DNA of 64,000 nt from an uncultured Candidatus Saccharibacteria bacterium. GTDB taxonomy: Bacteria > Patescibacteriota > Saccharimonadia > Saccharimonadales > AWTP1-31. Numbering within the stretch: the stretch's first letter is position 1; each line of letters opens with the position of its first letter. Under the pieces are notes generated by a model. It was given only the letters and a program-made list of their open reading frames with translations. It did not search any database and had not been told where the DNA came from. Below, in pieces: positions 1-64,000 of this stretch. The stretch covers positions 1,034 through 65,033 of the forward strand of contig CALCZR010000058.1 of NCBI GenBank assembly GCA_937903325.1, in the 5' to 3' direction. Position numbers and translations under genes: made by a program.

Positions 1-1
1 A

Positions 2-1513
2 TACCGGAAATACCGGCCAAAATCTTTGGCTGAAGTTGTTGGGCAAGAACACATTACCAACACGCTTACTAATGCTATTGGTAGTGGTAAGATTAGCCAC
101 GCCTATCTCCTAACTGGTCCACGGGGAGTAGGGAAGACCAGTATCGCCCGTATCCTGGCACACGAACTCAACGGCCTGGAGTACGACGAGAAGCAAGCCC
201 ACATGGATATCATCGAGATTGACGCTGCTAGTAACCGACGTATCGACGAAATTCGTGATCTCCGAGATAAAGTACATATCCTGCCAGCCGGGTCTAAATA
301 CAAGGTCTATATTATCGATGAGGTTCACATGCTGACTCGTGAAGCCTTTAATGCACTGCTCAAAACGCTTGAGGAGCCGCCAGAGCATGTTATCTTTGTG
401 TTAGCTACTACCGAAGCCCACAAACTACCAGAGACTATTATTAGCCGTACGCAGCATTTCTCCTTTAAGCCCATCGAATTAGCTACTCTTGTATCTCACC
501 TACAGAGCATTATAGAGTCCGAGAAAATGAAGATTGACGACGACGCTGTAGAGCTTATCGCCGTGCACGGCGACGGGAGTTTCCGTGACAGTATTAGTCT
601 ACTTGACCAGGCCAGAGGCTTAAGTGACCACATAACTAAGACTGACGTGCAGCAGCTACTCGGCATTGCTCAAGCTGAAGCACTTGAACAGCTCATAACG
701 ATCCTCAACGGCGGTACAGCCGCCCAGTTGTTTGAATTACTGATCGACCTCCGCGGTCAGGGCCTACAAGCCGCATCGGTGGCCAGCCAACTCAGTGAAC
801 GCCTGCGAAGCCTTGTCATGACCGACCCCGCTTACCAGAACATGCAAACTACCAAGTTACTCCACGCATTACTTGGTGTGAGCGGCAGTTCACAACCAGA
901 CCGAACACTTGAACTGGTACTACTTGATTACATATTTGCCAACAATGCCGGTAATACAGTTCAGCCGACGGCCAGCACCGTGCGTAGCCAGCCTGTGGTC
1001 GCACACAAACCTGCTGTGTCCGTAGAGAAGAAAGTTGAGAAATCAGAGTCAACAAAATCGACTGAAGTAAAGCCCCAAACCACAGCACCCGCCAAGGACC
1101 CTGAAAGTAAAAAGCCCGCACTAAAGACCGAGACTAGTGACGCAAAGACTGCAGCCGAGACTGAAGATATTCCCGTAGAAATGGGCGACTTCGACATTGC
1201 CGCCTGGCCAGTTGTCTTGGCAGCCATTAAGAAGAAGTACAACACGCTTTATGGAATCTTGCGTATGGCGGTACCGACCGTAGAGGATGGAGTGCTGACA
1301 CTTGCCTGTAAGTTTGCCTTTCACCAGAAGCAAATCAATGAGAGTAAGAACCGTAAGATTATTAGTGACATTATTATTGAGCAGACCGGTCACCCTGTCG
1401 AGATAGTCTGTGTCGTGGCTGAAAAGAATGCTGAAGCGAGTCAAAATACCACAAAAGATGCCGTAACAAACGTAAGCGATATTTTTGGCAGCGCTGAAGT
1501 GCTAGAATCCTGA
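2..1513 (+). CDS. dnaX: DNA polymerase III subunit gamma/tau, 5' end truncated by the window edge
   Basis: The frame stays open upstream of the tracked TTG (2.. reads YRKYRPKSLAEVVGQEH). Walker A GPRGVGKTS, DEVHML box, SRTQ sensor motif. Ala/Lys/Thr-rich linker, then a C-terminal domain. Confidence 0.93.
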   Translation, partial: YRKYRPKSLAEVVGQEHITNTLTNAIGSGKISHAYLLTGPRGVGKTSIARILAHELNGLEYDEKQAHMDIIEIDAASNRRIDEIRDLRDKVHILPAGSKYKVYIIDEVHMLTREAFNALLKTLEEPPEHVIFVLATTEAHKLPETIISRTQHFSFKPIELATLVSHLQSIIESEKMKIDDDAVELIAVHGDGSFRDSISLLDQARGLSDHITKTDVQQLLGIAQAEALEQLITILNGGTAAQLFELLIDLRGQGLQAASVASQLSERLRSLVMTDPAYQNMQTTKLLHALLGVSGSSQPDRTLELVLLDYIFANNAGNTVQPTASTVRSQPVVAHKPAVSVEKKVEKSESTKSTEVKPQTTAPAKDPESKKPALKTETSDAKTAAETEDIPVEMGDFDIAAWPVVLAAIKKKYNTLYGILRMAVPTVEDGVLTLACKFAFHQKQINESKNRKIISDIIIEQTGHPVEIVCVVAEKNAEASQNTTKDAVTNVSDIFGSAEVLES

Positions 1514-1521
1514 TAAGACTT

Positions 1522-2889
1522 ATGGAAAACGGCAACAACAATGGGAAAGCAGTTATTCCTCCGCAGAATACGGAGGCTGAAGCGAGTTTGCTTGGCGCCA
1601 TCCTAATCGACAGCGATGCCATTGTAAAGATTGCAGATATTGTTCGCTCAGAAGACTTTTACGACCCCCGCCACCAGCGTATCTATGATGCTATCACCCA
1701 ACTCTACGAAAAGCACAGCCCGATAGATATCCTCACGCTGTCTGACCAATTAAAGAGCACCGGCTTTATTGATTTTGTTGGTGGAGCGTCATATCTTACT
1801 GAACTTACTAACTTTGTACCGACCGCCGCCCATGCCGAACAATATGCATCTATTATCGCTGAGAAGGCCATGCGCCGTCGGCTTATCAAGGTTTCGCAGG
1901 ACACTGTGGAGCTTGGCTATAACGAAGAGAACGGCCTCCAGGAATTAATCGAAGAGGCTGAATCAAAGTTGTTTGAAGTTAGTCAGCAGCACGTCAAACA
2001 AGATATTGCCAGTATTGAAACAATTCTTGGCGAGAGCTTTGACCGGCTTGACGAACTACATAAAGATAAGGGTACACTCCGTGGGATTCCAACTGGCTTT
2101 AAAGATCTGGATAATATTCTGGCTGGTCTGCAGCGTTCTGACTTGTTTATTCTTGCGGCGAGACCGTCAATGGGTAAGACTGCTTTTAGCCTCGGGCTGG
2201 CACATAGTATTGCTCTAAAGGCACAAGAACCAGTACTCATTTTTAGTCTCGAAATGAGCAAGGAACAGCTGGTCGACCGTATGCTGGCTACCGAATCCGG
2301 CGTCGATGCCTGGGCGTTGCGAACCGGTAACCTTAACGACGCCGACTTCGAGAAGATCGGTCATGCCATGGGCGCGCTATCTGAAGCTCAGATCTTTATC
2401 GACGACTCACCGGGTATTACCGTGAGCGACCTCCGGACTAAAGCGCGCCGTGAATCACATATCCGCCCATTGGGACTAATTATCGTGGACTACCTGCAGC
2501 TCATGAGTGGTGGCTCGCGCTTCGCCGGGCAGAGCAACCGTGTCCAGGAAATTAGTGAAATCTCACGTGGTCTTAAGGGTATTGCCCGTGAACTTAACGT
2601 GCCCCTCATTGCACTCAGTCAGCTCAGTCGCTCTGTCGAAAGCCGCACGCCACAGATTCCCCAGTTGCAGGACCTTCGTGAATCTGGTTCGATCGAGCAG
2701 GATGCTGACGTAGTAGCCTTCTTGTACCGTGAAGATTACTACAACCCCGATAGTGAACGAAAAAACATTATGGACGTCTTTATCCGAAAACACCGTAATG
2801 GACCAACTGGTGCCGTGGAACTTTACTTTGACCGCGAGAAGCAACGCTTCCGCAGTGTTGATACTAAGCACAGCGATCCATTCTCGTAG
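1522..2889 (+). CDS. dnaB: replicative DNA helicase DnaB
   Basis: N-terminal PPQNTEAEASLLGAIL motif, Walker A ARPSMGKTAF, Walker B IIVDYLQLM, SQLSR and EQDADVV motifs. Confidence 0.95.
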   Translation: MENGNNNGKAVIPPQNTEAEASLLGAILIDSDAIVKIADIVRSEDFYDPRHQRIYDAITQLYEKHSPIDILTLSDQLKSTGFIDFVGGASYLTELTNFVPTAAHAEQYASIIAEKAMRRRLIKVSQDTVELGYNEENGLQELIEEAESKLFEVSQQHVKQDIASIETILGESFDRLDELHKDKGTLRGIPTGFKDLDNILAGLQRSDLFILAARPSMGKTAFSLGLAHSIALKAQEPVLIFSLEMSKEQLVDRMLATESGVDAWALRTGNLNDADFEKIGHAMGALSEAQIFIDDSPGITVSDLRTKARRESHIRPLGLIIVDYLQLMSGGSRFAGQSNRVQEISEISRGLKGIARELNVPLIALSQLSRSVESRTPQIPQLQDLRESGSIEQDADVVAFLYREDYYNPDSERKNIMDVFIRKHRNGPTGAVELYFDREKQRFRSVDTKHSDPFS

Positions 2890-2891
2890 TC

Positions 2892-3389
2892 ATGATCTTT
2901 AGGGAATATGCTAATCATGGAGAGGATAGAAATCTTCAGGTTCAGTTAGATCTTCATGAAGTAGATGGAATTGCTCGAGTCGAGTTTACGTTTGCACCAA
3001 CGGCACTTGCCACTGTATTACAGCGAGAGAAGGCAGATCAGGTGCATGACCTGAATGAAGATGTACTTCGGGGTTGGTGTCTCGGCCCTGCAGAGGCAGA
3101 TGCAAGAACTGCCGAGCTAGATCAACGCTGGCCTGGATGTATCGAGATTATTCACTTCAGTGGTGCTACTGACCTCGGATCAATAGCTCTTGGTTATCCG
3201 GAGGCTCGTCTGCATGTGCCGCAAGATGCCGAAACCTCACGGTTTTATAATCCCATGATCTCACGTGTGGCCTTCGGGGTGCGAGTCCTTCCGTATGCTT
3301 GCTACGACACTGGTCCGGCGGTTGTAGAGCTTATCAGCACAACCCTTATTGAAACTATTCTGGAACCACCAGCATTAGTTGGGGCATAA
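2892..3389 (+). CDS. hypothetical protein, coupled to dnaB
   Basis: 165-codon ORF starting 2 nt after the dnaB stop. No recognisable motif. Confidence 0.5.
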   Translation: MIFREYANHGEDRNLQVQLDLHEVDGIARVEFTFAPTALATVLQREKADQVHDLNEDVLRGWCLGPAEADARTAELDQRWPGCIEIIHFSGATDLGSIALGYPEARLHVPQDAETSRFYNPMISRVAFGVRVLPYACYDTGPAVVELISTTLIETILEPPALVGA

Positions 3390-3424
3390 CCCCAACCGGC
3401 CATGCTATACTGGACGTAAGCATT

Positions 3425-4627
3425 ATGGAGATCAAAGAGATCAAGAATCCTCTTCAACGTATCAACCTGCACCTGGTGCGTTGGGTTTCTGAGTATATAG
3501 CCGCCTTGGCCGTATGCGCAGCTTTATTCTCATTTCGTTTGCATACCTTAGTCCCTGGCTTTAGTTTGGCAGAGAAGACAGCTATTGCTGCTGCCTCCAG
3601 CCTGAAAGTTATTGCTAACGATCCGTCGTATCTTCCGCACAAATTCTTACAGTACCTCGGTCTCAAGCTCGACCACAGTGGCTTCTTTGCCATGCGCTTG
3701 CCATCTGTCTTTGCTGGACTCGTTGCAGCAGGACTGTTCTTCTACTTACTTAACAAGTGGTTTAACTTACGTATTGCCGCCATTACGACATTCTTACTTG
3801 TTACCTCTAGTTGGTTCCTACATCTCGCACGGGCAGGAGTGCCTGAGGTTATGTACCTCAGCATCTTGGCACCGCTGGCATATGCCGTCTGGCTCCCTAA
3901 ATACAAGCGGCCACTCATTGCTCTTGGGCTAGGAGCCATTGTACTCATTAATACCTTATATGTACCTGGGCTCATCTGGTTTACACTTATCGGGCTGTTC
4001 TGGCAGCGTAAAACAGTTACCAAGCTATTTAGTGAACTGAGGATACCAGCTTTGTTTGTTCTATCTGGGTGCGTCATTCTGCTAGTACCGCTAGCACTGG
4101 CGTTTGTGCGATCTCCTGAGCTCATAAACACCTATCTCGGACTACCAGAACATGCCCTAACAGCCTTGAAACATGCTCCTCGTAATCTTCTAGATATCCC
4201 TATCCACTTAGTGTGGCGCGGTCCGGTGGACCCGACCTCTAATCTGGGCAATGTGCCGCTACTCGATTTCTTTACGGTCATCATGGCCGTTCTTGGAGCC
4301 TACAGCTATGCCACGTACTTTGGGCTTCGTCGTAGTCGGATGCTCCTTGGTAGTCTTGTAGTATGTTGTCTGCTGGTTAGCCTCCGTGGCGACGTATCGC
4401 TTGCTGTACTGTTGCCATTTGTGTACTTACTAGTGGCAGGTGGCCTCAACTTTATGATCGAACAGTGGTTTAAGGTCTTCCCCTACAACCCACTTGCTAA
4501 GAGCATGGCTACCGTACTCATTGGAGTTGCTGTCGTTGTAGTCACGTTCTTCCACCTAAACAGCTACTTTATCGCCTGGCCACAAGCCCCAGAGACCAAA
4601 GCCGTTTTTAACCAACAGCCCCGCTAG
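3425..4627 (+). CDS. polytopic membrane protein, GT-C (ArnT/PMT, family 39-like) glycosyltransferase candidate
   Basis: About 10 hydrophobic segments. Overall layout resembles the 4-amino-4-deoxy-L-arabinose / dolichyl-phosphate-mannose transferase family. No catalytic motif verified. Confidence 0.5.
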   Translation: MEIKEIKNPLQRINLHLVRWVSEYIAALAVCAALFSFRLHTLVPGFSLAEKTAIAAASSLKVIANDPSYLPHKFLQYLGLKLDHSGFFAMRLPSVFAGLVAAGLFFYLLNKWFNLRIAAITTFLLVTSSWFLHLARAGVPEVMYLSILAPLAYAVWLPKYKRPLIALGLGAIVLINTLYVPGLIWFTLIGLFWQRKTVTKLFSELRIPALFVLSGCVILLVPLALAFVRSPELINTYLGLPEHALTALKHAPRNLLDIPIHLVWRGPVDPTSNLGNVPLLDFFTVIMAVLGAYSYATYFGLRRSRMLLGSLVVCCLLVSLRGDVSLAVLLPFVYLLVAGGLNFMIEQWFKVFPYNPLAKSMATVLIGVAVVVVTFFHLNSYFIAWPQAPETKAVFNQQPR

Positions 4628-4678
4628 TATCTAACTTCTTAAGTTGGTATACTTAAGCAAGCAAAAGAGGAGACAGAT

Positions 4679-4972
4679 ATGAGTCGTTTTGACCAAGCTA
4701 AAATGCTATTACAAGTTAAGAAACTACAAAAAGAATTACAGAAACAAGTTATTACCGTTGAGCAAGGCGACGGCGCTGTACGCGTAGAGATCACAGGCGA
4801 ACAGAAGATCAAGAAAGTTCACATTGACCCAGAGCAAGTTGACCTGGATGACATTCGCGAACTAGAGCGTTGGATCGAAGACGCCGTTAAGGACGCTATC
4901 GCTCAAAGTCAGAAACTTGCCGCAGAGAAGATGCAGCCATTCATGGGAGCCCTTGGCGACCTCGGTCTGTAG
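4679..4972 (+). CDS. ybaB: YbaB/EbfC family nucleoid-associated protein
   Basis: 97 aa with KLQKELQK...VEITGEQKIKKVHIDPE typical of YbaB. GGAG RBS upstream. Conserved dnaX-ybaB-recR neighbourhood. Confidence 0.88.
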   Translation: MSRFDQAKMLLQVKKLQKELQKQVITVEQGDGAVRVEITGEQKIKKVHIDPEQVDLDDIRELERWIEDAVKDAIAQSQKLAAEKMQPFMGALGDLGL

Positions 4973-4978
4973 GCAAGC

Positions 4979-5584
4979 ATGCAAGTTCTGCCGCCTGCAC
5001 TAACCGACCTTATTGATGCCTTTGGTAGTTTGCCGGGTGTTGGTCCACGGACCGCAGAACGCTATGCCTATTTTGTACTACGCGGTGACCGAACCCTGAC
5101 CCACAAGCTCAGTCGTGCATTGGAGCAATTACACGGGTCTATAGACTACTGTAAAAAAACCTTTGCCCTCATTGAGAAAGGCAAAGAATATTCCGACCTA
5201 TATACCGACCCATCTCGAGACAAAACACTGGTCGCTGTTGTAGCTGAACCTTTTGACCTCGTAGCATTGGAAAAGACCAATGAGTTTAAGGGCACCTACC
5301 ATGTCCTCGGCGGGCTTATTTCCCCCATTGATGGCGTAGGCCCAGAGCAGCTGCATATTGCAGAGCTCATTAAGCGCGTCAAAGAAGATAATGTACGCGA
5401 GATTATCCTGGCTACCAACGCCGGAGTAGAAGGTGAATCTACCGCTTTATATATTCAGCAACAGCTGGAGGGTACTGACGTGACTATTACACGTTTAGCT
5501 CGAGGCTTGCCCGTGGGCGTAGACCTAGAATATGCTGACCAGATAACACTTAGTCGTGCCCTGGAAGGCCGACAAGCACTCTAA
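4979..5584 (+). CDS. recR: recombination protein RecR (zinc-finger cysteines missing)
   Basis: HhH LPGVGPRTAER, Toprim VVAEPFDL...EIILATNAGVEGESTA, C-terminal GLPVGVDLEYAD. There is only one Cys where the C4 finger normally sits. Confidence 0.9.
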   Translation: MQVLPPALTDLIDAFGSLPGVGPRTAERYAYFVLRGDRTLTHKLSRALEQLHGSIDYCKKTFALIEKGKEYSDLYTDPSRDKTLVAVVAEPFDLVALEKTNEFKGTYHVLGGLISPIDGVGPEQLHIAELIKRVKEDNVREIILATNAGVEGESTALYIQQQLEGTDVTITRLARGLPVGVDLEYADQITLSRALEGRQAL

Positions 5585-5799
5585 CCCCAGTGGTGAGTTG
5601 TAATAGCTGGGTCCCAGCCGGAGCCAGATGTTGCACCATCTATATTATGGGCTCGGCTACGAATCTGACCATCTTCAAGAGGGTCAGTGGCAAGGGCGCC
5701 AATAACAACATGCCCGATGGGCCGACCGATGTCTGCTAATTCATGAAGAGGCCGTGTTGGATCTTGATTTAGGCTAGCTATATCTATTGTTTCTGTCAT
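5581..5799 (-). CDS. hypothetical small protein (72 aa)
   Basis: ATG preceded by GGGAGG at about 8 nt. Convergent with recR, overlapping its stop by 4 nt. No family recognised. Confidence 0.45.
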   Translation of the reverse strand: MTETIDIASLNQDPTRPLHELADIGRPIGHVVIGALATDPLEDGQIRSRAHNIDGATSGSGWDPAITTHHWG

Positions 5800-5866
5800 T
5801 TTAGTGAACCTCCCACTACTTAAGTTTTAATGCTTAAATAATTGTTAAAATTATAGCACTAGCGTA

Positions 5867-6910
5867 TTGATTTGTCAATACTACGGTATACTGTTAGTAA
5901 TGAATTTACAGAGTGAAACATACCCTATTGCGACACAAATCCAAGATGTTATTGCCGATGCCAAGCACATCGTTATTATTCAGGCCGACAACCCCGATGC
6001 CGACAGCCTTGCTAGTGCTTTAGCCCTCGAGCAGATTCTGGGCGAAATGGGCAAGCAGGTAACGCTATATTGCGGCATAGACATCACTGACTATCTTCGC
6101 TACATACCAGGGTATGACCGAGTTGTTAAAGACCTACCAGGCAACTTTGATGCTGCCATTCTGGTAGACTGCTCGAGTATTACACTCCTGGAGCAACTCC
6201 AGAAGACAAATCAGTTGGGTGCACTTCGTACTCGACCGTTTGTGATTCTCGACCACCATGACGTAGAAAACGACGTTACTATTAACAATATTAGTCTCGT
6301 AGATAGCAAGGCTGTAGCTACCGGTGAAGTTATTTACCTGCTTGCGCAGCAGCTTGGTTGGAAGATAGACAAAAGTAGCGCCAGTCTGCTGGCAACTTCC
6401 ATTATGGCTGACTCTCTTGGTCTAACAGTAGAGTCAGTCTCGTCCCGGAGTATCCGCGTTCTTGCAGATCTTGTAGAGCAGGACGTGAGCCTGGCGGAGC
6501 TAGAAGCTAAGCGCCGATCGTACATGGCAAAGCCCCTGGATATTATTGAATACAAGGGAAGATTACTGCAGCGGATTGAATACTTCTGCAACAATCAGTT
6601 GGCCCTAGTGACTATTCCGTGGGATGAGATCCAACAGTACAGTCCGTTCTACAACCCCGCCGTGCTTGCCTTAGAAGAACTTCGACTGGCAGAAGGCATT
6701 AAACTGGCTGTCGTTTTAAAGCTGTATCCAGACGGCAAGATAACCGGTAAGCTTCGTTGTAACTACGGCGCCCAAGTTGCCGGCCCACTCGCTGAGCACT
6801 TTGGAGGAGGTGGACACCCCAGCGCCGCAGGCTTTAAGACCAAAGAGTGGCAATACGAACCTTTAAAGAAAGAACTCATTAGTAAGTCCTCTGAACTACT
6901 AAACAAATAG
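5867..6910 (+). CDS. DHH/DHHA1 family phosphoesterase (NrnA-like oligoribonuclease/pAp phosphatase)
   Basis: Motifs DNPDADSLAS, ILDHHD and GGGGHPSAAGF. The first ATG is at 5900; the tracked start at 5867 is TTG, so the start is uncertain. Confidence 0.85.
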   Translation: MICQYYGILLVMNLQSETYPIATQIQDVIADAKHIVIIQADNPDADSLASALALEQILGEMGKQVTLYCGIDITDYLRYIPGYDRVVKDLPGNFDAAILVDCSSITLLEQLQKTNQLGALRTRPFVILDHHDVENDVTINNISLVDSKAVATGEVIYLLAQQLGWKIDKSSASLLATSIMADSLGLTVESVSSRSIRVLADLVEQDVSLAELEAKRRSYMAKPLDIIEYKGRLLQRIEYFCNNQLALVTIPWDEIQQYSPFYNPAVLALEELRLAEGIKLAVVLKLYPDGKITGKLRCNYGAQVAGPLAEHFGGGGHPSAAGFKTKEWQYEPLKKELISKSSELLNK

Positions 6911-6912
6911 TT

Positions 6913-8334
6913 ATGAAACTCTATAATACACTCACCCGCACAACTGAAGACTTCACACCCCTACAAGGCAAAAAGGTAAAAATGTACGCCTGTGGCCTTA
7001 CGGTATATAGCCAACCACACATCGGTAACTGGGTCGCCTATATCTACTGGGATATGTTGGTGCGGACCCTCCGTGCCAGCGGCTATGAGGTGGATCACGT
7101 GCAGAACATTACCGACGTAGGACATCTCACTTCCGACGAAGATGCCGGTGAAGATAAGATGCTCAAAGGCGCACTGCGCGAGGGCCTGACAGCTTGGCAA
7201 GTTGCCGAGAAATATATTAAGATCGCTGACAATGAAGCCTACGAACAACTTGGACTGACTCGACCGACATACATGCCCCGAGCGACTGAATATATACCAC
7301 AGCAAATTGCCTTTGTGGAAGAACTCGAAAAGCGAGGCTATACCTATACTATCGCTGACGGCGTGTACTTCGACACCAGCAAGCTAGATAACTACGGCCA
7401 ATTGGCCCGACTCGACATAGACGGACTGCAGTTTGGTGCGCGTGTAGCCGACACGGGCAAAAAGAATCCTACTGACTTTGCTGTATGGAAATTTAGTAAT
7501 CCGGACGAGAAACGAGACATGGAATGGGAAAGCCCGTGGGGCATTGGTTTTCCGGGATGGCACCTCGAATGTTCCGTCATGGCCCGAGAACTGCTCGGCG
7601 ACCAAATAGATATCCATACCGGTGGTATTGACCACATACCGGTACACCACACCAACGAGATAGCCCAAACAGAGGCCGTAACCGGTAAGCCGTTCTCACA
7701 ATTTTGGGTACATGCTAACCACCTAAAGGTAAACGGCACCAAGATTAGTAAGTCACTTGGTAATGGCTATACACTACAAGATATTCTGGATAAAGGATAT
7801 GATCTTACAGCGTTTAGGTTACTTGTACTCAGCAAGCATTACCAAACAGAAGGTAACTTTACGTGGGAAAACCTAGAAGCCGCACAGAATCGCCTCAACG
7901 AACTGCGTGCCTGGGCAGACCTACGACACCAAATAACTACCGACAGTATGCCAACTGAACTCGACGAGCTATTCCGCGACACCAAAGCGTCTGTACTTGA
8001 AGCACTGCAAGACAACCTCAACACTCCTGTCGCACTTGCGAACTTAGGTAAGCTCGTTTCCTACATGCAGAACATCCCGATACCCGGAGTGGAAGGAAAG
8101 TATACTGACGGCAGCTTACAGTTCTTGGATGACCTGTTGGGCCTAGGACTAGCTAATCGCCCGGACATAACCAACGAACAGAAACAAGTACTGTCGCAAC
8201 GACAGGAAGCACGAGACAACAAAGATTGGACTCGGTCCGACAAACTTCGAGATGATCTAGCTAAGCAAGGCATTGTCGTACGCGACAGTGCCAACGGGCA
8301 AGTCTGGAATCGAATTAGTATAGAGAATACATAA
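6913..8334 (+). CDS. cysS: cysteine--tRNA ligase
   Basis: HIGN (HIGH) motif, KISKS (KMSKS) motif, GWHLECS zinc site, typical length. Confidence 0.95.
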   Translation: MKLYNTLTRTTEDFTPLQGKKVKMYACGLTVYSQPHIGNWVAYIYWDMLVRTLRASGYEVDHVQNITDVGHLTSDEDAGEDKMLKGALREGLTAWQVAEKYIKIADNEAYEQLGLTRPTYMPRATEYIPQQIAFVEELEKRGYTYTIADGVYFDTSKLDNYGQLARLDIDGLQFGARVADTGKKNPTDFAVWKFSNPDEKRDMEWESPWGIGFPGWHLECSVMARELLGDQIDIHTGGIDHIPVHHTNEIAQTEAVTGKPFSQFWVHANHLKVNGTKISKSLGNGYTLQDILDKGYDLTAFRLLVLSKHYQTEGNFTWENLEAAQNRLNELRAWADLRHQITTDSMPTELDELFRDTKASVLEALQDNLNTPVALANLGKLVSYMQNIPIPGVEGKYTDGSLQFLDDLLGLGLANRPDITNEQKQVLSQRQEARDNKDWTRSDKLRDDLAKQGIVVRDSANGQVWNRISIENT

Positions 8335-8401
8335 CGTATAAGCATCATGTCCAGCTTTGTAGTTGCTTTTTATAGATTTGATTGTATGATATAATTTACC
8401 T

Positions 8402-9031
8402 ATGATTAATACGTTGCGGCCTGGTATCGTTGATCGAATTAATAGCCTCGTAGCTCCTGAGGATGCTCTTAAGCTAGGCGCTGCTGCTCTGCGTGAACAC
8501 AAGAAGTTTATAGCAAGAGCAAGTTATTATGCTACCGGCGGGGTGGTCTACCGTCTGTCCTCCTCGGAGCTCGAACAAACCACTCTTGCCCCGGATAGGA
8601 GCCTGCTATTTGTTGGCAAGGATGATCAACGTATCCTAGACACAGCTACAGCCGCCTTCAGAAGCCATCTACCCAAGCCACTGGATCCTAGTACAGTCAT
8701 CACACCTGAAATTCTTGTTGGATTTGCAGCAGGAGGCGAGTGGCATACAGATGTATTACAAGAATATAGGGCGCTTGCTAACCTGTCGAGTGAAGCTCAG
8801 GCACTACACATAGCTGCACAGTGGACTAGTCAAGATGCTAACAGTCGACAAAATTGGAGTAGTGAAGAAGGACCTCCTGTCGTTGACCAACTGGGTGTGT
8901 TCTACTACACCGGTGATGCTGTAACGATCGATAATACTTGTGATCTGGATCAGCAACTACCTCACGCTGGCGTATTGAAGCCCGGTAAAGTCCTACTACG
9001 TCTTGACGCACACATGCCAGATAATTACTAG
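8402..9031 (+). CDS. hypothetical protein
   Basis: 209-codon ORF with no competing frame and no recognisable motif. Confidence 0.5.
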   Translation: MINTLRPGIVDRINSLVAPEDALKLGAAALREHKKFIARASYYATGGVVYRLSSSELEQTTLAPDRSLLFVGKDDQRILDTATAAFRSHLPKPLDPSTVITPEILVGFAAGGEWHTDVLQEYRALANLSSEAQALHIAAQWTSQDANSRQNWSSEEGPPVVDQLGVFYYTGDAVTIDNTCDLDQQLPHAGVLKPGKVLLRLDAHMPDNY

Positions 9032-9037
9032 AAATAG

Positions 9038-10114
9038 CTACTCAGTCTTTTGGTTCTGACTGCGGTGTTCGTAGTAGTCTTTGAGGAGAATACGTAAACA
9101 TGCTGCGAGTGGAATGGCTACAAAACCGCCGAGCAGGCCTCCAAGCCCAATACCACAGAGTGCTGCAATGAAGACCAGCAGTGGAGATAGTTCGTTCTTA
9201 CGTGATTGAATGTAGGGCTGTATGGTAACGTTTTCTATCTGCTGGTAAACCAGGAAGAAGATGGCCATGGTAATAGCTAGTGGGATTGAACTAAGTGCAC
9301 AGACTAGTACGATAATACCGGCACCAATAGTGTTTCCGATCATAGGGACTAGTCCGGCCAGGGCCACGATACCAGCAAAACCAAGGGCGTTGATAGACAC
9401 GTTAAAGACATTACTTGCAATAACCATAGCCACAAATGCGAAGGTCGCAGCAATAGAGGCAATGAGTAGTTGGCCATTTACGTAACCGGTGATTACTCGG
9501 TACATTTGAAATGCGAGGTCTTTACGGTGGGCCCGTTTCTTAGCGTTCTGTAGCGATAAGATTCGATCGAACCACATTGGCCCCTCAACCAGCATCATAA
9601 AGGTCATGAACAGTACAGCAATAAGTGAAACGAGCGCGTTACCGATACGACCAGCAGTAGAGAGTACCGGCTGAGGTAGATTTTTGACACGACCTCTCAT
9701 ATCGTTAGCAATACCGTCAACGCTATCTTCAAGATTATACTTCTTGATCAGCTTGCCAATGCTTGAGTTATCATCCTGTACGTTCTGAATAGTATTTGGT
9801 AGGTCTGATATAAAGTCAGAGGTCTGTCGAACTAAAGGCGGTACCACTGCCGCCATAAAGGCAACAAGAATAGTTATAACGCTTAAATAGGCAATACCTG
9901 TTGCTGCAGCACGGCTTTTTAGGCGGAGCTTCCGTGTAATCCAACTTACTGCCGGATTTAAGGCAAGCGCCAAGAAGAATGACGCAAAGATTAACGTCAG
10001 AGCATGACTAATATTGATAAGGAATCGAATACCCAAGAAGGTAGCCACTACAATGACAATTACTCTAATAATGGTGCGGTTGGAAACAGTGACTTCTACT
10101 TTATTCTTGTTCAT
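9038..10114 (-). CDS. AI-2E family transporter (PerM/UPF0118-like permease)
   Basis: About 8 TM segments with a Gly-rich C-terminal TM (GIGLGGLLGGFVAIPLAA). The start is moved to the internal ATG (MNKNKVEV), which overlaps the upstream GT4 stop by 14 nt. Confidence 0.65.
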   Translation of the reverse strand: MNKNKVEVTVSNRTIIRVIVIVVATFLGIRFLINISHALTLIFASFFLALALNPAVSWITRKLRLKSRAAATGIAYLSVITILVAFMAAVVPPLVRQTSDFISDLPNTIQNVQDDNSSIGKLIKKYNLEDSVDGIANDMRGRVKNLPQPVLSTAGRIGNALVSLIAVLFMTFMMLVEGPMWFDRILSLQNAKKRAHRKDLAFQMYRVITGYVNGQLLIASIAATFAFVAMVIASNVFNVSINALGFAGIVALAGLVPMIGNTIGAGIIVLVCALSSIPLAITMAIFFLVYQQIENVTIQPYIQSRKNELSPLLVFIAALCGIGLGGLLGGFVAIPLAACLRILLKDYYEHRSQNQKTE

Positions 10115-11261
10115 GGTTAGTATTATCACTGGTTGGCTTGTTATTTGCAATTTCTCGCGTATATAGTTTTTCCAGTTGCTTGCCAACAACGTTGACATCA
10201 AAGTCTTTTATGCGCTCTAGCTGAGACGTACGAATCTTGCTTCGCAGCTTTGTATCTCTGAGTAAATGCGCCAGCCTGTCAGCAAAGGCAGCAGTGTCAT
10301 TGGGGTCGATAAGCGCCAGCGGCTCATTCTCCAGCACATATCGGTAGCCTGGGTTATCTCCACCGAGCACCACACCAGCTCCCGCCGCGATGGCCTCAAC
10401 CAGTACAATGCCAAAGCTCTCGCCAGCGATACTAGGCATCACCGCAATATCTGCGGAGCGTAGGTAGTCTGGCTTCTCGGCTTCAGTGAGCCAGCCAGCT
10501 AGTACAACGTGGTCCTGTAGGTAATACTTCTGGATATACTCTTCAATTTTAGGTAGTTCTGGGCCATGGCCCGCAACAATAACCCGGACGTCTTTGAGTT
10601 TGTCTTGGTCATGCAAACGCTGGACGGCCTTAAGTAGCTGCATGCAACCTTTACGTTCTACGAGGCGACCGAGGAACACGATGTTTTGTTTACCGTCATC
10701 GAATTTCTTGAGTTTTTTGCCAGCCGTGAAGCCTGCTAGGTTTACAGCGTTCGGAATAACGACCGAATCAATACCCATGACTCTACTGGCAAACTCTTGG
10801 GCGGCTTCAGAGACTGCCGCAATGGCACTGAATTTCTTGAGAGTAGGGGACAATACTTTAGAAAGGAGCTTTGAGCCAGTTGTTTGCAGCTTACCATATG
10901 GCAAAATATGGAAGGTACCAATAATAGCCGTGGTTGGTTCGGCAAGGCTGATAACTTTGCCGGCAAGCTGGGGACTGTACGGCAGTTGGACATGCAGGAC
11001 ATCGAACTGTTGGGCGCGGAGTAGTTCGGTTATTCCTGAGCGTGACCCAGAAAAGGGAATAGATAATCTATTGTGGTTAAAGCTTACTGAGACATTCTTG
11101 CTCAGACTATGAATATTCGGGATGTCATCTCGAACTGTTTGACCAACAAGGTAATGTACTTCGTGACCACGACTGACAAACCATTTGCCAAGCGTCAGGA
11201 CGTACTGCTGGACCCCATCCGGAGCATCGAGGCCGTCATCGAGTACAAACCCTATCTTCAT
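10101..11261 (-). CDS. glycosyltransferase family 4
   Basis: GT-B layout with ESFGIVLVEAIAAG (the EX7E region) and an N-terminal GGVQQYV motif. Confidence 0.85.
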   Translation of the reverse strand: MKIGFVLDDGLDAPDGVQQYVLTLGKWFVSRGHEVHYLVGQTVRDDIPNIHSLSKNVSVSFNHNRLSIPFSGSRSGITELLRAQQFDVLHVQLPYSPQLAGKVISLAEPTTAIIGTFHILPYGKLQTTGSKLLSKVLSPTLKKFSAIAAVSEAAQEFASRVMGIDSVVIPNAVNLAGFTAGKKLKKFDDGKQNIVFLGRLVERKGCMQLLKAVQRLHDQDKLKDVRVIVAGHGPELPKIEEYIQKYYLQDHVVLAGWLTEAEKPDYLRSADIAVMPSIAGESFGIVLVEAIAAGAGVVLGGDNPGYRYVLENEPLALIDPNDTAAFADRLAHLLRDTKLRSKIRTSQLERIKDFDVNVVGKQLEKLYTREIANNKPTSDNTNHEQE

Positions 11262-12397
11262 GACAACTGCTTGTATTTCTTAATCGCACGCTTGTAAGTT
11301 TTTTCGTAGAGATCGACGACATTACTGTAATCAAACTGTTTTACATATTCAGTGGCCCATTTGAGCCATAGCTCACGTACTTCTTGGTCATACAGCATAA
11401 GTTCAAGGCGCTGGGCAAAGTCAGTTGTGTTTTCAGAAGAGACTAAGCTTAGCCGGCCACGGCCGGTCATGACACTGGCGTAACCAGGGTTGTTACCAGC
11501 TACCACTACGCAACCAGCAGCCATGGCCTCAAGTAGAACAATGCCAAAACTTTCGCCGTACATAGCCGGGCTACAGTAGAGATCTGCCGTTTGCATGAGT
11601 CGGACTTTTTCTTCCTCGGATACAAAGCCGACAAAAGATACATCCGGAATGTCGTATTTCTTAACTCGTGCAACAAGGTTGCTGCGCAGGTCTCCGTCTC
11701 CAGCGATAATTAACTCAACGTTGTCGTGGCTTTCCCGCAACTCTGCATATGCATCAAGTAGGTACTTCACACCCTTCCGACGTTCTAGCCGACCGACATA
11801 CACAATCTTCTTTACTTTGTTATGAGGCTTTTTAAATGACTTTGTCGGTTGATACTGGCTCAAGCGAATACCGTTCGGAACAATCTCCAGCTCAGCTTGT
11901 GGCGAATAGACTAGTGCTGCATCTCGGGCTACTGCCGACACAGCGGTGTGTACTTGGGCGTGTGACTCAATGTACTTAGCAACCGGCGACATGATCTTTT
12001 CAAAGGACTTGCTGACCATGCCGTCCGGCAGGGTGGCATGCATAGTTGCCACGTTAGCTACCCGGGAGCGGCTCATGAGCTGCAAGCCAAAGACTGGCAG
12101 ACCCGGTTCATGAAAATGCATGACGTCAAAACTCTCCGCAGCCAGCAGTGCATCTACTTTTTCATTAGATGAACTCATTCCTACATCTGCTTTGGTAGAG
12201 AAAGGAGTGTTAAGCTCAGCAGAGCCCCCAAGCAAAATTACATCAGGGTCAGTTTCAGCTGGTAAGCGCCGAGGTTTTGGAGCGATAACACGGACATAGT
12301 GACCGCGACTTTTGAGTTCGTTAGCAATTTCTCGTACACAAACTTGCACACCGCCAGGACGGTAGTAGTTATACGGGCAAACAAGTCCGATACGCAT
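11258..12397 (-). CDS. glycosyltransferase family 4
   Basis: PGGVQVCV N-terminal motif and ESFGIVLLEAMAAG EX7E region. 4-nt overlap with the downstream GT4 gene. Confidence 0.85.
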   Translation of the reverse strand: MRIGLVCPYNYYRPGGVQVCVREIANELKSRGHYVRVIAPKPRRLPAETDPDVILLGGSAELNTPFSTKADVGMSSSNEKVDALLAAESFDVMHFHEPGLPVFGLQLMSRSRVANVATMHATLPDGMVSKSFEKIMSPVAKYIESHAQVHTAVSAVARDAALVYSPQAELEIVPNGIRLSQYQPTKSFKKPHNKVKKIVYVGRLERRKGVKYLLDAYAELRESHDNVELIIAGDGDLRSNLVARVKKYDIPDVSFVGFVSEEEKVRLMQTADLYCSPAMYGESFGIVLLEAMAAGCVVVAGNNPGYASVMTGRGRLSLVSSENTTDFAQRLELMLYDQEVRELWLKWATEYVKQFDYSNVVDLYEKTYKRAIKKYKQLS

Positions 12398-12442
12398 TAC
12401 TACTAGTATACCACTCTGTTATAGGTTTGTTAGGATGGATGA

Positions 12443-13501
12443 TTGCCTAGAGTTACAATGAGCTATATGGCAAAACGCATTCGTATCTACAAAGCAGGTG
12501 GCTTTGACCAACTAAAAATTGAAGACTTCGACAGTCCTGGACCGAGAGACGAAGACGTAAAGATTAGCGTAAAGTCTGCTGGCATTAATTTCGCCGACAC
12601 TATCGTGCGACAAGGGCATTATGCCTCAGCCAAAAAATACATTTGGTGGCCTATCACACCAGGATTCGAAGTAGCTGGTACGGTAATGTCTGTTGGTAAG
12701 AAGGTAGACAGCTTCAAAGTTGGTGACAGGGTCATGGCTATTACATTGTTTAATGGCTACAGCAGTGAAATAGTCGTTAGGGCGGCTAACGCTCGGAAAA
12801 TTCCCAAGGTACTAAGCTTTGATGAAGCAGCCGGGATACTAGCGGTTTTTGGAACAAGTTACTATGCCAACTATTGGCTCAACCAACCACGTCGTGGATC
12901 GGTTTGCTTAGTACATTCTGCCGCAGGTGGTGTTGGTCTTGCACTCGTTCAGATGTTAAAAGAGTTGGGCTGTACTGTTATTGGTGTCGTTGGGAATAGC
13001 TCAAAAGTTGCAATAACTAAGACGTACGGCGCAGATGAAGTAATCGATAAATCAAGTCAGGACCTATGGAAAACGGTCGAGAAGATCGCACCCGAAGGAC
13101 TTGATATAGTGTTTGACCCAAATGGCGCAAGCACGTTTAAGCAGAGCTATAAACACCTCAAGATGACAGGAAAGCTCATCATATATGGTCACCAATCAAT
13201 GCTCTCTAAGACAAAAGGTAAACAAAACCCACTCTTACTGGTAATGAAGTACCTGCAGACCCCACGTTTTAATGCCTTCAACATGGTTACGGATAGTAAA
13301 AGCGTACTGGGATTCAATGTAAGCTTCTTCTTTGACCAACAAGATATGCTCACCGAGTTCCTCAACTACATTGTGGCAAAAATAGAAAACAAAAAGTTGC
13401 GGCCGCTACCGGTAAAAACATATTCTTACACGAACATAGCCCAAGCACATCAAGACCTGCAGTCAGGCAAGACAACAGGGAAGCTGGTTATAAATTTCTA
13501 G
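12443..13501 (+). CDS. zinc-type alcohol dehydrogenase / quinone oxidoreductase family (MDR) protein
   Basis: GINFAD, GDRV, and the nucleotide-binding VLVHSAAGGVG motif. TTG start with AGGA upstream; alternative ATGs at 12458 and 12467. Confidence 0.8.
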   Translation: MPRVTMSYMAKRIRIYKAGGFDQLKIEDFDSPGPRDEDVKISVKSAGINFADTIVRQGHYASAKKYIWWPITPGFEVAGTVMSVGKKVDSFKVGDRVMAITLFNGYSSEIVVRAANARKIPKVLSFDEAAGILAVFGTSYYANYWLNQPRRGSVCLVHSAAGGVGLALVQMLKELGCTVIGVVGNSSKVAITKTYGADEVIDKSSQDLWKTVEKIAPEGLDIVFDPNGASTFKQSYKHLKMTGKLIIYGHQSMLSKTKGKQNPLLLVMKYLQTPRFNAFNMVTDSKSVLGFNVSFFFDQQDMLTEFLNYIVAKIENKKLRPLPVKTYSYTNIAQAHQDLQSGKTTGKLVINF

Positions 13502-13504
13502 CGC

Positions 13505-14452
13505 CTAGCGAGGTTGCTGAGCAAGTAGACGTTTCAGTCGTGGTGGAATAAAGACGCTGGCTGCAGCGGCATCGGCAATAACGGTTGGACCGTGGTTCTT
13601 GAAGCTGGTCTTGATTATATTCACTTTGTCGTAGATGACTGCCAGGTGCTGTTCGACGACATGGTTATCAAAATAACGGTCATCGTCTACACCAATATGG
13701 TAAACGGGCAGGTTAACTCTTTCATTGACGAGGTTCAGTTTAAACATACTGACAGACGTATCCATATAGGTTCGTATGTCATTTACTTGCCATAGATGGA
13801 CTTCAAAATCTATACGTTTCTTGCGCTCGGCTTCATCCGCGTCTTTGAGTTTGACGTTCTTGTCGGCAACGAGTGCGTAGGTCGCTCTAATAAGGCTTGG
13901 ACGGAGAGCAAGGTTTTTACCAATGTAGGCCGGAATACGGTTAGAAAAGAAACTGGCACCGTAGCGCATAAGGTAGAAGTTCCGCTTAGAGAAGACGAAC
14001 TCGTCGTGATGTGTAAAGCCCACGACACTGACCAGCAGCTCTACCTTTTTTGTAAGCTCTGGGCAGCGTTGCAGCATGCGGGTTGTAATGGCAAAGCCTA
14101 GTGACATAGCAATAATGGTCACTTTTTTCCGCTTGTAACGCATCTTTACGAAGGCCGCTAAGTAATCTGCTAGGTTATCTATGCTTGGCTTAAGTCCAAT
14201 TTTGTACAGCGGCTCCATGCCCCCGAAACCAGGAAGATCTGGCATGGTGACGCTACCATAACGGTTGAGCACCTGCATAACTCCAAACTGTCGCTCGAGG
14301 CTTGCGTGGTGGCCATATACAAACAGCATCTCACGACTTTTACCCTTCGGAGCAGGCATGTGTAACATGCGACCTTCTAGACCATTCATGAGCAGGGGCT
14401 GAATGTAATCTTCCGGGTTCTGTGTTTTAGGATCTGTTTTTGTGCGAGCCAT
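13505..14452 (-). CDS. alpha/beta hydrolase
   Basis: Nucleophile elbow AMSLG and a PDLPGFGG motif. The start is moved to the internal ATG (MARTK), because the longer ORF would overlap the divergent VanY-like gene. Confidence 0.7.
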   Translation of the reverse strand: MARTKTDPKTQNPEDYIQPLLMNGLEGRMLHMPAPKGKSREMLFVYGHHASLERQFGVMQVLNRYGSVTMPDLPGFGGMEPLYKIGLKPSIDNLADYLAAFVKMRYKRKKVTIIAMSLGFAITTRMLQRCPELTKKVELLVSVVGFTHHDEFVFSKRNFYLMRYGASFFSNRIPAYIGKNLALRPSLIRATYALVADKNVKLKDADEAERKKRIDFEVHLWQVNDIRTYMDTSVSMFKLNLVNERVNLPVYHIGVDDDRYFDNHVVEQHLAVIYDKVNIIKTSFKNHGPTVIADAAAASVFIPPRLKRLLAQQPR

Positions 14453-14532
14453 TACATCAAAATGTACGGGAAAAGTGCTTACTTGCCAAGCATAAGCAAC
14501 AGGATATACAACACTTGGTATACTAAAAGGAC

Positions 14533-15264
14533 ATGCGACGTACAAAAATACTCCTGCCTATGCTACTCATTGCTATCGTAGTGGGCGTCTTTTTTGTCAC
14601 CAACCAGAAGTCAGCAGCACCCAGTAATTCGACAGAGCAGAAGAGTAGCAAACAAGGTACCGGAAGTTTTAATAAGACCCAGTACTCAATCAATCAACCA
14701 GGTAGTATTTGGTGGATCGTGAATAAGAAGCGAGCACTTCCACGTGGCTACGCCCCCAGCAACCTAACCAACCCCAAGGTTGCCTTGCGTCTGTCATCCA
14801 GTACGCCAGAAATGAACATCCGTGGTGACGTGGCGCCTGCAGTAGAGCAGTTGTTTGCTGGAGCAGCCAACGCGGGGCACAACCTACTATTTGCCAGTGG
14901 CTACCGCTCTGAGGCCCTGCAAAAACAGCTCTATGATGGATATGTACGTACCGATGGCCAGGAAGCAGCCGATCGCTCCAGCGCCAAGCCCGGAACCAGC
15001 GAACACCAGACCGGACTGGCTTTTGATATTTGTCTCGCTAATAGCGGCTGCAGTCTTGAGCAATCGTTCGGCACTACACCAGCAGGGCAATGGATTGCCG
15101 ACCATGCCCATGAATACGGCTTTGTTGTTCGCTACCAGCCGGGCAAAGAACAAATCACCGGATATGAATACGAGCCGTGGCATTTACGCTACGTCGGCAC
15201 CGAACTTGCTACAGAACTACATAGCAAAAGAGTCACTATGGAAGAGTTCTTTGGTCTGCAATAA
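14533..15264 (+). CDS. M15 family D-alanyl-D-alanine carboxypeptidase (VanY-like)
   Basis: N-terminal TM anchor, SEHQTGLAFD (HxxxxxxD zinc motif) and EPWHLRYVG. Confidence 0.88.
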   Translation: MRRTKILLPMLLIAIVVGVFFVTNQKSAAPSNSTEQKSSKQGTGSFNKTQYSINQPGSIWWIVNKKRALPRGYAPSNLTNPKVALRLSSSTPEMNIRGDVAPAVEQLFAGAANAGHNLLFASGYRSEALQKQLYDGYVRTDGQEAADRSSAKPGTSEHQTGLAFDICLANSGCSLEQSFGTTPAGQWIADHAHEYGFVVRYQPGKEQITGYEYEPWHLRYVGTELATELHSKRVTMEEFFGLQ

Positions 15265-15294
15265 ATAATAGATATGGGTAACTAGCTGTTTTTG

Positions 15295-16539
15295 TTAGCG
15301 CCTAAACAAGCGCCACTGCGCAGTAGGTGGGGCCAGGCCGTCGTTCTGCACCAATTCAACACTAGCCTTTGCCGTGCCAAAGGTAATCTCTGCCTCGCCT
15401 AACCGTGCACCTTTTGCAAATGCCTTTGATTCAAGCTTAGAGGATACCATTGGAGCACCATCTTTCCAGCCAAACAGCGACACGTCTTTCTTGACCACCA
15501 CAGCCGCCTGAGACCCCCACGCTGTCTTGACACTACCAAACTGTTGCCCAGCGGTTGCCACAACCGTATCTCCAAAACCATCTCGGGTCTGGGCGAGCAA
15601 GGGCTTGGACTGGTTCATGGCGTCTGTGAGGGTAGGCGTACCCATAATGGCAGCAACGGTTGTTACAGACTGACCATTGTCATAGTGCTGGACTGCTGAC
15701 ACTAGATAACAGCCACCGGCTTCGTTGGTATTACCGGTCTTTATGCCGTTAATACCGCTCTGTCCAAGTAGTCTGTTGGTGTTATATATTGTCCCGGCCA
15801 GCGGAACATCTGCCTGTTCTTGCTGGACTATTTGGGCGATAACGGGGTTCTGGAGTGCGGCAATACCAATAAAAACTAGGTCGTGGGGTGTACTCACCGT
15901 CTGAGCAGAAAAGCCGCTCGAGTCTGCGACAGTTGTCTGAGTTAGTCCCAGCTTTTTTACGTAATCGTTGGCATACCGTATGTAGTCAGTCTGTGAGCCA
16001 AAGGCCCAGTTAGTCAATGTCTCTGCCATGTTGTTAGAGGAGGGGAGTAGTAGTGCTTGCAAGGCCTGGTACTGCGTCAGAGCCTCGCCAGCCGTCACCG
16101 CACTCACCGACCCATCTTCGGCAAGATACCGGTGGTAGATCTCCTCGTCCTCTATGGTAAGGGTAATAGTTTCGCCTTGTTCATCGAGTTGCAAAGGCTT
16201 TTTGTCTAGGATTACAAGTGCCGTAATGATTTTCGCAAGACTGGCGGTGGGCATTGGCTTAGTATCTTGACTACTGACGCCAAGTACCCCAAAACCAACA
16301 GCCCCGACAGCTGACTGACCTTGCTCTGGCCATGTAAAGGAATGTTCTTTTTGTGAATAATGCTGCTCAGTTTCAGTAAATGTAAACGCAGGAAGTGGCT
16401 GGTGGTAGCGCCAAGAGCCTAGGGCTAGCGCAGAGAGCAGAATAGCAACGAGAAGCACCGGCACAACGAGACGTTTAAACCTCTGTTTTACAGATCGGCG
16501 AGGGGTTCTCCGTAATTGGTGGGGTTCAATGACTCTCAT
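15295..16539 (-). CDS. serine-type D-Ala-D-Ala carboxypeptidase (S11, PBP5/6-like)
   Basis: SxxK (ASLAKI), SxN (SSNN) and KTG (KTGNT) motifs, with an N-terminal membrane anchor. Confidence 0.9.
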   Translation of the reverse strand: MRVIEPHQLRRTPRRSVKQRFKRLVVPVLLVAILLSALALGSWRYHQPLPAFTFTETEQHYSQKEHSFTWPEQGQSAVGAVGFGVLGVSSQDTKPMPTASLAKIITALVILDKKPLQLDEQGETITLTIEDEEIYHRYLAEDGSVSAVTAGEALTQYQALQALLLPSSNNMAETLTNWAFGSQTDYIRYANDYVKKLGLTQTTVADSSGFSAQTVSTPHDLVFIGIAALQNPVIAQIVQQEQADVPLAGTIYNTNRLLGQSGINGIKTGNTNEAGGCYLVSAVQHYDNGQSVTTVAAIMGTPTLTDAMNQSKPLLAQTRDGFGDTVVATAGQQFGSVKTAWGSQAAVVVKKDVSLFGWKDGAPMVSSKLESKAFAKGARLGEAEITFGTAKASVELVQNDGLAPPTAQWRLFRR

Positions 16540-16613
16540 ACAGGTTATGCTTGTATGTATTATACCAAAGACCCCTGAAGTGAACGGAGCTAGCCCTAGT
16601 CATTTGACTGTTT

Positions 16614-18392
16614 TTACGCTATAATCACCCCTTGTAATTCCACGTTAGTAGGGCGTCGCCAAGTGGTAAGGCACCAGTTTTTGGTACTGGCATTCGGGGG
16701 TTCGAATCCCTCCGCCCTAGCCATATGACCTTCGGGTCGAAATTGAGCTAAAAAAACGTCAGACACCTCTGTCGTTTTTTTATTTTCAGGTGTTCGAACT
16801 TTCAAATCTGCGTAGTTAGGTGTTTTGGTGAAAATTAGGCTGAAAAAGTTAGCTTTTGCAACCGGATTACTCTGTTGGAGTATCAAAATATCAAGGTGTT
16901 CGAAAAAATATCTGGCATAACGCATAACATCCTTCATTCCGAGTGGTTTCTCGATCTTTATTTGTGATTTCTCGTACTGCAAGTTTTCTATCTCCTTTTC
17001 GATACGGACGATCTCGTCCTCAATGAACTTAATGGCTGTTTCGTTATTTAGAAACTTAATCTTATCCATGCTTTGTCGAGCCTCAAGCGAAAGGGCTTTT
17101 ATATGCTCGTCTATAGCATCTGCTTCGTTTATATTGACCGCATTGCGTTTCTCCCATACTTGCATTACTTTTTCCTCAAACGCGTCCATATAGGCCTCAT
17201 TGACCCTCAGACTCTTCACAAACTGTTCTACGGTCTCTTCGAACTCAGCGAGCGGTATACGCACATTGTGGTTGTCTCTACGGCAGTGATAGGCTGGATA
17301 GTACTTGCCGAGCTTGCCACGCGACGCACTGCCGTATAGCGACCTATCGCATTCTGGACACAGTACAGCCTTCTTAAAGGGGAAGTCATTTGTCTTGGTT
17401 CCTACTTTATTGGCATGGTTCGGGTCTTTGTTAACAATTATCTTTGGTTCGCCGCCATTGTCATGGATAATAAACTTTCCACGATTAGCTCGATTGAATA
17501 GATCAACGTCAATAATGCCCTTGAATTTAAGCCTAATAGCTTTGTAGTTCGTCCATTTGCCGTAGGTTATTCCGGCGTACACTGGATTATTAATCATCCG
17601 CAGGAAAGACTTTGGAGCAAGCGGCTCACCTCCTCGTTGGCCGGTAATACGAGTTGGGTCTGACTTATCTCTCGTGTATTGAATATGCGTTTTAAAACCA
17701 CGTTTATTCATGAGATCAATAATCTCTTGATCGGACATTTTGCCTTCGGCTCGTAGCATAAACATGCTTTTCACGGTTGCTGCTTCCGTAGGGTGCGGAA
17801 CAAGGATAGTGCGCTTACCATGAGGTGTTATCTTCTTCTGACACTGCATACCGTAGATATCGCCACGTACCCAGTAGCCCATACGGCAATAGCGGATCTG
17901 TGCACCGATCATACGGCTCATAATGTCACGAATTTCATCTCTAGACTGCTCAGCCGCCAATAGCTCGCTCTTAAGCGTAGGCGAGTAGACACTCCAATCG
18001 TATTCGATACCGAGGTATGCTAGGGTGTTTACTTTTTCCGTACCGATAACGCCATAGGTATCAATGAGGCCAATGTTTAGCTCATCTAGCTGTTCTTTGA
18101 GGTGTCCATACGGCTTAAAGCCACCACGGGTGAAGCGATCGATTGATTTAACTATAAACAACTCAACACGTGAGTCGTTTTTTATCTGGTCGATGGCACG
18201 CTGCATCGGTTGTTCTTTTTTCGAACCAGACTCATAGAACTTAATGTAATCTATGATGACGATATTATTATGCTCAGCATAGCGGTCTATCTGCTCCTGC
18301 TGTGCTTTTGGTGAGTCCTTAAGACCCTGTTCCTTAGACGAAACACGTATGCCGCCGTAAGCATAGCGTACTCTATTCTGTGGTATCGCCAT
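16614..18392 (-). CDS. large serine recombinase (integrase); the 3' end reads antisense through tRNA-Gln
   Basis: Resolvase domain YGGIRVSSKEQ and DRFTRG, recombinase domain, Cys-rich zinc ribbon (CPECDRS...YHCRR), coiled-coil region. ATG at 18392 with a GGAGGGAGAGGAG RBS. The last ~36 codons are the reverse complement of the tRNA. Confidence 0.85.
   Translation of the reverse strand: MAIPQNRVRYAYGGIRVSSKEQGLKDSPKAQQEQIDRYAEHNNIVIIDYIKFYESGSKKEQPMQRAIDQIKNDSRVELFIVKSIDRFTRGGFKPYGHLKEQLDELNIGLIDTYGVIGTEKVNTLAYLGIEYDWSVYSPTLKSELLAAEQSRDEIRDIMSRMIGAQIRYCRMGYWVRGDIYGMQCQKKITPHGKRTILVPHPTEAATVKSMFMLRAEGKMSDQEIIDLMNKRGFKTHIQYTRDKSDPTRITGQRGGEPLAPKSFLRMINNPVYAGITYGKWTNYKAIRLKFKGIIDVDLFNRANRGKFIIHDNGGEPKIIVNKDPNHANKVGTKTNDFPFKKAVLCPECDRSLYGSASRGKLGKYYPAYHCRRDNHNVRIPLAEFEETVEQFVKSLRVNEAYMDAFEEKVMQVWEKRNAVNINEADAIDEHIKALSLEARQSMDKIKFLNNETAIKFIEDEIVRIEKEIENLQYEKSQIKIEKPLGMKDVMRYARYFFEHLDILILQQSNPVAKANFFSLIFTKTPNYADLKVRTPENKKTTEVSDVFLAQFRPEGHMARAEGFEPPNASTKNWCLTTWRRPTNVELQGVIIA
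16649..16723 (+). tRNA. tRNA-Gln (anticodon UUG), CCA encoded
   Basis: Hand-folded cloverleaf. Acceptor TAGGGCG/CGCCCTA, anticodon stem CCAGT/ACTGG with loop TTTTGGT, T arm GGGGG-TTCGAAT-CCCTC. U1:A72 and G73 are as in bacterial tRNA-Gln. A perfect TATAAT sits at 16620-16625. Confidence 0.9.
16750..16786. terminator. bidirectional intrinsic terminator after tRNA-Gln
   Basis: A7 run, stem ACGTCAGA/TCTGTCGT (7 of 8 pairs), 4-nt loop, T7 run. It lies inside the 3' part of the recombinase ORF. Confidence 0.7.
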
Positions 18393-18570
18393 GCTCCTCT
18401 CCCTCCTGTAGCTCCTTGAGCAACAATCTGTCATTGTCCAAATCTATTAGAATGCGATCAACCACCATAGTGGCGATCATCTCGATACGCGTCTCAGTCG
18501 GAAGCGACGTAAAGTACTGCTCTGAAGTGGTAGCTTTTTGGACTAATTCTTCTGCATTAAGTTGAGCCAT
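18373..18570 (-). CDS. hypothetical small acidic protein upstream of the recombinase (65 aa from MAQLN)
   Basis: ATG at 18570 preceded by GGAGGG. Overlaps the recombinase start by 20 nt. Candidate accessory or directionality factor by position only. Confidence 0.5.
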   Translation of the reverse strand: MAQLNAEELVQKATTSEQYFTSLPTETRIEMIATMVVDRILIDLDNDRLLLKELQEGEEHGDTTE

Positions 18571-18585
18571 ACTGTGTCCCTCCAA

Positions 18586-18758
18586 CAGTGATAACTATCG
18601 TTATATCTATAGTTTACTATAACTATACCGATAGTTTCAAGTACTTTGTGTGCAATATAATGAAGTCATCGGTGTCTTCACTCTGATTCCTTAAATGCAT
18701 CTGTTATTATTGGTATTTTTATTCTTCTTTATTACTATATACATATAGGAACAGAAAG
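18586..18758. promoter_or_regulatory. AT-rich divergent intergenic region with four alternating AACTAT/ATAGTT hexamers
   Basis: AACTAT at 18593 and 18621, ATAGTT at 18609 and 18631. ATAACTAT is repeated 28 nt apart, and AACTATCG (18593-18600) is inverted as CGATAGTT (18629-18636). Confidence 0.35.
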
Positions 18759-19592
18759 ATGGTGCGGTGGGGGAAGCTACAATGCTCTATGAAATCAACA
18801 GTATTCATCAATCAATCACAACTAAAGCTATTGCAATTCATTACTAAGTATCGGTTTGTAACAGCTCGACAGGTACAACAAAACTTTGGCTTCAAAAGTA
18901 GGACATCGGTAAACAACAAGTTAAAACGACTAGTGGCTACCGGCCTCATCGGTATGCAGTATGACAAGTCAAAAAAGCTATCAGGCGTTCCAGCTATTTA
19001 CTATGCAACACCGCAAGGTCTCCGCGAAGTTACCTCGCACCTTCCATATATCACTGAAGCAATTATTCGAGCTGCCTATAGTGATGCCGATGCTTCTGGC
19101 ACCTTGATAGAGAAAAGTGCTGAGATATTCAATATCGCCCAGCCCCTTCGTAACCAGTACCCGGATATGACAGTGCTTACGGCACGGCAAATAGGCGACC
19201 TAAGCTATTTTCCGCGGCCATTGCCTGATCTCTACCTTGCACACAAGCGTAGCGACACTACGCATAGGTACTTTGTGTATAACCTGCGAGACACAAAACG
19301 CTACGACATTGCTGTTCGTAGCACCATCACCAAACTCATGTCCTACCGTGAGTCCGAGACCTATGCAGAGTCGGGCAATGAGTTCCCAGCGATCCTGCTG
19401 GTCTGTCATTCAGCAGCCATCGAACGATTAGCCCAACGGGTCATGCAAAGTGCCTTAAACAAGTCGTATGAGTCTATACCGGTATATACGACGAGCTACC
19501 AAGCACTCGTTCAGCTTGAAGATACGAATCAACCCATATGGTCGAGCCTCAACGATCCCGACACTCTCATAACCCTTACAGAAACTGAGTAG
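18759..19592 (+). CDS. replication-relaxation (Replic_Relax, PF13814-like) family protein
   Basis: N-terminal wHTH pattern LKLLQFITKYRFVTARQVQQNFGF...KLKRLVATGLI...YYATPQGL, typical of this family. Alternative ATG at 18789. Confidence 0.65.
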   Translation: MVRWGKLQCSMKSTVFINQSQLKLLQFITKYRFVTARQVQQNFGFKSRTSVNNKLKRLVATGLIGMQYDKSKKLSGVPAIYYATPQGLREVTSHLPYITEAIIRAAYSDADASGTLIEKSAEIFNIAQPLRNQYPDMTVLTARQIGDLSYFPRPLPDLYLAHKRSDTTHRYFVYNLRDTKRYDIAVRSTITKLMSYRESETYAESGNEFPAILLVCHSAAIERLAQRVMQSALNKSYESIPVYTTSYQALVQLEDTNQPIWSSLNDPDTLITLTETE

Positions 19593-19619
19593 TTTTCTGT
19601 CGTACTCAGGACATGGCGC

Positions 19620-20096
19620 CTAGTTATGGCAGTCTACCTGCACAACCCAAAGGCCATCCCAATTTTCCAAGTACTGCGCAAGGCTCACCTGATTCGTTAT
19701 GGGGCTGCCATGGGTATCAAACAGATAGCACGCATTAGCATGATAGCCACTAGCTACACTAAACTGGTAGCGAGACAGATAATGCCCCTCAACCTGCTCA
19801 AACTTTTCATTAAAGATATCTTCGTCACTGTACACCTTACACATAAACAGAATGGTATCCATAGCCAAGCTAAACTCAGCTAATTGACCTCGCATAGCGT
19901 CCTCAACCAACGCTTGACCTTTCTTGGACTGGAGCTGTACCGGCTTCCAGCACTCCTCCCAACGACTATCATCTGCTTCGCTGCTGTACCAATCAAACTC
20001 GTGCTGTTCGATTAGCTGGTTCATCACGCATTCTGCGTGACTATTAGCTTCTTTGGCATCCTGTGCCTCAACAATAAATCGGATTAAGTAATGCAT
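19620..20096 (-). CDS. hypothetical acidic protein
   Basis: 158-codon ORF with an AGGAGAAA-type RBS. No family recognised. Confidence 0.5.
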   Translation of the reverse strand: MHYLIRFIVEAQDAKEANSHAECVMNQLIEQHEFDWYSSEADDSRWEECWKPVQLQSKKGQALVEDAMRGQLAEFSLAMDTILFMCKVYSDEDIFNEKFEQVEGHYLSRYQFSVASGYHANACYLFDTHGSPITNQVSLAQYLENWDGLWVVQVDCHN

Positions 20097-20162
20097 TTCG
20101 TTTCTCCTTATTAGTTAGGTTGTGGGTAGTTTTGCGTCATACCCAGGACTGATGAGCTAGGG

Positions 20163-20489
20163 CTAATACTCCTCAGCCAACATAACGGTTAAAACCTTGC
20201 GGCACTCATCACTAAGTGGGTCACAGTAGCCAGCAAAATCAAGACCGTAGTAATCTATCTTCCAAAACAGTTTGCGACCGTCTAGCTCAAAAGAACCGAA
20301 GTCATGCTCTCCGTACGGATCGTTGTCTTCAGTAAAAGCAGCAAACTCACGAACCTTGCTGATAACCTCGCTAATATTGCAGTTCTCCCACACGCCAGCC
20401 GTAATCGTAAACTCGGCTGGATTGTCAGTGCGGAACATGTCATTGTCCTCGGCAATGATTGCTGCCCGTTCTATTGTTGTAATGTCCAT
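20163..20489 (-). CDS. DUF3768 domain protein (plasmid/ICE-associated family)
   Basis: DNDPYGEHDFGSF and FWKIDYY motifs. ATG at 20489 preceded by AAGGAGGGG. Confidence 0.7.
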   Translation of the reverse strand: MDITTIERAAIIAEDNDMFRTDNPAEFTITAGVWENCNISEVISKVREFAAFTEDNDPYGEHDFGSFELDGRKLFWKIDYYGLDFAGYCDPLSDECRKVLTVMLAEEY

Positions 20490-20728
20490 TGGACCCCTCC
20501 TTGTTATATTCCTGAGAGGGCTATTCCTGCCTCTCTGGCAAGGAGAAACGGGGGGCACACCAAAAGAGTCAAGGTGGAGACTTGTACTACCTTGAGGCTT
20601 TTGGTTTACCCGTATACTAAAAAGACAGAGGAAGGAATCACCCTGTCATATCAAAAACAAAAGATAACGGTATACTAAAGCTAGAGAGGTTTGTGCCTTA
20701 CGCTTTTGCGAGAGGGCATAAGCCTCTT

Positions 20729-20944
20729 TTATTTTGAGTTTCGTTTGTATTCTCTGCGAGCCACATACACAACAACTCCAAGACCCACCAGAGCTAGTAC
20801 AAGAAGAAAGAGGTAGCCAAATTTTGGTATGCCATACGCAAAGTAGTGAAGACCAACTATTAAATGCGCCACTAGTAGTACTGTTATTACGAACGCTAGT
20901 GTATACGGAAGTGTTCTAAGCGCTGCTTTTGTGTTTTTCTTCAT
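20729..20944 (-). CDS. small membrane protein (two TM segments)
   Basis: 71 aa with two hydrophobic helices. 4-nt overlap with the upstream gene. Confidence 0.5.
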   Translation of the reverse strand: MKKNTKAALRTLPYTLAFVITVLLVAHLIVGLHYFAYGIPKFGYLFLLVLALVGLGVVVYVARREYKRNSK

Positions 20945-21420
20945 AAAAACCTTATGGTCTGCAAGACCCTACGTTTGTGTATATCGCTATCTGGAAACAT
21001 ATCTACAATAGTAATCTCATCAATGGCTACCGAGTCGCCAGTATGTAATCGAGCCTTCTTTTGTACGGTTGCATGAGCACGATATCCGTCCTTCATATAT
21101 TTCGGTTCATCGAAAGCTGCGCCTTCAGTCTCCAGTATGCCAACAAGCTTCTTGTGAAGTTCAAGCATATCTGGAGTCATAACCATGGCTGTAACCTGTA
21201 TATCCCGATTTGCTCCGAAGTATTCATCCGCACCGGCGACTAGTTCAAGGGCTTTTTGATCTCTCAGTTTATCGCCAATTACATCAGCTAACTCCTGCGC
21301 ATCATAGGGAACAGTAAAGTTAGCAACTAGTGTTATGTGCAATGGCCAATAGTTGTCGGCGATAAATTCGTCTCCCTCGTGCACGGGCTCTAGGAATTTA
21401 ACGAGTACGTATTTTTGCAT
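20941..21420 (-). CDS. 2H phosphoesterase superfamily protein (LigT / 2'-5' RNA ligase-like)
   Basis: Two HxT/S motifs (PLHITLV and RAHATVQ) at the spacing typical of 2H enzymes. Confidence 0.6.
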   Translation of the reverse strand: MQKYVLVKFLEPVHEGDEFIADNYWPLHITLVANFTVPYDAQELADVIGDKLRDQKALELVAGADEYFGANRDIQVTAMVMTPDMLELHKKLVGILETEGAAFDEPKYMKDGYRAHATVQKKARLHTGDSVAIDEITIVDMFPDSDIHKRRVLQTIRFL

Positions 21421-21429
21421 GTGTTAGCC

Positions 21430-22890
21430 TTATGATTTAGCTCCTGCTAACCGAAGTGCGGTAATCCCAGAAAGTAGCTGTAGGTCTCGCAAGCTTTCGT
21501 CACCACCCTCCCATATAGGGGTTGCCGCAGCATTAAGCCAGAACCCAGCCATCCAGTGAAATGCATCAGGATCTACTCTTTCAATAAGCTCAGCAGGAAC
21601 ATCAAAACCGGACTTTTGGATGTGCGTTAGCGTGGCAGCCAAATCAATATCTCTATCCCCGTATTGTGCCCAATTCCAGTCGACTAATCGAACTTGGCCG
21701 GTCTCTGGATTCCAGGCACAGTTGTCGGCTCTGAGATCGTAATGTACGAGTGTATCGTCAGCAAATTTATATTTGCTGGCTTTATCTGTATCGGCAGTAA
21801 AATCAATACCTTGTGCGATATCGTCCGCACCTACTCCATGGAGTTTATGTCTTAATACTTCTTGCATCTCGGGAGACTCTAAGAGAGGTCGCCAACCGTC
21901 CTCATCCTGGCTGATGCTACTTTTAATAAATATGGTACGTTCAGCATCACTGAGCTTTAATGCAGCCAAGTCGTCCATAGCCTTAAGCGTGGCTGCTAAT
22001 CGTTCCGCAGTCCAGTTATCTTGCCAATCCCAACCATTTTCGGGGCTAAAGGCTTCAAGGGCAAAGGCTGAGTTGTCGGCATTTGTAGCAACAAGGTGCG
22101 GACTGTGTTCGAATCCATGAGCCTCTAAAGCCTTATACACGGCGACTTCTTTTCGTGCCCACATGCGAGTATTCTCCGCCGTGCCAACTTTTACAAACAC
22201 TTCTTTGCCGTCCGGTAGGGCTACGAGGCCACGCTGCGCCTGGCTAAAACCGCCCTCAACATCCTTGAGATGTGGCAACTGTTGTTCGACAGCTTGCCAG
22301 TCGTCACTAGAATCACCGTCTGCTTTCAACACCATCTCAATCTCCGGAATCTCCACAACACCACGCTCACGAGCATCTAAGTCCTCAATAGCTTTTCCGG
22401 TTTTCTCGAAACCATTCTTTTCGTAGAAGCCGATGGCGTTGTCGTTGTAGCTGGCTACATGTAAGTAGATATCCTCATCTCGGCCATGCCAATCAATAGC
22501 TTTATCTAACAGCTTGCGGCCTAGACCTTTGCCCTGAGCTTCCGGTAGTACGTAAATAGCACCAATTCTGCGTTGTCCGTCCATAATGCCTGGAGCAACA
22601 AAGCCCATTACTTTGCCCTCGTCTTTGGCAACAAAGATTGCACGATTTTCGCCACTGGTCTCAATGCCCTTACGCCACCATGCTATTTTGTCGGCAACTA
22701 ACTCACCGTGTTCGCCCTCTACACGATTGCGTACATCCTGTTCGGTAATGCCAGCTTCTTCGTTTGGGTAGGTATCAATCCAGGTTTGACGTTGTACCTC
22801 AAATACACCTGCTGCATCTTCTGGTGTAGCTGGTTGAACTTCGAGTGTTGGAGTGGGTTGCTCTGGCTTGGGGAGGGGTTGTTCGCTCAT
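21430..22890 (-). CDS. fusion protein: N-terminal GNAT acetyltransferase plus C-terminal aminoglycoside-phosphotransferase-like kinase
   Basis: GNAT motif A RRIGAIYVLPEAQGKGLGRKLL. Kinase catalytic loop VHYDLRADN and VDWNWAQYGDRDIDLA. Confidence 0.75.
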   Translation of the reverse strand: MSEQPLPKPEQPTPTLEVQPATPEDAAGVFEVQRQTWIDTYPNEEAGITEQDVRNRVEGEHGELVADKIAWWRKGIETSGENRAIFVAKDEGKVMGFVAPGIMDGQRRIGAIYVLPEAQGKGLGRKLLDKAIDWHGRDEDIYLHVASYNDNAIGFYEKNGFEKTGKAIEDLDARERGVVEIPEIEMVLKADGDSSDDWQAVEQQLPHLKDVEGGFSQAQRGLVALPDGKEVFVKVGTAENTRMWARKEVAVYKALEAHGFEHSPHLVATNADNSAFALEAFSPENGWDWQDNWTAERLAATLKAMDDLAALKLSDAERTIFIKSSISQDEDGWRPLLESPEMQEVLRHKLHGVGADDIAQGIDFTADTDKASKYKFADDTLVHYDLRADNCAWNPETGQVRLVDWNWAQYGDRDIDLAATLTHIQKSGFDVPAELIERVDPDAFHWMAGFWLNAAATPIWEGGDESLRDLQLLSGITALRLAGAKS

Positions 22891-22962
22891 AGGGTTATTT
22901 TATCAGTAAGTTTTGTTTTGTGGGTCAGTTTCGACGTAGGATCAACTAAGAGGGTAATCGCT

Positions 22963-23529
22963 TTACCTAGATTTAAAGGCGGAAAACTGTGGGCTAATTG
23001 GAGTGGTGCCCGAGAAATCTACCGAGCCATGCCACACATCGGCAGTTTCATTATCCAGTTCGTACAGAATGCCATCTGCCAGATCTAAGGCAACGCCTCT
23101 GATCTCACGACCTTCTGTGTTGCGGTCTATGGCAATACTGGCAGGTGCGTACCTAGATAGTTCTTCGGCAATGGTATCTGAAGATGGCCACTTGACTTCG
23201 TCCTGACTTTGCTGTGTTTGGACGATCTGGACAGTGGCGGCCTCAAAGCCGTCACCAAATTGTCTGACTAGTCGTTCGATATCAAAGTCTAGCATGCGTG
23301 TATGTGACAGGTGCGCTAGTAAACCCCTCCCAGACTCACGAGAATGCACAGCAATAGCCTTACAGGTGAATAGCCCCATGGTTGCCACATACGGTAGTTC
23401 CGGCGAATAATCTGCCACTACAAAGTCACCTTCACGCACAGCATGAAAGTTGATTTTTCTATCCATCGGTCGGGTAGAAAAGGTATTAAATTCACCAGAT
23501 GACATGAGAGCTATTATAACACTATACAA
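22963..23529 (-). CDS. hypothetical protein (start uncertain)
   Basis: 188-codon ORF with a TTG start; internal ATG at 23505. The GLFTCKAIAV...GLLAHL segment weakly recalls Cys/His amidohydrolases such as CheD. Not verified. Confidence 0.4.
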   Translation of the reverse strand: MYSVIIALMSSGEFNTFSTRPMDRKINFHAVREGDFVVADYSPELPYVATMGLFTCKAIAVHSRESGRGLLAHLSHTRMLDFDIERLVRQFGDGFEAATVQIVQTQQSQDEVKWPSSDTIAEELSRYAPASIAIDRNTEGREIRGVALDLADGILYELDNETADVWHGSVDFSGTTPISPQFSAFKSR

Positions 23530-23624
23530 CGCTTATGTAAATCACTATATTTGACAATCTGGTATTGTATATGTCCTAATAATCTGGTACTATGTGTGTG
23601 GATTGGGGTGTCCCCAATCGGCAT

Positions 23625-23655
23625 AAGGTCTCCTTTTCGGAGGCTTTTTGTTTTT
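23625..23655 (+). terminator. orphan plus-strand intrinsic terminator
   Basis: 9-bp stem (AAGGTCTCC / GGAGGCTTT, two G:U pairs), 5-nt loop, then TTTTTGTTTTT. There is no plus-strand gene upstream. Confidence 0.5.
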
Positions 23656-23682
23656 ATATACGCCGCCTTAATCCTATTTCTG

Positions 23683-24403
23683 CTACTTAGGAAAGATCTT
23701 AATTCCGTAGCCTATGAAACCTCGTGGGCCACTACGTATTTTGCTACGGATAACATCAAAAGCGATGTTGGGTTCATTGTTATTAATAACATGCCGAGCA
23801 ATCGGGTAAGCACAAAGATCTGCGATCTGTAGGCCACAGTCATTATCTCGCTTAAGCTTAACTTCTAATTCCTGGTCGTAGATATGGATGAGTCGTGCCG
23901 TGTCTATCTGGCTGGTGCCACGATAGAGGAGTTCGTTATAGCGTTTGGCAAGTTGGGCATCTTCACGCTTACCACGTCCTTCAATAATGACATGAATATT
24001 GTCAGCATCTCGTTTGTCATCAGCTTCAAAGACAGTGCGTTCGAGGACGAAGGTCAGAGCAATCTCGTACGGATCATCGGCAAGTTTACCGTAGGTTTGG
24101 ATATGCTTTTCTTTATCTATGGCTGAGGCAATAATGGTGTAGTCCATGTCGGACAAAATGCTATTCAGCTCTTGGTAGAACCGTTTCTTAACTTCGGCAT
24201 CAAAGAAGATCTCAAAGCCACGTTCGTACTTGCGCATGTCTCGACGATGCAAGATGACATCTTGAGTTGTGAAGTACTTGTGCTTGAGAGCAGCTATCTT
24301 CTGAAAACAGCACACCGGTTAGCACAAACACCGGAAAGTTAGGGTCAATCTTCCGAAGCCCATGGTTACCAGATTCATCCAAGAATAATAGGTAGTTGCT
24401 CAC
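23683..24403 (-). pseudogene. DUF3800 family gene split by a frameshift
   Basis: The N-terminal fragment (24212..24403, MSNYLLFLDESGNHG) and the C-terminal fragment (23683..24315) overlap in different frames. The switch lies near the T4 run at about 24300. Confidence 0.6.
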
Positions 24404-24492
24404 AGATCAATTGTAATACCTTACCAGTGGGTTTCAAAAGACGAACGCCGAGTAAGATAATCTAGGCAAACAGAGGTGCTATACTTAGTATC

Positions 24493-25179
24493 ATGAAATT
24501 AGTCCTTGCTTCTCAAGGTTTTACTACTCCTGAGATAGCTAATGCTGTTGCTCGTCTCGCAGGAAAACCGTTTGATAAGCTTCGTGTAGCTGTTATCAAC
24601 GAAGCCTACGTGGGTATTACGGCAGGTCGGCATGAAGGCTGGCTGATCAACGAACTTTCTCAAATTACCCAGTATGCTAATACCGTATCTTTTGTAAATC
24701 TCAGAGCATACGAGCTTGATGAGGTTAAAAAACGGCTTGAATTTGCTGACCTTATTTACATTGTTGGCGGTGCACAACTTGTACTGCCACAGTTATTCCG
24801 TGCAACTGGCTTTGACAAACTACTGACAGAACTCGCCGAAACTAAAGTGATTATGGGTACATCAGCCGGGGCTAACATTCTTGGCAAGCAAATTGAAGAT
24901 GCAGATTACTGGCAAGACCAGTATGGTTCTTCGGAAGAATATCTAGCCAATCCATTCCTTGGCCTTGCTCCTTTTAATATTTTGCCGCATTTTGAACGCG
25001 AAGATCACCCAGACAGAACAACCGTAAAACTCACACCACTGCTTAAAGATCATCCTTTCAAACTGTACGGTGTCACCGATACTCAAGCCGTTATATTGAA
25101 CGAAGACGCGGTTGAATTTGTTGGCGGCGAACCAGCCGAGTTTGGAGTCTCGCCAAAGGCCAGTGAAGTTAAGGGCTAA
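24493..25179 (+). CDS. peptidase S51 / type 1 glutamine amidotransferase-like protein (peptidase E family)
   Basis: IYIVGGAQLVL and MGTSAGANIL (nucleophile Ser) motifs. Confidence 0.7.
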   Translation: MKLVLASQGFTTPEIANAVARLAGKPFDKLRVAVINEAYVGITAGRHEGWLINELSQITQYANTVSFVNLRAYELDEVKKRLEFADLIYIVGGAQLVLPQLFRATGFDKLLTELAETKVIMGTSAGANILGKQIEDADYWQDQYGSSEEYLANPFLGLAPFNILPHFEREDHPDRTTVKLTPLLKDHPFKLYGVTDTQAVILNEDAVEFVGGEPAEFGVSPKASEVKG

Positions 25180-25187
25180 TCACGAAC

Positions 25188-26051
25188 ATGGAATCAGAAA
25201 ATATAGCACCAGAAACAGAAGCATCCTTCCTAGGACGACCTCTCGTCGTTGATAACCAGCAATTCCTTACTGACTTACCAGACGATGTTGAGCCATTTAC
25301 ACCCGATACTTTGGATGCTACAACAGACCCTCTTAACCCTAAAGACCTCGATAAACTTCAGCCTGGAGCCTACACCATCTACTTTGCTGGGGATGATCAA
25401 GTTGAGCCGTACGTGCCTGCTCGATCGATCATTATGCGCAATGGGCCAAAAGGTTTAGTGGTAGATAGCGAATCTTTTGCACCTACTTTTGATGGTAACC
25501 CAGCAGGATGGGTGTTTCCTACCGGCAGCGAGGGGTTATTGCAGGCTCTCGGCTATGAGTTTGCCGACGATGAGTCCGGTCTGTATATTTCTGGTGCACC
25601 AACGCCCGAAACACTTCGCAAGGCTGCTGCAGAATATGGTGTTGAGGTCGTGTTCTTTGATGAAAAAGAGATTCGCTCACCAGAGTATCTGACTGCAATC
25701 AGTGAAGGTAAATATCCTGTGTCATATGACTACTACGACCATGACATTGGCGACGATCATATCACAGCTTTTCTACTCGGAGGTAAGCTATTGAAGGACA
25801 GCCTAAGCCGTGTGGCTCAGGATGCCCTGAAACTGGAGCGAACAGAACAAGATCGAATCACGGCAGAAATAGATACCTTTACAGGATTGTTCCGTCTTAC
25901 TATTGCTACAGGTGTTGATGCTCCTATGTCATCGGGCGGCAAATCTGGTCGTCAATGGACGCATGAATCAGGACGGCGGCTTGGTCTTACTGAAACTGAA
26001 ATCGAAGACATGCTGCACGCTGGCGTTACAAATGCGGAGCAATTCAAATAA
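25188..26051 (+). CDS. hypothetical acidic protein
   Basis: 287-codon ORF, 8 nt after the previous stop. No family recognised. Confidence 0.5.
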   Translation: MESENIAPETEASFLGRPLVVDNQQFLTDLPDDVEPFTPDTLDATTDPLNPKDLDKLQPGAYTIYFAGDDQVEPYVPARSIIMRNGPKGLVVDSESFAPTFDGNPAGWVFPTGSEGLLQALGYEFADDESGLYISGAPTPETLRKAAAEYGVEVVFFDEKEIRSPEYLTAISEGKYPVSYDYYDHDIGDDHITAFLLGGKLLKDSLSRVAQDALKLERTEQDRITAEIDTFTGLFRLTIATGVDAPMSSGGKSGRQWTHESGRRLGLTETEIEDMLHAGVTNAEQFK

Positions 26052-26133
26052 TCTTATCCAATTTAGCTTTGTAACGGAATTAATTGATCTGCGAACATAA
26101 GAGACGTTCTTGTATTCAAAAGAAGCTACTGGC

Positions 26134-27018
26134 TTACTTCTTCGCAAATGCGAGTAGTAATATGCCGAGGATGGCTAGCAAGAAACCGCCTACGATTCGT
26201 ATCCAGTGTCTCTTGGCATCAATTTCTTTAAACAAGAAGATCCCGATTGCCACTGTCCAGACGGCGTTGAGTTGGATAATCGTAAAGCCAATTGAAGCAG
26301 GCACGTAGCGGTAAGCTTGAAGCATAAAGAAACTTGCACCAAGATACAATACGCCAGCGCCAAGTCCTAGAGCGAGGTTGCGAGTATCAATGGTTTTTAG
26401 CTTTTTAAGCATTCCTTTTTGACTCGCAATATACATCAGCAAACTAAGAGCAATTGCCGCACTCCACACTACTTGCTGGGAATATACGCCGACTTCTGTT
26501 GTGACATGCTTGTTAATGACCGTAACCAGACCAAATGCTACACCCGAAAGAGTCGCTAAGTAGATGCCGCCCAAATTTGCTTTTGCTTCTTCCTTTGACC
26601 CAGAAATAGTAAAGGCTATAGCCGACAAGAACACGGCAATACCAGCGAGCAATGCAAACACTGGTCTTGTCTTGGCATACTCACCTAAGATAATGAAACT
26701 TAAAACTACCGCTACTGGACCTTGCAAGTTCTTCCACTGGTTTGACCGCGCCAAGCCAACCTTGTCGATAGACTTAACAAAAGCAACAAAGCCAGTTGCC
26801 CAGATGGCACCCGCCAGCACTGACCAGAGTAACTGAATATTTACTGGTTCATGAAAACCGAGGAGTGGTTTAAACAGATATAAAATAACTGAACTGATGA
26901 AAAAACCTGTCCCCATAAGTAGGCTAAAGAATACCGCTGGCTGGTTAGAAAGCTTGCGAGGAATGACGTACAGACTAAAGAAGATGGAGCTGACAAATGC
27001 TAGTAGGTAGCCGGTCAT
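26134..27018 (-). CDS. DMT-superfamily sugar transporter (GRP/GlcU-like)
   Basis: About 10 TM segments in two homologous halves. Length and pattern resemble glucose/ribose uptake proteins. Confidence 0.55.
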   Translation of the reverse strand: MTGYLLAFVSSIFFSLYVIPRKLSNQPAVFFSLLMGTGFFISSVILYLFKPLLGFHEPVNIQLLWSVLAGAIWATGFVAFVKSIDKVGLARSNQWKNLQGPVAVVLSFIILGEYAKTRPVFALLAGIAVFLSAIAFTISGSKEEAKANLGGIYLATLSGVAFGLVTVINKHVTTEVGVYSQQVVWSAAIALSLLMYIASQKGMLKKLKTIDTRNLALGLGAGVLYLGASFFMLQAYRYVPASIGFTIIQLNAVWTVAIGIFLFKEIDAKRHWIRIVGGFLLAILGILLLAFAKK

Positions 27019-27536
27019 TTAGCTTCTCCCGAAAAATTAAGCGACTCACCCTTAAGTAATGCAAACCCTTTATAGATTGCTTTTACTTCATCATCTTCGA
27101 GGTCTTTTTCACTTACAAAAGTTTGTGGCAGTTCTTTCTCGGTAAACCAACCACATAAACTGTGATCTTCGGGATTCATAACCGGTTCTGAATCTGCATC
27201 TGCTAGCTGGGCAAAATAGATAACTTCAATAGAGTGCGAGCCTTTAATCTCATTCTGGTAGGTAAACACTGCGAAAGGGTCACCAAGACGTACTTGTACG
27301 CTAAACTCTTCTTGAATCTCACGGATTAGCCCATCAGTTACTTGTTCACCAAAGTCTATATGGCCACCAGGTAACTCGTATACACCGGGCAAAAACTTCT
27401 TGGTATCGGCACGCTTGGCCATGAAGACCTTGTGCACCCCATCTATCTTGCGATGAATAAATGCACAGGCCGTTATAACTTGTTGGCCTGGCGTTGGGGC
27501 AGCACTGTCTTGAGTTGCGTTAGGATGACTGGTCAT
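27015..27536 (-). CDS. NUDIX hydrolase
   Basis: Nudix box GGHIDFGEQVTDGLIREIQEEFSV. Confidence 0.85.
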   Translation of the reverse strand: MTSHPNATQDSAAPTPGQQVITACAFIHRKIDGVHKVFMAKRADTKKFLPGVYELPGGHIDFGEQVTDGLIREIQEEFSVQVRLGDPFAVFTYQNEIKGSHSIEVIYFAQLADADSEPVMNPEDHSLCGWFTEKELPQTFVSEKDLEDDEVKAIYKGFALLKGESLNFSGEAK

Positions 27537-28267
27537 AATTGGATTTCCACTAATACCGGTAAGTGATCTGATACATCTGTAGATAGCGTCTGTGCAGATA
27601 CAACTTCTATATCTTGTGACCCAAATACATAGTCTAGACGATAATCGAGTTCGTTGACCTCAAAGCCGTTGTACGAGAATGGCTTAGTCGTCCAAGTATT
27701 TTGGTCGTAGTCTGGACCGAGATTTACAACACACTCTTGAATACGACGAATAACTTCGGAATTAGGCTGGGCGTTAAAATCTCCGGTCAAGATAAAATTG
27801 CTCTTGTTGTTACTGATCGCTTTCACTAAAGCATCGGTTTCTTGCAGCTTTCGCTCAGATGGTTCAAACGCATGAGTGTATGACATATGTACCGTACCAA
27901 CTGTCAGCTTAACGTTGGCTACATCTATCACTGCCTCTACATACGCTCTATTTTCATCATCGTAATTGCCCGAACCCTGCTCCTGATTCACCCAGACTGT
28001 TCGAGTACTGGTAATTGGATGTTTGCTAAATATTGCATTAGCCAACTTGAGCTCCTTGCCTGCAAATGCTATTTCCTGAAAGTGAACGTGGTAGCCAAGT
28101 TGCTCGGCAATAAAGTTTGGCGTATGAATGTGCTGCTGTGTGTCAAAGTTGATAGTCAGCTCTTGCAAGCAGATAATATCGGCCTTGTGGGCCTTCAGGA
28201 ATACGGCAATTTTGTTAATATCCTCAAGATACCAACTGTTCCACTGGAGTATTGAGACTTTAGACAC
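27533..28267 (-). CDS. endonuclease/exonuclease/phosphatase (EEP) family protein
   Basis: ICLQE near the N terminus, GDFN, and a C-terminal SDHLPV motif. Confidence 0.8.
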   Translation of the reverse strand: MSKVSILQWNSWYLEDINKIAVFLKAHKADIICLQELTINFDTQQHIHTPNFIAEQLGYHVHFQEIAFAGKELKLANAIFSKHPITSTRTVWVNQEQGSGNYDDENRAYVEAVIDVANVKLTVGTVHMSYTHAFEPSERKLQETDALVKAISNNKSNFILTGDFNAQPNSEVIRRIQECVVNLGPDYDQNTWTTKPFSYNGFEVNELDYRLDYVFGSQDIEVVSAQTLSTDVSDHLPVLVEIQL

Positions 28268-28637
28268 CGGATAGCTCCTGTGCTAATTGAAAATCCATAA
28301 ATTTCCCTGTTGTTGAGTCCTTCTTTGGTACGAGAGTATCAACGACTGCATCTGTGCTTAGAGAGCCATATATGTGTGGGTATGTTCCGCCCTTGCCGCT
28401 AAGTGGTGCCTCGAACTTTACTTCTGGCTTAACTTTATCGAGATCTACCATCAACAGTAGTATGTCATTCCTGTCAGTGAAATGACGATTGAGCATTGCA
28501 ACTGTTTGATCTGGACTCGTTGCATGAATAAAACCGACTTCGTCGAGTGTTGAATCAATGGTCGATTGTATGTATTCGCCAGTTTCTTGTGCTTTGCTCC
28601 AAATATCTGGCGTTGAGGTAATAATGATGGTTTTCAT
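28260..28637 (-). CDS. DUF952 family protein
   Basis: GFIHAT and YPHIYGSL motifs characteristic of DUF952. Confidence 0.65.
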   Translation of the reverse strand: MKTIIITSTPDIWSKAQETGEYIQSTIDSTLDEVGFIHATSPDQTVAMLNRHFTDRNDILLLMVDLDKVKPEVKFEAPLSGKGGTYPHIYGSLSTDAVVDTLVPKKDSTTGKFMDFQLAQELSGV

Positions 28638-29197
28638 TTAACTATCTCATCTAATAACTCAGGGAGCTTAATAGTCTTAAAATGTCCTCTGTCTGTGTAT
28701 TCCTGGTATTCGATACCTTCTACTCTTTCTTTCAGTATTTCGACCGTCTTCACTACACTTGGCTCATCATCGCTTGAAATGAATACAGTTGTTTTAGCTG
28801 TGCGCGCCGGAAAACCAGTATCGATTTCGAAATCAAAGAAATCTGCGGTGTCAGAAACTTCGTAATTAAGTGGGTTTGTCCATGGGGCAACCAGCACAAC
28901 TTTACCAACTTTTTTATCTTTATTCTCACTCAACCATCGTACCAAAAAACCGCCACCGCAACTGTGACCTACAAGTATTGTCTCTGGCGTAATGTCAAAA
29001 CGCTCAAATTCTTGCTTCCATTCTTCATAGCGAGGGCGGAATGGAAACGGCGGTTCGATTGATACGGCATGAATATCTTTGAGAATTAACTGGCGTTGCA
29101 ACCATGCAAACCAATAGTTCTGGTTATTACTCGGTAAGCTTGGGTCATAATGCTCATCTTTGTCTGGTCTACCTGGTACTAATATCGCATTCTTCAT
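28634..29197 (-). CDS. YdeN/RBBP9-type serine hydrolase (alpha/beta fold)
   Basis: LVGHSCGGGF nucleophile elbow, about 185 aa as in the Ser_hydrolase family. Confidence 0.65.
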   Translation of the reverse strand: MKNAILVPGRPDKDEHYDPSLPSNNQNYWFAWLQRQLILKDIHAVSIEPPFPFRPRYEEWKQEFERFDITPETILVGHSCGGGFLVRWLSENKDKKVGKVVLVAPWTNPLNYEVSDTADFFDFEIDTGFPARTAKTTVFISSDDEPSVVKTVEILKERVEGIEYQEYTDRGHFKTIKLPELLDEIVK

Positions 29198-29640
29198 AGA
29201 GAAACTCTCTTATCTACATAGAAACCGTCCTTAGTTTCTCCATCATTCGTCCAGCCTTCTTTTGTAACAGCTTTGTAGATTCTGGTTGGAGCATCGCCAG
29301 TGCAGTTTTCTCGGTCAAGCTTAAATACAGTTGTAGATTTGTTATAGCGTTCAATTGCAGAATCGAGCTCTTCATCAGGAATTTCACTAGCCTGTGCGCG
29401 AAGATACAGGCCAACACCCTCACCTTCAGGTAGCGTAGAGTCGAAGATCGTTACATATATGTTGGGGTTTTGGCTGATATTTTTTGAATGCTGAGTATCA
29501 GCTGGCGACCACCAGTAGATATCGTGGTTGTCATCAAAAACATACCATACTGGCGCAGCCCATGGTGCTCCGTCTGCATCTATAGTCGATATAGTGGCGT
29601 ATCGTATCTTTTCGAGTATCTTTTTGCCAGTCTCCGTCAT
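29194..29640 (-). CDS. pyridoxamine 5'-phosphate oxidase family protein
   Basis: ATISTIDADGAPWAAPVWYVFD...HSKNISQNP pattern typical of PNPOx-like FMN-binding split-barrel proteins. Confidence 0.65.
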   Translation of the reverse strand: MTETGKKILEKIRYATISTIDADGAPWAAPVWYVFDDNHDIYWWSPADTQHSKNISQNPNIYVTIFDSTLPEGEGVGLYLRAQASEIPDEELDSAIERYNKSTTVFKLDRENCTGDAPTRIYKAVTKEGWTNDGETKDGFYVDKRVSL

Positions 29641-29641
29641 A

Positions 29642-30232
29642 TTATGCAGCTGCCTTTATAAATTTACGTTCAACCCAACCGTTGTTCTGTTCTTCATATG
29701 TCAGATCAGTTGGCTCAAAACCCAGTTTTGTTAACACAGCAACACTACCTGGATTATTATCTTCACAGTAGGCTATAAAATTCTCGACGTGTAATACGTC
29801 TTGGGCCGTCTCCATGACTCGTTGTACTGCATCAGGAATAAGACCATTACCTCGCTCAACTGGATCAAGGAAATAACCAAATCCATAATCATTCGGGCTG
29901 TCTGGTGCATCAAAGGGGTTATCTATGTCTCGCCAAAATGAGACAAGGCCTACCGGCCTATCTGCTGCAAGAAGCGTATAGCGCACAGTGTGGGGATCAT
30001 CTTGATATGTTTCAACTTCTGCTGCAACATCTTCCGGTGAATGCATGCGTGATGCCACTGAGACTCGATCACGGATTGATGGATCGGCTTCTAGTATTTC
30101 TAGCATTCTCTGTGCATCTTCAGCTTCCATGGGCCGCAGTGTTACACCATCCCGAACTTGGATTTCTTTGAGCTCACTAATGCCGTGAAGATTCCTGGGG
30201 CTTGGCTGCAAAGTGTCTATATTTCTATCCAT
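29642..30232 (-). CDS. GNAT family N-acetyltransferase (RimJ/RimL-like)
   Basis: GYFLDPVERGNGLIPDAV motif A region and size. Confidence 0.7.
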   Translation of the reverse strand: MDRNIDTLQPSPRNLHGISELKEIQVRDGVTLRPMEAEDAQRMLEILEADPSIRDRVSVASRMHSPEDVAAEVETYQDDPHTVRYTLLAADRPVGLVSFWRDIDNPFDAPDSPNDYGFGYFLDPVERGNGLIPDAVQRVMETAQDVLHVENFIAYCEDNNPGSVAVLTKLGFEPTDLTYEEQNNGWVERKFIKAAA

Positions 30233-30235
30233 ACT

Positions 30236-30565
30236 TTAAGCCCTCTCTTCAAACCAGGACTTATCCCGATTAAACTGCCACGGGTCACGTGTATTCGATT
30301 TGTGAACGGTAATATCACGCCAAACATCACCGACAACGTAAGGCTCCTTATCGAGCCAGTTTTGAAGTTCTTTTTCTGACGGGAAATCAACCAAAATCAT
30401 GGAGCCTTTCATCGAACCATCGTCATGAAGCAAGGCTGCTCCGTACCACATATTGCCAGACTTCAGTAGATCGTCACCCATGTCTATATGTTGCTGACGA
30501 ACTTTTTGACGACGTGCTGGAGCATCGGCATCTGTCCCATCTAGCCCAATTACAACGAACTGCAT
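30236..30565 (-). CDS. YciI family protein
   Basis: Starts at the internal ATG (MQFVVIGLDG), 1 nt after the upstream stop. HID...GAALLHDDGSMKGSMILVDF pattern of YciI-like proteins. Confidence 0.6.
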   Translation of the reverse strand: MQFVVIGLDGTDADAPARRQKVRQQHIDMGDDLLKSGNMWYGAALLHDDGSMKGSMILVDFPSEKELQNWLDKEPYVVGDVWRDITVHKSNTRDPWQFNRDKSWFEERA

Positions 30566-30566
30566 G

Positions 30567-31448
30567 TTATTTTTCCTCTCCAAAGCCCAAGTAGTTACCC
30601 GCATACCTCGTACCATTTAGCTCATGCCATAGCGCACAAACACCAGCGGTGTAGCTAATCGCTAATCCAAAGCTGTCTTTCTCTTCTTGTGTAAGTGGCT
30701 TGGTTGCCACTTCGTCATATCCTGAAAATAACATGTCGATAATTTCTTCTCTGGTGTAATCAGTTTCTAGGCGCATAGATAGGAAGGTGCGTGCTAAGTC
30801 AATAATGCGATAGTTATGTTCGGCTGTCTCCATATCGAACACCGCAGTTACCTCATCGCCTTCAGCAAATACATTACCGAGCCACAAGTCTCCGTGAATA
30901 AGTGTTTGTGGAAGATCGGTTTGGAACAGCTGCTCACCATCTGCGATGAGCTTTGTGATAGCTGGCTTTAGCCCACCTTCATATTTTTCAAGATCTTCAT
31001 GGACGTTCTTGGGCTGAAACCATTGCATCTTACTGAAAGGGACGTCAGTGTCCTCAAGCGCGTCGTGAAACTGTGCCAAGGTTGACCCGAAACTACGAAT
31101 AAGACCGAATGAAGCAATTTTTGGAACTTCACCTGCGATACGTTCACTTAAAGTAAAGGCCAGGCCATTGTGTTCACCGACATGCTTACCATTATCAAAC
31201 GTCAGGTAGTGAGGGGTACCAATGCCAACCTCGGCTAGTCGGTGCTGCATTTCGACTTCGCGTTCAACCGTCTCAGGAAGTTGGAGTTTAAGAATTCGCA
31301 TGACAAATTCTGTACCATTGGCAGCTCTCAAGTTATAGGCATCGTTGGCAAAAGCATCACCGTTCTTTTCACTGGCAGCCAGCTCATCGGGTGCATAGTG
31401 ATGAAACAGTTCACTGAGGTCAGGAGTGGTAAGCGGCGCCTTAGTCAT
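30567..31448 (-). CDS. aminoglycoside phosphotransferase (APH) family kinase
   Basis: Catalytic loop LIHGDLWLGN and VFDMETA (DxD-type) motifs. Confidence 0.75.
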   Translation of the reverse strand: MTKAPLTTPDLSELFHHYAPDELAASEKNGDAFANDAYNLRAANGTEFVMRILKLQLPETVEREVEMQHRLAEVGIGTPHYLTFDNGKHVGEHNGLAFTLSERIAGEVPKIASFGLIRSFGSTLAQFHDALEDTDVPFSKMQWFQPKNVHEDLEKYEGGLKPAITKLIADGEQLFQTDLPQTLIHGDLWLGNVFAEGDEVTAVFDMETAEHNYRIIDLARTFLSMRLETDYTREEIIDMLFSGYDEVATKPLTQEEKDSFGLAISYTAGVCALWHELNGTRYAGNYLGFGEEK

Positions 31449-32473
31449 TACTTGCTTACCAATCCGTTTAACCTATCAGCAGTAGCGTCATCGACTTCGA
31501 TTTCTTGTACATTCTCAGCAAAACGACGATTGTTCTCTTCGCCAGGAAGTCGTATTTCTGTACCTTCTTTAGGCTTCTGTGACTTCAATTCAGTGTTTAG
31601 TGAGTCTACGGACTTTGCAAAGTCATCGCTCGTACCCATTGCTTTGGGATTAAATACGATAAGAACAGCACCATGTTCTTCCGGCACGAAGTTATCACTC
31701 ATTTCTGGGCTAGATGGCTGGCCTATGAGGCCACTGGTCAATAGCTCAAGGAGGTAGACCAGATAGTAGCCTTTGTAGCTACCACCCATGGGGACAATGT
31801 TACTCACGGGATCATTCGGATCGCTCTCTGGATCAACTGCTTCTTTGGCGTCCGTGGTAAAGTTGCCGCTACGATCAACGGCGGCGTTTTCTTGCAAGGG
31901 CTTACCACTCTTTAAGCTATCCATGAATTCAAAGAAAGGAATTTGCGAGGTTGCCATATCCACGCAGTGAATGTCTCCGTCTTTACCAGGGAAGCCATAG
32001 GCCATAGGGTTGGTACCAAACACACCGCGTGTTCCGTTGTGGGGCACAACCGCGCTGGGGCCGCCATTGCATACGGCAATTGCCACCAGCCCGCGCTTAG
32101 CAAGCCCCTGTACCCAAGCATGAAGGGTATGCATACTCTGCGAGTTAACGAACGAAGCCATGGCTATACCGTTTTTTACAGAACGTTCCTCAAGTTCATC
32201 GTGAATCCTCTTGATATACACCAACGGGCCCTGGCTACGGAAGTCTATCGACAAATACGATGGCAGATCGACTTTGTAGGCGATTGCATGGTCTTTATTC
32301 TTGATACTTGCTTCAAGATCACCAACAGTAGACTTTAATGGGTTAGAGCGAGGCGACTTCCGTATATGTGTCTCGATTGATTCATCGGCAAAATATTCAG
32401 CTTCCTTCAGTGAAACTACTTGCGATGCGGCAGCAATGAGTTTTTTCCGCAAGTCCTCTGTACTAATTTTCAT
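31448..32473 (-). CDS. Ldh_2 family (malate/L-lactate/ureidoglycolate-type) dehydrogenase
   Basis: VFGTNPMAYGFP motif and overall length. Starts at the internal ATG (MKISTEDL). Confidence 0.75.
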   Translation of the reverse strand: MKISTEDLRKKLIAAASQVVSLKEAEYFADESIETHIRKSPRSNPLKSTVGDLEASIKNKDHAIAYKVDLPSYLSIDFRSQGPLVYIKRIHDELEERSVKNGIAMASFVNSQSMHTLHAWVQGLAKRGLVAIAVCNGGPSAVVPHNGTRGVFGTNPMAYGFPGKDGDIHCVDMATSQIPFFEFMDSLKSGKPLQENAAVDRSGNFTTDAKEAVDPESDPNDPVSNIVPMGGSYKGYYLVYLLELLTSGLIGQPSSPEMSDNFVPEEHGAVLIVFNPKAMGTSDDFAKSVDSLNTELKSQKPKEGTEIRLPGEENNRRFAENVQEIEVDDATADRLNGLVSK

Positions 32474-32954
32474 CAGGAATCTCCTTGTTTGAGTAGTAAA
32501 CATTCGTAATCGACAAGTCACTGAGCCACTTTTGCAGAGCTTTATAAAGCTTCTCGTAGTAGCCTTGTTTGTATGCCTCTGTGGTTACCCACCAACTAGC
32601 ATCTACATCGTAGCCCAGCAGTTCCCCTGTAAGTGGTGTGCGTAGACCCATTGGGTATAGATAAAAACAGCCGATGTATGTACCAGGCATATCATAAACT
32701 GCATAAGCAAATGAGTCTCCGTCTCGAAACTCGCGTTCGTGCCAAGCAAGGTCTAGTACATCAAATTCCTCCGATACGGGTTCGGATGGCCATGTGCCGC
32801 CGCGTGTTTTTCGTATAATCTCTAGGCTGGAGTTGACCGCCTCCATGTCGGCTTTTAGGTCTGTCCGAGTTAGAGTTTTTGCCCGAAGATCTTCATACTC
32901 AAGCTCTCTCGGAGCCTGAAAGTTTAATTTTTTTGTAAGTTCTGCGTAGTTCAT
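32463..32954 (-). CDS. GNAT-like acetyltransferase family protein
   Basis: The DLAWHEREF...FAYAVY...IGCFYLYP pattern recalls a GNAT subfamily. Moderate confidence only. Confidence 0.5.
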   Translation of the reverse strand: MNYAELTKKLNFQAPRELEYEDLRAKTLTRTDLKADMEAVNSSLEIIRKTRGGTWPSEPVSEEFDVLDLAWHEREFRDGDSFAYAVYDMPGTYIGCFYLYPMGLRTPLTGELLGYDVDASWWVTTEAYKQGYYEKLYKALQKWLSDLSITNVYYSNKEIPDEN

Positions 32955-33340
32955 TACTCTAAGTTCTCGTCCAAGAACTGCTTAAGTGCTTCCATGTCTT
33001 CTTTTGTGTGGTCATAAAAATACGTTGCGATGCCTACTGATTCTGCGGTCTTGGCAGCTTCCGCACTGTGTTCAAAATAGACTACATCTTCTGGCTTGAG
33101 GCCGTATTTATCTAATAGAATCTGAAAGTATTGTGGGTCAGTCTTTTCGAGGTCATGCTTGAGGGTAAACACATCATAAGGCACTTGGTCTAGCTTGAAA
33201 TGCTTAAACTGCTCATCATTTGCACCTGTTAATACGATCTTATTGTTAGGGTAGGTTTCTAGGAGCTGGTGCATTGACTGTAAGATACTGCCATCTTCTA
33301 GAACTAAACCATTGATTGCGTCTACCAGTATTGTTTTCAT
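32954..33340 (-). CDS. HAD-like hydrolase (short form)
   Basis: N-terminal MKTILVDAINGLV (degenerate DxD motif I) and a C-terminal VYFEHS...A region. Starts at an internal ATG. Confidence 0.5.
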   Translation of the reverse strand: MKTILVDAINGLVLEDGSILQSMHQLLETYPNNKIVLTGANDEQFKHFKLDQVPYDVFTLKHDLEKTDPQYFQILLDKYGLKPEDVVYFEHSAEAAKTAESVGIATYFYDHTKEDMEALKQFLDENLE

Positions 33341-33508
33341 ACCTATAAGTATACCGTAAGATAACCACATCTATACCATTACTCTCCCATAATGCAAAAA
33401 TCGAGAGAAATCACTAACGATCTCTCCCGAAAGGCTGGAACATTTTGACTGTACCACGCTCAATTAATACAACCATGAGAGTAAAATAGTGTTAAAATCC
33501 ATTCCATT

Positions 33509-33820
33509 ATGAGTAAATCCAAAACATTCGTATTCGACGGGGGAGCCGGGACATATTGGCTCAATAGTTTTCTAGCATTCTTAATTACCATCCTTACACT
33601 AGGGATCTGCTATCCGTATGCTTTAGTCCTTAAACAACGTTGGATTGCCAATCACACGATTGTGGAGGGTAGAAGGCTAAAGTTTACGGGTACCGGAATT
33701 GGTCTTTTTGGAAACTGGATTAAGTGGCTGGTACTTATTGTCATCACTGTAGGTATTTATAGTATCTGGGTTACTCCTCGCGTTCACAGGTGGGTGGTAG
33801 AGCATACTGATTTCGCCTAA
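33509..33820 (+). CDS. DUF898 (YjgN)-like small membrane protein
   Basis: F.FDGGAGTYW...TLGICYPYA...RRLKFTGTG pattern, two TM segments. Confidence 0.5.
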   Translation: MSKSKTFVFDGGAGTYWLNSFLAFLITILTLGICYPYALVLKQRWIANHTIVEGRRLKFTGTGIGLFGNWIKWLVLIVITVGIYSIWVTPRVHRWVVEHTDFA

Positions 33821-33932
33821 AGATTTAAGAAATATTTAAGATTTAGATACATGCATACTGCTTATGTATATAATAATGTTTGTATTTGTTCAAGTTTGTG
33901 TGTTAGATTATTTACATACACGGAGGAGTACC

Positions 33933-34271
33933 ATGCGGGGTAGAAGCAAACTTAGACTAGCAGCATTTACAGTCAGCGTTTTCCAATTGGTTTATGCTCA
34001 CCCCGTCTTCGCTGCCACTGGCGGCGTAAGCAATGTAGAGAACTTTATTAAGTCCATCATTGCCGTCCTCTCTGCTATCGCCGGCCTTGTCGCAACACTA
34101 TTCCTGGTTGTTGGCGGTATCGGCTATATAACAAGCTCTGGCAATCCAGACAACCTTGACCGCGCCAAGCGAACTATTATGCACTCGCTCTACGGCTTAG
34201 CTATTGTCATCGGTGCATTCGTGGTTAGTAATATCGTTACCGAACTTGCAACAAAGGCGTTTGGGAGTTAG
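33933..34271 (+). CDS. type IV secretion pilin-like protein (VirB2 analogue, T4SS_pilin-like)
   Basis: ATG with GGAGGAG 5 nt upstream, signal peptide ending AHPVFAA, two TM helices flanking GYITSSGNPDNLDRAKR. Confidence 0.7.
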   Translation: MRGRSKLRLAAFTVSVFQLVYAHPVFAATGGVSNVENFIKSIIAVLSAIAGLVATLFLVVGGIGYITSSGNPDNLDRAKRTIMHSLYGLAIVIGAFVVSNIVTELATKAFGS

Positions 34272-34279
34272 GAACCAAG

Positions 34280-35728
34280 ATGTTGGGAATATCCGCCATG
34301 CCGCTCAGCATCATGGCCGATTCAGCGTCGGCTGCTTCCGTCATGCAAGCCTATGTTGCACCTGCCATTAGAACGCTCTGTGCCGTCGCATCAGTAGCTT
34401 GTATATTCTTCGTCATTTACGGTGGCTATAACTATATGACCAGTGCCGGTAACCCGGAGAGTCTTGCTCATGCCAAGAGAGTTATTAGGAATGCACTGCT
34501 TGGGCTTATCATTGTCATTGCTGCTGCAACACTTACCACAATCCTCACTAATGCTTACGGCGGCACTCACGTATCACAAGGCTCAAATCTACCGCAACTG
34601 CAAGCTATTGAACCAGATAAACCAAGTAATATCGTGGTGGCCGTCATTATTCGCGCCATCACTGGTGTACTTAACAATATCATCCAATCAGTCGCACAGC
34701 CCTTCTTAAGTGCCTTGTCGTATTTCACTACATCTACGGAACTTCTTGCCAAGAACTCGGCTGTCTTTAACTTGTGGCTAAGCATGGTCGGCATTACTGA
34801 TGCTTTATTTGTACTGGTAGTCGCCCTGGTTGGTTTTCATGTCATGAGTGCAACGACATTTGGTTTTGAAGAGATTGAATTCAAGCACCTATTACCTCGA
34901 CTGGCTCTTATCTTCCTGGCCATGAACACGTCAATTTTCCTCATTGACGGCATCATACAGGTCAGCAACGTCATGATTCGTGCCATTTCAGCAGCTGCCG
35001 GTGAAACTTCCATATGGAATGTATTAACGTTAGTCGTGAAACAATCTGGCAGTCAAAGCATAGCAGCACTGCTCATCATGATCGTGTTCCTCGTGTTCTC
35101 GGTCATTCTACTGGTTTACTATGTTGGACGACTGATTACCCTCTATATTGGGGCAGTCCTGTCTCCACTCGTTCTCTTAGCGTGGCTCATCCCAGGTTTT
35201 CGTGACTTTTCGGAGACTGCCGCCAAAACCTACCTAACCACCATCTTTGTACTGTTCGTACACGTCGTCATCTTGCAGCTATCCGCTTCGCTATTTATTG
35301 GTCTTGGGACGAGCGATCAGGTGCCTAACGTCTTGATGTCTATGGTAACTGGCCTTGCAACCCTAATTGCACTACTTAAAACCCAAAGTGTCATGATGCA
35401 GTTTAGCTACGTCAGCGGCGGTGCCCGCAACGCTCGTAAGCTAGGTGGCCAATTTGTAAACGGCGTTAGCCACATTACAACTCGTGGCGCAAAAGCCGCA
35501 GCCACCGTCACCGGTATTAAGAAAGTGATGTCTCGAAGCGAAGCTGGTAGCTCAAAGTCACCTACCAACAAACATTCAGATCCAAATCATACTCAACCGT
35601 TTTCAAATCGACCAAACACCAGTACCACACCTGCAAAACAAACCAACCGACCCAAGACCGGCACCACTACCAAAGCACCGAAACAATTATCTGAAGCAAA
35701 GGTTTCCAAGCCTATGGAGAAGAAATGA
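34280..35728 (+). CDS. fusion of a second pilin-like module with a polytopic VirB6/TrbL-like membrane domain
   Basis: The N terminus repeats the pilin motif (NYMTSAGNPESLAHAKR). At least 6 further TM segments follow, then a basic Thr/Pro/Lys-rich tail. Confidence 0.65.
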   Translation: MLGISAMPLSIMADSASAASVMQAYVAPAIRTLCAVASVACIFFVIYGGYNYMTSAGNPESLAHAKRVIRNALLGLIIVIAAATLTTILTNAYGGTHVSQGSNLPQLQAIEPDKPSNIVVAVIIRAITGVLNNIIQSVAQPFLSALSYFTTSTELLAKNSAVFNLWLSMVGITDALFVLVVALVGFHVMSATTFGFEEIEFKHLLPRLALIFLAMNTSIFLIDGIIQVSNVMIRAISAAAGETSIWNVLTLVVKQSGSQSIAALLIMIVFLVFSVILLVYYVGRLITLYIGAVLSPLVLLAWLIPGFRDFSETAAKTYLTTIFVLFVHVVILQLSASLFIGLGTSDQVPNVLMSMVTGLATLIALLKTQSVMMQFSYVSGGARNARKLGGQFVNGVSHITTRGAKAAATVTGIKKVMSRSEAGSSKSPTNKHSDPNHTQPFSNRPNTSTTPAKQTNRPKTGTTTKAPKQLSEAKVSKPMEKK

Positions 35729-36240
35729 AAGCAACCGTCGTCCCAGCTCAAATCACCACCATCGAAGACCGCATAGTCGGCAGCCTTGGAATGTCGCAGC
35801 TTGTGCTACTCATATTGCCAGTCATCCTTGGCGGTGGACTATTCATTGTCTTGCCGCCCACCATGCACTTAGCTCCTTACAAAATATCACTCATCGCCCT
35901 ACTAGCAGTCTTTTGTGCGACCATGTCGATCCGAATTAAAGGTCGGATCATACTACTATGGCTCGTTACGATTCTCCGCTATAACATCCGGCCTCGGTAC
36001 TACGTGTTCAACAAACGAAGTCAGCGTGGACGCGAGCAATATCTGCATGCTGTAGAACAAGAGCCGCCCAAAGAGAAAGAAACAAAGACAGTTACCAAGC
36101 TTAAAGAGTTACGCCTGAGCACCGCTGAGATTATCCAAGTCGAACGACTATTGGCCGATCCAGCAGCAAATGTTTTTTATGCAACTGACAAGAAAGGAAG
36201 ACTCAATGTCCGTATTACAGAAGTCAAACCGGAAAGCTAG
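35725..36240 (+). CDS. PrgI family (VirB3-like) T4SS membrane protein
   Basis: VPAQITTIEDRIVGSLGMSQLV followed by two TM helices. 4-nt overlap with the upstream gene. Confidence 0.65.
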   Translation: MKATVVPAQITTIEDRIVGSLGMSQLVLLILPVILGGGLFIVLPPTMHLAPYKISLIALLAVFCATMSIRIKGRIILLWLVTILRYNIRPRYYVFNKRSQRGREQYLHAVEQEPPKEKETKTVTKLKELRLSTAEIIQVERLLADPAANVFYATDKKGRLNVRITEVKPES

Positions 36241-36835
36241 CGCCCGCGACCAAATTGACATCCAAAGTGTCAAAAATGGAGTACTGATTCTGCCTGGCAA
36301 TAAATATCGAAAAGTCCTGAACGTTTCGCCAGTCAACTTTGAACTGCGCAGCGAAGACGAGCAGGATGCCATCATCGACACCTACGAAAGTTTCCTAAAC
36401 TCACTCGGTCATCCCTTACAGATTCTTATCCGCACCAGAGAACTCGATATGGATAAGTACTTAAGCGAACTCACGGACAAGCTGGCTGGTGAGGAAGTCC
36501 CTATCTACAAGCAACAACTGAAAAACTACGACGAGTTCATTAGGTCGCTCATCACCACCAACAAGATCTTATCTCGTTATTTCTACGTGATTGTGCCCTA
36601 TGACTTCACCGGTAAACTCGACTTCGACAGTATCCTAGAGCAACTTAACCTACGAGTCGATATTGTACAGAAAGGGCTGGCACGACTAGGTATGCAGTCA
36701 TCTGAACTTGGCAATCTCGAAGTGCTTGATCTGTTCTATAGCTTCTACAATCCGGAACAATCCAAGATCCAGCCGCTCACCAGTCAGGCGCTTGAATTGC
36801 TCCATACATCATTTATTAAAAAGGAGGCAGTATGA
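36206..36835 (+). CDS. VirB4-like protein, N-terminal domain encoded as a separate ORF
   Basis: The IDIQSVKNGVLIL..YRKVLNVSPVNFELRSEDEQDAIIDTYESFLNSL pattern is as at the N terminus of Gram-positive VirB4 homologues (Tn916 Orf16 / TrsE type). Confidence 0.65.
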   Translation: MSVLQKSNRKASARDQIDIQSVKNGVLILPGNKYRKVLNVSPVNFELRSEDEQDAIIDTYESFLNSLGHPLQILIRTRELDMDKYLSELTDKLAGEEVPIYKQQLKNYDEFIRSLITTNKILSRYFYVIVPYDFTGKLDFDSILEQLNLRVDIVQKGLARLGMQSSELGNLEVLDLFYSFYNPEQSKIQPLTSQALELLHTSFIKKEAV

Positions 36836-38571
36836 CCAATCCTATGACACTAGTCCGCGACTGGAAGAAACAGCGCGACGAACGACCCAAAGAATTAAGC
36901 CTGCTGTTTGGCGAGCAAGATACGACTGATTTGTTCTCCTACGCTGGACTAGAAGAACAGGCAGATTACTTATGCATTGACGGAACCTATGTCCGTACGC
37001 TATTCATTTCGGGCTATCCGTTCGTGGCAAATAGTGGCTGGCTCGATTCATTGGTCAACTTCAACCATGATGTCGATATCACGCATCACATCCACGAAGT
37101 AAATGCCCTGCAAGCATTGCCTAAGTTGCATCGTAAGATTACTGAGCTAGAAAGCACTAAACGCCAAATGATTCGGTCGGGTAAGATCGTAGGGTCTGAG
37201 ATTACCGATCCGCTTGATTCAGCCATGGAGCTACGCGACAAGATTCAGCGCGGCCAAGAAAAGTTGTTTCAAGTTTCAATCTCGGTAGCACTCCGAGCCA
37301 AAACACTACTGGAGCTCGACAAGATCACTAAGATGCTCGAAACAACGCTATCTGCACGGTTGTTCTATACCAAAGTAGCTCGCTACCAACAGCTCGAAGC
37401 CCTACAAACGGTACTTCCTAGAGGTGAAGATCAACTCAGCCAGAAACGAAACCTCGATAGTAGTTCGGCGGCCTTAACCTTTCCGTTCATGTCTTCAGAG
37501 TTAGTGCACGAATCAGGCATTCTGTATGGAGTAAACAATTCCAATAACTCACTAGTGATTCTTGATCGTTTCAGCTTACATAATGCCAACTCCATCACTT
37601 TTGCACAATCTGGTTCAGGTAAAAGCTACACGACTAAAGTTGAGATCCTGCGTCAGCTTATGCACGGCACTAAAGTAATCGTGATTGACCCCGAACGCGA
37701 ATATAAAAACCTCACGGAGTCAGTCGGCGGTACATACATCAAGCTATCTACCAGAAGCAAAGAAAAGATTAACCCCTTTGATCTTGCCTCGACATTTCAT
37801 ACCAAGAAAGACCTCTCCGAACACATCCAAGATTTGACGGAAGTAATTAGTCTGATGGCCGAGGGGCTCGACAAGCGCGAAAAGGCAGCCGTAGACAAGG
37901 CCATTCTGAAAATATATGAGGAAAGCGACCAAGGTGAGCAGCCACTGCTACAGGATCTGTACGCCGAACTGCGAGAACTTGGTCAACTTCAACTTAGTGA
38001 AAGACTAGAGAAATATATCAGCGGCTCATTGGCCGGTGTATTCAACACTGCAACCAACATTAGACTCACCAACCGGCTGATTGTTTTCGACATTAAGGAT
38101 ATGCCAAATAATCTGCGTCCAATCATGATGCTTATTATCTCTAACTTTGTGCAAAACCAAGTTAAAGCTAAGCCGGAGAAACGGCTGCTGGTCATTGACG
38201 AGGGCTGGCTACTGCTTGAGCATGAAGAAAGTGCGCGGTTTGTCGCTGGCCTCGTTCGTCGTGCTCGAAAGTACTACTTAGGCGTTGCCATCATATCTCA
38301 GCAAGCCAATGACTTCTTGCACAGCGACTATGGCCGAGCCATTGCTTCGCAAAGTGCCCTGCGTATTCTGATGCGACAAGACACCACCACTATTAAGAAT
38401 GTGGTAAGCGAGTTTAGTCTGAGTGGTTTTGAGGAAAATTACTTATTAACCTGCGGTAGAGGCGAGGCACTGATTATTGCTGACCAAAATCATGTAGCAG
38501 TCACCGTCAAAGCTAGTAACAAAGAGCATCCACTCATTACGACCGATCCGGCAGAAGTCTTTAGCCCATGA
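36832..38571 (+). CDS. VirB4-like T4SS ATPase (C-terminal ATPase part)
   Basis: Walker A QSGSGKSYTTK, Walker B LLVIDEGW, IISQQ motif. ATGA overlap with the previous ORF and its own AAGGAGG RBS. Confidence 0.88.
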   Translation: MTNPMTLVRDWKKQRDERPKELSLLFGEQDTTDLFSYAGLEEQADYLCIDGTYVRTLFISGYPFVANSGWLDSLVNFNHDVDITHHIHEVNALQALPKLHRKITELESTKRQMIRSGKIVGSEITDPLDSAMELRDKIQRGQEKLFQVSISVALRAKTLLELDKITKMLETTLSARLFYTKVARYQQLEALQTVLPRGEDQLSQKRNLDSSSAALTFPFMSSELVHESGILYGVNNSNNSLVILDRFSLHNANSITFAQSGSGKSYTTKVEILRQLMHGTKVIVIDPEREYKNLTESVGGTYIKLSTRSKEKINPFDLASTFHTKKDLSEHIQDLTEVISLMAEGLDKREKAAVDKAILKIYEESDQGEQPLLQDLYAELRELGQLQLSERLEKYISGSLAGVFNTATNIRLTNRLIVFDIKDMPNNLRPIMMLIISNFVQNQVKAKPEKRLLVIDEGWLLLEHEESARFVAGLVRRARKYYLGVAIISQQANDFLHSDYGRAIASQSALRILMRQDTTTIKNVVSEFSLSGFEENYLLTCGRGEALIIADQNHVAVTVKASNKEHPLITTDPAEVFSP

Positions 38572-39155
38572 GCCCTGTACTTCTCCTAACGTTTTCAGGA
38601 AGCATCAAAAAGCACTTCTGGGTCGCTATGGCGACACTGGTGGTTCTAGTATCCATGCCTATGATCGTTGTCATTTCGTTTGGGCAGAACGTACTGCAAT
38701 ATTTATCTGGTAGTGGCGCGGAAACTACTTACGCCATATCAACCGAAGTACAAGGGTTCTACGAAGGCCCAGAAGTTGCTGGCGATACCTACGAGTGGGG
38801 TAACTGCACGTATTGGGCTTACGCGCTACGCCTTAAAGATGGCCATCCCATTCCGACCACATGGGGCAATGCTAACACTTGGGATGACGGCGCACTGCGA
38901 GATGGATACGAAGTAAATAGCACGCCAGAAGTAGGAGCAATTTTCCAGACAGACGAAGGCAAATGGGGGCACGTAGCCTACGTCAGCGAAGTTAATGACA
39001 GTACTGGCGAGTGGAAGATATCTGAGATGAACGTAAAAGGTCGCAATGTTGTCAGTAGCCGTACGTTTGCCGCTAGCTCAGCTAAGTATTTCAACTTTAT
39101 TCATTACAAAATAGGAGACATAGCATGGAACTTCCAGCCTACGTTGCTATTGTAA
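38568..39155 (+). CDS. CHAP-domain peptidoglycan hydrolase (VirB1 functional analogue)
   Basis: N-terminal TM anchor, catalytic GNCTYWAY (Cys) and WGHVAYV (His). Confidence 0.8.
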   Translation: MSPVLLLTFSGSIKKHFWVAMATLVVLVSMPMIVVISFGQNVLQYLSGSGAETTYAISTEVQGFYEGPEVAGDTYEWGNCTYWAYALRLKDGHPIPTTWGNANTWDDGALRDGYEVNSTPEVGAIFQTDEGKWGHVAYVSEVNDSTGEWKISEMNVKGRNVVSSRTFAASSAKYFNFIHYKIGDIAWNFQPTLLL

Positions 39156-41707
39156 TGCACTACTGTTTGGTAGTGGTAATAACTTTTGGGGTACTGCTGG
39201 CAGTATATGGACTCTTCGTCGCAGTACGTCTATATCTCAACCGCAAATACCTTAAGAACCGTGAGCTTATCTGGCTAGAACTTACACCGCCAGCCACGCT
39301 TGAGAAAACACCAGAATCAACAACGCAACTTTTTTCGGTTATACATGGTTTGCGCACTGCCCGCTCTTTCAAAGATCATGTACTTAACCGTGCACCGGTA
39401 CTTGATTTTGAGATTGTATCCTCCAAGCAGGAGGGTATTCGTTATCTGGTTTGTATAGAACGGTCATGGTCAGACGTTCTCCAAAAAGCTGTAGCTGCCT
39501 ATATCCCCGATGCTAAAGTACGACCTACAGAATACACACCGTCACCGACTCAAGCCCTTATCGAGTTTAAGCAGCAACAGCATTACGTTCTGCCACTTAC
39601 CACGCCACGTAACTTCGAACAACACGACCCCTTGTCGTATGTGACGGCGGCAATGACAAAATTGAGTGATGATGAACAATTAACCATGCAACTTGTCATC
39701 ACGCCCGTAAAGCTCAGTGAAGCTACTCGGCTCTCCAAACGCATTAGGAGTAATGAAGATATCCTCCAGAAAGTTTCGCACGGGGGTATTTCCCGAATTA
39801 GTAAAGTCAGCGGCATGGTTGGTAGTGGCCTGCTGAATATGACGGATGCTATTGGCGAAACCTACCATGGGTCAACCTCCGCATATAAGCACAACGCATC
39901 GAGTCGAGATGCCGCTTTTCAGACCCAAGTACAGAAGCGCCAACGACCGGCTCGAACGCTGAGCGCCTTTGAGTTGGAGCTCATGGAGTCTATGAACCAA
40001 AAGGTCTCACAGCAACTGTTCCAGGTAAGCCTACGGATTATGACCAATGGCCAGCAAGCACACAGACAGCTTGCCGCTCTCAGGTCAGCACTGGATGGCT
40101 ACTCCATGCCACCGTACCAAGCACTAAAAGCAAAGCTACGTCTTCCACTGTTTGATGAATATCACAAAAGGTTGGCCAACAAACGACTACCAAATCTATC
40201 TCGGAAACGATCCCTAATCCTATCTGCAACCGAAGTTGCCAGCCTATATCACTTTCCGTCAACTCGAATCAGTAAAACAGATAATCTCGTCACCTCACTG
40301 AGCCGTACGCTCCCAGCTCCCATATCCCTGAAGAATAATCCTCAGCTCGATGTTATCTTGGGCGAGAATACTCACCGTGATGTTCATACACCGATTGGTT
40401 TGACTGCCGCTGAACGAGAGCGCCACATCTACATTATTGGTGGCACGGGTAACGGCAAGACCACCATGCTTCAATATGGCATCGTACAAGACATGCAGAA
40501 CGGTAAGGGACTGGCTGTTGTTGATCCCCATGGAGATATGGCCGAAACATTATTACGGCACGTGCCGGAGCACCGAATTAAAGATGTCGTGTACTTCAAC
40601 CCTGACGACATCGAACGACCAATAGGCATGAATCTCCTTGAGATCCCAGATGGTTTAAATGAGGATCAGAAAAACAAGGAAAAGGATCTTGTTACCGAAT
40701 CTCTTGTCTCCGTTTTCCGCAAAATCTTCTCCGAAGAAGATACCGGTGGTCACCGTATCGAATATGTCCTACGTAGTACGATTCAGACAGCCTTAACTGT
40801 TAAAGATGCAACAATCTTTACGATCTTTGAACTCCTCAATGATCCCGTGTATAGAACAAAGGTGGTCGCCAAACTCGATAATAAGCACCTCATCAACTTC
40901 TGGAAACACGAGCTTGGCAAAGCCGGAGACATGCAAAAGGTAAAAATGGCAGCCGGTATCACTGCTAAGATCGGCCGCTTCCTGTTCTCGGATAGTGCTA
41001 AGCGTGTTCTAGAGCAACCGAAATCAACTATAAACTTCGAGGAGATCATAGATGAAGGTAAGATCCTTATCTGCAACTTCTCGAAAGGGCTCATCGGTGA
41101 AGATACATCCGAGCTGTTCGGTATTACCGTTTTAGCCAAGCTCCAACTAGCCAGCTTACGACGTGCCCGCGTACGTCAGGGCACTCGTAAACCATTCTAT
41201 TTGTATGTTGACGAGTTCCAGAACTTTGCTACTCAATCATTCGTCCAAATGCTGAGCGAGTCACGTAAATATAAGTTATTCCTGACCATGGCCGAGCAGT
41301 CTACCTCCCAACAGAAAGATCAACGCATGGTGCAAATTGTACTTGCCAATGTGGGGACAATCCTGTGCTTCAGAACTGGTAATCCAGCGGACGAGAAGCT
41401 TCTGCTACCACTCTTTAGCCCATACATTAATGAGGGTGAAATATCCAACCAGCCGCCATTCAACTTCTATGCACGCTTTGCCTCAACAATCTCCCAGGAA
41501 CCGCTGTCTGGCAATACCATTGTTCTAGAGAGCGATGGTGATGAAACGATAGCCGAAAAAGTACGCAAAGCATCCCGAGCCACCTACGGTAACGACCCCT
41601 TGCCACAAGAAAAGCCTAGGAAAACAGCCAGCTCTGGAGACAAAGCAAAGTCGAATAACCAACGCAAAAAGACAGCGCAAGGCGACCCAGAAGATACACG
41701 CAACTAA
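39125..41707 (+). CDS. type IV coupling protein (VirD4/TraD-like ATPase) with a long N-terminal extension
   Basis: N-terminal TM, Walker A IIGGTGNGKTT, VVDPHGD, Walker B YLYVDEFQNF. An alternative ATG at 39155 overlaps the CHAP stop (TAATG). Confidence 0.8.
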   Translation: MELPAYVAIVMHYCLVVVITFGVLLAVYGLFVAVRLYLNRKYLKNRELIWLELTPPATLEKTPESTTQLFSVIHGLRTARSFKDHVLNRAPVLDFEIVSSKQEGIRYLVCIERSWSDVLQKAVAAYIPDAKVRPTEYTPSPTQALIEFKQQQHYVLPLTTPRNFEQHDPLSYVTAAMTKLSDDEQLTMQLVITPVKLSEATRLSKRIRSNEDILQKVSHGGISRISKVSGMVGSGLLNMTDAIGETYHGSTSAYKHNASSRDAAFQTQVQKRQRPARTLSAFELELMESMNQKVSQQLFQVSLRIMTNGQQAHRQLAALRSALDGYSMPPYQALKAKLRLPLFDEYHKRLANKRLPNLSRKRSLILSATEVASLYHFPSTRISKTDNLVTSLSRTLPAPISLKNNPQLDVILGENTHRDVHTPIGLTAAERERHIYIIGGTGNGKTTMLQYGIVQDMQNGKGLAVVDPHGDMAETLLRHVPEHRIKDVVYFNPDDIERPIGMNLLEIPDGLNEDQKNKEKDLVTESLVSVFRKIFSEEDTGGHRIEYVLRSTIQTALTVKDATIFTIFELLNDPVYRTKVVAKLDNKHLINFWKHELGKAGDMQKVKMAAGITAKIGRFLFSDSAKRVLEQPKSTINFEEIIDEGKILICNFSKGLIGEDTSELFGITVLAKLQLASLRRARVRQGTRKPFYLYVDEFQNFATQSFVQMLSESRKYKLFLTMAEQSTSQQKDQRMVQIVLANVGTILCFRTGNPADEKLLLPLFSPYINEGEISNQPPFNFYARFASTISQEPLSGNTIVLESDGDETIAEKVRKASRATYGNDPLPQEKPRKTASSGDKAKSNNQRKKTAQGDPEDTRN

Positions 41708-41727
41708 GAGATGGTACAATAAACTTA

Positions 41728-41940
41728 ATGAGCGACAGAGAACTAAAACAACTTGGCAATAGGATACGCGAAGTCCGTAAGAAGCGAGGGTTAACGCAAC
41801 TTGAAGTTGCTAACTTAGCAGATACCAGCTCCAACTACTTTGCTGAGATTGAGCGAGGCCAAGCCAACCCGTCCTACTCTATGCTGACAGCAATCGCAAA
41901 AGCACTCAAAGTTAAGCTGAGTGATCTAATCCCTTCTTAG
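41728..41940 (+). CDS. XRE family helix-turn-helix transcriptional regulator
   Basis: IREVRKKRGLTQLEVANLADTSSNYFAEIERG is a classic Cro/C1 HTH. Confidence 0.85.
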   Translation: MSDRELKQLGNRIREVRKKRGLTQLEVANLADTSSNYFAEIERGQANPSYSMLTAIAKALKVKLSDLIPS

Positions 41941-41996
41941 AAGCACCTCAATAAGCTTAATTAACAGAGTAGCCGTATTTTTGCTATACTTTATTC

Positions 41997-42686
41997 ATGA
42001 AATCTGTTGGAGTAATTGGCGGACTTGGTCCTGAAACAACTGCTGAGTTTTACTTGGAAGTCATTTTTCAGTGTCAAAAACGAGATGATAAGCAGCGCCC
42101 TTTAATCGTTATATCTAGCGTACCACTTCTTTTTGAAATCGAAAGAGATCTCATTGAGTCCAATACGGGCAAAGAGCGCTACATTCCGTTTCTAATAGAA
42201 GAGGCGAAGCGACTCGAAAAAAGCGGGGTCGATTTTTTGGTCATGCCCTGCAACTCGCTCCATGTTTTCATAAACGAAATCAGGAGTGCAGTTAGTATTC
42301 CTGTACTAAGCATAGTTGAAGAGACGGCCAAATATCTTAAAAAGCAGGGCTTCGGCAAAGTCGGGCTTATATCAACCTCGGCTACTGTTGCAAACAACGT
42401 CTACGAGAGCAAATTACGGGATGAAGGCATCGAGTACGTTACGCCAGATGACCTGCAACGAGCCAAAATGGATAAAATCATCCAGAGGCTCATAAATGGT
42501 CAGCACCTCAACCAAGATAGGGAGCTGATACTCGAGGTCGTCAAAGGTCTATCAACACAAGACGTAGATAGTGTCGCCTTAGCATGTACCGATCTACAGC
42601 TTCTACTTCCAAGTAGTAGCGAAGTACCGATTTTTGACACGATGAAAGTCTTAGCAGAAAGTACCGTTGACACCATTCTCTCGTAG
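41997..42686 (+). CDS. aspartate/glutamate racemase family protein (aspartate racemase-like)
   Basis: GGLGPETT, and catalytic Cys motifs MPCNSLH and LACTDL. Confidence 0.8.
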   Translation: MKSVGVIGGLGPETTAEFYLEVIFQCQKRDDKQRPLIVISSVPLLFEIERDLIESNTGKERYIPFLIEEAKRLEKSGVDFLVMPCNSLHVFINEIRSAVSIPVLSIVEETAKYLKKQGFGKVGLISTSATVANNVYESKLRDEGIEYVTPDDLQRAKMDKIIQRLINGQHLNQDRELILEVVKGLSTQDVDSVALACTDLQLLLPSSSEVPIFDTMKVLAESTVDTILS

Positions 42687-42712
42687 AGCAATGGAATTGG
42701 TATAGATACATT

Positions 42713-43357
42713 ATGAAACTCTATCTATCGTCTTACCGCATGGGCAATCACACTGAGGAACTTAAGAAGCTTGTCGGCAAAGCTAATGCTAAAGTTGCGG
42801 TGTGTGTTAACGCCAGTGATGGTTCGGATGACGTTGAACGCAAAGCAGAGGGGCTTGCCCGGGAGCTTGAGGACATGAGAAGTCTCGGCTTTGAGGCCGA
42901 GCAACTAGACTTGCGTGAGTACTTTGGCAAAAGTGGACTTGCCGAAAAGATGAAATCCTACGATCTGATCTGGGTTAGGGGTGGCAATACATTCCTGCTT
43001 GCCAAAGCATTTCGGCAGAGTGGTTTTGATAAAGTCTTTGCCGACCAAGTTGTATCTGGTGGGCTCGTATATGCTGGATACAGTGCTGCATTCTGCGTAC
43101 TTAATACTTCCTTGCGTGGCGTAGAACTTGTTGATGACAAAGACGCTCAAGCCGAAGGCTACGAGCCTGGTGAGATCTGGGAAGGGTTAGGTGTCATAGA
43201 CTTTTATCCGATAGTGCACTTTAGGTCAGATCACCATGAGTCTGAGCTTGTTGAGAAAGAATACGAGTTTGTAGTCAAAAACAATATCCCCCACAAGACG
43301 TTCAAAGATGGAGATGTATACCTAGTTAATGGTTCCAAGCAGAGAACACTTTCTTAG
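42713..43357 (+). CDS. peptidase S51 / peptidase E-like protein (second paralogue)
   Basis: IWVRGGNTFLL and AGYSAA (nucleophile Ser) motifs. Confidence 0.7.
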   Translation: MKLYLSSYRMGNHTEELKKLVGKANAKVAVCVNASDGSDDVERKAEGLARELEDMRSLGFEAEQLDLREYFGKSGLAEKMKSYDLIWVRGGNTFLLAKAFRQSGFDKVFADQVVSGGLVYAGYSAAFCVLNTSLRGVELVDDKDAQAEGYEPGEIWEGLGVIDFYPIVHFRSDHHESELVEKEYEFVVKNNIPHKTFKDGDVYLVNGSKQRTLS

Positions 43358-43391
43358 TTGCGATAGGCTGCCTACTAGTTCGTCATAGGGG

Positions 43392-43595
43392 TTAAGACTT
43401 TGTTTCCCTGTACCACTTCTCAAGTAAATCGGGATTGGTATGAGATAGCTCGTGGAAGTTGGCATACATTTCTTCTAGCTTCTTAATAGCCATTTCGGGC
43501 GTGACGGTATCTTCTGGATATACAAGCTTTAGATGTCGAATCATCTTTTCGATATCGGCTTCGTTTAGTTCGTAGTCGTCTGGTAAATCGTTCAT
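43392..43595 (-). CDS. hypothetical small acidic protein
   Basis: 67 aa. Its start lies 1 nt after the upstream PLD-like stop. Confidence 0.5.
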   Translation of the reverse strand: MNDLPDDYELNEADIEKMIRHLKLVYPEDTVTPEMAIKKLEEMYANFHELSHTNPDLLEKWYRETKS

Positions 43596-43596
43596 A

Positions 43597-44076
43597 TTAT
43601 CTCCTAGTATATCTTTTTACATTTATAAACCCTAGTAACTTATCCGCTAACTCAGCGGAGTCCGTGCGCCACATGATCTCACAGCTATCTATTTGTGACA
43701 GGATGTTAAGGCTCCCATTCCATACGATCTCTTTATCAATTACGGCAAGTTTGCGATGATGCCGAGCCGTGTAGAATACCTCCACCCCGATAGACTGTAG
43801 AGCTGCTATCGCATTGAGCGCCTGAACTTCGTATTCCTCATTATGCTCAATAGGATCACGAGTATTGACGATGATCGACACACCTCTGCTACGCAAACGT
43901 GAGAGCAATGGGAATAATGCATTAATTCGGTTCGTTGTGATGAAGGGACACTCAATAACCACTTCGTTTTGAGCAAATCGTAAGTCCTCTTCAAAAGCTC
44001 TGTAGAATGACTCCTGATCGTACATTTGGACATGACCACTAGGTACACTCCTGATGCGTCGAAATATGTTTAGCAT
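43597..44076 (-). CDS. phospholipase D-like (HKD) domain protein, Nuc-type candidate nuclease
   Basis: A single HxK(x)4D motif (HHRKLAVID) followed by NGSLN. About 160 aa, as in single-HKD nucleases. Confidence 0.75.
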   Translation of the reverse strand: MLNIFRRIRSVPSGHVQMYDQESFYRAFEEDLRFAQNEVVIECPFITTNRINALFPLLSRLRSRGVSIIVNTRDPIEHNEEYEVQALNAIAALQSIGVEVFYTARHHRKLAVIDKEIVWNGSLNILSQIDSCEIMWRTDSAELADKLLGFINVKRYTRR

Positions 44077-44231
44077 ACATCGCCCTCCTCGTAGATAAGC
44101 TTGCCATCTATATCGTGTACACCAAGTCTTCTGAGGTTGTGCGCTAAGTCAATAAGTGATTGAATAAGGGTATCTGTTATTTCTAGGTGCTGTGGATAAG
44201 TGTTCGCAACTGCACCCTCCCACCTAGCCAA
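44070..44231 (-). other. 53-codon open frame entering repeat A; candidate displaced native 3' end of the recombinase gene or a small CDS
   Basis: Open from TTG GCT AGG TGG GAG... to a TAA that overlaps the PLD-like ATG (GTATGCTAA). It has the same codon register across GCT AGG as the recombinase ORF across the tRNA. Confidence 0.35.
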
Positions 44232-44233
44232 AC
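44131..44233. repeat. direct repeat copy A, ending in a tRNA-Gln 3'-end-like core (candidate attR)
   Basis: CCCTCCCACCTAGCCA (44215-44230) versus the tRNA CCCTCCGCCCTAGCCA (16708-16723), 14/16 by hand. Roughly three-quarters identical to copy B over about 103 nt, ungapped. Confidence 0.6.
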
Positions 44234-44237
44234 TGAG

Positions 44238-44264
44238 AACCCATCGAAAGATGGGTTTTTTGTT
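44238..44264 (+). terminator. orphan plus-strand intrinsic terminator directly after repeat A
   Basis: AACCCATC-GAAA-GATGGGTT followed by TTTTTTGTTT. No plus-strand gene upstream. Confidence 0.7.
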
Positions 44265-44286
44265 TAGGACAGATCATTCTTATAAT

Positions 44287-44802
44287 CTACTGTGTAGCTT
44301 GTCGAATTCGATCAATTAGACTCAGAACGTCTACAGGTCCGTAGCCATAGCCAGCATCAGAGCTCATACCATCCTGCTTGAATGATGCAGTACCCCAGCC
44401 TCCACTCGGTAGTTGACTGACTATATCTACAGAGCATCTACCATGATCTGCAAATACTGACTGGTTCATTGTGCCACCCAAAGATACCCTAACAATTGTA
44501 GGAGTTTGGGATCCATAAATTGCTGCAGATGCTACTGAAAATATTGGATATTCTAAGCCACTAGCTTCTACTAAACGTTCGGCATCGCCCTCTGGCAACC
44601 ACGGGAAAGGCGCGGTCAGTACGGTAGTTGGATGTTCCGCATTATCGCTGAATCCGCCCATAGGTCCTTGGCGCCAATTACCTAATACGGCTTCATCATA
44701 ACCTTCTCGTCCTATTAGCTCATTACCTAACTCTTGTAGCCCTACTGCTTCTGGGCAAAGACCAATATCTAGCTTTGAAATCACTGTACAGCTCCTAAAC
44801 AA
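44287..44802 (-). CDS. hypothetical protein
   Basis: 171-codon ORF (TTG start, GTG alternative 6 codons in) between the two repeats. No family recognised. Confidence 0.45.
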   Translation of the reverse strand: MFRSCTVISKLDIGLCPEAVGLQELGNELIGREGYDEAVLGNWRQGPMGGFSDNAEHPTTVLTAPFPWLPEGDAERLVEASGLEYPIFSVASAAIYGSQTPTIVRVSLGGTMNQSVFADHGRCSVDIVSQLPSGGWGTASFKQDGMSSDAGYGYGPVDVLSLIDRIRQATQ

Positions 44803-44895
44803 CTTCTTAATATATAGTATTATTCAATAAACAAAATAAAATGTAAAGTCATATCTCTGAATAGTCATGTACTCTCATTGAGTATACTGAAACTC

Positions 44896-44998
44896 CTGAG
44901 CTCGTATGCCAACTTTATAAGTGATTGAACCAGCCTATCTGACACTTCAAAATCTTGTGGAAAAGTGTTCGAATTTACACCCTACCACCTAGCCAAAG
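44896..44998. repeat. direct repeat copy B (more degenerate tRNA 3'-end-like core)
   Basis: GTTCGAAT + TTACA + CCCTACCACCTAGCCA (core 44980-44995, 13/16 to the tRNA end). The frame homologous to copy A is interrupted by TAG. Confidence 0.6.
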
Positions 44999-45004
44999 TA
45001 AAAC

Positions 45005-45031
45005 GATCACCGTTTGGTGGTCATTTTATTT
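45005..45031. terminator. intrinsic terminator after repeat B, usable from both strands
   Basis: GATCACC-GTTT-GGTGGTC followed by ATTTTATTT. The reverse strand has GTTTTACTTT after the hairpin. It lies just downstream of the 45053..45949 gene. Confidence 0.6.
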
Positions 45032-45052
45032 AGCAACTGTTCCCTAGACCCC

Positions 45053-45949
45053 TTATTGCAAACTAGGGTTCAGCACAAACAATGAATGCCACCACCAACC
45101 GGTGTACTCAATGCGTACGTGTTGTCCCGGACTGACCGGAACTGAGTAGTGCGACGTGCTGTATGTATTTGTTGACTGGGCTTGCACTAGCTCATCTACA
45201 TAAACCTTTAGGCTACCTCGCGCCGTCAGTTCTAATACTGGCGGAGACGTAGAGCCTGCCGTATATTCAACAGTAGCCGCCACACAGTGATCTGCCTGGG
45301 GCATGACGGAGTTCAAGTAGGCCCTGTTAACTACGACCTGCAAACTACTTGGTAGTGTTAGCTGGTACTGCGGCACAGGGCTCAGTTCAACGAGGTTTGT
45401 TCCTATGCAACCATGCCCGAAGTCGTCACACTCAGCGTCTTCTGGACCGTTGCCGTTATCATCACATTCATGTCCATGCTCGTGGGTTGTGCTCCATATT
45501 TTAAGTATCGCTGGACGAGCACTAGGCCCATTGTCCTGTTGCACTGGAGTAACTGGAGGTACCCCCTGTGCTATGACGCCTGGCAAAGTAGGTGACCCGA
45601 GCTGATTCTTCACCGGTTTGGTAGTATCGTTTGGTGTGGCAGCATCTGCTGTCTTAGTTTCCTGTGGGGCAGCGTTTGCAGATTTAGTAGCAGCCGGAGG
45701 AGAATTGACTACATTGGGTGGGGCAGACGGACGAAAAACCACAGCTGCTGTAGTTCCTAGAACTGCAGTCCCAACAATCACACTCGCCATGAATGCAGGC
45801 GGATTCTTTGGTTTAGGTATTCGGGGCACCTTGGCTACCGGCATACCCAGAGCAGTTGCAGAGAACTGCTTGTACAGCTTCTTTTTAAACCGAGCATCTG
45901 GCTGAATAGCTGCATCGTCAAACCGGGACATGATTTTCTTTGCGTTCAT
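45053..45949 (-). CDS. anti-sigma factor-like membrane protein
   Basis: 4-nt overlap with the upstream sigma gene. Short cytoplasmic N terminus, one TM (FMASVIVGTAVLGTTAAVVF), Pro/Ala/Thr-rich linker and an extracytoplasmic domain. Confidence 0.55.
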   Translation of the reverse strand: MNAKKIMSRFDDAAIQPDARFKKKLYKQFSATALGMPVAKVPRIPKPKNPPAFMASVIVGTAVLGTTAAVVFRPSAPPNVVNSPPAATKSANAAPQETKTADAATPNDTTKPVKNQLGSPTLPGVIAQGVPPVTPVQQDNGPSARPAILKIWSTTHEHGHECDDNGNGPEDAECDDFGHGCIGTNLVELSPVPQYQLTLPSSLQVVVNRAYLNSVMPQADHCVAATVEYTAGSTSPPVLELTARGSLKVYVDELVQAQSTNTYSTSHYSVPVSPGQHVRIEYTGWWWHSLFVLNPSLQ

Positions 45950-46479
45950 CGCTTCACCTCGTTGTCACTATTTTCAATGATACGCTCAAGACTTCGTAGG
46001 GACCTTCGGAAGGTCACTTTGACATAGTTAGTGTCCGTCCCCAGAGCTGCAGCAATCTCTTTATTGGTGTGCTTAAGTATAAGTCTCTGGTATGCAATCT
46101 CACGCTGTTTTTTTGGCAGCTTCTCAATGTACTTTAGTACGCGTTGTTCTAGCGACTGTCCGGACCATTCACGGGCATCTTCTTCAACAGCAAGTGCAAT
46201 ATTCTCAATTGAGTCGGTATACACCACCTTCAAGTTATACTTTTCACGCAGATACGAGTTCCAACGATTCCGCATAATGCCATATAGATATTTAGTCTTG
46301 TCCTCCATGGCGGTTTCCTTGTCCATTTGCTCTGCGAGCGCGATAAAGCATTCGCTGGTGAGATCTTCTGCGACACTCTTATTCAGACATCTCATATAGA
46401 AATATCGATACACTTTATCAATATGTGCCTCATAGAACTGTTCTAGAGACTTTTTGTTACTCTTCATATATTTTGACAT
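45946..46479 (-). CDS. RNA polymerase sigma-70 family (ECF-type) sigma factor
   Basis: Region 2 (VYRYFYMRC..AEDLTSECF) and region 4 HTH (QREIAYQRLILKHTNKEIAAALG). Confidence 0.8.
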   Translation of the reverse strand: MSKYMKSNKKSLEQFYEAHIDKVYRYFYMRCLNKSVAEDLTSECFIALAEQMDKETAMEDKTKYLYGIMRNRWNSYLREKYNLKVVYTDSIENIALAVEEDAREWSGQSLEQRVLKYIEKLPKKQREIAYQRLILKHTNKEIAAALGTDTNYVKVTFRRSLRSLERIIENSDNEVKR

Positions 46480-46605
46480 GCCTGCTCACCGTACAAATAG
46501 AAACGAGTGAACCACCCCTACAACACAGTAAGTTGTAGTCGGGGTACATTCATTTACCACGCTTTGTAGACAGCAACAATACCATATATTCTAAACTACC
46601 GCCAA

Positions 46606-46875
46606 CTAACGGCGTATCTTCTGGGCGCAGGTCCAGGCTACGTATAGTTCCCTGGGCGAAACCGCGTTCAGGCGCCGTACAAGCTCCGTCTTGTTCTTCT
46701 CTTCGTCACCTATAAGCGACAAGCCCGTGAAGTCTAACATCATGAGCAGGTGCCACCGGTCAAGATTGTCGACCAAGTACCGTTGGGTCATGAACCAAGT
46801 TGTCTCATCCCATACGTCAGTTTCGTGCAGTAGTTGTTGTAATCGCCAGTGTTTATTTCGTAAAAACATATTCAT
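46606..46875 (-). CDS. hypothetical protein
   Basis: 89-codon ORF, no family recognised. Confidence 0.4.
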   Translation of the reverse strand: MNMFLRNKHWRLQQLLHETDVWDETTWFMTQRYLVDNLDRWHLLMMLDFTGLSLIGDEEKNKTELVRRLNAVSPRELYVAWTCAQKIRR

Positions 46876-47005
46876 AATATATGTAGGTAGCGGGGTACAT
46901 TACGACGAAGCAGTTCGTAGGTATTGCATTGACTATTCTTTATATGTAATCCTGTATCTAACAGGCTGCAACGATTCTAGTTGTAGCCAATATCCAGGAG
47001 AGTGA

Positions 47006-48130
47006 GTGAGCGTGTCAGCAATAGAGCAAGGAAGTGAGTTTTCGATTGGTCCGGAAGATCTTTGGGCCGACGTTCTGAATTACCCATTTCCAGAAGTCAG
47101 GACTCTACTAAATAGCCTCCGACTTCCTCAAGAATTCTTCATGCATCTGACACCGGATGAAGTGGCTCGAATGCTTCAGGACAACAAGTTTGATTTTGAC
47201 CCAGTCATACAGTTCGAGACCAAGAAGGGGTACGTTGATCGCGACCGTATGCACGTACCCGTCCTAGATCGTATACATGACCTACATCATAAAGACCAAT
47301 TACCCGGGCTATCTACGTATAAGCACCGCTATGCAACCCAGGGATCCACTCAAGCCATTCGCGTCCTAATGCCTGAATGGAAAGCTAAAGGCGAGATGGC
47401 TGAACTCGCCGTCATCGGTGAGAATGGCCGTGAGATTGGCGATGAATATATGGGGTACCAGGCTGTGGCTGACAGCTTCAATATTCCTGTTCATCGAGTT
47501 CCCACACTCGCAGAGGCAGGCAAGCCCGTAAAGGGCAGGGTATGGTTTATCTCTAACCCAAGTGCTATCGACGGTAACTGGCTCAATGACGAAGCCCTGC
47601 AAGCTTTTATTGCAGCAGGGCATGAGGTTGTTCTTGACTTCGCCTATGGCGGCCTCGCGATCGATCCGCACGACTTAGACGTATCCGCACCAAACATTAG
47701 AGCCGTACTAACATCCCCGTCTAAGATTTTTGGAGTCTTCTGGCAACGCTATATGGGCGTGGCCTACACCCGTGAAAAAGTGAGTTCTCTGGAATGGGAT
47801 GCCGTTATGTTTAAAGAAATACCGACTCTTTTAGCAACCCTCATGCTCTACAAAACCTTTAAACCGAATGAGATACCACGCTTGTATCAGCAACGTCAGA
47901 TTGAAGCCTGCGTAGCAATTGCCGCATTACTCAGAAAAGACGTACAGGATATCCAGCCGAGCGATACCCTACTAATGGCCACAATGGCTGAGCCGTTACC
48001 GGATGAATACTCTGGGCATCTTCAATTCACACTACCGTCTGGCGTATCCCGGTTCAGAATACCTGGGATATTAGAGAAACAAGAACTGCATAAACTTGGT
48101 AGACAACTATGGTACCCACGAATTGATTAA
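47006..48130 (+). CDS. PLP-dependent aminotransferase class I/II-like protein
   Basis: ISNPSAIDGN (the NPxNPTG-like position), VVLDFAYGG, and TSPSKIFG (SxSK lysine motif). GTG start with a GGAGAG RBS. Confidence 0.6.
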   Translation: MSVSAIEQGSEFSIGPEDLWADVLNYPFPEVRTLLNSLRLPQEFFMHLTPDEVARMLQDNKFDFDPVIQFETKKGYVDRDRMHVPVLDRIHDLHHKDQLPGLSTYKHRYATQGSTQAIRVLMPEWKAKGEMAELAVIGENGREIGDEYMGYQAVADSFNIPVHRVPTLAEAGKPVKGRVWFISNPSAIDGNWLNDEALQAFIAAGHEVVLDFAYGGLAIDPHDLDVSAPNIRAVLTSPSKIFGVFWQRYMGVAYTREKVSSLEWDAVMFKEIPTLLATLMLYKTFKPNEIPRLYQQRQIEACVAIAALLRKDVQDIQPSDTLLMATMAEPLPDEYSGHLQFTLPSGVSRFRIPGILEKQELHKLGRQLWYPRID

Positions 48131-48133
48131 TAT

Positions 48134-48793
48134 CTATACCACTTTCAACTGCGTTTCATTTGGTGCATAAATCCGAGCACAGTTTGGATCTTCATGAAAG
48201 AAAACTCTAAAACCTTGTTCAGTGATACGTTTGTAATGTCGTGCTTTTCTCATGGTATGCTCAGGATATTTAGGACTGCTGATAATAGCATCAAAGCCAT
48301 GAGCAAACAGTTTGCCTTCAGGCCGGCTAAACCCTTGACCGCCCGGCTTTAACAAACGAGCCATTTCAGTAATATATGAATGATCTGGATCAGTAGACCC
48401 GAAGTCGTATTTTGCTGGTCCCCAGGTGGTTACGATAAGGTCAAAGGATTGGTCAGGTAGATCTAGTGCACTGTCACAGTCACCCTGGAGAAAAGTCACA
48501 TTTGGTGGGTCGTTCGAAGCATCGTACCCACGCTCCTTGTCAGTGTAAAGATCTGCGCGAGTTAGTAGGGCATCCGGATGCTGCCGACCAATCTCAGCTG
48601 CGAACGTAGAATTACCACATGCCATATCTAACAGCGCACAGGCACCGAAGCGAGCCAAGCGATCACCAACCAGACCCATAAAGTCGATTTCGTGTTCTTG
48701 TACGACAGCAGCATAGGAGCGGCTAGAATCTCTTTCATTAAAAGGCAAATCGGTATAGGGGATTCTACCTGGCGCTCCATCAAAGTCTGGCAT
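48134..48793 (-). CDS. class I SAM-dependent methyltransferase
   Basis: Motif I LLDMACGNSTFA and an acidic post-I residue pattern. Confidence 0.75.
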   Translation of the reverse strand: MPDFDGAPGRIPYTDLPFNERDSSRSYAAVVQEHEIDFMGLVGDRLARFGACALLDMACGNSTFAAEIGRQHPDALLTRADLYTDKERGYDASNDPPNVTFLQGDCDSALDLPDQSFDLIVTTWGPAKYDFGSTDPDHSYITEMARLLKPGGQGFSRPEGKLFAHGFDAIISSPKYPEHTMRKARHYKRITEQGFRVFFHEDPNCARIYAPNETQLKVV

Positions 48794-48877
48794 ATTAGCA
48801 GTATTATCACATCATATACTATTTACAGCAATATCAAGCCTATGGAGTTGCACAATAAACGCGTTCGTCATCTTGGT

Positions 48878-50545
48878 CTATTCGTTCGGATAGCTGTTGA
48901 TTATAGTTTGTAGCCGACTAGCTTTGTCTTGGTTCCAGCCCTCCGGCGGAACAACGGCAGACCAAGCCGCCACGATACTATCTGCATAATTGTGACCATG
49001 TCCGTTCGGGGCACTCGTGCCCAGGAATTGATCGAGAGCGACTTGCGTAAAGGTGATGAATGGATACCACTGCATGGAAGGCGAAACATCGTACCCACGT
49101 TTTTCGCTCAGCCAGTCCGGCTTGTTTAGGATGAGGTCAAAGTCAAACCAAACTACCGGGTCAGATGGATGCTGCAAATACAGCGTTCTTGGCTTCTTCC
49201 AATCGGACTGATTCTCGTTAAAGTCACTAGGGTTGGCCACAAACCGGATAGACGTACCGTCCTTATACTCTGGATCTATCTGCGGCGAACCAGGATCACG
49301 ACCCTTAGTTATGGTATTCCAGAGTTCGGTATCGCTCGGCGTTCCAAGGAACAGGGCACCATCCGTCGTATATTTTAGGTCATTCGCACCGCTAAAGGCA
49401 GCCTGCCCGGCATACGACCCCAGGCTTAAGCCATACGTAATGAGCTTAGGTCGGTTATCTACAGGCAGCGTTGCCCACTTACCATACACGGCATTAAACA
49501 GCTGCTGACCAGCATCCTTAGCGTTCTGTTTGTCTACCAGGAAGGAGAGCCAACTTGGCAGATATGAATACTGAATGCTGGCAATGGCCGTATCACCGCC
49601 ATACATATATTCAATACTGTCCATGGACTGTGGCTCGAGCCAGCCAGTACCCGTAGCATTGCCAATAATAAGCACCTTACGTTCAAAGGCTTTAGTACGC
49701 TCTAATTCTTTTACAGCTAGCGCGGCACGCTCTGCAGTAGACCGCGCGCTTTGGAGCCCCGCGTATACTCGAATGGGTTCTTTTGTGGCAACTCCACTGT
49801 TGCTAAAAGTAGCTAGTTGCTGTTGGCTTGGGCCACGGGCCACGAAGCTCCGACCTTGATACCCAAGCGTTTGCCAGGGGGCCAGTGATGCCGGACTACC
49901 AGAACGTTCAGCTGCTATGGGCTGAATTATTCCGGCGGCCGTGCTGTTATTGCGTTTGCTGTAGCTTTTATTGGCAAACCGTACAAAGCTACTAAAGAAT
50001 AGTCCGTTAAATATGGTGATAAGAACGTAGGTAATAATGACCAGCCCTGCAGCAATACTAACTTTTCGAGGCAGCAGTTTGTCGATAAAGTTAATAAGAA
50101 TACGGGTAAGGTAGCGAACCAGTCGCGACCCGTACAGTAGCGCCGAACCGGTTATCAGTGCAATGACGAGGATACGAAAGATATACCGGTGACTTTGTGG
50201 TGTCTCGCCAATAAGTTCACTGACCTGGGTCTGCCAGGTAGCGGCAAAATATAGATATATAACACTAATTAGTGGCCCAACGATACCCAGCGCCCACCAA
50301 GCAATATGCTTGGCTTTGCGTGGTGGCTCCCATTCGATTAGCCAACGAGTAACCCAGCTAACAGTACAGCCCACACCGTACCCAATAGCTAAACTAAAGC
50401 CAGTAGCTACGCCCTGGAACAACCATGGCCGCGGCAGTAGAGAAGGCAGGAATGACAGACAGAACCCAATAGCAGCGCCAAACAGCCCGAGGTAGTTATA
50501 CTTCTTAAATATTGCCGTAGATAACCGAAGTTTTGGTCTGTTCAT
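48878..50545 (-). CDS. membrane-anchored alpha/beta hydrolase (Abhydrolase_9-like)
   Basis: N-terminal half with about 6 TM segments. C-terminal hydrolase domain with the GLSLGSYG nucleophile elbow. Confidence 0.7.
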   Translation of the reverse strand: MNRPKLRLSTAIFKKYNYLGLFGAAIGFCLSFLPSLLPRPWLFQGVATGFSLAIGYGVGCTVSWVTRWLIEWEPPRKAKHIAWWALGIVGPLISVIYLYFAATWQTQVSELIGETPQSHRYIFRILVIALITGSALLYGSRLVRYLTRILINFIDKLLPRKVSIAAGLVIITYVLITIFNGLFFSSFVRFANKSYSKRNNSTAAGIIQPIAAERSGSPASLAPWQTLGYQGRSFVARGPSQQQLATFSNSGVATKEPIRVYAGLQSARSTAERAALAVKELERTKAFERKVLIIGNATGTGWLEPQSMDSIEYMYGGDTAIASIQYSYLPSWLSFLVDKQNAKDAGQQLFNAVYGKWATLPVDNRPKLITYGLSLGSYAGQAAFSGANDLKYTTDGALFLGTPSDTELWNTITKGRDPGSPQIDPEYKDGTSIRFVANPSDFNENQSDWKKPRTLYLQHPSDPVVWFDFDLILNKPDWLSEKRGYDVSPSMQWYPFITFTQVALDQFLGTSAPNGHGHNYADSIVAAWSAVVPPEGWNQDKASRLQTIINSYPNE

Positions 50546-50587
50546 GATACGTATACGCTTATTGTTATACGTATCAGTATACGCTAG

Positions 50588-50851
50588 CTAGCGGCTGGTT
50601 TCGAGATACCACTCAAGATCTACCAGCTGGCTACGGATAGCAGCCCGATCTTTTAAGGTCGTGAGTTTTTTGGCTGCATCGGCAATATCTGAAATAAGGA
50701 ATCCTTGTTCGGGATACTCGCCTATAAGGGAATTGGCGTAGTTTTGTACTGACTTGGCTGTATTAGGGTTGGCCAGAATAGCCGTCCGGAATGCCAAGTT
50801 TGGCAACGGGCGTGCAGTAGAAGAACGCTGATTCAACAGTAATGAAACCAT
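50588..50851 (-). CDS. hypothetical protein
   Basis: 87-codon ORF with GGGAGG upstream. Confidence 0.45.
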   Translation of the reverse strand: MVSLLLNQRSSTARPLPNLAFRTAILANPNTAKSVQNYANSLIGEYPEQGFLISDIADAAKKLTTLKDRAAIRSQLVDLEWYLETSR

Positions 50852-51004
50852 ACCAACCTCCCGTACTTAATGACCCTCGCACAGCCATCAAGATTACTTA
50901 ACGACAATATTATATCATACTTAAGCTTATAATGCAATATTTACAGGAGTTATAAAGAATTTCAGAATTAGTTAAGAAAGATTTAATATAACCAGGTAAT
51001 ACTT

Positions 51005-51727
51005 ATGGGTAGGATGAAACTGCTAATAATAGAGGATGACTCTAGTATCGTACTCGGACTCTACCACGCACTCAGTGGAACTTACGAAGTAGAGAGCGCC
51101 CAAACAGGGCAGGCGGGACTGCGAAAAATTGCTAAAGGTGCTTACGACGCCATTCTACTTGACTTACAATTACCAGATCTATCGGGATTAGAAGTTTGCG
51201 AGCGCATTCGCAGCAGCGGTGTAACCACGCCTATCTTAGTGATTACCGGAGTGAGTAACACGCACAGCAAGGTAACACTGCTCGATAGCGGTGCTAATGA
51301 CTACCTGACCAAGCCATTCAAGCGTGAAGAGCTCGAAGCGCGCCTCCGTGTGCTTACAAGGCAACACCACTCCAAGAACCGTGCCCACACTCGACTTGTT
51401 GTTGGCGACCTCGTACTTGACACCGCTAAGCACCAAGTATTTCGTGGGGGTGTCCCCATTGAGCTACGCCGTAAAGAATTCACCTTATTAGAATGTCTTA
51501 TGCAGAATGCTGGTAAGGTGGTAACCCGAGAGATTCTGGCAGCCCACGCATGGGATGATGATTTTGATGCTATTAACAATACCGTCCACGTGCATATAAA
51601 TCATTTGCGTAAGAAAATAGATCACCCTTTTAATTTACCGCTCATTCGAACGGTCCATGGATTCGGCTACAAAATTGATGCATCTAAATTGGTAGCAAAC
51701 ACTAAATTAAAGGAGGGGGAAGCATGA
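51005..51727 (+). CDS. OmpR-family response regulator
   Basis: Receiver domain (IIEDD, LLDLQLPDLSG, KPF) and winged helix (RTVHGFGYK). An alternative ATG at 51017 gives MKLLIIEDD. Confidence 0.9.
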   Translation: MGRMKLLIIEDDSSIVLGLYHALSGTYEVESAQTGQAGLRKIAKGAYDAILLDLQLPDLSGLEVCERIRSSGVTTPILVITGVSNTHSKVTLLDSGANDYLTKPFKREELEARLRVLTRQHHSKNRAHTRLVVGDLVLDTAKHQVFRGGVPIELRRKEFTLLECLMQNAGKVVTREILAAHAWDDDFDAINNTVHVHINHLRKKIDHPFNLPLIRTVHGFGYKIDASKLVANTKLKEGEA

Positions 51728-51843
51728 AAGAACTACTAGAAAAAGTTCTAACTGACGCGTCAGCGCGCGATTCAGCTACCATGCCGGCAGCCGCAAGCAA
51801 CATGGCGGAGCAATACGTACCATGGAGTGGTGACGAGCTCTAG
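51724..51843 (+). CDS. candidate 39-aa small ORF between the response regulator and the kinase
   Basis: ATG overlaps the regulator stop (ATGA). Translates to MKELLEKVLTDASARDSATMPAAASNMAEQYVPWSGDEL. Below the ORF-track length cutoff. Confidence 0.3.
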   Translation: MKELLEKVLTDASARDSATMPAAASNMAEQYVPWSGDEL

Positions 51844-51906
51844 GCAAAAGAAAGGGGGCGCTGCAGTAGTAGCGCCCCTGTTAAAAACAAGTTACTATAC
51901 TGCTCA

Positions 51907-53349
51907 GTGTTAAAACGTTTACTGCGACAATTCTACACTCGTTTTATTCTGCCGAAATCGACAGATCCTGATTCAAAACGTCATGAGTTCATACTCAATG
52001 TCATTTTGAACGGTATTGGGCTTGCAAGCATCATAGGCCTCGTTGCCACCATTGCTAACGTCTATACCAAGCACGACAGTTTGAAGATTGAACTGATCCT
52101 ACCCATAGCGATTTTCACCGCTATTGTGGGTTTGCTTATTTGGCAGTCTCGAAAAGGTCGTTACTTCCCAGTGGCAATTGCATTGGTATCAGTTACACTC
52201 CTGGTTGCTACATACTTACTCATACTTTGGAGTTTCTTACTCCCGAGCGTATCAGTTACATTTGTCATTGCCATCGTCTTTGCTGGAGTACTGTTCCAAG
52301 CGCGTGCTGCGTTAATTACCAGCAGCCTCGCTATCATAATCATGCTCGGCATTGGGCTAGCTCAAAGTGAGAGCATTATTCGTCCGTATACTGGTTGGCT
52401 CAATCACAGCCTGGACGCTTCTGATGTGGTAGGCAATGCCATTGTGTTTGGGATGATTGGCTTAGTAACCTGGCTGGCTAACCGCGAGATTGATCGGGCG
52501 CTTAGTAGAGCGCGTGACTCTGAACAAGCATTAGCCGTAGAGCGGGACAGTCTAGAGGTTAAGGTCGTAGAACGCACTCGTGAGCTAAAAGCCGCTCAGA
52601 TGATCCGCGTGATGGAGCTACAAAGACTGTCTGAGTATGGACGCATGGGGATGAGCTTGCTGCACGATGTGGCCAACCCACTTACCTCCGCCTCGCTCAA
52701 TATTGAACAATTGCAACTCCAGCACAAACCTGAACTTGTGGAGCAAATAAGTAATAGTGTGCATCACATAGAACGCTATGTGCAGGCAGCTCGTAAGCAA
52801 CTTAAAACCGAAGGTGAAGTGATCAGCTTCAGCGTCTACGACGAGTTAGCTCAAGTAGTGAGCATCATTCGACACCGAGCCAAGGAGTCCAAGGTAACCA
52901 TTAAGATTGATAAAAAACCACATGTCATCCTATATGGTGATGCGGTTAAGTTCAATCAACTCATTGCCAATCTGCTCATTAACGCTATCGAAGCCTACGA
53001 TGATATTCACCACACAAAGCGCTTAGTCCATATATCCTATGGCAAACGTAAAGGAACCGTGGAACTCACTGTCCAAGACTGGGGGAAGGGTATCCCGAGC
53101 GATAAGACCACTGAGGTATTCGATCCATTCTTCACCACCAAAGGTCACACAAAGCACAACATGGGCATTGGACTTTCCATGGTAAAACGGTATGTCGAGC
53201 AAGAATTTGCAGGCACCATCTCCGTCTCAAGCAACTCACGCCGTGGCACACGCTTCGTCGTCAAACTCAACAACAAGGACATTCATGCATCAGATAATCA
53301 TACAAAACGCCCTGGCGTTCCTCAGCCAGAACCAACTCCCCGACGGTAG
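51907..53349 (+). CDS. sensor histidine kinase
   Basis: About 6 N-terminal TM segments, H box SLLHDVANPL, N box NLLINAIEA, G1 DWGKGI, G2 GIGLSMV. GTG start. Confidence 0.88.
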   Translation: MLKRLLRQFYTRFILPKSTDPDSKRHEFILNVILNGIGLASIIGLVATIANVYTKHDSLKIELILPIAIFTAIVGLLIWQSRKGRYFPVAIALVSVTLLVATYLLILWSFLLPSVSVTFVIAIVFAGVLFQARAALITSSLAIIIMLGIGLAQSESIIRPYTGWLNHSLDASDVVGNAIVFGMIGLVTWLANREIDRALSRARDSEQALAVERDSLEVKVVERTRELKAAQMIRVMELQRLSEYGRMGMSLLHDVANPLTSASLNIEQLQLQHKPELVEQISNSVHHIERYVQAARKQLKTEGEVISFSVYDELAQVVSIIRHRAKESKVTIKIDKKPHVILYGDAVKFNQLIANLLINAIEAYDDIHHTKRLVHISYGKRKGTVELTVQDWGKGIPSDKTTEVFDPFFTTKGHTKHNMGIGLSMVKRYVEQEFAGTISVSSNSRRGTRFVVKLNNKDIHASDNHTKRPGVPQPEPTPRR

Positions 53350-55183
53350 TTTTAGCGGCTGGTCCGGAACCAGTGTTAACTCTTTCGATCCAACTTCGCA
53401 ACAACCAACAATCTTTGCCACAGCTCTTGTCGCACGCTGTTTGAGCAGCTTGCCAGAAGCGAAACGCCTTACTCATAAAGCGGCAGACTTTTTACTGTCA
53501 CAACGAAGCTCTGAGTGGTCGTGGAATTACTGGCGACGTACGCCGCCAAAAGGAAAAGTACCAAGTTACCCCGACGACCTTGATGATACCGCCAACACAC
53601 TCGCTGCGCTCAGTCTTATTAAACCCAAGGTTATAGACGGTGCAGCGCTGGGGAGCATTGCCCAGCTTCTCATTGCAACAGAGCACAAAACAGGCGGACC
53701 ATACCGTACATGGATACACGCCCCCACCGCAAAATCCTGGCAAGATGTAGATGTTGTAGTGAATGCCAACATTGGCTACTTTTTATCTCTCCAGGGGGTA
53801 TCCGTGCCAGGGCTCAATGCCTTTCTGGCTCGATGCCTTACACAAAACAAACTCAACTCTCCATATTACATTGGTAATATTCCATGCTTATATTTCCTGG
53901 CAGGTTGGTACTCTGACGAAACCGGCATGCTCGATAGTAAACTCAAAAAACTGCTTACAAGGCCTGAGGAATTAAACAGCCTAATGCTCGGTCTTGTTAT
54001 TACAGCCAGCTGCAAACGAGACTTACCCCACGGTCAAATAGCTCCTGCCGTAAGCCAACTTATTTCACTGCAGCAGGAAGACCACTGGCCAGCTGAAGCT
54101 CTATATCTCGATCCGGCCAGTAAAGGGGTGCAGCACTATGCGGGATCTGAAGTCCTAACTACTGCATACGCCATTGAGGCGCTACAGACTTATGACACAC
54201 TTAGTCTGTCCAGAACCAAACCCGTAACGAAGGTAACTCGACGTAACTCTACACTTAATGCCGCACATAACTTTGGGCGTTCACTACCGCCAATAACGCG
54301 AGCTACGTACCGAGCAGGACTTACAATGATTGAACAGGCCGACAGTGCCTCGCAGATTACATTGGTAGCTAACTTGGCCGCAAAAGCATATGGTAAGCCA
54401 GTAGCTGCGTCCGTGTGCGAGCACCTTAACCTAGCCAGCCTGAATGGTTGGTTGGCCTACACCATATACGACGACTTTCTCGATGATGAAGGGCAGTCGC
54501 TGCAACTTGGAGCTGCCAACATTGCCCAGCGCCAGATGCTGTGGCACTTTGACAATGCACTACCCAAAAACACCGACTACCACAACTTAGTGCGTGATGT
54601 ACTGACCGTCGTGGACACTGCCAATACCTGGGAGATAGCCCACGCGCGGGCCACGAAAAGTGGTTCTAAATTACAGTACACACTACCAAACTACGGCAGC
54701 TACCGGCAGTTAGCCGAGAAGTCCCAAGGTCACATGCTAGCTGTCTGCGGGGTAGCCATAGCATCCGGACTGGATATACAAAGTAGCGAGCTATATAACG
54801 TGCGTAGATTCTTCCACCATTTTCTTATTGCCAAACAGCTCAATGACGATGCTCATGACTGGCGAGAAGACTTACAGCGTGGGCATCTCAGTAGCGTGGT
54901 CTGTATGATCCTGCGGGACAAAGCTCCACGAACATGTTACTTGAGTCAGTTACCCAAGCTACGTTTGTATTTCTGGGAGACAACCATCCATGAAGTTTCT
55001 GGTCTTGTTCTGCATCACATTAAACAAGCTAGGCGCCACCTAGCCCTAAGTGGTATGCAGAACCCAGAAATCCTTGAAGCGTTGTTGAGCCCCTTAGAGA
55101 AGGGTGCACTGGATGCTACCGCTCAACAAGCTCAGGCTCAGGACTTTATTAGCTCTTACTCCAAAAGTACGGTGCAATCGTGA
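53285..55183 (+). CDS. fusion protein: class II terpene cyclase-like repeat domain (DLDDTA) plus a class I isoprenoid synthase-like domain (two DDxxD motifs)
   Basis: QW-like repeats (FLSQNQLPDGSF, DFLLSQ..W, QLISLQQEDHW). DDLDDTA at 53573-53593. DDFLD at 54470-54484 and DDAHD at 54845-54859, 125 aa apart. The first ATG is at 53285; the upstream part of the ORF overlaps the kinase. Confidence 0.7.
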   Translation: MHQIIIQNALAFLSQNQLPDGSFSGWSGTSVNSFDPTSQQPTIFATALVARCLSSLPEAKRLTHKAADFLLSQRSSEWSWNYWRRTPPKGKVPSYPDDLDDTANTLAALSLIKPKVIDGAALGSIAQLLIATEHKTGGPYRTWIHAPTAKSWQDVDVVVNANIGYFLSLQGVSVPGLNAFLARCLTQNKLNSPYYIGNIPCLYFLAGWYSDETGMLDSKLKKLLTRPEELNSLMLGLVITASCKRDLPHGQIAPAVSQLISLQQEDHWPAEALYLDPASKGVQHYAGSEVLTTAYAIEALQTYDTLSLSRTKPVTKVTRRNSTLNAAHNFGRSLPPITRATYRAGLTMIEQADSASQITLVANLAAKAYGKPVAASVCEHLNLASLNGWLAYTIYDDFLDDEGQSLQLGAANIAQRQMLWHFDNALPKNTDYHNLVRDVLTVVDTANTWEIAHARATKSGSKLQYTLPNYGSYRQLAEKSQGHMLAVCGVAIASGLDIQSSELYNVRRFFHHFLIAKQLNDDAHDWREDLQRGHLSSVVCMILRDKAPRTCYLSQLPKLRLYFWETTIHEVSGLVLHHIKQARRHLALSGMQNPEILEALLSPLEKGALDATAQQAQAQDFISSYSKSTVQS

Positions 55184-56265
55184 GCAACCTACCATTGTCA
55201 CTCAAAGCATGGGATCGCCGCCTCATTGAGAAGGAGCTGTCTGCAGTCCTCAAGCAGCAAAAAGCAGCAGCTCTAACTATTGATCCAGCCTACGCCGACT
55301 TGCTACTCCATGTTCAGGAACTCGTGTCCCGGGGAGGTAAACGCGTCCGACCCTATTTAGTAGAGCTGGCCTACAAAGGCTATGGTGGCAGGCAGCTTTC
55401 AAAGATTAGAAAAGTAGCTGCCTCTCAAGAGTTATTCCATGCCTTTATCTTAATGCACGACGACATTATTGACCGTGACTATGTGCGGTGGGGTGGCCCT
55501 AATATTACGGGTCACTACCAACAGTATTTCGAGAAGTTTGTGAACCCGACGGAAGCTGCCCACTATGCCTCAAGCTGGGGTTTGCTCGCCGGGGATGCTT
55601 GTCTCGGTATATCCAACAAACTACTCTCGGAGAGCGGTTTTGCTGCCACCAAGAATTTGGCGGCATTGTCGATGGTACAGCAAACACTGTTTGCCATGAT
55701 CGGGGGTGAACTGGTAGATACGGTACTGCCCATTGTGACAAAACCGGGGCAGACAGTAGACCAGGAACGCATACTGGCCGTATGCCAGTATAAGACATCG
55801 ACATATAGTTTTTGTACTCCTTTGCAGCTTGGAGCCTTGTTTGCAGGTGCGGACAGCAAAGAGATCACACTACTCGAAGAATTTGGACACGCTCTGGGGA
55901 TTGCCTACCAGCTCCGCGACGACGTACTAGACGTTTACTGTGATGAGCAAACACTCGGTAAGCCCACTGCATCCGATCTTGTTGAAGGTAAGCAAACTAT
56001 TCTACTGCAATATGGGCTAGCCCTGTGCAGTCCTGCCGACCGAAAAACATTAGTACGGTCACTGAAGTCAGCCAAGCTAACAAGCGTACAGCTAGCCACA
56101 GTTCAAGACATCTTGGTTCGCAGTGGAGCACGGGCTAAAACTGAAGCACTCATGAACCACTTCTGCCAGAAAGCTCTGCTCATACTAGACCGGACGAACC
56201 TCAGCACAGACAGCAAGGTAGCACTACAAGAACTCGTTACATACTGCGCCGAGCGTCCTTGTTAG
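55180..56265 (+). CDS. trans-polyprenyl diphosphate synthase
   Basis: GGKRVRP, FARM MHDDIIDRD, SARM YQLRDDVLD, GKPTASDLVEGKQT. GTG start overlapping the upstream stop (GTGA). Confidence 0.88.
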   Translation: MSNLPLSLKAWDRRLIEKELSAVLKQQKAAALTIDPAYADLLLHVQELVSRGGKRVRPYLVELAYKGYGGRQLSKIRKVAASQELFHAFILMHDDIIDRDYVRWGGPNITGHYQQYFEKFVNPTEAAHYASSWGLLAGDACLGISNKLLSESGFAATKNLAALSMVQQTLFAMIGGELVDTVLPIVTKPGQTVDQERILAVCQYKTSTYSFCTPLQLGALFAGADSKEITLLEEFGHALGIAYQLRDDVLDVYCDEQTLGKPTASDLVEGKQTILLQYGLALCSPADRKTLVRSLKSAKLTSVQLATVQDILVRSGARAKTEALMNHFCQKALLILDRTNLSTDSKVALQELVTYCAERPC

Positions 56266-56283
56266 CTCTCTGTAATTGAGATT

Positions 56284-56754
56284 TTGTCTCAATTTATATA
56301 TACTAAGTTAGTGAACGAACAAGACATTGAACTCCTCAGAAAAGTCCTCAAAGAGCACGGCCAAAGCCTAACGACGGCACGTCGTACCATCTGTGAAGCT
56401 CTGTGGGATCATGAACCGCAGACCATGCGCCAGCTTATCGACCGCACGCAGGGCAAGGTTAACAGAGCCAGTCTGTACCGCACCATAGAGCTATTCGAGA
56501 AACTCGGGCTAGTGAACCGTATCTATATTGGCTGGAAATACAAAATTGAACTCAGTGATACACTGACACATCACCACCACCATGTAAGTTGCGTTCAATG
56601 CGGTAAGGTAACCGCTATTCGAGAAGAACAGGCTGTTGAGAAACTTATACATGCCTTGGCCCAGAAATACGGGGTGACCCCACAGCAGCACCAGTTAGAA
56701 ATACAAGGCGTGTGCACGGATTGCCAGACTAAAGCACCAACAAAACTCTCCTAA
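56284..56754 (+). CDS. Fur family transcriptional regulator
   Basis: wHTH (RASLYRTIELFEKLGLV), an HHHHH cluster, and CVQCGK...CTDCQ zinc motifs. TTG start; a GTG alternative lies 9 codons in. Confidence 0.85.
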   Translation: MSQFIYTKLVNEQDIELLRKVLKEHGQSLTTARRTICEALWDHEPQTMRQLIDRTQGKVNRASLYRTIELFEKLGLVNRIYIGWKYKIELSDTLTHHHHHVSCVQCGKVTAIREEQAVEKLIHALAQKYGVTPQQHQLEIQGVCTDCQTKAPTKLS

Positions 56755-56792
56755 CTTTATCCTTTAGGCATTGTCCTTTATACTTACTGGTA

Positions 56793-58019
56793 ATGGCTAA
56801 CTCTACAACAAAGATTCTTGTTATTGGTGGTGGCTTTGCGGGTGTCAAAACCGTCCGTAAACTCTACAAGAATCCCAATCTCGACATCACCCTTATTACT
56901 AACGAACCAACATTTCGCTACGGTGCGACTATCTGGCGGGCAACGACCGGGTATCTGAAGAACACTTCGTACATGCCGGTCGTGGATCTTATCCCCAAAT
57001 CCCCCAACGTCCACCTCGCGTTTGACACAGCTACCAAGATTAACCGCGAGAAGCGTGAAGTAACCTTTAGCTCAGGTGAAACTTTGTCGTATGACTACTG
57101 CGTCATTGGGCTCGGTGTGGTTACGAGCTACTTTGGCATTAAAGGCCTGGAAGAATTCTCCTATAGTATTAAGTCCAGCGAGGGCTTCGATAAGTTCCGT
57201 GAACACCTCCACCAGGAACTCATTGATGAGAACGCACTCGATAAGAACTACGTGATCGTTGGTGCCGGACCAACAGGCGTAGAACTCGCTGCAGCACTGC
57301 GCAGCTATCTGAAGCAAGTAGCCAAAAAACATCACTTGCGTTCTAGCAAGGTAAATATGGAACTAGTCGAAGCTGCGCCACGCGTACTACCCATGCTTTC
57401 CGAAAAAGCATCACGCTTGACGCATAAGCGCCTCCAGAAACTTGGTGTCCATATACAAACTAATACCGCCGTAAAAGGCGAGACCAAGAACACTATTAAT
57501 GTAGGTGGAGTATCAGTACCAAGTCATACCGTTATATGGACCGCTGGGGTAACGTGTAATCCGTTCTTTACGGATAATGCTGACCAGTTCACCTTAAACG
57601 AACGTAAGCGCGTGGAAGTGGACGACCACTTACGTGTAGATGAGCATACCTTTGTGATCGGTGACAGTGCGGCCACCAAGTACAGTGGGTTAGCACTTAC
57701 GGCACTGCATAACGCTAGCTATGTAGCTAAAGTCATTGAACTCGCAACGCACAAGAAAGCCATGCCCGCCTACAAACCGCTAAAGCCAATTACCATCATT
57801 CCCGTCGGGGAAGGCTGGTCAATTCTGGAATGGCGCAAGCTTACCATGAGTGGTCGAGTTACGTCTTGGCTGCGAACCTTGTATGACTTCTTTGGTTACG
57901 GAGAAGTAATGGGGCTGCGAGGGGCTTTTGGTGTCTGGCTCAGACGCAACAAACGGCACGAGGATTGTGAGCACTGTACGAGTGCTAAAATTACTCAAAC
58001 TCCCAAAACGACCGCGTAA
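56793..58019 (+). CDS. NAD(P)/FAD-dependent oxidoreductase, type II NADH dehydrogenase-like
   Basis: Two dinucleotide-binding motifs, ILVIGGGFAGV and VIVGAGPTGVELA, plus a C-terminal GD(S/C)A motif (IGDSAA). Confidence 0.8.
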   Translation: MANSTTKILVIGGGFAGVKTVRKLYKNPNLDITLITNEPTFRYGATIWRATTGYLKNTSYMPVVDLIPKSPNVHLAFDTATKINREKREVTFSSGETLSYDYCVIGLGVVTSYFGIKGLEEFSYSIKSSEGFDKFREHLHQELIDENALDKNYVIVGAGPTGVELAAALRSYLKQVAKKHHLRSSKVNMELVEAAPRVLPMLSEKASRLTHKRLQKLGVHIQTNTAVKGETKNTINVGGVSVPSHTVIWTAGVTCNPFFTDNADQFTLNERKRVEVDDHLRVDEHTFVIGDSAATKYSGLALTALHNASYVAKVIELATHKKAMPAYKPLKPITIIPVGEGWSILEWRKLTMSGRVTSWLRTLYDFFGYGEVMGLRGAFGVWLRRNKRHEDCEHCTSAKITQTPKTTA

Positions 58020-58036
58020 CCGCTACAATATAAGAG

Positions 58037-61000
58037 ATGAGTACATCTGGGGTTTTTGAAGATTCATACGCACGGCTCAATGCTGCACAGAAAAGTGCAG
58101 TAGATGCTATAGACGGCCCTGTTTTGGTGGTAGCAGGACCGGGCACCGGCAAGACGCAGCTTCTCAGCATGCGGGTAGCCAACATCCTGCGCCAAACTGA
58201 TACCGACCCAGGCAACATTTTGTGTCTGACGTTTACTAATAAAGCAGCCGTTAACATGCGCGAGCGCCTTATCGAACTCACTGGCGGAGAAGCAAGCGGC
58301 GTCATGGTCAAGACCTTTCACAGCTTTGCCGCCGAACTCATGAATATATATCCAGACTATTTCTGGAATGGTGCAAAACTTAGCACCGCGCCGGACGCTA
58401 CGCAGATTGAGATCATCCAAGATATCCTTGGAAGGTTGCCGCTCAGCAACCCACTAGCACTGCGTTTTGCCGGCAATTTCACCGCCGGACGAGATGTAAA
58501 GAATGCTCTGCGTAATGTTAAGGAAGCTGGGCTAACTCCAGATAAGCTCAAAGCCTTGGTTGAGGCTAACCTGGCCTATCTGGATGAAATAGAACCAAAG
58601 CTCATAGACATATTGAGTGCACCGCTCAGTGCTAAAAATCTACCAGCACTCAAAGAAAAGATAGACAGTCTGCCAGATCAAGGAATCGGCACCTCGCTAT
58701 TACCGCTCCAAGATCTTGGTCATACCATTAAGGAAAGCCTGGGCTTTGCTCTGCAACAGGACGAAGGCACTAACAAAACCAAGCATACTGGCAAATGGAA
58801 ACAGCGCTGGATCCAAAGTGTAGAAGGCACGAAGGGCATGTTCAAGGAACGGGAACGTAATGTCTGGTGGCTTAACCTGGCAGACGTATACGCATCCTAT
58901 CGCAACAGTCTGCACCTCCGTGGCTATTACGACTACTCCGACATGATCGTGGAGGTCATCACGCAGTTACAGACTCACGCGAGCATGCGTGCAGATGCCC
59001 AGGAGCGATTCCTTTACGTACTGATCGATGAGTTTCAGGATACCAATGCCGCACAGTTGCAGCTTGCGCATCTCATTGCCAACCACCCACTAAGTGGCGA
59101 TAAACCCAACCTTATGGCCGTTGGTGACGACGACCAGTCTATCTACAAGTTTAATGGTGCAGAGCTCAACAATATGCTTTCGTTCCAAGCCAGCTACCCA
59201 AGTACCAAACTTATTGTCCTAACTGAGAACTACCGCTCCAGTCAGAAGATTTTAGACATGTCCGCCACCATTATTAACCAAATAGAAGACCGCTTGGTAA
59301 CTCGTATGCCAGACCTAAAAAAAGATCTAGTTGCCCGCAACGAACCCAAAGAACCTGGCTTGCTTACACACCAAAGCTACGCCACAGAAGAACACGAACT
59401 CAGCAGTCTCGCCGATGACATTGCCGAGAAGCATGAAACAAACAAGGAGAGTATCGCCGTACTCGCTCGTGACCATGCCAGCCTCAGACGTATTGCTGCA
59501 CTCTTAGATAGCCGACATGTTCCGGTACGTTACGAACAGCAGAGTAACATCCTTGACCACCAAGCCGTATTACATATTCACCACATCGCATCATTACTGC
59601 TGGCTATCCAGGAAGGTGACAAAGTTAATGTTGACGTGTTACTCGCTAAAGTTCTACGTGCACCCATGTGGCAATTATCTCCCGAACAGCTTTGGTCATT
59701 GGCTATAAGTGCGCGACAGGGGAAAAGCTGGTTGGACCTACTGAGTAGTAGCTCAGATCCAAAGTTATCTGATATAGCTCAGTGGCTCCTTTGGCTGTCT
59801 GTCCAAGCCAGCCAGGAGCCTTTGGCCGTCACGCTCGAATATATTATTGGTCTGCGACCTGGCGAAGCACTAACCAGCCCTTTACGCGAACATTACCTAG
59901 CGCACACCCAAATAGATACCGATTACCTCGAAGCTCTGTCGGCCATACGTTTGCTCAAGTCATTAGCTAACGACTTTGCTCGAAATACCAGTGCTGAGTT
60001 TGCGGACTTTGTACGCTTCGTACAACTGGCCATAGATAGCGGAGAGATAATCGCCGATGAATCCGTGTTCGTAACCGGCGACAATGCCGTAGAGCTTCTG
60101 ACTGTGCACAAAGCCAAAGGCCTGGAATACGATACGGTATACGTAATAAATGCCGTGGACGGGTCCTGGAAGCCAAGCGCCGCCGGGCGCAAGTGCCCAG
60201 CAAACCTACCCCTGCAACCTGCCGGAGATGACATAGATGACTACGCCCGTCTTATGTATGTAGCTACCACTCGAGCTAAACGTTCGCTCATTGCCGCCAG
60301 CTACCGTGAAGACCTTGCAGGCAAGGAAGTCTTGGCCACACCACTTATACACGAAGCCTTGGAAGTCACTGAAATTGCCGCCAATGAAACGACTAACCCT
60401 GTGGCACTATTAGAAGAACATTTGAAGTGGCCACACTTAAACGTCGCTGACGAAAAACGCAATCTGTCTAGCCAGCTCGATTCATTCGCTTTGAGTGCGT
60501 CGTCACTCCTAGATTTTCTGGACGTCAGTAAAGGCGGGCCTGAGTATTTCTTCGAACGACACTTGCTGCATTTGCCCGAGGCTCAGTCGACTAGCATGGC
60601 ATTTGGTACCGCCATACATGCTGCGCTAGAGTACGCACAAGTAGCCGTAAATAGTGGCAACCTAGATACCAAGAAAGTACTCGCCCATTACGAAACAACA
60701 CTTACCAACCAGTTCCTTCCAACGCACGAATACCAACGTTTCTTGGAACACGGGAAAGAACTACTAACCAAGTTACTCGCCAGTGATACCTTCTGGATCG
60801 GGAAGGGCGGGCTGGCCGAACAGAGCATGGGAGACATCCGAATTGGAGAGGCAAGCCTGAAAGGTACACTCGACCGTATCGATGTCAAAAACGACGAACT
60901 GACAATTATTGACTACAAAACAGGCAAGCCACTCGGAAGCTTTATTACCCGTGACCAGACCAAGGCACTTAAAGCCTGGCGTCACCGAATGCAATTAACA

Positions 61001-61264
61001 TTCTACGCACTACTCGTGCAGAACAGCAGTCGTTTCCGGCCCAAGACAATTACCGGACAAATGTGGTACGTAGAAGCCTCGAGCCCCAAGGAACTTATCC
61101 GAGAGTACATTCCAAGTGTCGAGGAATTAGATCGGCTAGAGAAGCTTATCCAAGCTGTCTGGCCTAAAATTAAGGGACTAAACCTACCGGACATTACGAA
61201 CTACTCACCGGACTACACAGGCATCCAGGCATTTGAACAAGATCTTTTAGACGGAAAAATATAG
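58037..61264 (+). CDS. UvrD/Rep-type helicase with a C-terminal PD-(D/E)xK (RecB-like) nuclease domain
   Basis: Walker A AGPGTGKTQ, DEFQDTN, ENYRSS, TVHKAKGLEYD, VATTRAK. C-terminal GTLDRIDV...IIDYKTGK nuclease motif. Confidence 0.88.
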   Translation: MSTSGVFEDSYARLNAAQKSAVDAIDGPVLVVAGPGTGKTQLLSMRVANILRQTDTDPGNILCLTFTNKAAVNMRERLIELTGGEASGVMVKTFHSFAAELMNIYPDYFWNGAKLSTAPDATQIEIIQDILGRLPLSNPLALRFAGNFTAGRDVKNALRNVKEAGLTPDKLKALVEANLAYLDEIEPKLIDILSAPLSAKNLPALKEKIDSLPDQGIGTSLLPLQDLGHTIKESLGFALQQDEGTNKTKHTGKWKQRWIQSVEGTKGMFKERERNVWWLNLADVYASYRNSLHLRGYYDYSDMIVEVITQLQTHASMRADAQERFLYVLIDEFQDTNAAQLQLAHLIANHPLSGDKPNLMAVGDDDQSIYKFNGAELNNMLSFQASYPSTKLIVLTENYRSSQKILDMSATIINQIEDRLVTRMPDLKKDLVARNEPKEPGLLTHQSYATEEHELSSLADDIAEKHETNKESIAVLARDHASLRRIAALLDSRHVPVRYEQQSNILDHQAVLHIHHIASLLLAIQEGDKVNVDVLLAKVLRAPMWQLSPEQLWSLAISARQGKSWLDLLSSSSDPKLSDIAQWLLWLSVQASQEPLAVTLEYIIGLRPGEALTSPLREHYLAHTQIDTDYLEALSAIRLLKSLANDFARNTSAEFADFVRFVQLAIDSGEIIADESVFVTGDNAVELLTVHKAKGLEYDTVYVINAVDGSWKPSAAGRKCPANLPLQPAGDDIDDYARLMYVATTRAKRSLIAASYREDLAGKEVLATPLIHEALEVTEIAANETTNPVALLEEHLKWPHLNVADEKRNLSSQLDSFALSASSLLDFLDVSKGGPEYFFERHLLHLPEAQSTSMAFGTAIHAALEYAQVAVNSGNLDTKKVLAHYETTLTNQFLPTHEYQRFLEHGKELLTKLLASDTFWIGKGGLAEQSMGDIRIGEASLKGTLDRIDVKNDELTIIDYKTGKPLGSFITRDQTKALKAWRHRMQLTFYALLVQNSSRFRPKTITGQMWYVEASSPKELIREYIPSVEELDRLEKLIQAVWPKIKGLNLPDITNYSPDYTGIQAFEQDLLDGKI

Positions 61265-61333
61265 CAAATAATAAGACCCCGTGGTAACGAGGCCTTATCT
61301 ATTAGCTAGTACAGTTAACTATTTGCCAGTAAA

Positions 61334-62071
61334 CTAGCGGCGCTTTTTAGCGGCTGGCTTCTTAGCAGTTTTGCTGGCAGGCTTTTTCTTAGCAGCGGCC
61401 ACTTTGGTTGTAGTGGTCTTGCGTGCAGCTACAACAGCAGGTCGCTTAATAACGACTTCATCACTAAATACTAGTGCGTACAAGTTCATACCGACAATTG
61501 AGCCAATGATTGGACCAACGGCGTATTCAACGCTGAACGAACGGATAGACCACGCAACAGCTGGGTTAAGTACCGCGTTTGATCCGAGAGATGCAACCAG
61601 GATACCGATAAACAGTGAACCACCAACCGTAAAGGCGAGCTTAGTTCCTTCGTATTTCTGGTAGACAGCACTGGCAACACCAAAACCGAATACTAATGCA
61701 CCGGCCGCCTCCGCAATGAGGAACTTCCAGTCAAACTCTTCAGCCGTGAGGTTGTTGAGCGTGTGACCGAGGAAGTAGCGGATGACGCCAAGAGCAGCAA
61801 AGGCACCGACAACTTGGGCAGCAATGTAGAGCAATGCTTGTGTAGTCTTAATCTTACGAACACTCCACAGACCAAGCGTAATAGCTGGGTTAACATGTGC
61901 TCCGGATGCAGAACCGATTGTATGCACCAACAAACCAAGTGTTGTACCTGCAACAAGTCCTACAAAGAGCGAAGATGCTCCTTGACCAGCAATAGCATAG
62001 ACTGCTGTTGCCAGAACCGTAACTCCCATTAATTCAGCCACCACCATGGCGACCTTTTGACGACTTACCAT
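61334..62071 (-). CDS. MIP/aquaporin family channel with a Lys/Ala-rich C-terminal tail
   Basis: Two NPA boxes (HVNPAITL, VLNPAVAW) and six TM segments. Tail AARKTTTTKVAAAKKKPASKTAKKPAAKKRR. Confidence 0.88.
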   Translation of the reverse strand: MVSRQKVAMVVAELMGVTVLATAVYAIAGQGASSLFVGLVAGTTLGLLVHTIGSASGAHVNPAITLGLWSVRKIKTTQALLYIAAQVVGAFAALGVIRYFLGHTLNNLTAEEFDWKFLIAEAAGALVFGFGVASAVYQKYEGTKLAFTVGGSLFIGILVASLGSNAVLNPAVAWSIRSFSVEYAVGPIIGSIVGMNLYALVFSDEVVIKRPAVVAARKTTTTKVAAAKKKPASKTAKKPAAKKRR

Positions 62072-62155
62072 TTTACCCTCCTTAGAATAACTAATGCTTA
62101 AACAATAGTACGAAGGGGCGAGAAAAGCAAATAGCTGACGCCGTAGTTTTTACTA

Positions 62156-63196
62156 CTATGCTGCTTTTTCTTGGGCTACTGGTTGCTCAACAGCTCCAGA
62201 AACGACATATACAGGGAGATCACCCTTCGTTAATGTTCCGGCTGTACCGAGTGTGTAGACCAACATACTGAGGAATGCTGTGCGTTGCTTCTGTTCATCC
62301 TTAGGGTGCTTCTTCTGTGCAAGAGTAATAAGTCGAGGAACGTCAACTGCAAACACCTGTGTCTTACCGTCAGTAGCCTCAACAACATAACCCTGATCAA
62401 CGGTATAGCCACTTACAAGATTGAGCACGATAGCAGCCTCGAGGTGTGCATCTTGTAGCTCTTTTACGACAGCGCCTTCGCCTTCAGTGTCGTCCATGAT
62501 CTCATCCATAACTTCACTTCCAGCATAGGCTTGATCCTTAATCTCGTCAGCATAGGCGACGAAGTTATCGAGGATTGTCCCAAGCCCTTCAGTATCGTCC
62601 GTAAGTAGAGGCACGGTAGCTTCAATTTGCTTTCGGTATTTAACTACGTTTTGCACAATAGCTGGTGCTTTATCGATAGCACCACAGCCACAGTTTTCAC
62701 CATGCGCATGGTTATCAGTGTGTGCACCAAACGGCACTTTTCGTTTACGTAGAATACCGATACCCTTGGACATGGCCTGACCTACGGTTAGACCATCTGC
62801 ATCACCCTCACCAATTACCGTAGCGGTCATCATAACAGCGCCACCGCCAAAGATCTTAGAGCGGTGAAGTGAACGCTTCATAGTCTCAACAGCATCACCA
62901 ACCTTTCGCTTAATCTTGCCCCACAAACGACCGTCGCCGCAGCCGTCATCATCGGCTTCAATTGGGACCAACAAACGCGGTGAGTGGATAGCCTCTTCAA
63001 GCTTCTCTAACGTTTCCGCTTCTAGTGGGTGAGCGTGTTCTGGATTATCAAGGCGGTCCTGTACGGAAATAGATCCGTCACCGAATCCTAAACCATCTGC
63101 ACTGAGTTTTTCTACTGCTGTATTTAACTGTGGTTGCATAGCTTCCTTTCTTTCTGGCACATCAAATCTAATCTCACCACTCGGTCCTCGTTCCAT
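62156..63196 (-). CDS. hypothetical protein with Cys/His-rich motifs
   Basis: 346-codon ORF with a GGGAGA RBS. Motifs DDDGCGDGR, GGGAVMM and HTDNHAHGENCGCGAIDK. Family not recognised. Confidence 0.55.
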   Translation of the reverse strand: MERGPSGEIRFDVPERKEAMQPQLNTAVEKLSADGLGFGDGSISVQDRLDNPEHAHPLEAETLEKLEEAIHSPRLLVPIEADDDGCGDGRLWGKIKRKVGDAVETMKRSLHRSKIFGGGAVMMTATVIGEGDADGLTVGQAMSKGIGILRKRKVPFGAHTDNHAHGENCGCGAIDKAPAIVQNVVKYRKQIEATVPLLTDDTEGLGTILDNFVAYADEIKDQAYAGSEVMDEIMDDTEGEGAVVKELQDAHLEAAIVLNLVSGYTVDQGYVVEATDGKTQVFAVDVPRLITLAQKKHPKDEQKQRTAFLSMLVYTLGTAGTLTKGDLPVYVVSGAVEQPVAQEKAA

Positions 63197-63288
63197 GTAT
63201 CTCCCTTTTTAGTGTCTGTATTTAGGCAACCAAAACATAGTACTATGCAGCCTTGAGATATTCAAGACCAAGATAGTTACTTCTGTTA

Positions 63289-63714
63289 TTAGCGCCGCTT
63301 TTGTCGGCGTAGACCTGCTACTTGCAGCCGAACCGCTTGGCGATCTACTAGGTTCTGGGCATGTTGCAAAGAAATAGTGTCCTTAGCTTCACGACGGAGA
63401 TTCTGGGCATGTTCAAAGGCCTTCTGAGCTTCTGCTTCGTTGATCTCGTCTTCTCGGTCAGCTTCATCTACCAGTACTCGCACTTTGTTATCGGCAATTT
63501 CAATAACACCACCATTAGTGGCGAAGTATTCTAGCTTAGTGTCTGGGTCGCCTTGCTTGCGACGGACACTAATAATACCAGGACTAGCGATACTGACGAG
63601 CGGCATGTGGTTAGGGAATACAGCAATGTAGCCATCTGCTGTTGGCAGCACTACTTCATAGACTTCTTCACCAAACTTAGCACCATCTAGAGTTACGAGT
63701 TCGAAGGTAATCAT
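63289..63714 (-). CDS. atpC: F0F1 ATP synthase subunit epsilon
   Basis: N-terminal beta-sandwich pattern (VLPTADGYIAVFPNHMPL), a helical C terminus, and a position directly downstream of atpD. Confidence 0.88.
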   Translation of the reverse strand: MITFELVTLDGAKFGEEVYEVVLPTADGYIAVFPNHMPLVSIASPGIISVRRKQGDPDTKLEYFATNGGVIEIADNKVRVLVDEADREDEINEAEAQKAFEHAQNLRREAKDTISLQHAQNLVDRQAVRLQVAGLRRQKRR

Positions 63715-63716
63715 AT

Positions 63717-64000
<284 letters not shown>

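Follow-up and report, generated by a model that had tools for sequence, protein, structure and literature searches.

Sequence evidence that a 27.5-kb conjugative element of Saccharibacteria very probably entered the 3' end of tRNA-Gln(TTG) by its own serine integrase

Introduction

Transcription across the circular joint is a familiar property of Tn916, and the large serine integrases characterised so far target, to our knowledge, protein-coding or intergenic sites. State-dependent switching of the int promoter is described for ICEKp1 in the account given by PMC13023037. The serine integrases of Listeria A118/LI, Bxb1 and phiC31 act on short sites with few shared crossover bases (PMC3783163), and attB resembles attP with the zinc-ribbon-domain motif placed 5 bp nearer the centre (Rutherford 2013, PMC3783163). 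Genomic islands of the Islander and TIGER collections are inserted at tRNA 3' ends by tyrosine integrases, leave the tRNA intact with the integrase beside it, and at their far side repeat a long stretch of the tRNA 3' end exactly (PMC4383910, PMC7192596). According to the Islander paper, serine integrases were not known to use tRNA genes (PMC4383910), and TIGER describes 14 of 297 predicted cases as 'not reported previously' and in need of proof (PMC7192596). The integrase genes of Myxococcus phage Mx8 (IntP/IntX) and of Sulfolobus SSV1, as summarised in PMC4383910 with reference to Tojo et al. 1996, extend across attP.

The locus presented here lies in a window of 64,000 nucleotides, the whole stretch of Saccharibacteria DNA that was analysed. 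It resembles Mx8 and SSV1 in that the attachment site appears to lie inside the integrase coding sequence, so that integration gives the gene a new 3' end and its product a new C-terminus. Unlike those tyrosine recombinases, the enzyme carries serine-recombinase domains, is encoded on a conjugative element and acquires antisense tRNA as its new tail, and a downstream operon partner would be detached as well; it is Mx8 IntP-like in attP placement only and not a member of that family. The resolvase and recombinase domains are those of the A118/LI, Bxb1 and phiC31 integrases, with a weak match to their zinc ribbon, and the short sites with few common bases are shared as well; in the left half-sites, a putative zinc-ribbon-domain motif sits 5 bp closer to the centre in the attB-like target. 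In contrast to characterised serine integrases, its apparent target is a tRNA gene 3' end with the T-loop as motif, and its attP falls within the integrase reading frame. Insertion at a tRNA 3' end, an intact tRNA and an adjacent integrase recall the Islander and TIGER islands, whereas here a serine integrase lies beside the tRNA, the two ends have only 5-8 nt in common, and the 16-nt repeat at the far side (repeat A) matches the tRNA end at 14 of 16 positions, 8 nt of them identical in a row. As in Tn916 and ICEKp1, excision would join the ends into a transcription unit that is absent when integrated; unlike in those elements, the joint here lies inside coding sequence and would alter the protein itself. 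Our literature search for tRNA-targeting serine-integrase elements in Saccharibacteria found no paper.

Results

ARAGORN identifies a single tRNA gene in the window, tRNA-Gln(TTG), and this gene and repeat A bracket a 27.5-kb integrative conjugative element (Table 1) containing a large serine recombinase, a relaxase-like gene, a type IV secretion system and cargo. Its conjugation genes match the Pfam families TraG P-loop/AAA_10/CagE, T4SS-DNA_transf/TrwB, TrbC with T4SS_pilin, TrbL_4, PrgI and CHAP, and the VirB4 ATPase, coupling protein, pilin and channel proteins expected of an integrative conjugative element are all present; the element is not a phage. Defined ends and mobility are evidenced by identical ends at tRNA-Gln(TTG) and tRNA-Gln(CTG) together with an empty site, both described below. 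The Replic_Relax match of the relaxase-like gene is marginal (26.2 bits against a cutoff of 25.3) and its MobC-subfamily match is weak, and the left-end module to which it belongs is kept beside the integrase in the relatives L024, L025, L028 and L030. The small ORF of this module, the 67-aa ORF near the opposite end and the PLD-like gene are possible directionality factors. The GC content of the element (about 45%) and that of its flanks (about 48%) are too alike to help.

Table 1. Features of the element, its predicted attachment sites and the adjoining host sequence (positions in the window).
Feature	Position	Strand	Description and basis
Whole integrated element	16724..44230		27,507 bp, core counted once; Pfam; ends from second integration site and empty site
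tRNA-Gln(TTG), host half of predicted attL	16649..16723	+	ARAGORN; junction comparison L011/L030, L006
Element-side arm of predicted attL (P')	16724..16800	+	starts TATGACCTTCGGGTCGAAATTGAGC; identical sequence joined to other tRNA in L011/L030
Large serine recombinase, integrated form	16614..18392	-	592 aa; 100% identical to database protein P0001
Left-end module	18373..19592		small ORF 18373-18585 (-) and Replic_Relax relaxase-like gene 18759-19592 (+)
Cargo genes	about 19.6-33.4 kb	-	
Type IV secretion operon	33509-41707	+	pilin, TrbL-like, PrgI, VirB4, CHAP hydrolase, coupling protein (Pfam)
Right of secretion operon, in order			HTH gene, racemase, S51 peptidase, 67-aa ORF, PLD-like gene
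PLD-like gene and 67-aa ORF	43392..44076	-	PLD-like gene 43597-44076, 67-aa ORF 43392-43595; PLDc_2, E = 9e-10
Detached integrase tail (putative)	44070..44222	-	about 51 codons, RWEGAVANTYPQHLEITDTLIQSLIDLAHNLRRLGVHDIDGKLIYEEGDVC and stop; in register across core
Element-side arm (P arm) and core of predicted attR	44190..44230	+	includes repeat A, 44215-44230
Displaced original tRNA-Gln terminator, host side of predicted attR	44231..44268	+	fold; L019, L027
Putative older-element relic	44269..44995		unknown-function ORF 44287-44802 (-); repeat B and P-arm/tail remnant 44893-44995
Second host terminator	44996..45036	+	terminator scan; fold -15 kcal/mol

The recombinase has a resolvase-type catalytic domain (PF00239, covering residues 26-125 of the 606-aa ORF with E = 6.7e-10 and 39.7 bits, where the cutoff is 23.3) and a Recombinase domain (PF07508, 30.9 bits against 21.1), with a weak Zn_ribbon_recom match (18.9 bits, under the cutoff of 25.3) and an integrase match to phrog_95 (E = 3e-37, residues 17-494). 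By inspection, a candidate catalytic serine lies in GIRVSSKEQ, and CPEC...YHC cysteines and a long charged helical stretch can be seen by eye. Its final 35 codons are antisense tRNA-Gln and upstream host DNA (...GHMAR|AEGFEPPNASTKNWCLTTW...), and the database holds an identical integrase with a tRNA-Gln(CTG)-antisense tail (P0123), so that P0001, P0123 and P0124 represent near-identical integrases with three different integrated tails. Among 1393 relatives at E <= 0.001, the closest 120 were surveyed for their tails, and 97 of these end in tRNA-antisense (T-loop-antisense) sequence. The earlier note had proposed to judge its reading by whether the tRNA-antisense C-terminus has homologues while the reconstructed one has none; this test is unsound, since the integrated state of most database copies is enough to give tRNA-antisense tails their many homologues. 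An exact-sequence look-up of P0001 returned no record, and the close protein matches included no full-length attP-form protein of this element.

The tRNA 3' end reads CCCTCCGCCCTAGCCA and repeat A reads CCCTCCCACCTAGCCA, the last 8 nt of the two (16716-16723 in the tRNA) being the common CCTAGCCA. Their two mismatches fall at tRNA positions 67 and 68, opposite C6 and G5 of the 5' acceptor strand TAGGGCG; the A version is therefore unable to complete a tRNA, as the earlier note had argued from broken acceptor-stem pairing. The note's hand estimate of a few percent for a chance match of this quality agrees with our analytic expectation of about 0.03 for two or fewer mismatches in 16 over 2 x 64 kb. 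At three or fewer mismatches the window has 3 matches against 0.28 expected, and 3 matches were reached in 0 of 100 shuffles. That the match is nevertheless accidental, and the sequence from the tRNA to repeat A ordinary chromosome with a recombinase that happens to lie beside a tRNA, draws on the fact that about 3% per window is not negligible genome-wide; the conjugation genes of the region and the agreement between independently observed junctions, the empty site and attP forms found in nature make this barely credible.

The same element, 99.7% identical, is present in other samples at tRNA-Gln(CTG). At that site the left end reads ...CCCTCATCCCCAGCCA|TATGACC (attL, in L011 and L030, with the tRNA intact) and the right end ...CACCTAGCCA|AAGAAAAGCC (attR, in L006-L008), L030 and L006 coming from one and the same sample, and homology to the window ends exactly at these two points, which are those named in the earlier note. 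In a roughly 90%-identical variant, L027, which lies in a third context, the right end is the same, and attR and terminator are followed by host sequence. These copies bear out the proposal that repeat A is attR. The element was found in samples ERZ650287, ERZ650304, SRR6231148, SRR20818728, SRR14092358 and SRR14092360. The two sites are different tRNA-Gln loci that might both belong to one species, and so need not imply transfer between hosts.

Because the element sequence ends at the same two points at tRNA-Gln(CTG), the crossover is confined to AGCCA (16719-16723), in which CCA is preceded by the discriminator and the final base of the acceptor stem. The identity of the last 8 nt claimed in the earlier note thus stands, while the core capable of crossover shrinks to at most 5 nt; CCTAGCCA is shared within the window and AGCCA across both sites, with otherwise unrelated arms. 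A crossover at the T-A of CTAG, where attP has exact TTCG/CGAA symmetry, was rejected, as the second site has C at the T. The reconstructed attP reads ...CACCTAGCCATATGACC..., with the junction ...GCACCCTCCCACCTAGCCATATGACCTTCGGGTCG..., and the empty attB junction reads ...TCCCTCCGCCCTAGCCAAACTGAGAACCCATCG...; an exact search of viral contigs for the circular junction CACCTAGCCATATGACCTTCGGG gave no match. In the P arm, GTGTTCG (44200-44206) places TTCG 25-28 nt from the CCA end, compared with 20-23 nt in the tRNA arm, and the left half-sites of four P arms (window, L024, L019, L028) have TTCG or TTCC at -28..-25 where tRNA arms have it at -23..-20. This 5-bp shift agrees with the attP/attB geometry of Rutherford 2013 (PMC3783163). 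Inspection of the right half-sites revealed no symmetric or matching motif.

An unoccupied target is provided by L019, from another metagenome, in which an intact tRNA-Gln(TTG) is directly followed by AACTAAGGACCCATCGAAAGATGGGTTTTTTG; it was found with a degenerate DNA pattern that covered both the tRNA end and the flank, and its tRNA end with terminator is 92% identical to repeat A and its flank over 51 nt. Exact-sequence look-up of the host genes on the left and right flanks returned only contigs of the same arrangement and no empty site. The hairpin 3' of A, AACCCATC-GAAA-GATGGGTT followed by the T-rich TTTTGTTT, folds at -20.8 kcal/mol (z = -6.5). Since the same hairpin directly follows the empty tRNA-Gln(TTG) in L019, and follows attR in L027, the terminator after A is the displaced host terminator, as the earlier note had proposed. 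A simple terminator scanner missed this hairpin, which we infer is due to absorption of its T-run into an extended stem. Within the P' arm, a two-way hairpin at 16749-16781, inside the integrase codons ENKKTTEVSDVFL, folds at -22 and -19.5 kcal/mol on the two strands and probably serves as the new tRNA-Gln terminator after insertion.

A further repeat, B (44980-44995, CCCTACCACCTAGCCA), which the earlier note overlooked, matches the tRNA end at 13 of 16 positions and is followed by a terminator. Homology continues for about 110 nt between the sequence at B and that to the left of A (72-74% identity over 105-111 nt), with A/B mismatches distributed 13/4/14 over codon positions. The layout at B, with P-arm-like sequence, CCTAGCCA and a terminator, is like that at A, and elements often accumulate in tandem at tRNA genes, so it could be supposed that B is the true right end and the element extends to 44995, or that the terminator after A was left by an older element. 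Both suppositions are highly improbable: homology to the copies in the second and third contexts stops at A rather than at B, in L019 the terminator seen after A stands directly behind an unoccupied tRNA-Gln, and the tail frame at B is broken by a TAG right after ARW and belongs to a different, L029-like lineage (dN/dS 0.26). Repeat B appears instead to be the decayed attR of an older related element. The terminator behind it is 90% identical to L019 7339-7378, which follows a 6-kb island inserted where the tRNA-Gln 3' end occurs a second time; an Rfam search of the RNA-like stretch between the tRNA-Gln terminator and this second 3'-end copy gave nothing.

With A as the right end, the minus strand keeps the same GCT AGG register in the recombinase ORF and in repeat A, where it stays open for 53 codons (LARWEG...GDVC) until a TAA (44072-44070) that overlaps the ATG of the PLD-like gene (44076-44074) as ATGCTAA, exactly as first read from the sequence. 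Two further proposals, that the unintegrated integrase reads into this tail and is then linked to the PLD-like gene, are borne out by relatives in natural unintegrated form (L029 and L024), which together with the reconstructed ORF place the attP core inside the integrase ORF. In L029, the database integrase P0127 is fused in frame to a homologous tail with 24 of 50 identical residues; it was found by listing members of 90%-identity clusters, in that of P0002, which is 87% identical to the window integrase. In L024, a 47%-identical integrase (P0057) ends 2 nt before the PLD-like gene, and integrase, PLD-like gene (42% identity) and a 74-aa ORF (39% identity) are contiguous, followed by an HTH gene and a coupling-protein homologue and preceded by Replic_Relax; the neighbours of this integrase are the window's left-end and right-end genes brought together. 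P0102, a sister of P0057, reads across tRNA-Glu in L025. Integrase, PLD-like gene and 67-aa ORF therefore appear, from these arrangements, to form an operon only in the unintegrated form. A protein search with the tail alone found two small ORFs across attR in other contexts and nothing else. For the PLD-like protein there was no sequence-detectable solved structure and no NCBIfam assignment, and a search for its relatives in viral contigs confirmed none.

Whether the tail matters as protein bears on a reading in which attR is correctly assigned and the frame across it is incidental, with the integrase effectively ending near the core, the tail untranslated or dispensable, and the coupling to the PLD-like gene without a role. 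Fast divergence (48% identity in the tail against about 87% in the integrase) and the dissimilar, non-tRNA tail of L028 (P0009, 72% identity), which has no PLD gene after it, indicate that the tail may be dispensable; tails are only faintly alike at 47% integrase identity, and the N that all tails have at +9 follows from the DNA motif TTCG/TTCC and not from protein function. The integrated form, with its arbitrary tRNA-antisense tail, would still need to catalyse excision, and a hairpin with a T-run on the integrase strand, about 40 nt before the core and inside the integrase ORF, could end many transcripts before the tail. Against this stand tail similarity that reaches ...RDIDG, 40 codons from the core, and dN/dS below 1 in three comparisons, among them 0.54 overall between the L029 and window tails, with 0.34 beyond the half-site in codons past any plausible 25-30-bp half-site, and 0.27 in L027, where the tail frame and stop/start overlap are kept. 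The range of 0.27-0.54 indicates purifying selection on the tail. Adjacency of integrase and PLD-like gene is likewise retained at 47% identity, and the homologues inspected have no stop before the core, the shorter ones breaking off at or just before it. We regard an incidental frame as possible but rather unlikely.

Discussion

Our analysis makes it very probable that repeat A is the attR of a 27.5-kb conjugative element of Saccharibacteria that was inserted into the 3' end of tRNA-Gln(TTG) by its own serine integrase. In the mechanism we propose, the integrase gene contains attP within its 3' end, the P arm would mimic the T-arm and acceptor end of a tRNA with the TTCG motif 5 bp further out, and the P' arm encodes the integrase residues ...FLAQFRPEGHM. 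Strand exchange inside AGCCA would leave the tRNA intact and move its terminator by 27.5 kb to beyond A, with the P' hairpin presumably becoming the replacement. As the integrase gene crosses its own attachment site, insertion would exchange the C-terminal tail and separate the usual downstream gene: the integrated reading frame runs antisense through the tRNA, the native tail of about 51 residues would be lost, and the PLD-like gene and 67-aa ORF would be parted from the integrase at the opposite end of the element. Excision would restore integrase, tail, PLD-like gene and 67-aa ORF as a single operon with its stop/start overlap. This copy may still be able to excise, and either the two integrase isoforms or the split of the operon may have a regulatory effect.

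A broader proposal, which we offer tentatively and consider somewhat doubtful, is that a large clade of Patescibacteria serine integrases inserts at tRNA 3' ends, which serve as attB and supply the T-loop as the zinc-ribbon-domain motif, and keeps attP within its own gene, and that the two isoforms act as a sensor of the integration state. The isoform of the free element would carry a conserved tail of about 50 residues and be co-translated with the PLD-like protein, that of the integrated element would carry an arbitrary tRNA-antisense tail and be transcribed convergently with an active tRNA gene, and the switch between them could set the stability, level or directionality of the integrase. 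Such a switch may be likened to the change from IntP to IntX in Mx8 and its integration-dependent immunity, both known from tyrosine systems.

Integration by serine integrases and the targeting of tRNA genes are each textbook processes, but their combination is poorly documented, and this locus offers a precisely mapped attL and attR together with an empty site of the attB type and attP forms that occur naturally. It thereby provides a natural case for examining how a serine integrase reads a tRNA-shaped target. The integrase family is large and the phylum has very few genetic tools; an integrase with a conserved tRNA-end target, borne by a conjugative element that has left a recent footprint at two sites, is an obvious candidate for an integration vector in Saccharibacteria. 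With attP inside the integrase gene, the regulation of the enzyme becomes testable through two easily made protein variants.

Attachment sites and point of exchange

Copies of the element located in other samples by exact-protein look-ups place its right end at repeat A, a look-alike of the tRNA-Gln 3' end that the earlier note had proposed as attR. In L006-L008, contigs that carry this end at a second site, the sequence matches the window at 99.7% identity as far as CCTAGCCAAA, where another terminator hairpin and unrelated genes take over, and the right end of a ~90%-identical variant in a third context (L027) is the same as the window's, so that homology ceases at one and the same point. 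On the left, L011 and L030 are identical from TATGACCTTCGGG on and are fused there to an intact tRNA-Gln(CTG) at its 3' end; L030 and L006 derive from one common sample. By chance, one 14/16 match would arise ~0.03 times per window, and the resemblance of repeat A to the tRNA is therefore by itself no proof. Its two mismatches correspond to tRNA positions 67 and 68, which leaves repeat A, as had been claimed, unable to stand in for a tRNA end.

Coordinates and junctions of the element and related loci (a slash marks the element/host meeting point)
Feature	Locus	Position	Strand	Sequence or remark
tRNA-Gln(TTG)	window	16649-16723	+	sole tRNA gene of window; 3' end CCCTCCGCCCTAGCCA
Recombinase ORF	window	16614-18434	-	
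P' arm hairpin	window	16749-16781		
Repeat A	window	44215-44230		CCCTCCCACCTAGCCA; 2 mismatches to tRNA end, last 8 nt identical
attL	window	16700-16740		GAATCCCTCCGCCCTAGCCA / TATGACCTTCGGG
attR	window	44207-44250		CTGCACCCTCCCACCTAGCCA / AACTGAGAACCCATCGAAAGATGGGTTTTTTG
Empty site	L019			GAATCCCTCCGCCCTAGCCA / AACTAAGGACCCATCGAAAGATGGGTTTTTTG
attL, second site	L011, L030			GAATCCCTCATCCCCAGCCA / TATGACCTTCGGG
attR, second site	L006-L008			CACCCTCCCACCTAGCCA / AAGAAAAGCCACCCATAGCCGGGTGG
attR, third context	L027			CACCCTCCCACCTAGCCA / AGTTAAGAACCCATTGAAAGATGGG
GTGTTCGMA copies	window	16790-16798, 16896-16904, 22105-22113, 44200-44208, 44965-44973		4/5 near attachment sites
S51 peptidase genes	window	24493-25179, 42713-43357		
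Asp/Glu racemase gene	window	41997-42686		
171-aa ORF	window	44287-44802	-	between repeats A and B
Repeat B	window	44980-44995		13/16
attR-like module of repeat B	window	44893-45036		P-arm and tail remnant, CCTAGCCA, then terminator
6-kb island without recombinase	L019	1253-7345		at second tRNA-Gln-like copy
430-aa serine recombinase	L006 (also L007, L008)	8277-9680		
tRNA-Gln 5'-half copies, 33 nt	L014	368-400, 483-515		97% identical
tRNA-Asn call	L024	5711-5802		92 nt

The proposed 8-bp shared core stood only in part: the last 8 nt are identical in the window, but the second-site junctions have C on the tRNA side and T on the element side (CCCCAGCCA versus CCTAGCCA), which reduces the usable core to at most 5 nt (AGCCA). 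This difference, together with an A as the first base of all host flanks versus a T as the first element base, places the exchange within AGCCA, and the 8-nt identity in the window is in part a coincidence of the target.

A degenerate pattern combining the tRNA-Gln 3' end with host-type flank was used to search genome and metagenome collections for empty sites and gave 12 loci. In L019 an intact tRNA-Gln(TTG) is directly followed by AACTAAGGACCCATCGAAAGATGGGTTTTTTG, with 92% identity over 51 nt to repeat A and its flank, and this locus is an unoccupied site. The strong hairpin and T-run directly after repeat A (-20.8 kcal/mol, z = -6.5) are therefore host sequence that formerly abutted the tRNA, which bears out their reading as the displaced tRNA-Gln terminator. 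Insertion has brought behind the tRNA a hairpin of the element's P' arm, located within integrase codons ENKKTTEVSDVFL, and we infer that this hairpin serves as the new tRNA-Gln terminator. It has A- and T-runs on both sides, its DNA and encoded peptide are conserved in close relatives (e.g. L028, L029), and it could terminate transcription bidirectionally ~40 nt ahead of the crossover.

Measured from the CCA end, TTCG or TTCC stands at a distance of 25-28 nt in four element-side left arms (window, L024, L019 island, L028), and the T-loop TTCG at 20-23 nt in the tRNA arms. The motif is 5 bp nearer in the tRNA arm than in the P arm, which on this side would fit published serine-integrase sites, where a zinc-ribbon-domain motif set 5 bp further inward in attB than in attP is the hallmark (Rutherford et al. 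2013, PMC3783163). A mirror motif was looked for in the right half-sites and not found, which limits support for the 5-bp geometry to the left side. Over its inner 16 nt the P arm resembles the tRNA (14/16), in keeping with a recombinase domain that would recognise like sequence in the two sites. The motif GTGTTCGMA occurs five times in the window against 1.1 expected, a count reached by 0 of 100 shuffles. Its copies at 16790 and 16896 are in direct orientation, lie 67 and 173 nt away from the core within conserved codons of the integrase (RTPE, FFEHL), and may be accessory binding sites or a coding by-product.

The integrase tail in the free element

On the minus strand, the codon phase across GCT AGG is identical in the recombinase ORF and in repeat A, where the frame stays open for 53 codons and ends in a TAA overlapping the ATG of the PLD-like gene (ATGCTAA). 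Our analysis reproduced this register, from which the earlier note had predicted that the integrase reads into the frame when the element is free, and database homologues agree with that prediction. Among the 120 closest, 97 end in an antisense translation of a tRNA T-loop (GFEPP, GIEPLLPG, GFEPAIF and similar), the phase over CCA being always identical (xTG Gxx); in one case, P0102 in L025, reading across tRNA-Glu was verified at the DNA level. Near-identical integrases (P0001, the window enzyme in integrated form, P0123 and P0124) carry three different tRNA-derived tails. The C-termini in the database are therefore products of integration and not the native end.

The reconstructed C-terminus, when compared with other serine integrases, has a homologous fused tail in P0127 of L029, a relative with the unintegrated arrangement. 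P0127 is a member of the 90%-identity cluster of P0002, itself 87% identical to the window integrase, and its C-terminus ...FLAQFEPKGLLAGTEGANSNTFPQDFEVTDGLLRSLVQLAYKLSMLAIRDIDGIITFEPAI has 24/50 residues in common with the window's predicted tail ...RWEGAVANTYPQHLEITDTLIQSLIDLAHNLRRLGVHDIDGKLIYEEGDVC. In L024, likewise unintegrated, integrase P0057 (47% identical) stops 2 nt ahead of a PLD-like gene (42% identical), behind which lie a 74-aa ORF that shares 39% identity with the window's 67-aa ORF, an HTH gene and a homologue of the coupling protein, with Replic_Relax and a small ORF upstream of the integrase; by this gene order the window's two element ends are contiguous in L024. The L024 contig also has an unusually long ARAGORN tRNA-Asn call, and PMC13011429 reports tRNA-Asn genes with group I introns in Patescibacteria.

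The tail diverges much faster than the remainder of the integrase. Between A and L029, dN/dS is 0.54 over the whole tail and 0.34 past the first 11 codons, with values of 0.26 for B against L029 and 0.27 for A against L027, where the stop/ATG overlap with the PLD gene is kept. Judged by these ratios, the tail evolves like coding sequence, its frame real and under selection. The non-tRNA tail of P0009 (L028) is unrelated and has no PLD gene behind it, and a hairpin with a T-run stands ahead of the core on the integrase strand. Taken with the tRNA-antisense C-termini, the fused tail of P0127 and the contiguity in L024, the substitution ratios identify the open frame in A as the detached native integrase C-terminus, which stands ahead of the PLD-like gene in the free element.

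Element content and an older insertion

The element, which holds a block of cargo genes between tRNA-Gln and repeat A, is an integrative conjugative element. The large serine recombinase ORF adjoining the tRNA has Resolvase and Recombinase domains, a weak zinc-ribbon match and a match to the phage-integrase family phrog_95; the left module comprises a small ORF and a Replic_Relax relaxase-like gene, and a type IV secretion operon encodes a pilin, a TrbL-like protein, PrgI, VirB4, a CHAP hydrolase and a coupling protein. An HTH gene, a racemase, S51 peptidase, the 67-aa ORF and the PLD-like gene complete the set. The element is not a prophage. Two of its genes encode S51 peptidases and one an Asp/Glu racemase, and at the second integration site another racemase gene lies just beyond the element; the peptidases and racemases may be cargo tied to the cell wall or D-amino acids.

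Pattern search revealed a third copy, repeat B, absent from the earlier note and 765 nt downstream of A. Its P-arm and tail remnant are 72-74% identical to A's left side, and its tail, interrupted by a TAG after ARW, is closer to the tail of the L029 relative than to A's. In the ancestral layout behind tRNA-Gln (L019, L027), a first terminator is followed by ~150 nt, a second exact tRNA 3'-end copy and a second terminator; in the window that second copy is gone, and the 171-aa ORF and then the P-arm/tail remnant remain. This ORF, with no match in Pfam, PHROG or NCBIfam, is probably a remnant of an older element. The L019 island encodes a triple GNAT protein, an MFS transporter, an ABC-F protein and a cupin, and its right end (...CGTCTAGCCA / AAGTAAAGCGATCACC...) carries a PLD-like gene; the flank there is homologous to the terminator after window repeat B. 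With ends (TATAG... and ...CGTCTAGCCA) similar to those of the window element, the island probably represents a relative that has decayed or is non-autonomous. The ancestral layout, the island flank and the B remnant together mark repeat B as a decayed attR left at the neighbouring target by an older related element, and it was rejected as an end of the present element or a rival to A.

Further exact copies of the 16-nt tRNA-Gln 3' end lie downstream in L013, L017, L018, L019, L020, L023 and L027; in many Saccharibacteria one or two such copies, each with its own terminator, occur 130-230 nt behind tRNA-Gln. The spacer between tRNA and copy (e.g. L017 1418-1584; L019 1102-1252) begins GGATTCGAAC in several genomes and contains a hairpin whose two sides change together. 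It has no Rfam match and no ARAGORN call, and may represent a small RNA not yet described or scars of earlier insertions. In L006-L008, a shorter, different serine recombinase with full Resolvase, Recombinase and zinc-ribbon matches lies directly behind the second tRNA 3'-end copy (...CCCTCATCCCCAGCCA / GATGCGACAG), its ORF ending ahead of the site, which suggests a second recombinase lineage with the same kind of target. L014, from a related genome with the window's left-flank gene order, has two additional copies of the tRNA-Gln(TTG) 5' half near the intact tRNA.

Discussion

The finding of the earlier note is real, and its reading was right in substance. Integrases that extend across attP are described for tyrosine enzymes, e.g. 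those of Mx8 and SSV1, and integration alters the C-terminus of Mx8 IntP (PMC4383910). The window integrase resembles Mx8 IntP in having its C-terminus changed by integration, but unlike the Mx8 and SSV1 enzymes it is a serine recombinase. Islands in tRNA genes are the classic ground of tyrosine integrases, and serine enzymes, according to the Islander paper (PMC4383910), are not known to target tRNA genes. Of 297 serine-integrase elements in the TIGER survey, 14 were predicted to lie at tRNA or tmRNA genes, cases termed 'not reported previously' and in need of experimental proof (PMC7192596), and the main text of a large computational survey of serine recombinases (PMC10083194) leaves tRNA unmentioned. 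No paper combining Saccharibacteria, mobile elements and serine recombinase was found in a search that covered part of the literature. Tail-swapping integration at tRNA genes is habitual in a large integrase family and not a quirk of the window locus.

Follow-up and report, generated by a model that had tools for sequence, protein, structure and literature searches.

The question raised by this locus is why two similar stretches of DNA lie in direct orientation downstream of a tRNA-Gln gene in the window, that is, the whole stretch of 64,000 nucleotides analysed. It is likely, with a probability of roughly 0.78, that both are the cut-off 3' ends of large serine recombinase (LSR) genes, copy A belonging to a 27.5-kb element inserted at the CCA end of tRNA-Gln and copy B being the fossil of a relative.

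44112..44232, no strand assigned: repeat copy A (direct-repeat search of the window)
44877..44997, no strand assigned: repeat copy B, probably the truncated fossil of a second element's end (direct-repeat search; alignment to the tail family)

A sequence-only reading had described direct repeats of about 100 nt and about three-quarters identity, 765 nt apart, and the repeat is real. In the direct-repeat search of the 64-kb window, the two copies form one repeat family of 121 nt, ungapped, with 72% identity and a spacing of 765, and no other direct repeat in the window comes close to the pair in length; BLASTN aligns 105 nt of it at 74.3% identity (E 1.4e-11). All four conserved blocks listed in that reading are found in the sequence, its minus-strand peptides are correct, and the 20-mer CACCCT[C/A]CCACCTAGCCAAA is common to both copies and occurs nowhere else, 0.01 matches being expected by chance.

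The nature of copy A becomes clear from the mobile element that it bounds and from the tRNA gene at the other end of that element.

16649..16723, plus strand: tRNA-Gln(UUG) (ARAGORN and Rfam)
16724..44230 (about 16.72-44.23 kb), no strand assigned: integrative conjugative element of ~27.5 kb (Pfam; near-identical DNA in other samples)

By Pfam, the element carries an LSR, a Replic_Relax/MobC-like protein, cargo genes, a type IV secretion cluster, a coupling protein, an XRE regulator and a PLD-like gene. The type IV secretion matches are VirB4-like, TrbL-like, pilin, CHAP and coupling protein. Secretion genes, coupling protein and a candidate relaxase thus lie between defined ends, as in an integrative conjugative element, the relaxase being a weak match (Replic_Relax at 26.2 bits against a cut-off of 25.3; MobC subfamily at E 0.001). 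On the right, L002-L004 (99.7-99.8% identical) and L006 (88%) follow the window as far as ...CCTAGCCAA, after which all similarity ends and the other samples continue into unrelated flanks, so that copy A sits exactly at the end of a tRNA-Gln-anchored mobile element, as had been proposed. On the left, three junctions diverge immediately after ...CATATGGCT on the minus strand. In sample SRR20818728 the element, at 99.7-99.8% identity, lies at tRNA-Gln(CUG) with other flanks on both sides, a context confirmed at the DNA level by L024; the same element is therefore found at two sites, tRNA-Gln(UUG) in the window and tRNA-Gln(CUG) in that sample. The samples in which the element occurs are those of ENA assemblies ERZ650304, ERZ650252 and ERZ650287 and of runs SRR6231139, SRR20818728 and SRR14092360. 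The junction core is very short. The left junction reads ..[T/C]AGCCA|TATGACC and the right one ..TAGCCA|A[A/G].., which have AGCCA only in common, and the crossover falls inside AGCCA at the end of tRNA-Gln (16719-16723). A short core without long direct repeats fits an LSR element.

16614..18392, minus strand: LSR gene in its integrated form, 592 aa (Pfam Resolvase, Recombinase and Zn_ribbon_recom; translation)

The LSR adjoining tRNA-Gln is the sole recombinase that Pfam finds among the ORFs of the element, and no ORF in 16.7-44.2 kb has a phage-integrase-family match. The Resolvase catalytic domain (PF00239, E 6.7e-10) and the Recombinase domain (PF07508, E 3.4e-7) are matched, and the zinc-ribbon domain (PF13408) is seen below the cut-off at E 0.0019. 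Element DNA encodes the protein as far as ...PEGHM, the codon for Ala558 belongs to the shared crossover core, and antisense tRNA-Gln and host DNA supply the final 34 codons and the stop codon. The LSR has no stop codon of its own, and its frame crosses the junction into antisense tRNA-Gln in three hosts. P0010, P0011 and P0012, which fall in one 90% cluster, are near-identical up to ...FLAQFRPEGHMA and differ only after ...EGHMA, from where they read RAEGFEPP.., GDEGFEPP.. and GAAGIEP.., respectively, the antisense of three different tRNA-Gln genes. The family is large (1391 homologues at E <= 1e-10), and an antisense T-loop peptide stands at the end of 96 of the 122 homologues examined, again with no stop codon ahead of the junction. 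Some of the homologues lie on long contigs (P0016 and P0027 on 41 kb each, P0030 on 29 kb). One close relative, 71% identical, is labelled Candidatus Saccharibacteria, and this source name is the only ground on which the window is assigned to Patescibacteria.

The missing end of this reading frame is found 27.5 kb away, in copy A.

44070..44231, minus strand: detached 3' end of the LSR frame, 53 codons (ORF list; frame comparison at GCT AGG; tail family; L021)
43597..44076, minus strand: PLD-like (PLDc_2) gene (Pfam; sequence)

The LSR reads CAT ATG GCT AGG and the tail reads TTG GCT AGG, which is one continuous frame. In ATGCTAA, the start codon of the PLD-like gene and the stop codon of the tail ORF overlap. 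Copy A therefore combines the element-side half of the attachment site with the C-terminal coding end that was detached from the LSR. The joined arrangement is seen in L021, whose genes are homologous to both ends of the window element and run in the order Replic_Relax(-), LSR(+), PLDc_2(+), small ORF, XRE(-), coupling protein. There, an LSR ORF of 602 aa runs uninterrupted through ATGGTGACCTCT..., a pseudo-tRNA arm and a tail of 44-45 aa, and its stop codon lies 2 nt ahead of the ATG of a PLD-like gene homologous to the one that follows copy A in the window. Identity to the reconstructed query is 46% for the L021 LSR, and the other five genes show 24-42% identity to the corresponding genes of the window; the tails of L021 and the window match at E about 5 by BLAST alone, which is not significant. 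That the sole fused example is only 46% identical is counted against the main reading. Among close relatives, LSR and tail were not seen fused in one protein: the 90% cluster holds split forms only, and the tail profile matched no protein of ~600 aa. Similarly, BLAST of the tail against 119 LSR homologues gave no significant match to the tail proper. A match of P0018 to the tail query (E 2.6e-6) was set aside, as it came from the shared LSR end and the tRNA-like arm, and P0120 and P0077, LSRs with non-tRNA tails, were rejected as a second joined example, no PLD gene following them. The AlphaFold2 model of an uninterrupted relative, P0071, is confident over residues 1-550; its tail (555-602) has pLDDT below 50 and is uninformative on tail structure, because most alignment rows carry antisense-tRNA peptide there.

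A word-based search with the 53-aa tail returned two proteins only, and a profile search against 1.84 billion representative proteins yielded at least 15 homologues, all of them small ORFs of 40-128 aa. Their consensus is [LM]A[RG].EG..SNT.P..FEVTD.LIQSLI.LA..LRRLG.RD..G.L.YEE. Similarity begins exactly at the crossover, and the sequences upstream are unrelated, as a split gene predicts. These same homologues may be read in another way: the module of ~50 aa could be an independent small protein of the element, such as a directionality factor or the partner of the PLD-like nuclease, whose NTG start codon is made by the crossover, with copies A and B as paralogues. To our knowledge, recombination directionality factors have no common sequence signature. 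That every database homologue is a short ORF, several of them starting M-A-R/G, that the tail stop and the PLD start overlap, as they do in coupled genes, that close relatives show split forms only and that the first codon is always NTG, TGG being the reverse complement of CCA, would all suit such a protein. On the other hand, the module has no Shine-Dalgarno sequence, a terminator hairpin lies directly upstream of it, and its start codon would have to come from host DNA. In addition, in none of the contexts does the LSR have its own stop codon, and its frame is that of the module; the position of the module is part of the 602-aa LSR ORF in L021, and the similarity of the tails sets in precisely at the crossover. 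An independent small protein is therefore considered unlikely, and the tail is more probably translated as part of the LSR in the window element.

The same family bears on how the differences between copies A and B should be read. They had been called mostly conservative in the minus-strand frame. The pairwise alignment and dN/dS-style comparison that had been suggested give weak support for this from the two copies alone: differences fall 15:5:14 on the three codon positions, a BLOSUM permutation test gives P = 0.04, and the NG86 dN/dS of 0.59 is a marginal coding signal. This weak pairwise signal is counted against the main reading. Firm support for the claim comes once 13 more homologous tails are aligned. 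If the repeat is the detached 3' end of a recombinase reading frame, conservative changes are to be expected, and the conserved nucleotide blocks are indeed the codons of IQSLI, TD and NT[YF]PQ plus the half-site. Over its first 89 nt, copy A shows 100% identity between the window and L006, while the adjacent PLD gene differs at 16% of sites; this conservation at the DNA level exceeds coding constraint alone and also counts against the main reading.

Perfect conservation over 89 nt would suit an RNA, and the repeat might be a plus-strand small RNA of ~100 nt ending at a terminator, for example an antisense regulator of the start of an opposite-strand gene. A plus-strand terminator follows each copy, and upstream of copy B the same strand has a weak promoter-like site (44796-44823). 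However, no equivalent promoter lies upstream of copy A, there is no Rfam match even at E = 1, and the conservation across 15 homologues is protein-like. Outside the terminator stem, only two double-sided changes are seen, which from two sequences are indistinguishable from chance. A small RNA is thus highly improbable as the explanation of the repeat.

The outermost part of each copy resembles the 3' end of the tRNA gene.

44200..44230, plus strand: element-side (P) half-site of copy A, GTGTTCGCAACTGCACCCTCCCACCTAGCCA (read from the sequence)
44965..44995, plus strand: element-side (P) half-site of copy B, GTGTTCGAATTTACACCCTACCACCTAGCCA (read from the sequence)

The host-side (B) half-site is formed by the last ~26 nt of tRNA-Gln(UUG), in the order GGGTTCGAAT then CCCTCCGCCCTAGCCA. 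The copies read GTGTTCG[C/A]A[A/T], then 5 nt, then CCCT[C/A]CCACCTAGCCA. Compared with the tRNA 3' end, copy A matches at 7/10 positions of the outer block and 14/16 of the inner block with 5 extra nt between them, and copy B matches at 9/10 and 13/16 with the same 5-nt insertion. The outer motif GTTCGAA therefore lies 5 bp farther from the crossover in the copies than in the tRNA. In the LI integrase system, the zinc-ribbon-domain motif is 5 bp closer to the centre in attB than in attP (PMC3783163), and the left half-sites of copies A and B show this same attP/attB offset. The ...CCACCTAGCCA arm belongs to the element and mimics the 3' end of the tRNA gene with 5 nt inserted. Dyad symmetry is not significant in the reconstructed attP and attB, the best centres, CA and CC, scoring 9/26 positions against a null maximum of about 11.6 and thus no better than shuffled sequence; this is counted against the main reading.

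Arms that end ...CCTAGCCA like the tRNA, downstream of it and in the same orientation, could also be displaced 3' fragments of tRNA-Gln left by tyrosine-integrase islands. Genuine tRNA-Gln fragments of 24 nt and 18 nt do occur beyond the element in L006. In the window, however, no displaced fragment identical to the 3' part of the tRNA is found at the far end: the arms are not tRNA sequence, given the 5-nt insertion and the 2-3 mismatches of the inner block, and the arm accompanies the element into a host with a tRNA ending ...CCCCAGCCA. A tyrosine recombinase is absent from the element, and the common core is AGCCA only. Displaced tRNA fragments are thus an extremely improbable origin of the copies. 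The sequence-only proposal of tandem accretion at a tRNA site stands in part: two ends in the same orientation are present, and the classical tRNA-fragment signature of tyrosine integrases is absent.

Copy B had been taken for an older, decayed version of the same junction, and it does prove to be a second, degraded example of the same kind of element end: it matches the tail family, carries an internal stop codon and has lost about 18 codons.

44982..44984, minus strand: in-frame TAG (read at 44984-44982) at the fifth codon of the copy B tail, where copy A has GAG; an in-frame TAG in copy B had been noted in the sequence-only reading

Copy B leaves the family alignment after ...LAYELR, its last ~18 codons being lost. 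Over 29 aligned residues, it is identical to P0161, P0163 and P0164 at 21/29, 20/29 and 19/29 positions, respectively, and to copy A at 16/29. Copy B is closer to the tails of other elements than to copy A, which points to a different element. With two copies 765 nt apart in the same orientation and with the same layout of arm and hairpin, a local duplication of the copy A junction that later diverged, with no second element, would be another account. It would, however, have to place almost all of the 28% divergence on copy B, the 89 nt of copy A being unchanged while the PLD gene differs by 16%. The differences between A and B moreover spare second codon positions, as if both copies had evolved while coding, and the hairpins differ in sequence. 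A local duplication is accordingly very unlikely, and copy B, judged by its sequence, is probably a truncated fossil left by a different, related element.

A hairpin and a T-run had been reported after each copy, and both are present on the plus strand, 8-9 nt downstream.

44239..44265 (stem 44239-44256), plus strand: hairpin A and T-run, resembling a tRNA-Gln terminator (sequence)
45005..45031 (stem 45005-45022), plus strand: hairpin B and T-run, terminator-like (sequence, terminator scan)

The terminator scanner flags hairpin B only; hairpin A is evident from the sequence itself. The stems are unlike in sequence but keep their pairing, including 3 compensatory pairs. A near-identical hairpin lies by the element end in L006 and a different one in L002-L004, and hairpin A is common to the window and L006 although the DNA beyond differs. 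Both hairpins have the appearance of tRNA terminators and would lie on the host side of the junctions, although hairpin A may be either host or remnant DNA.

Based on these results, the following mechanism may be proposed. The LSR gene would contain its own attP, within its 3' end. Once the element is excised as a circle, the LSR frame would read ...PEGH-M-A-R-W-E-G... across attP, through the pseudo-tRNA arm and into the conserved tail of ~50 aa, and the uninterrupted frame would stop on the ATG of the PLD-like gene, giving a predicted fused LSR of 609 aa compared with 592 aa in the integrated form. The predicted junction of the circle is GCACCCTCCCACCTAGCCATATGACCTTCGGGTCGAAATTG, joining ...CCCACCTAGCCA to TATGACCTTCGG..., and the predicted unoccupied site is GAATCCCTCCGCCCTAGCCAAACTGAGAACCCATCGAAAG. 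Integration would cut the LSR gene within AGCCA; the body of the gene would stay by the tRNA and read into its antisense strand, and the arm and tail would be displaced 27.5 kb away to become copy A. The likeness of the outermost 31 nt of the copies to the tRNA 3' end would then stem from the binding of both by one recombinase, and the next ~90 nt would be conserved because they code for the tail. Copy B would be the arm and tail of a different element lineage, left by an earlier integration and inactivated by the stop codon and the loss of ~18 codons. Serine integrases reportedly recombine no pairing other than attP x attB (PMC3783163). The arrival of a second element beside the remnant of the first, for which the mechanism does not account, is counted against the main reading.

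Neither viral_contigs nor the 24 fetched loci contained the predicted circular junction, which is counted against the main reading, and a scan of viral_contigs with the element arm and the PLD protein gave nothing useful. The TTGGCTAGGTGGNAGGGTG pattern, searched in genome_contigs and metagenome_contigs, gave chance matches only (an IgG4 Fc contaminant and three unrelated contigs). An empty tRNA-Gln site, the lack of which is likewise counted against the main reading, was not seen either, every contig with host flank genes being occupied; exact look-ups of the host flank proteins (a sigma factor and a D-Ala-D-Ala carboxypeptidase) returned occupied loci only. One locus, L009, terminates in Illumina adapter sequence.

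An attP within an integrase gene has precedents. In phage Mx8 of Myxococcus xanthus, attP lies inside the integrase gene and integration gives it a new 3' end (PMC6070905), and the integrases of Mx8 and of SSV-type archaeal viruses are named as ones that 'extend across attP' (PMC4383910). The window element resembles them in having attP within its recombinase gene, which would gain a new 3' end on integration. However, the Mx8 and SSV enzymes are tyrosine recombinases, whereas that of the window element is an LSR in which a conserved tail of ~50 aa would be exchanged for an antisense-tRNA peptide of variable length. With the Listeria LI/A118 integrases, the element shares short sites, a tiny core, the same half-site motifs and the 5-bp offset between the copy A and B arms and the tRNA; it differs in that the target is the CCA end of a tRNA, attP overlaps the recombinase frame and the pattern is seen in the left half-sites only. 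As in Islander/TIGER islands, an element lies by an intact tRNA with more than one tRNA-like end in the same orientation downstream, but here the tRNA is not duplicated and the tRNA-like end is element DNA. In the accretion of streptococcal ICEs and CIMEs, an intact ICE lies beside a remnant that keeps an att end and lacks recombination and transfer genes; these elements use tyrosine integrases and have true direct repeats. The window similarly holds an intact element by a short remnant, with the difference that only one remnant end, copy B, is recognisable. In the integration-dependent immunity of mycobacteriophage BPs, attP lies within the repressor gene, and integration alters the C-terminus of the protein. 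Here, the altered gene is that of the recombinase instead of the repressor, and any functional consequence of the swap is hypothetical.

Reference work on tRNA islands knows of no serine-family integrase that has a tRNA gene as its target (PMC4383910). The LSR family described here, in contrast, does target tRNA genes, at the CCA end, with its attachment site in its own coding sequence, an arrangement otherwise known for the tyrosine integrases of Mx8 and SSV (PMC6070905, PMC4383910). Full-text literature searches found no paper describing this combination of LSR, tRNA target and attP in the recombinase gene, which is no proof that it is undescribed. For annotation, recombinase ORFs ending ..G[FIL]EP.. 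read into a tRNA, and since such a gene has its true 3' end at the opposite side of the element, both ends of these elements can be mapped from sequence alone. The two C-termini of the recombinase, set by the integration state, would amount to a natural experiment on directionality. A broader scheme is tentatively suggested, one that we regard as possible but doubtful: in a family of LSRs with attP in the 3' end of their own genes and a pseudo-tRNA arm directing them to tRNA CCA ends, the swap of the ~50-aa module would report whether the element is free or integrated and help to set the direction of recombination, orphan modules would mark past integrations and perhaps serve as alternative excision ends, and the same elements would carry the type IV secretion clusters that in Patescibacteria have been taken for non-conjugative systems of the chromosome. 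In a survey, the type IV secretion clusters of Patescibacteria were mostly without relaxases, and non-conjugative roles were suggested (PMC12102498). The cluster in the window appears, from the comparison of loci, to move as a unit between two tRNA-Gln genes.

The segment between the two copies had been proposed as a remnant of an earlier element, together with the ORF that it contains.

44287..44802, minus strand: ORF of 171 aa, 165 aa from the GTG at 44784 (ORF list)
44819..44847, minus strand: promoter-like site upstream of the 171-aa ORF, TTTACA, 17-nt spacer, AATAAT (10/12 consensus positions, a consensus match only)

The ORF has no match in Pfam, NCBIfam, PHROGs or PDB. A check for homologues on related elements, which had been suggested, returned five at 60-99% identity; the three contexts read (L017, L018 and L019, of which L018 and L019 carry the same homologue, P0006) hold no element genes and no B-like repeat. 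No left end of an older remnant is recognisable in the window, and successive integrations are a proposed origin of the tandem arrangement. The tRNA-Gln 3' fragments of 24 nt and 18 nt in L006 are stacked beyond the element end, which fits a site that has been hit repeatedly. Downstream of a single tRNA, at least two ends in the same orientation are therefore seen in both loci, as in an accretion array: copies A and B in the window, and the element end and the two fragments in L006.

By a direct-repeat search of the window, copies A and B were recovered as a single family that aligns without gaps over 121 nt at 72% identity with a spacing of 765 nt, and the pair is by far the longest direct repeat of the window. 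BLASTN aligned the copies over 105 nt at 74.3% identity (E 1.4e-11), and a 20-mer common to both has 2 occurrences against 0.01 expected by chance. Each copy ends in ...CC[A/C]CCACCTAGCCA and is followed, 8-9 nt farther on, by a plus-strand hairpin and T-run; the stems of hairpins A and B differ in sequence, with the pairing kept. The sequence-only reading, which had described the repeat and both hairpins, is borne out on these points, and its minus-strand peptides and in-frame TAG in copy B were quoted correctly. It had also considered the minus-strand differences mostly conservative; in a pairwise comparison, they fall 15:5:14 over the three codon positions (permutation test, P = 0.04; dN/dS 0.59), and the coding signal of the A/B pair alone is marginal. 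The nucleotide blocks that it had singled out correspond to the half-site and to the codons for IQSLI, TD and NT[YF]PQ. The features concerned are as follows.

16614-18392, minus strand: large serine recombinase gene (LSR)
16649-16723: tRNA-Gln(UUG)
about 16724-44230: the element, ~27.5 kb
18759-19592: Replic_Relax/MobC-like gene, the relaxase candidate
21430-22890, 30567-31448, 24493-25179 and 41997-43357: cargo, namely a GNAT-APH fusion, a second APH-family kinase, two Peptidase S51 genes and an Asp/Glu racemase
33500-41707: type IV cluster (also in contigs L001-L004 and L024), with pilin, TrbL-like, PrgI-like, TraC-like, VirB4-like, CHAP and coupling protein genes
44112-44232: copy A
44287-44802, minus strand: 171-aa ORF
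44877-44997: copy B

By comparing junctions between contigs, copy A is identified as the end of a mobile element. The LSR, which adjoins tRNA-Gln(UUG) and reads toward it, has Resolvase, Recombinase and zinc-ribbon matches; from there to 44.2 kb lie the Replic_Relax/MobC-like gene, cargo, the type IV secretion cluster, the coupling protein, an XRE regulator and a PLD-like gene, and no tyrosine recombinase is present in the element. On the minus strand, copy A immediately precedes the PLD-like gene, and the stop codon of its 53-codon ORF (the tail) overlaps the PLD ATG. Exact-protein look-ups retrieved contigs with the same element, of which L002, L003 and L004 are the same DNA as the window at 99.7-99.8% identity. 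At the right end, the window and these contigs match up to ...CCTAGCCAA, after which the hairpin of L002-L004 differs and the genes are unrelated; in L006, a more distant variant at 88% identity, the match stops at this very position. At the left end, three near-identical LSR copies (one 90%-identity cluster) part after ...FLAQFRPEGHMA and continue as RAEGFEPP..., GDEGFEPP... and GAAGIEP..., antisense readings of the 3' ends of three different tRNA-Gln genes. In L024, from the same sample as L002, the element adjoins tRNA-Gln(CUG) at the DNA level. From the junction comparison, the crossover falls within AGCCA, where the tRNA ends in CCA. Searches for an excised junction in viral_contigs and the fetched loci, and for an empty tRNA-Gln site among contigs with the host flank genes, gave none.

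The type IV secretion cluster belongs to the element and is found at two different tRNA-Gln genes with 99.7-99.8% identity. According to a 2025 survey, type IV systems of Patescibacteria mostly lack relaxases, and non-conjugation roles have been suggested for them (PMC12102498). The GNAT-APH fusion and the second APH-family kinase could be antibiotic modifiers.

In every context, the LSR reaches the junction without a stop codon, and an antisense T-loop peptide forms the C-terminal end in 96 of the 122 LSR family members examined. Relative to the core, the LSR (CAT ATG GCT AGG) and the 53-codon ORF (TTG GCT AGG) have the same frame, which implies that the LSR would run into copy A in an excised circle; translation would pass through the copy and end on the PLD start, with a predicted product of 609 aa. 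This uninterrupted arrangement is displayed by one family member, on a relative's contig (L021), where an LSR ORF of 602 aa crosses a pseudo-tRNA arm and a 44-aa tail and ends 2 nt before the PLD ATG. The gene order there is Replic_Relax(-), LSR(+), PLDc_2(+), small ORF, XRE(-) and coupling protein, and all of these have homologues at the ends of the window element, with identities of 46% to the reconstructed query for the LSR and of 24-42% to the window counterparts for the five other genes. The 87-kb contig also has a 92-nt tRNA-Asn call at 5711-5802 and methylase, OLD-like nuclease and helicase genes at 1-5076. Long C-terminal extensions occur in the family members P0031 (747 aa) and P0120 (739 aa); that of P0120 is low-complexity and acidic, following a WNTENYP motif that resembles the motif of the tails, and in L022 its gene is followed by uncharacterised genes in place of a PLD gene.

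With a tail profile made from copies A and B and protein P0002, 1.84 billion representative proteins were searched, and at least 15 small ORFs of 40-128 aa were found, with the consensus [LM]A[RG].EG..SNT.P..FEVTD.LIQSLI.LA..LRRLG.RD..G.L.YEE. In the aligned tails, similarity begins precisely at the crossover, with unrelated residues upstream of it. Judged by this alignment, the tail is a conserved protein module. The AlphaFold2 model of the uninterrupted LSR relative P0071 is confident to about residue 550 and not in the tail. At the element end, 89 nt (window 44143-44231, L006 427-515) are 100% identical; in the PLD genes beside them 16% of sites differ, mostly at third codon positions (8:3:31). 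The DNA-level conservation of these first 89 nt of copy A exceeds what a ~30-nt half-site plus coding constraint predict, and reflects either a recent exchange of the segment or a constraint on the DNA that reaches far past an ordinary serine-integrase half-site.

The tRNA 3' end consists of GGGTTCGAAT followed by CCCTCCGCCCTAGCCA. In both copies, the arm reads GTGTTCG[C/A]A[A/T], five extra bases and CCCT[C/A]CCACCTAGCCA.

Matches of the arm of each copy to the tRNA
Copy A: outer block 7/10; inner block 14/16
Copy B: outer block 9/10; inner block 13/16

For the Listeria LI integrase, the zinc-ribbon-domain motif lies 5 bp nearer the centre in attB than in attP (PMC3783163), and the offset between arm and tRNA agrees with this rule. 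The best reading of the arm is thus the element-side half-site, with its tRNA likeness predicted to come from one protein binding both; a displaced piece of tRNA was rejected. No significant dyad symmetry was found in the reconstructed sites, and of the half-sites only the left-hand ones were defined.

Copy B matches the tail family between the crossover and ...LAYELR, beyond which the resemblance ends and the last ~18 residues are missing; a TAG stands at codon 5. It shares 21/29, 20/29 and 19/29 residues with tails of other elements vs 16/29 with copy A, which assigns it to another lineage of the element family and led us to reject an origin by duplication of copy A. Neither an LSR nor a transfer gene nor a left end accompanies copy B, and tblastn with five tails gave no further tail copies in the window or any fetched locus. 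Because it lies farther from the tRNA than the intact element, copy B is most simply an older, decayed insertion. The second, decayed junction proposed from sequence is thus supported by the tail-family match, the TAG and the lost residues; on the other hand, the classical tRNA-island picture does not hold, as the recombinase is of the serine, not the tyrosine, type and the arm is not displaced tRNA.

The intervening 171-aa ORF, regarded earlier as a remnant of such an element, has a promoter-like site of its own and no match to a recognisable family in Pfam, NCBIfam, PHROGs or PDB. Five homologues were found, and the three readable contexts (L017, L018 and L019, with P0006 in both of the latter) contain neither element genes nor a B-like repeat; the ORF, like the DNA between the copies in general, may or may not derive from the older element.

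Stacking of the same kind as copies A and B is seen in L006, where a hairpin beyond the element end is followed by exact tRNA-Gln 3'-end fragments in the same orientation, one of 24 nt (242-265) with its own hairpin and T-run and then one of 18 nt (71-88). These look like scars of other insertions at the site, possibly by a different kind of element. Serine integrases are reported to act on attP x attB alone (PMC3783163); this restriction leaves the insertion of a new element beside an old one without explanation. Hairpin A (window 44239-44265) is nearly identical in L006 (396-425), the DNA beyond being unrelated, and L002-L004 carry a different hairpin in its place. It looks like an intact tRNA terminator, either that of the host or part of a remnant; with its recurrence in L006, this suggests that the recombinase side of the old element may already have been lost.

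In L002 (7550-9700; also L003 and L004), another, unrelated serine recombinase of 430 or 392 aa with its own stop codon and terminator lies beside the right end of the element, in the host with tRNA-Gln(CUG). An Asp/Glu racemase gene precedes it, and such a gene is also among the element cargo. A decayed tRNA-like fragment, TGGCTGGGGATGAGGGATTTACGACCC, lies ~80 nt beyond the stop of this recombinase, and from this point an ORF stays open for 131 codons into copy A.

Integrase genes extending across attP are known from Mx8 and SSV (PMC4383910; PMC6070905); these are tyrosine recombinases, whereas the present enzyme is a large serine recombinase. By the account of the Islander paper (PMC4383910), no serine-family integrase is known to use a tRNA gene as its target. 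In full-text literature searches, no LSR was found described that acts at the CCA end of a tRNA and has attP within its own 3' end, which is absence of evidence only. We class the element as conjugative and of the serine-integrase kind, carrying a pseudo-tRNA arm and a recombinase gene split by integration.

Two comparison contigs contain artefacts. In L013 (NZ_JALKBC010000051.1, Arenibacter sp. F26102, 1504 bp), the sequence codes for the Fc region of a human IgG4 whose hinge carries S228P (ESKYGPPCPPCP ... LSLSLGK), and a NotI-like GCGGCCGC site comes after it; the scaffold is almost certainly a laboratory contaminant in the assembly. L009 terminates in Illumina adapter sequence at 2353-2401 (AGATCGGAAGAGCGTCGTGTAGGGAAAGAGTGT), so that the point at 44785 where it seems to part from the window is artefactual.
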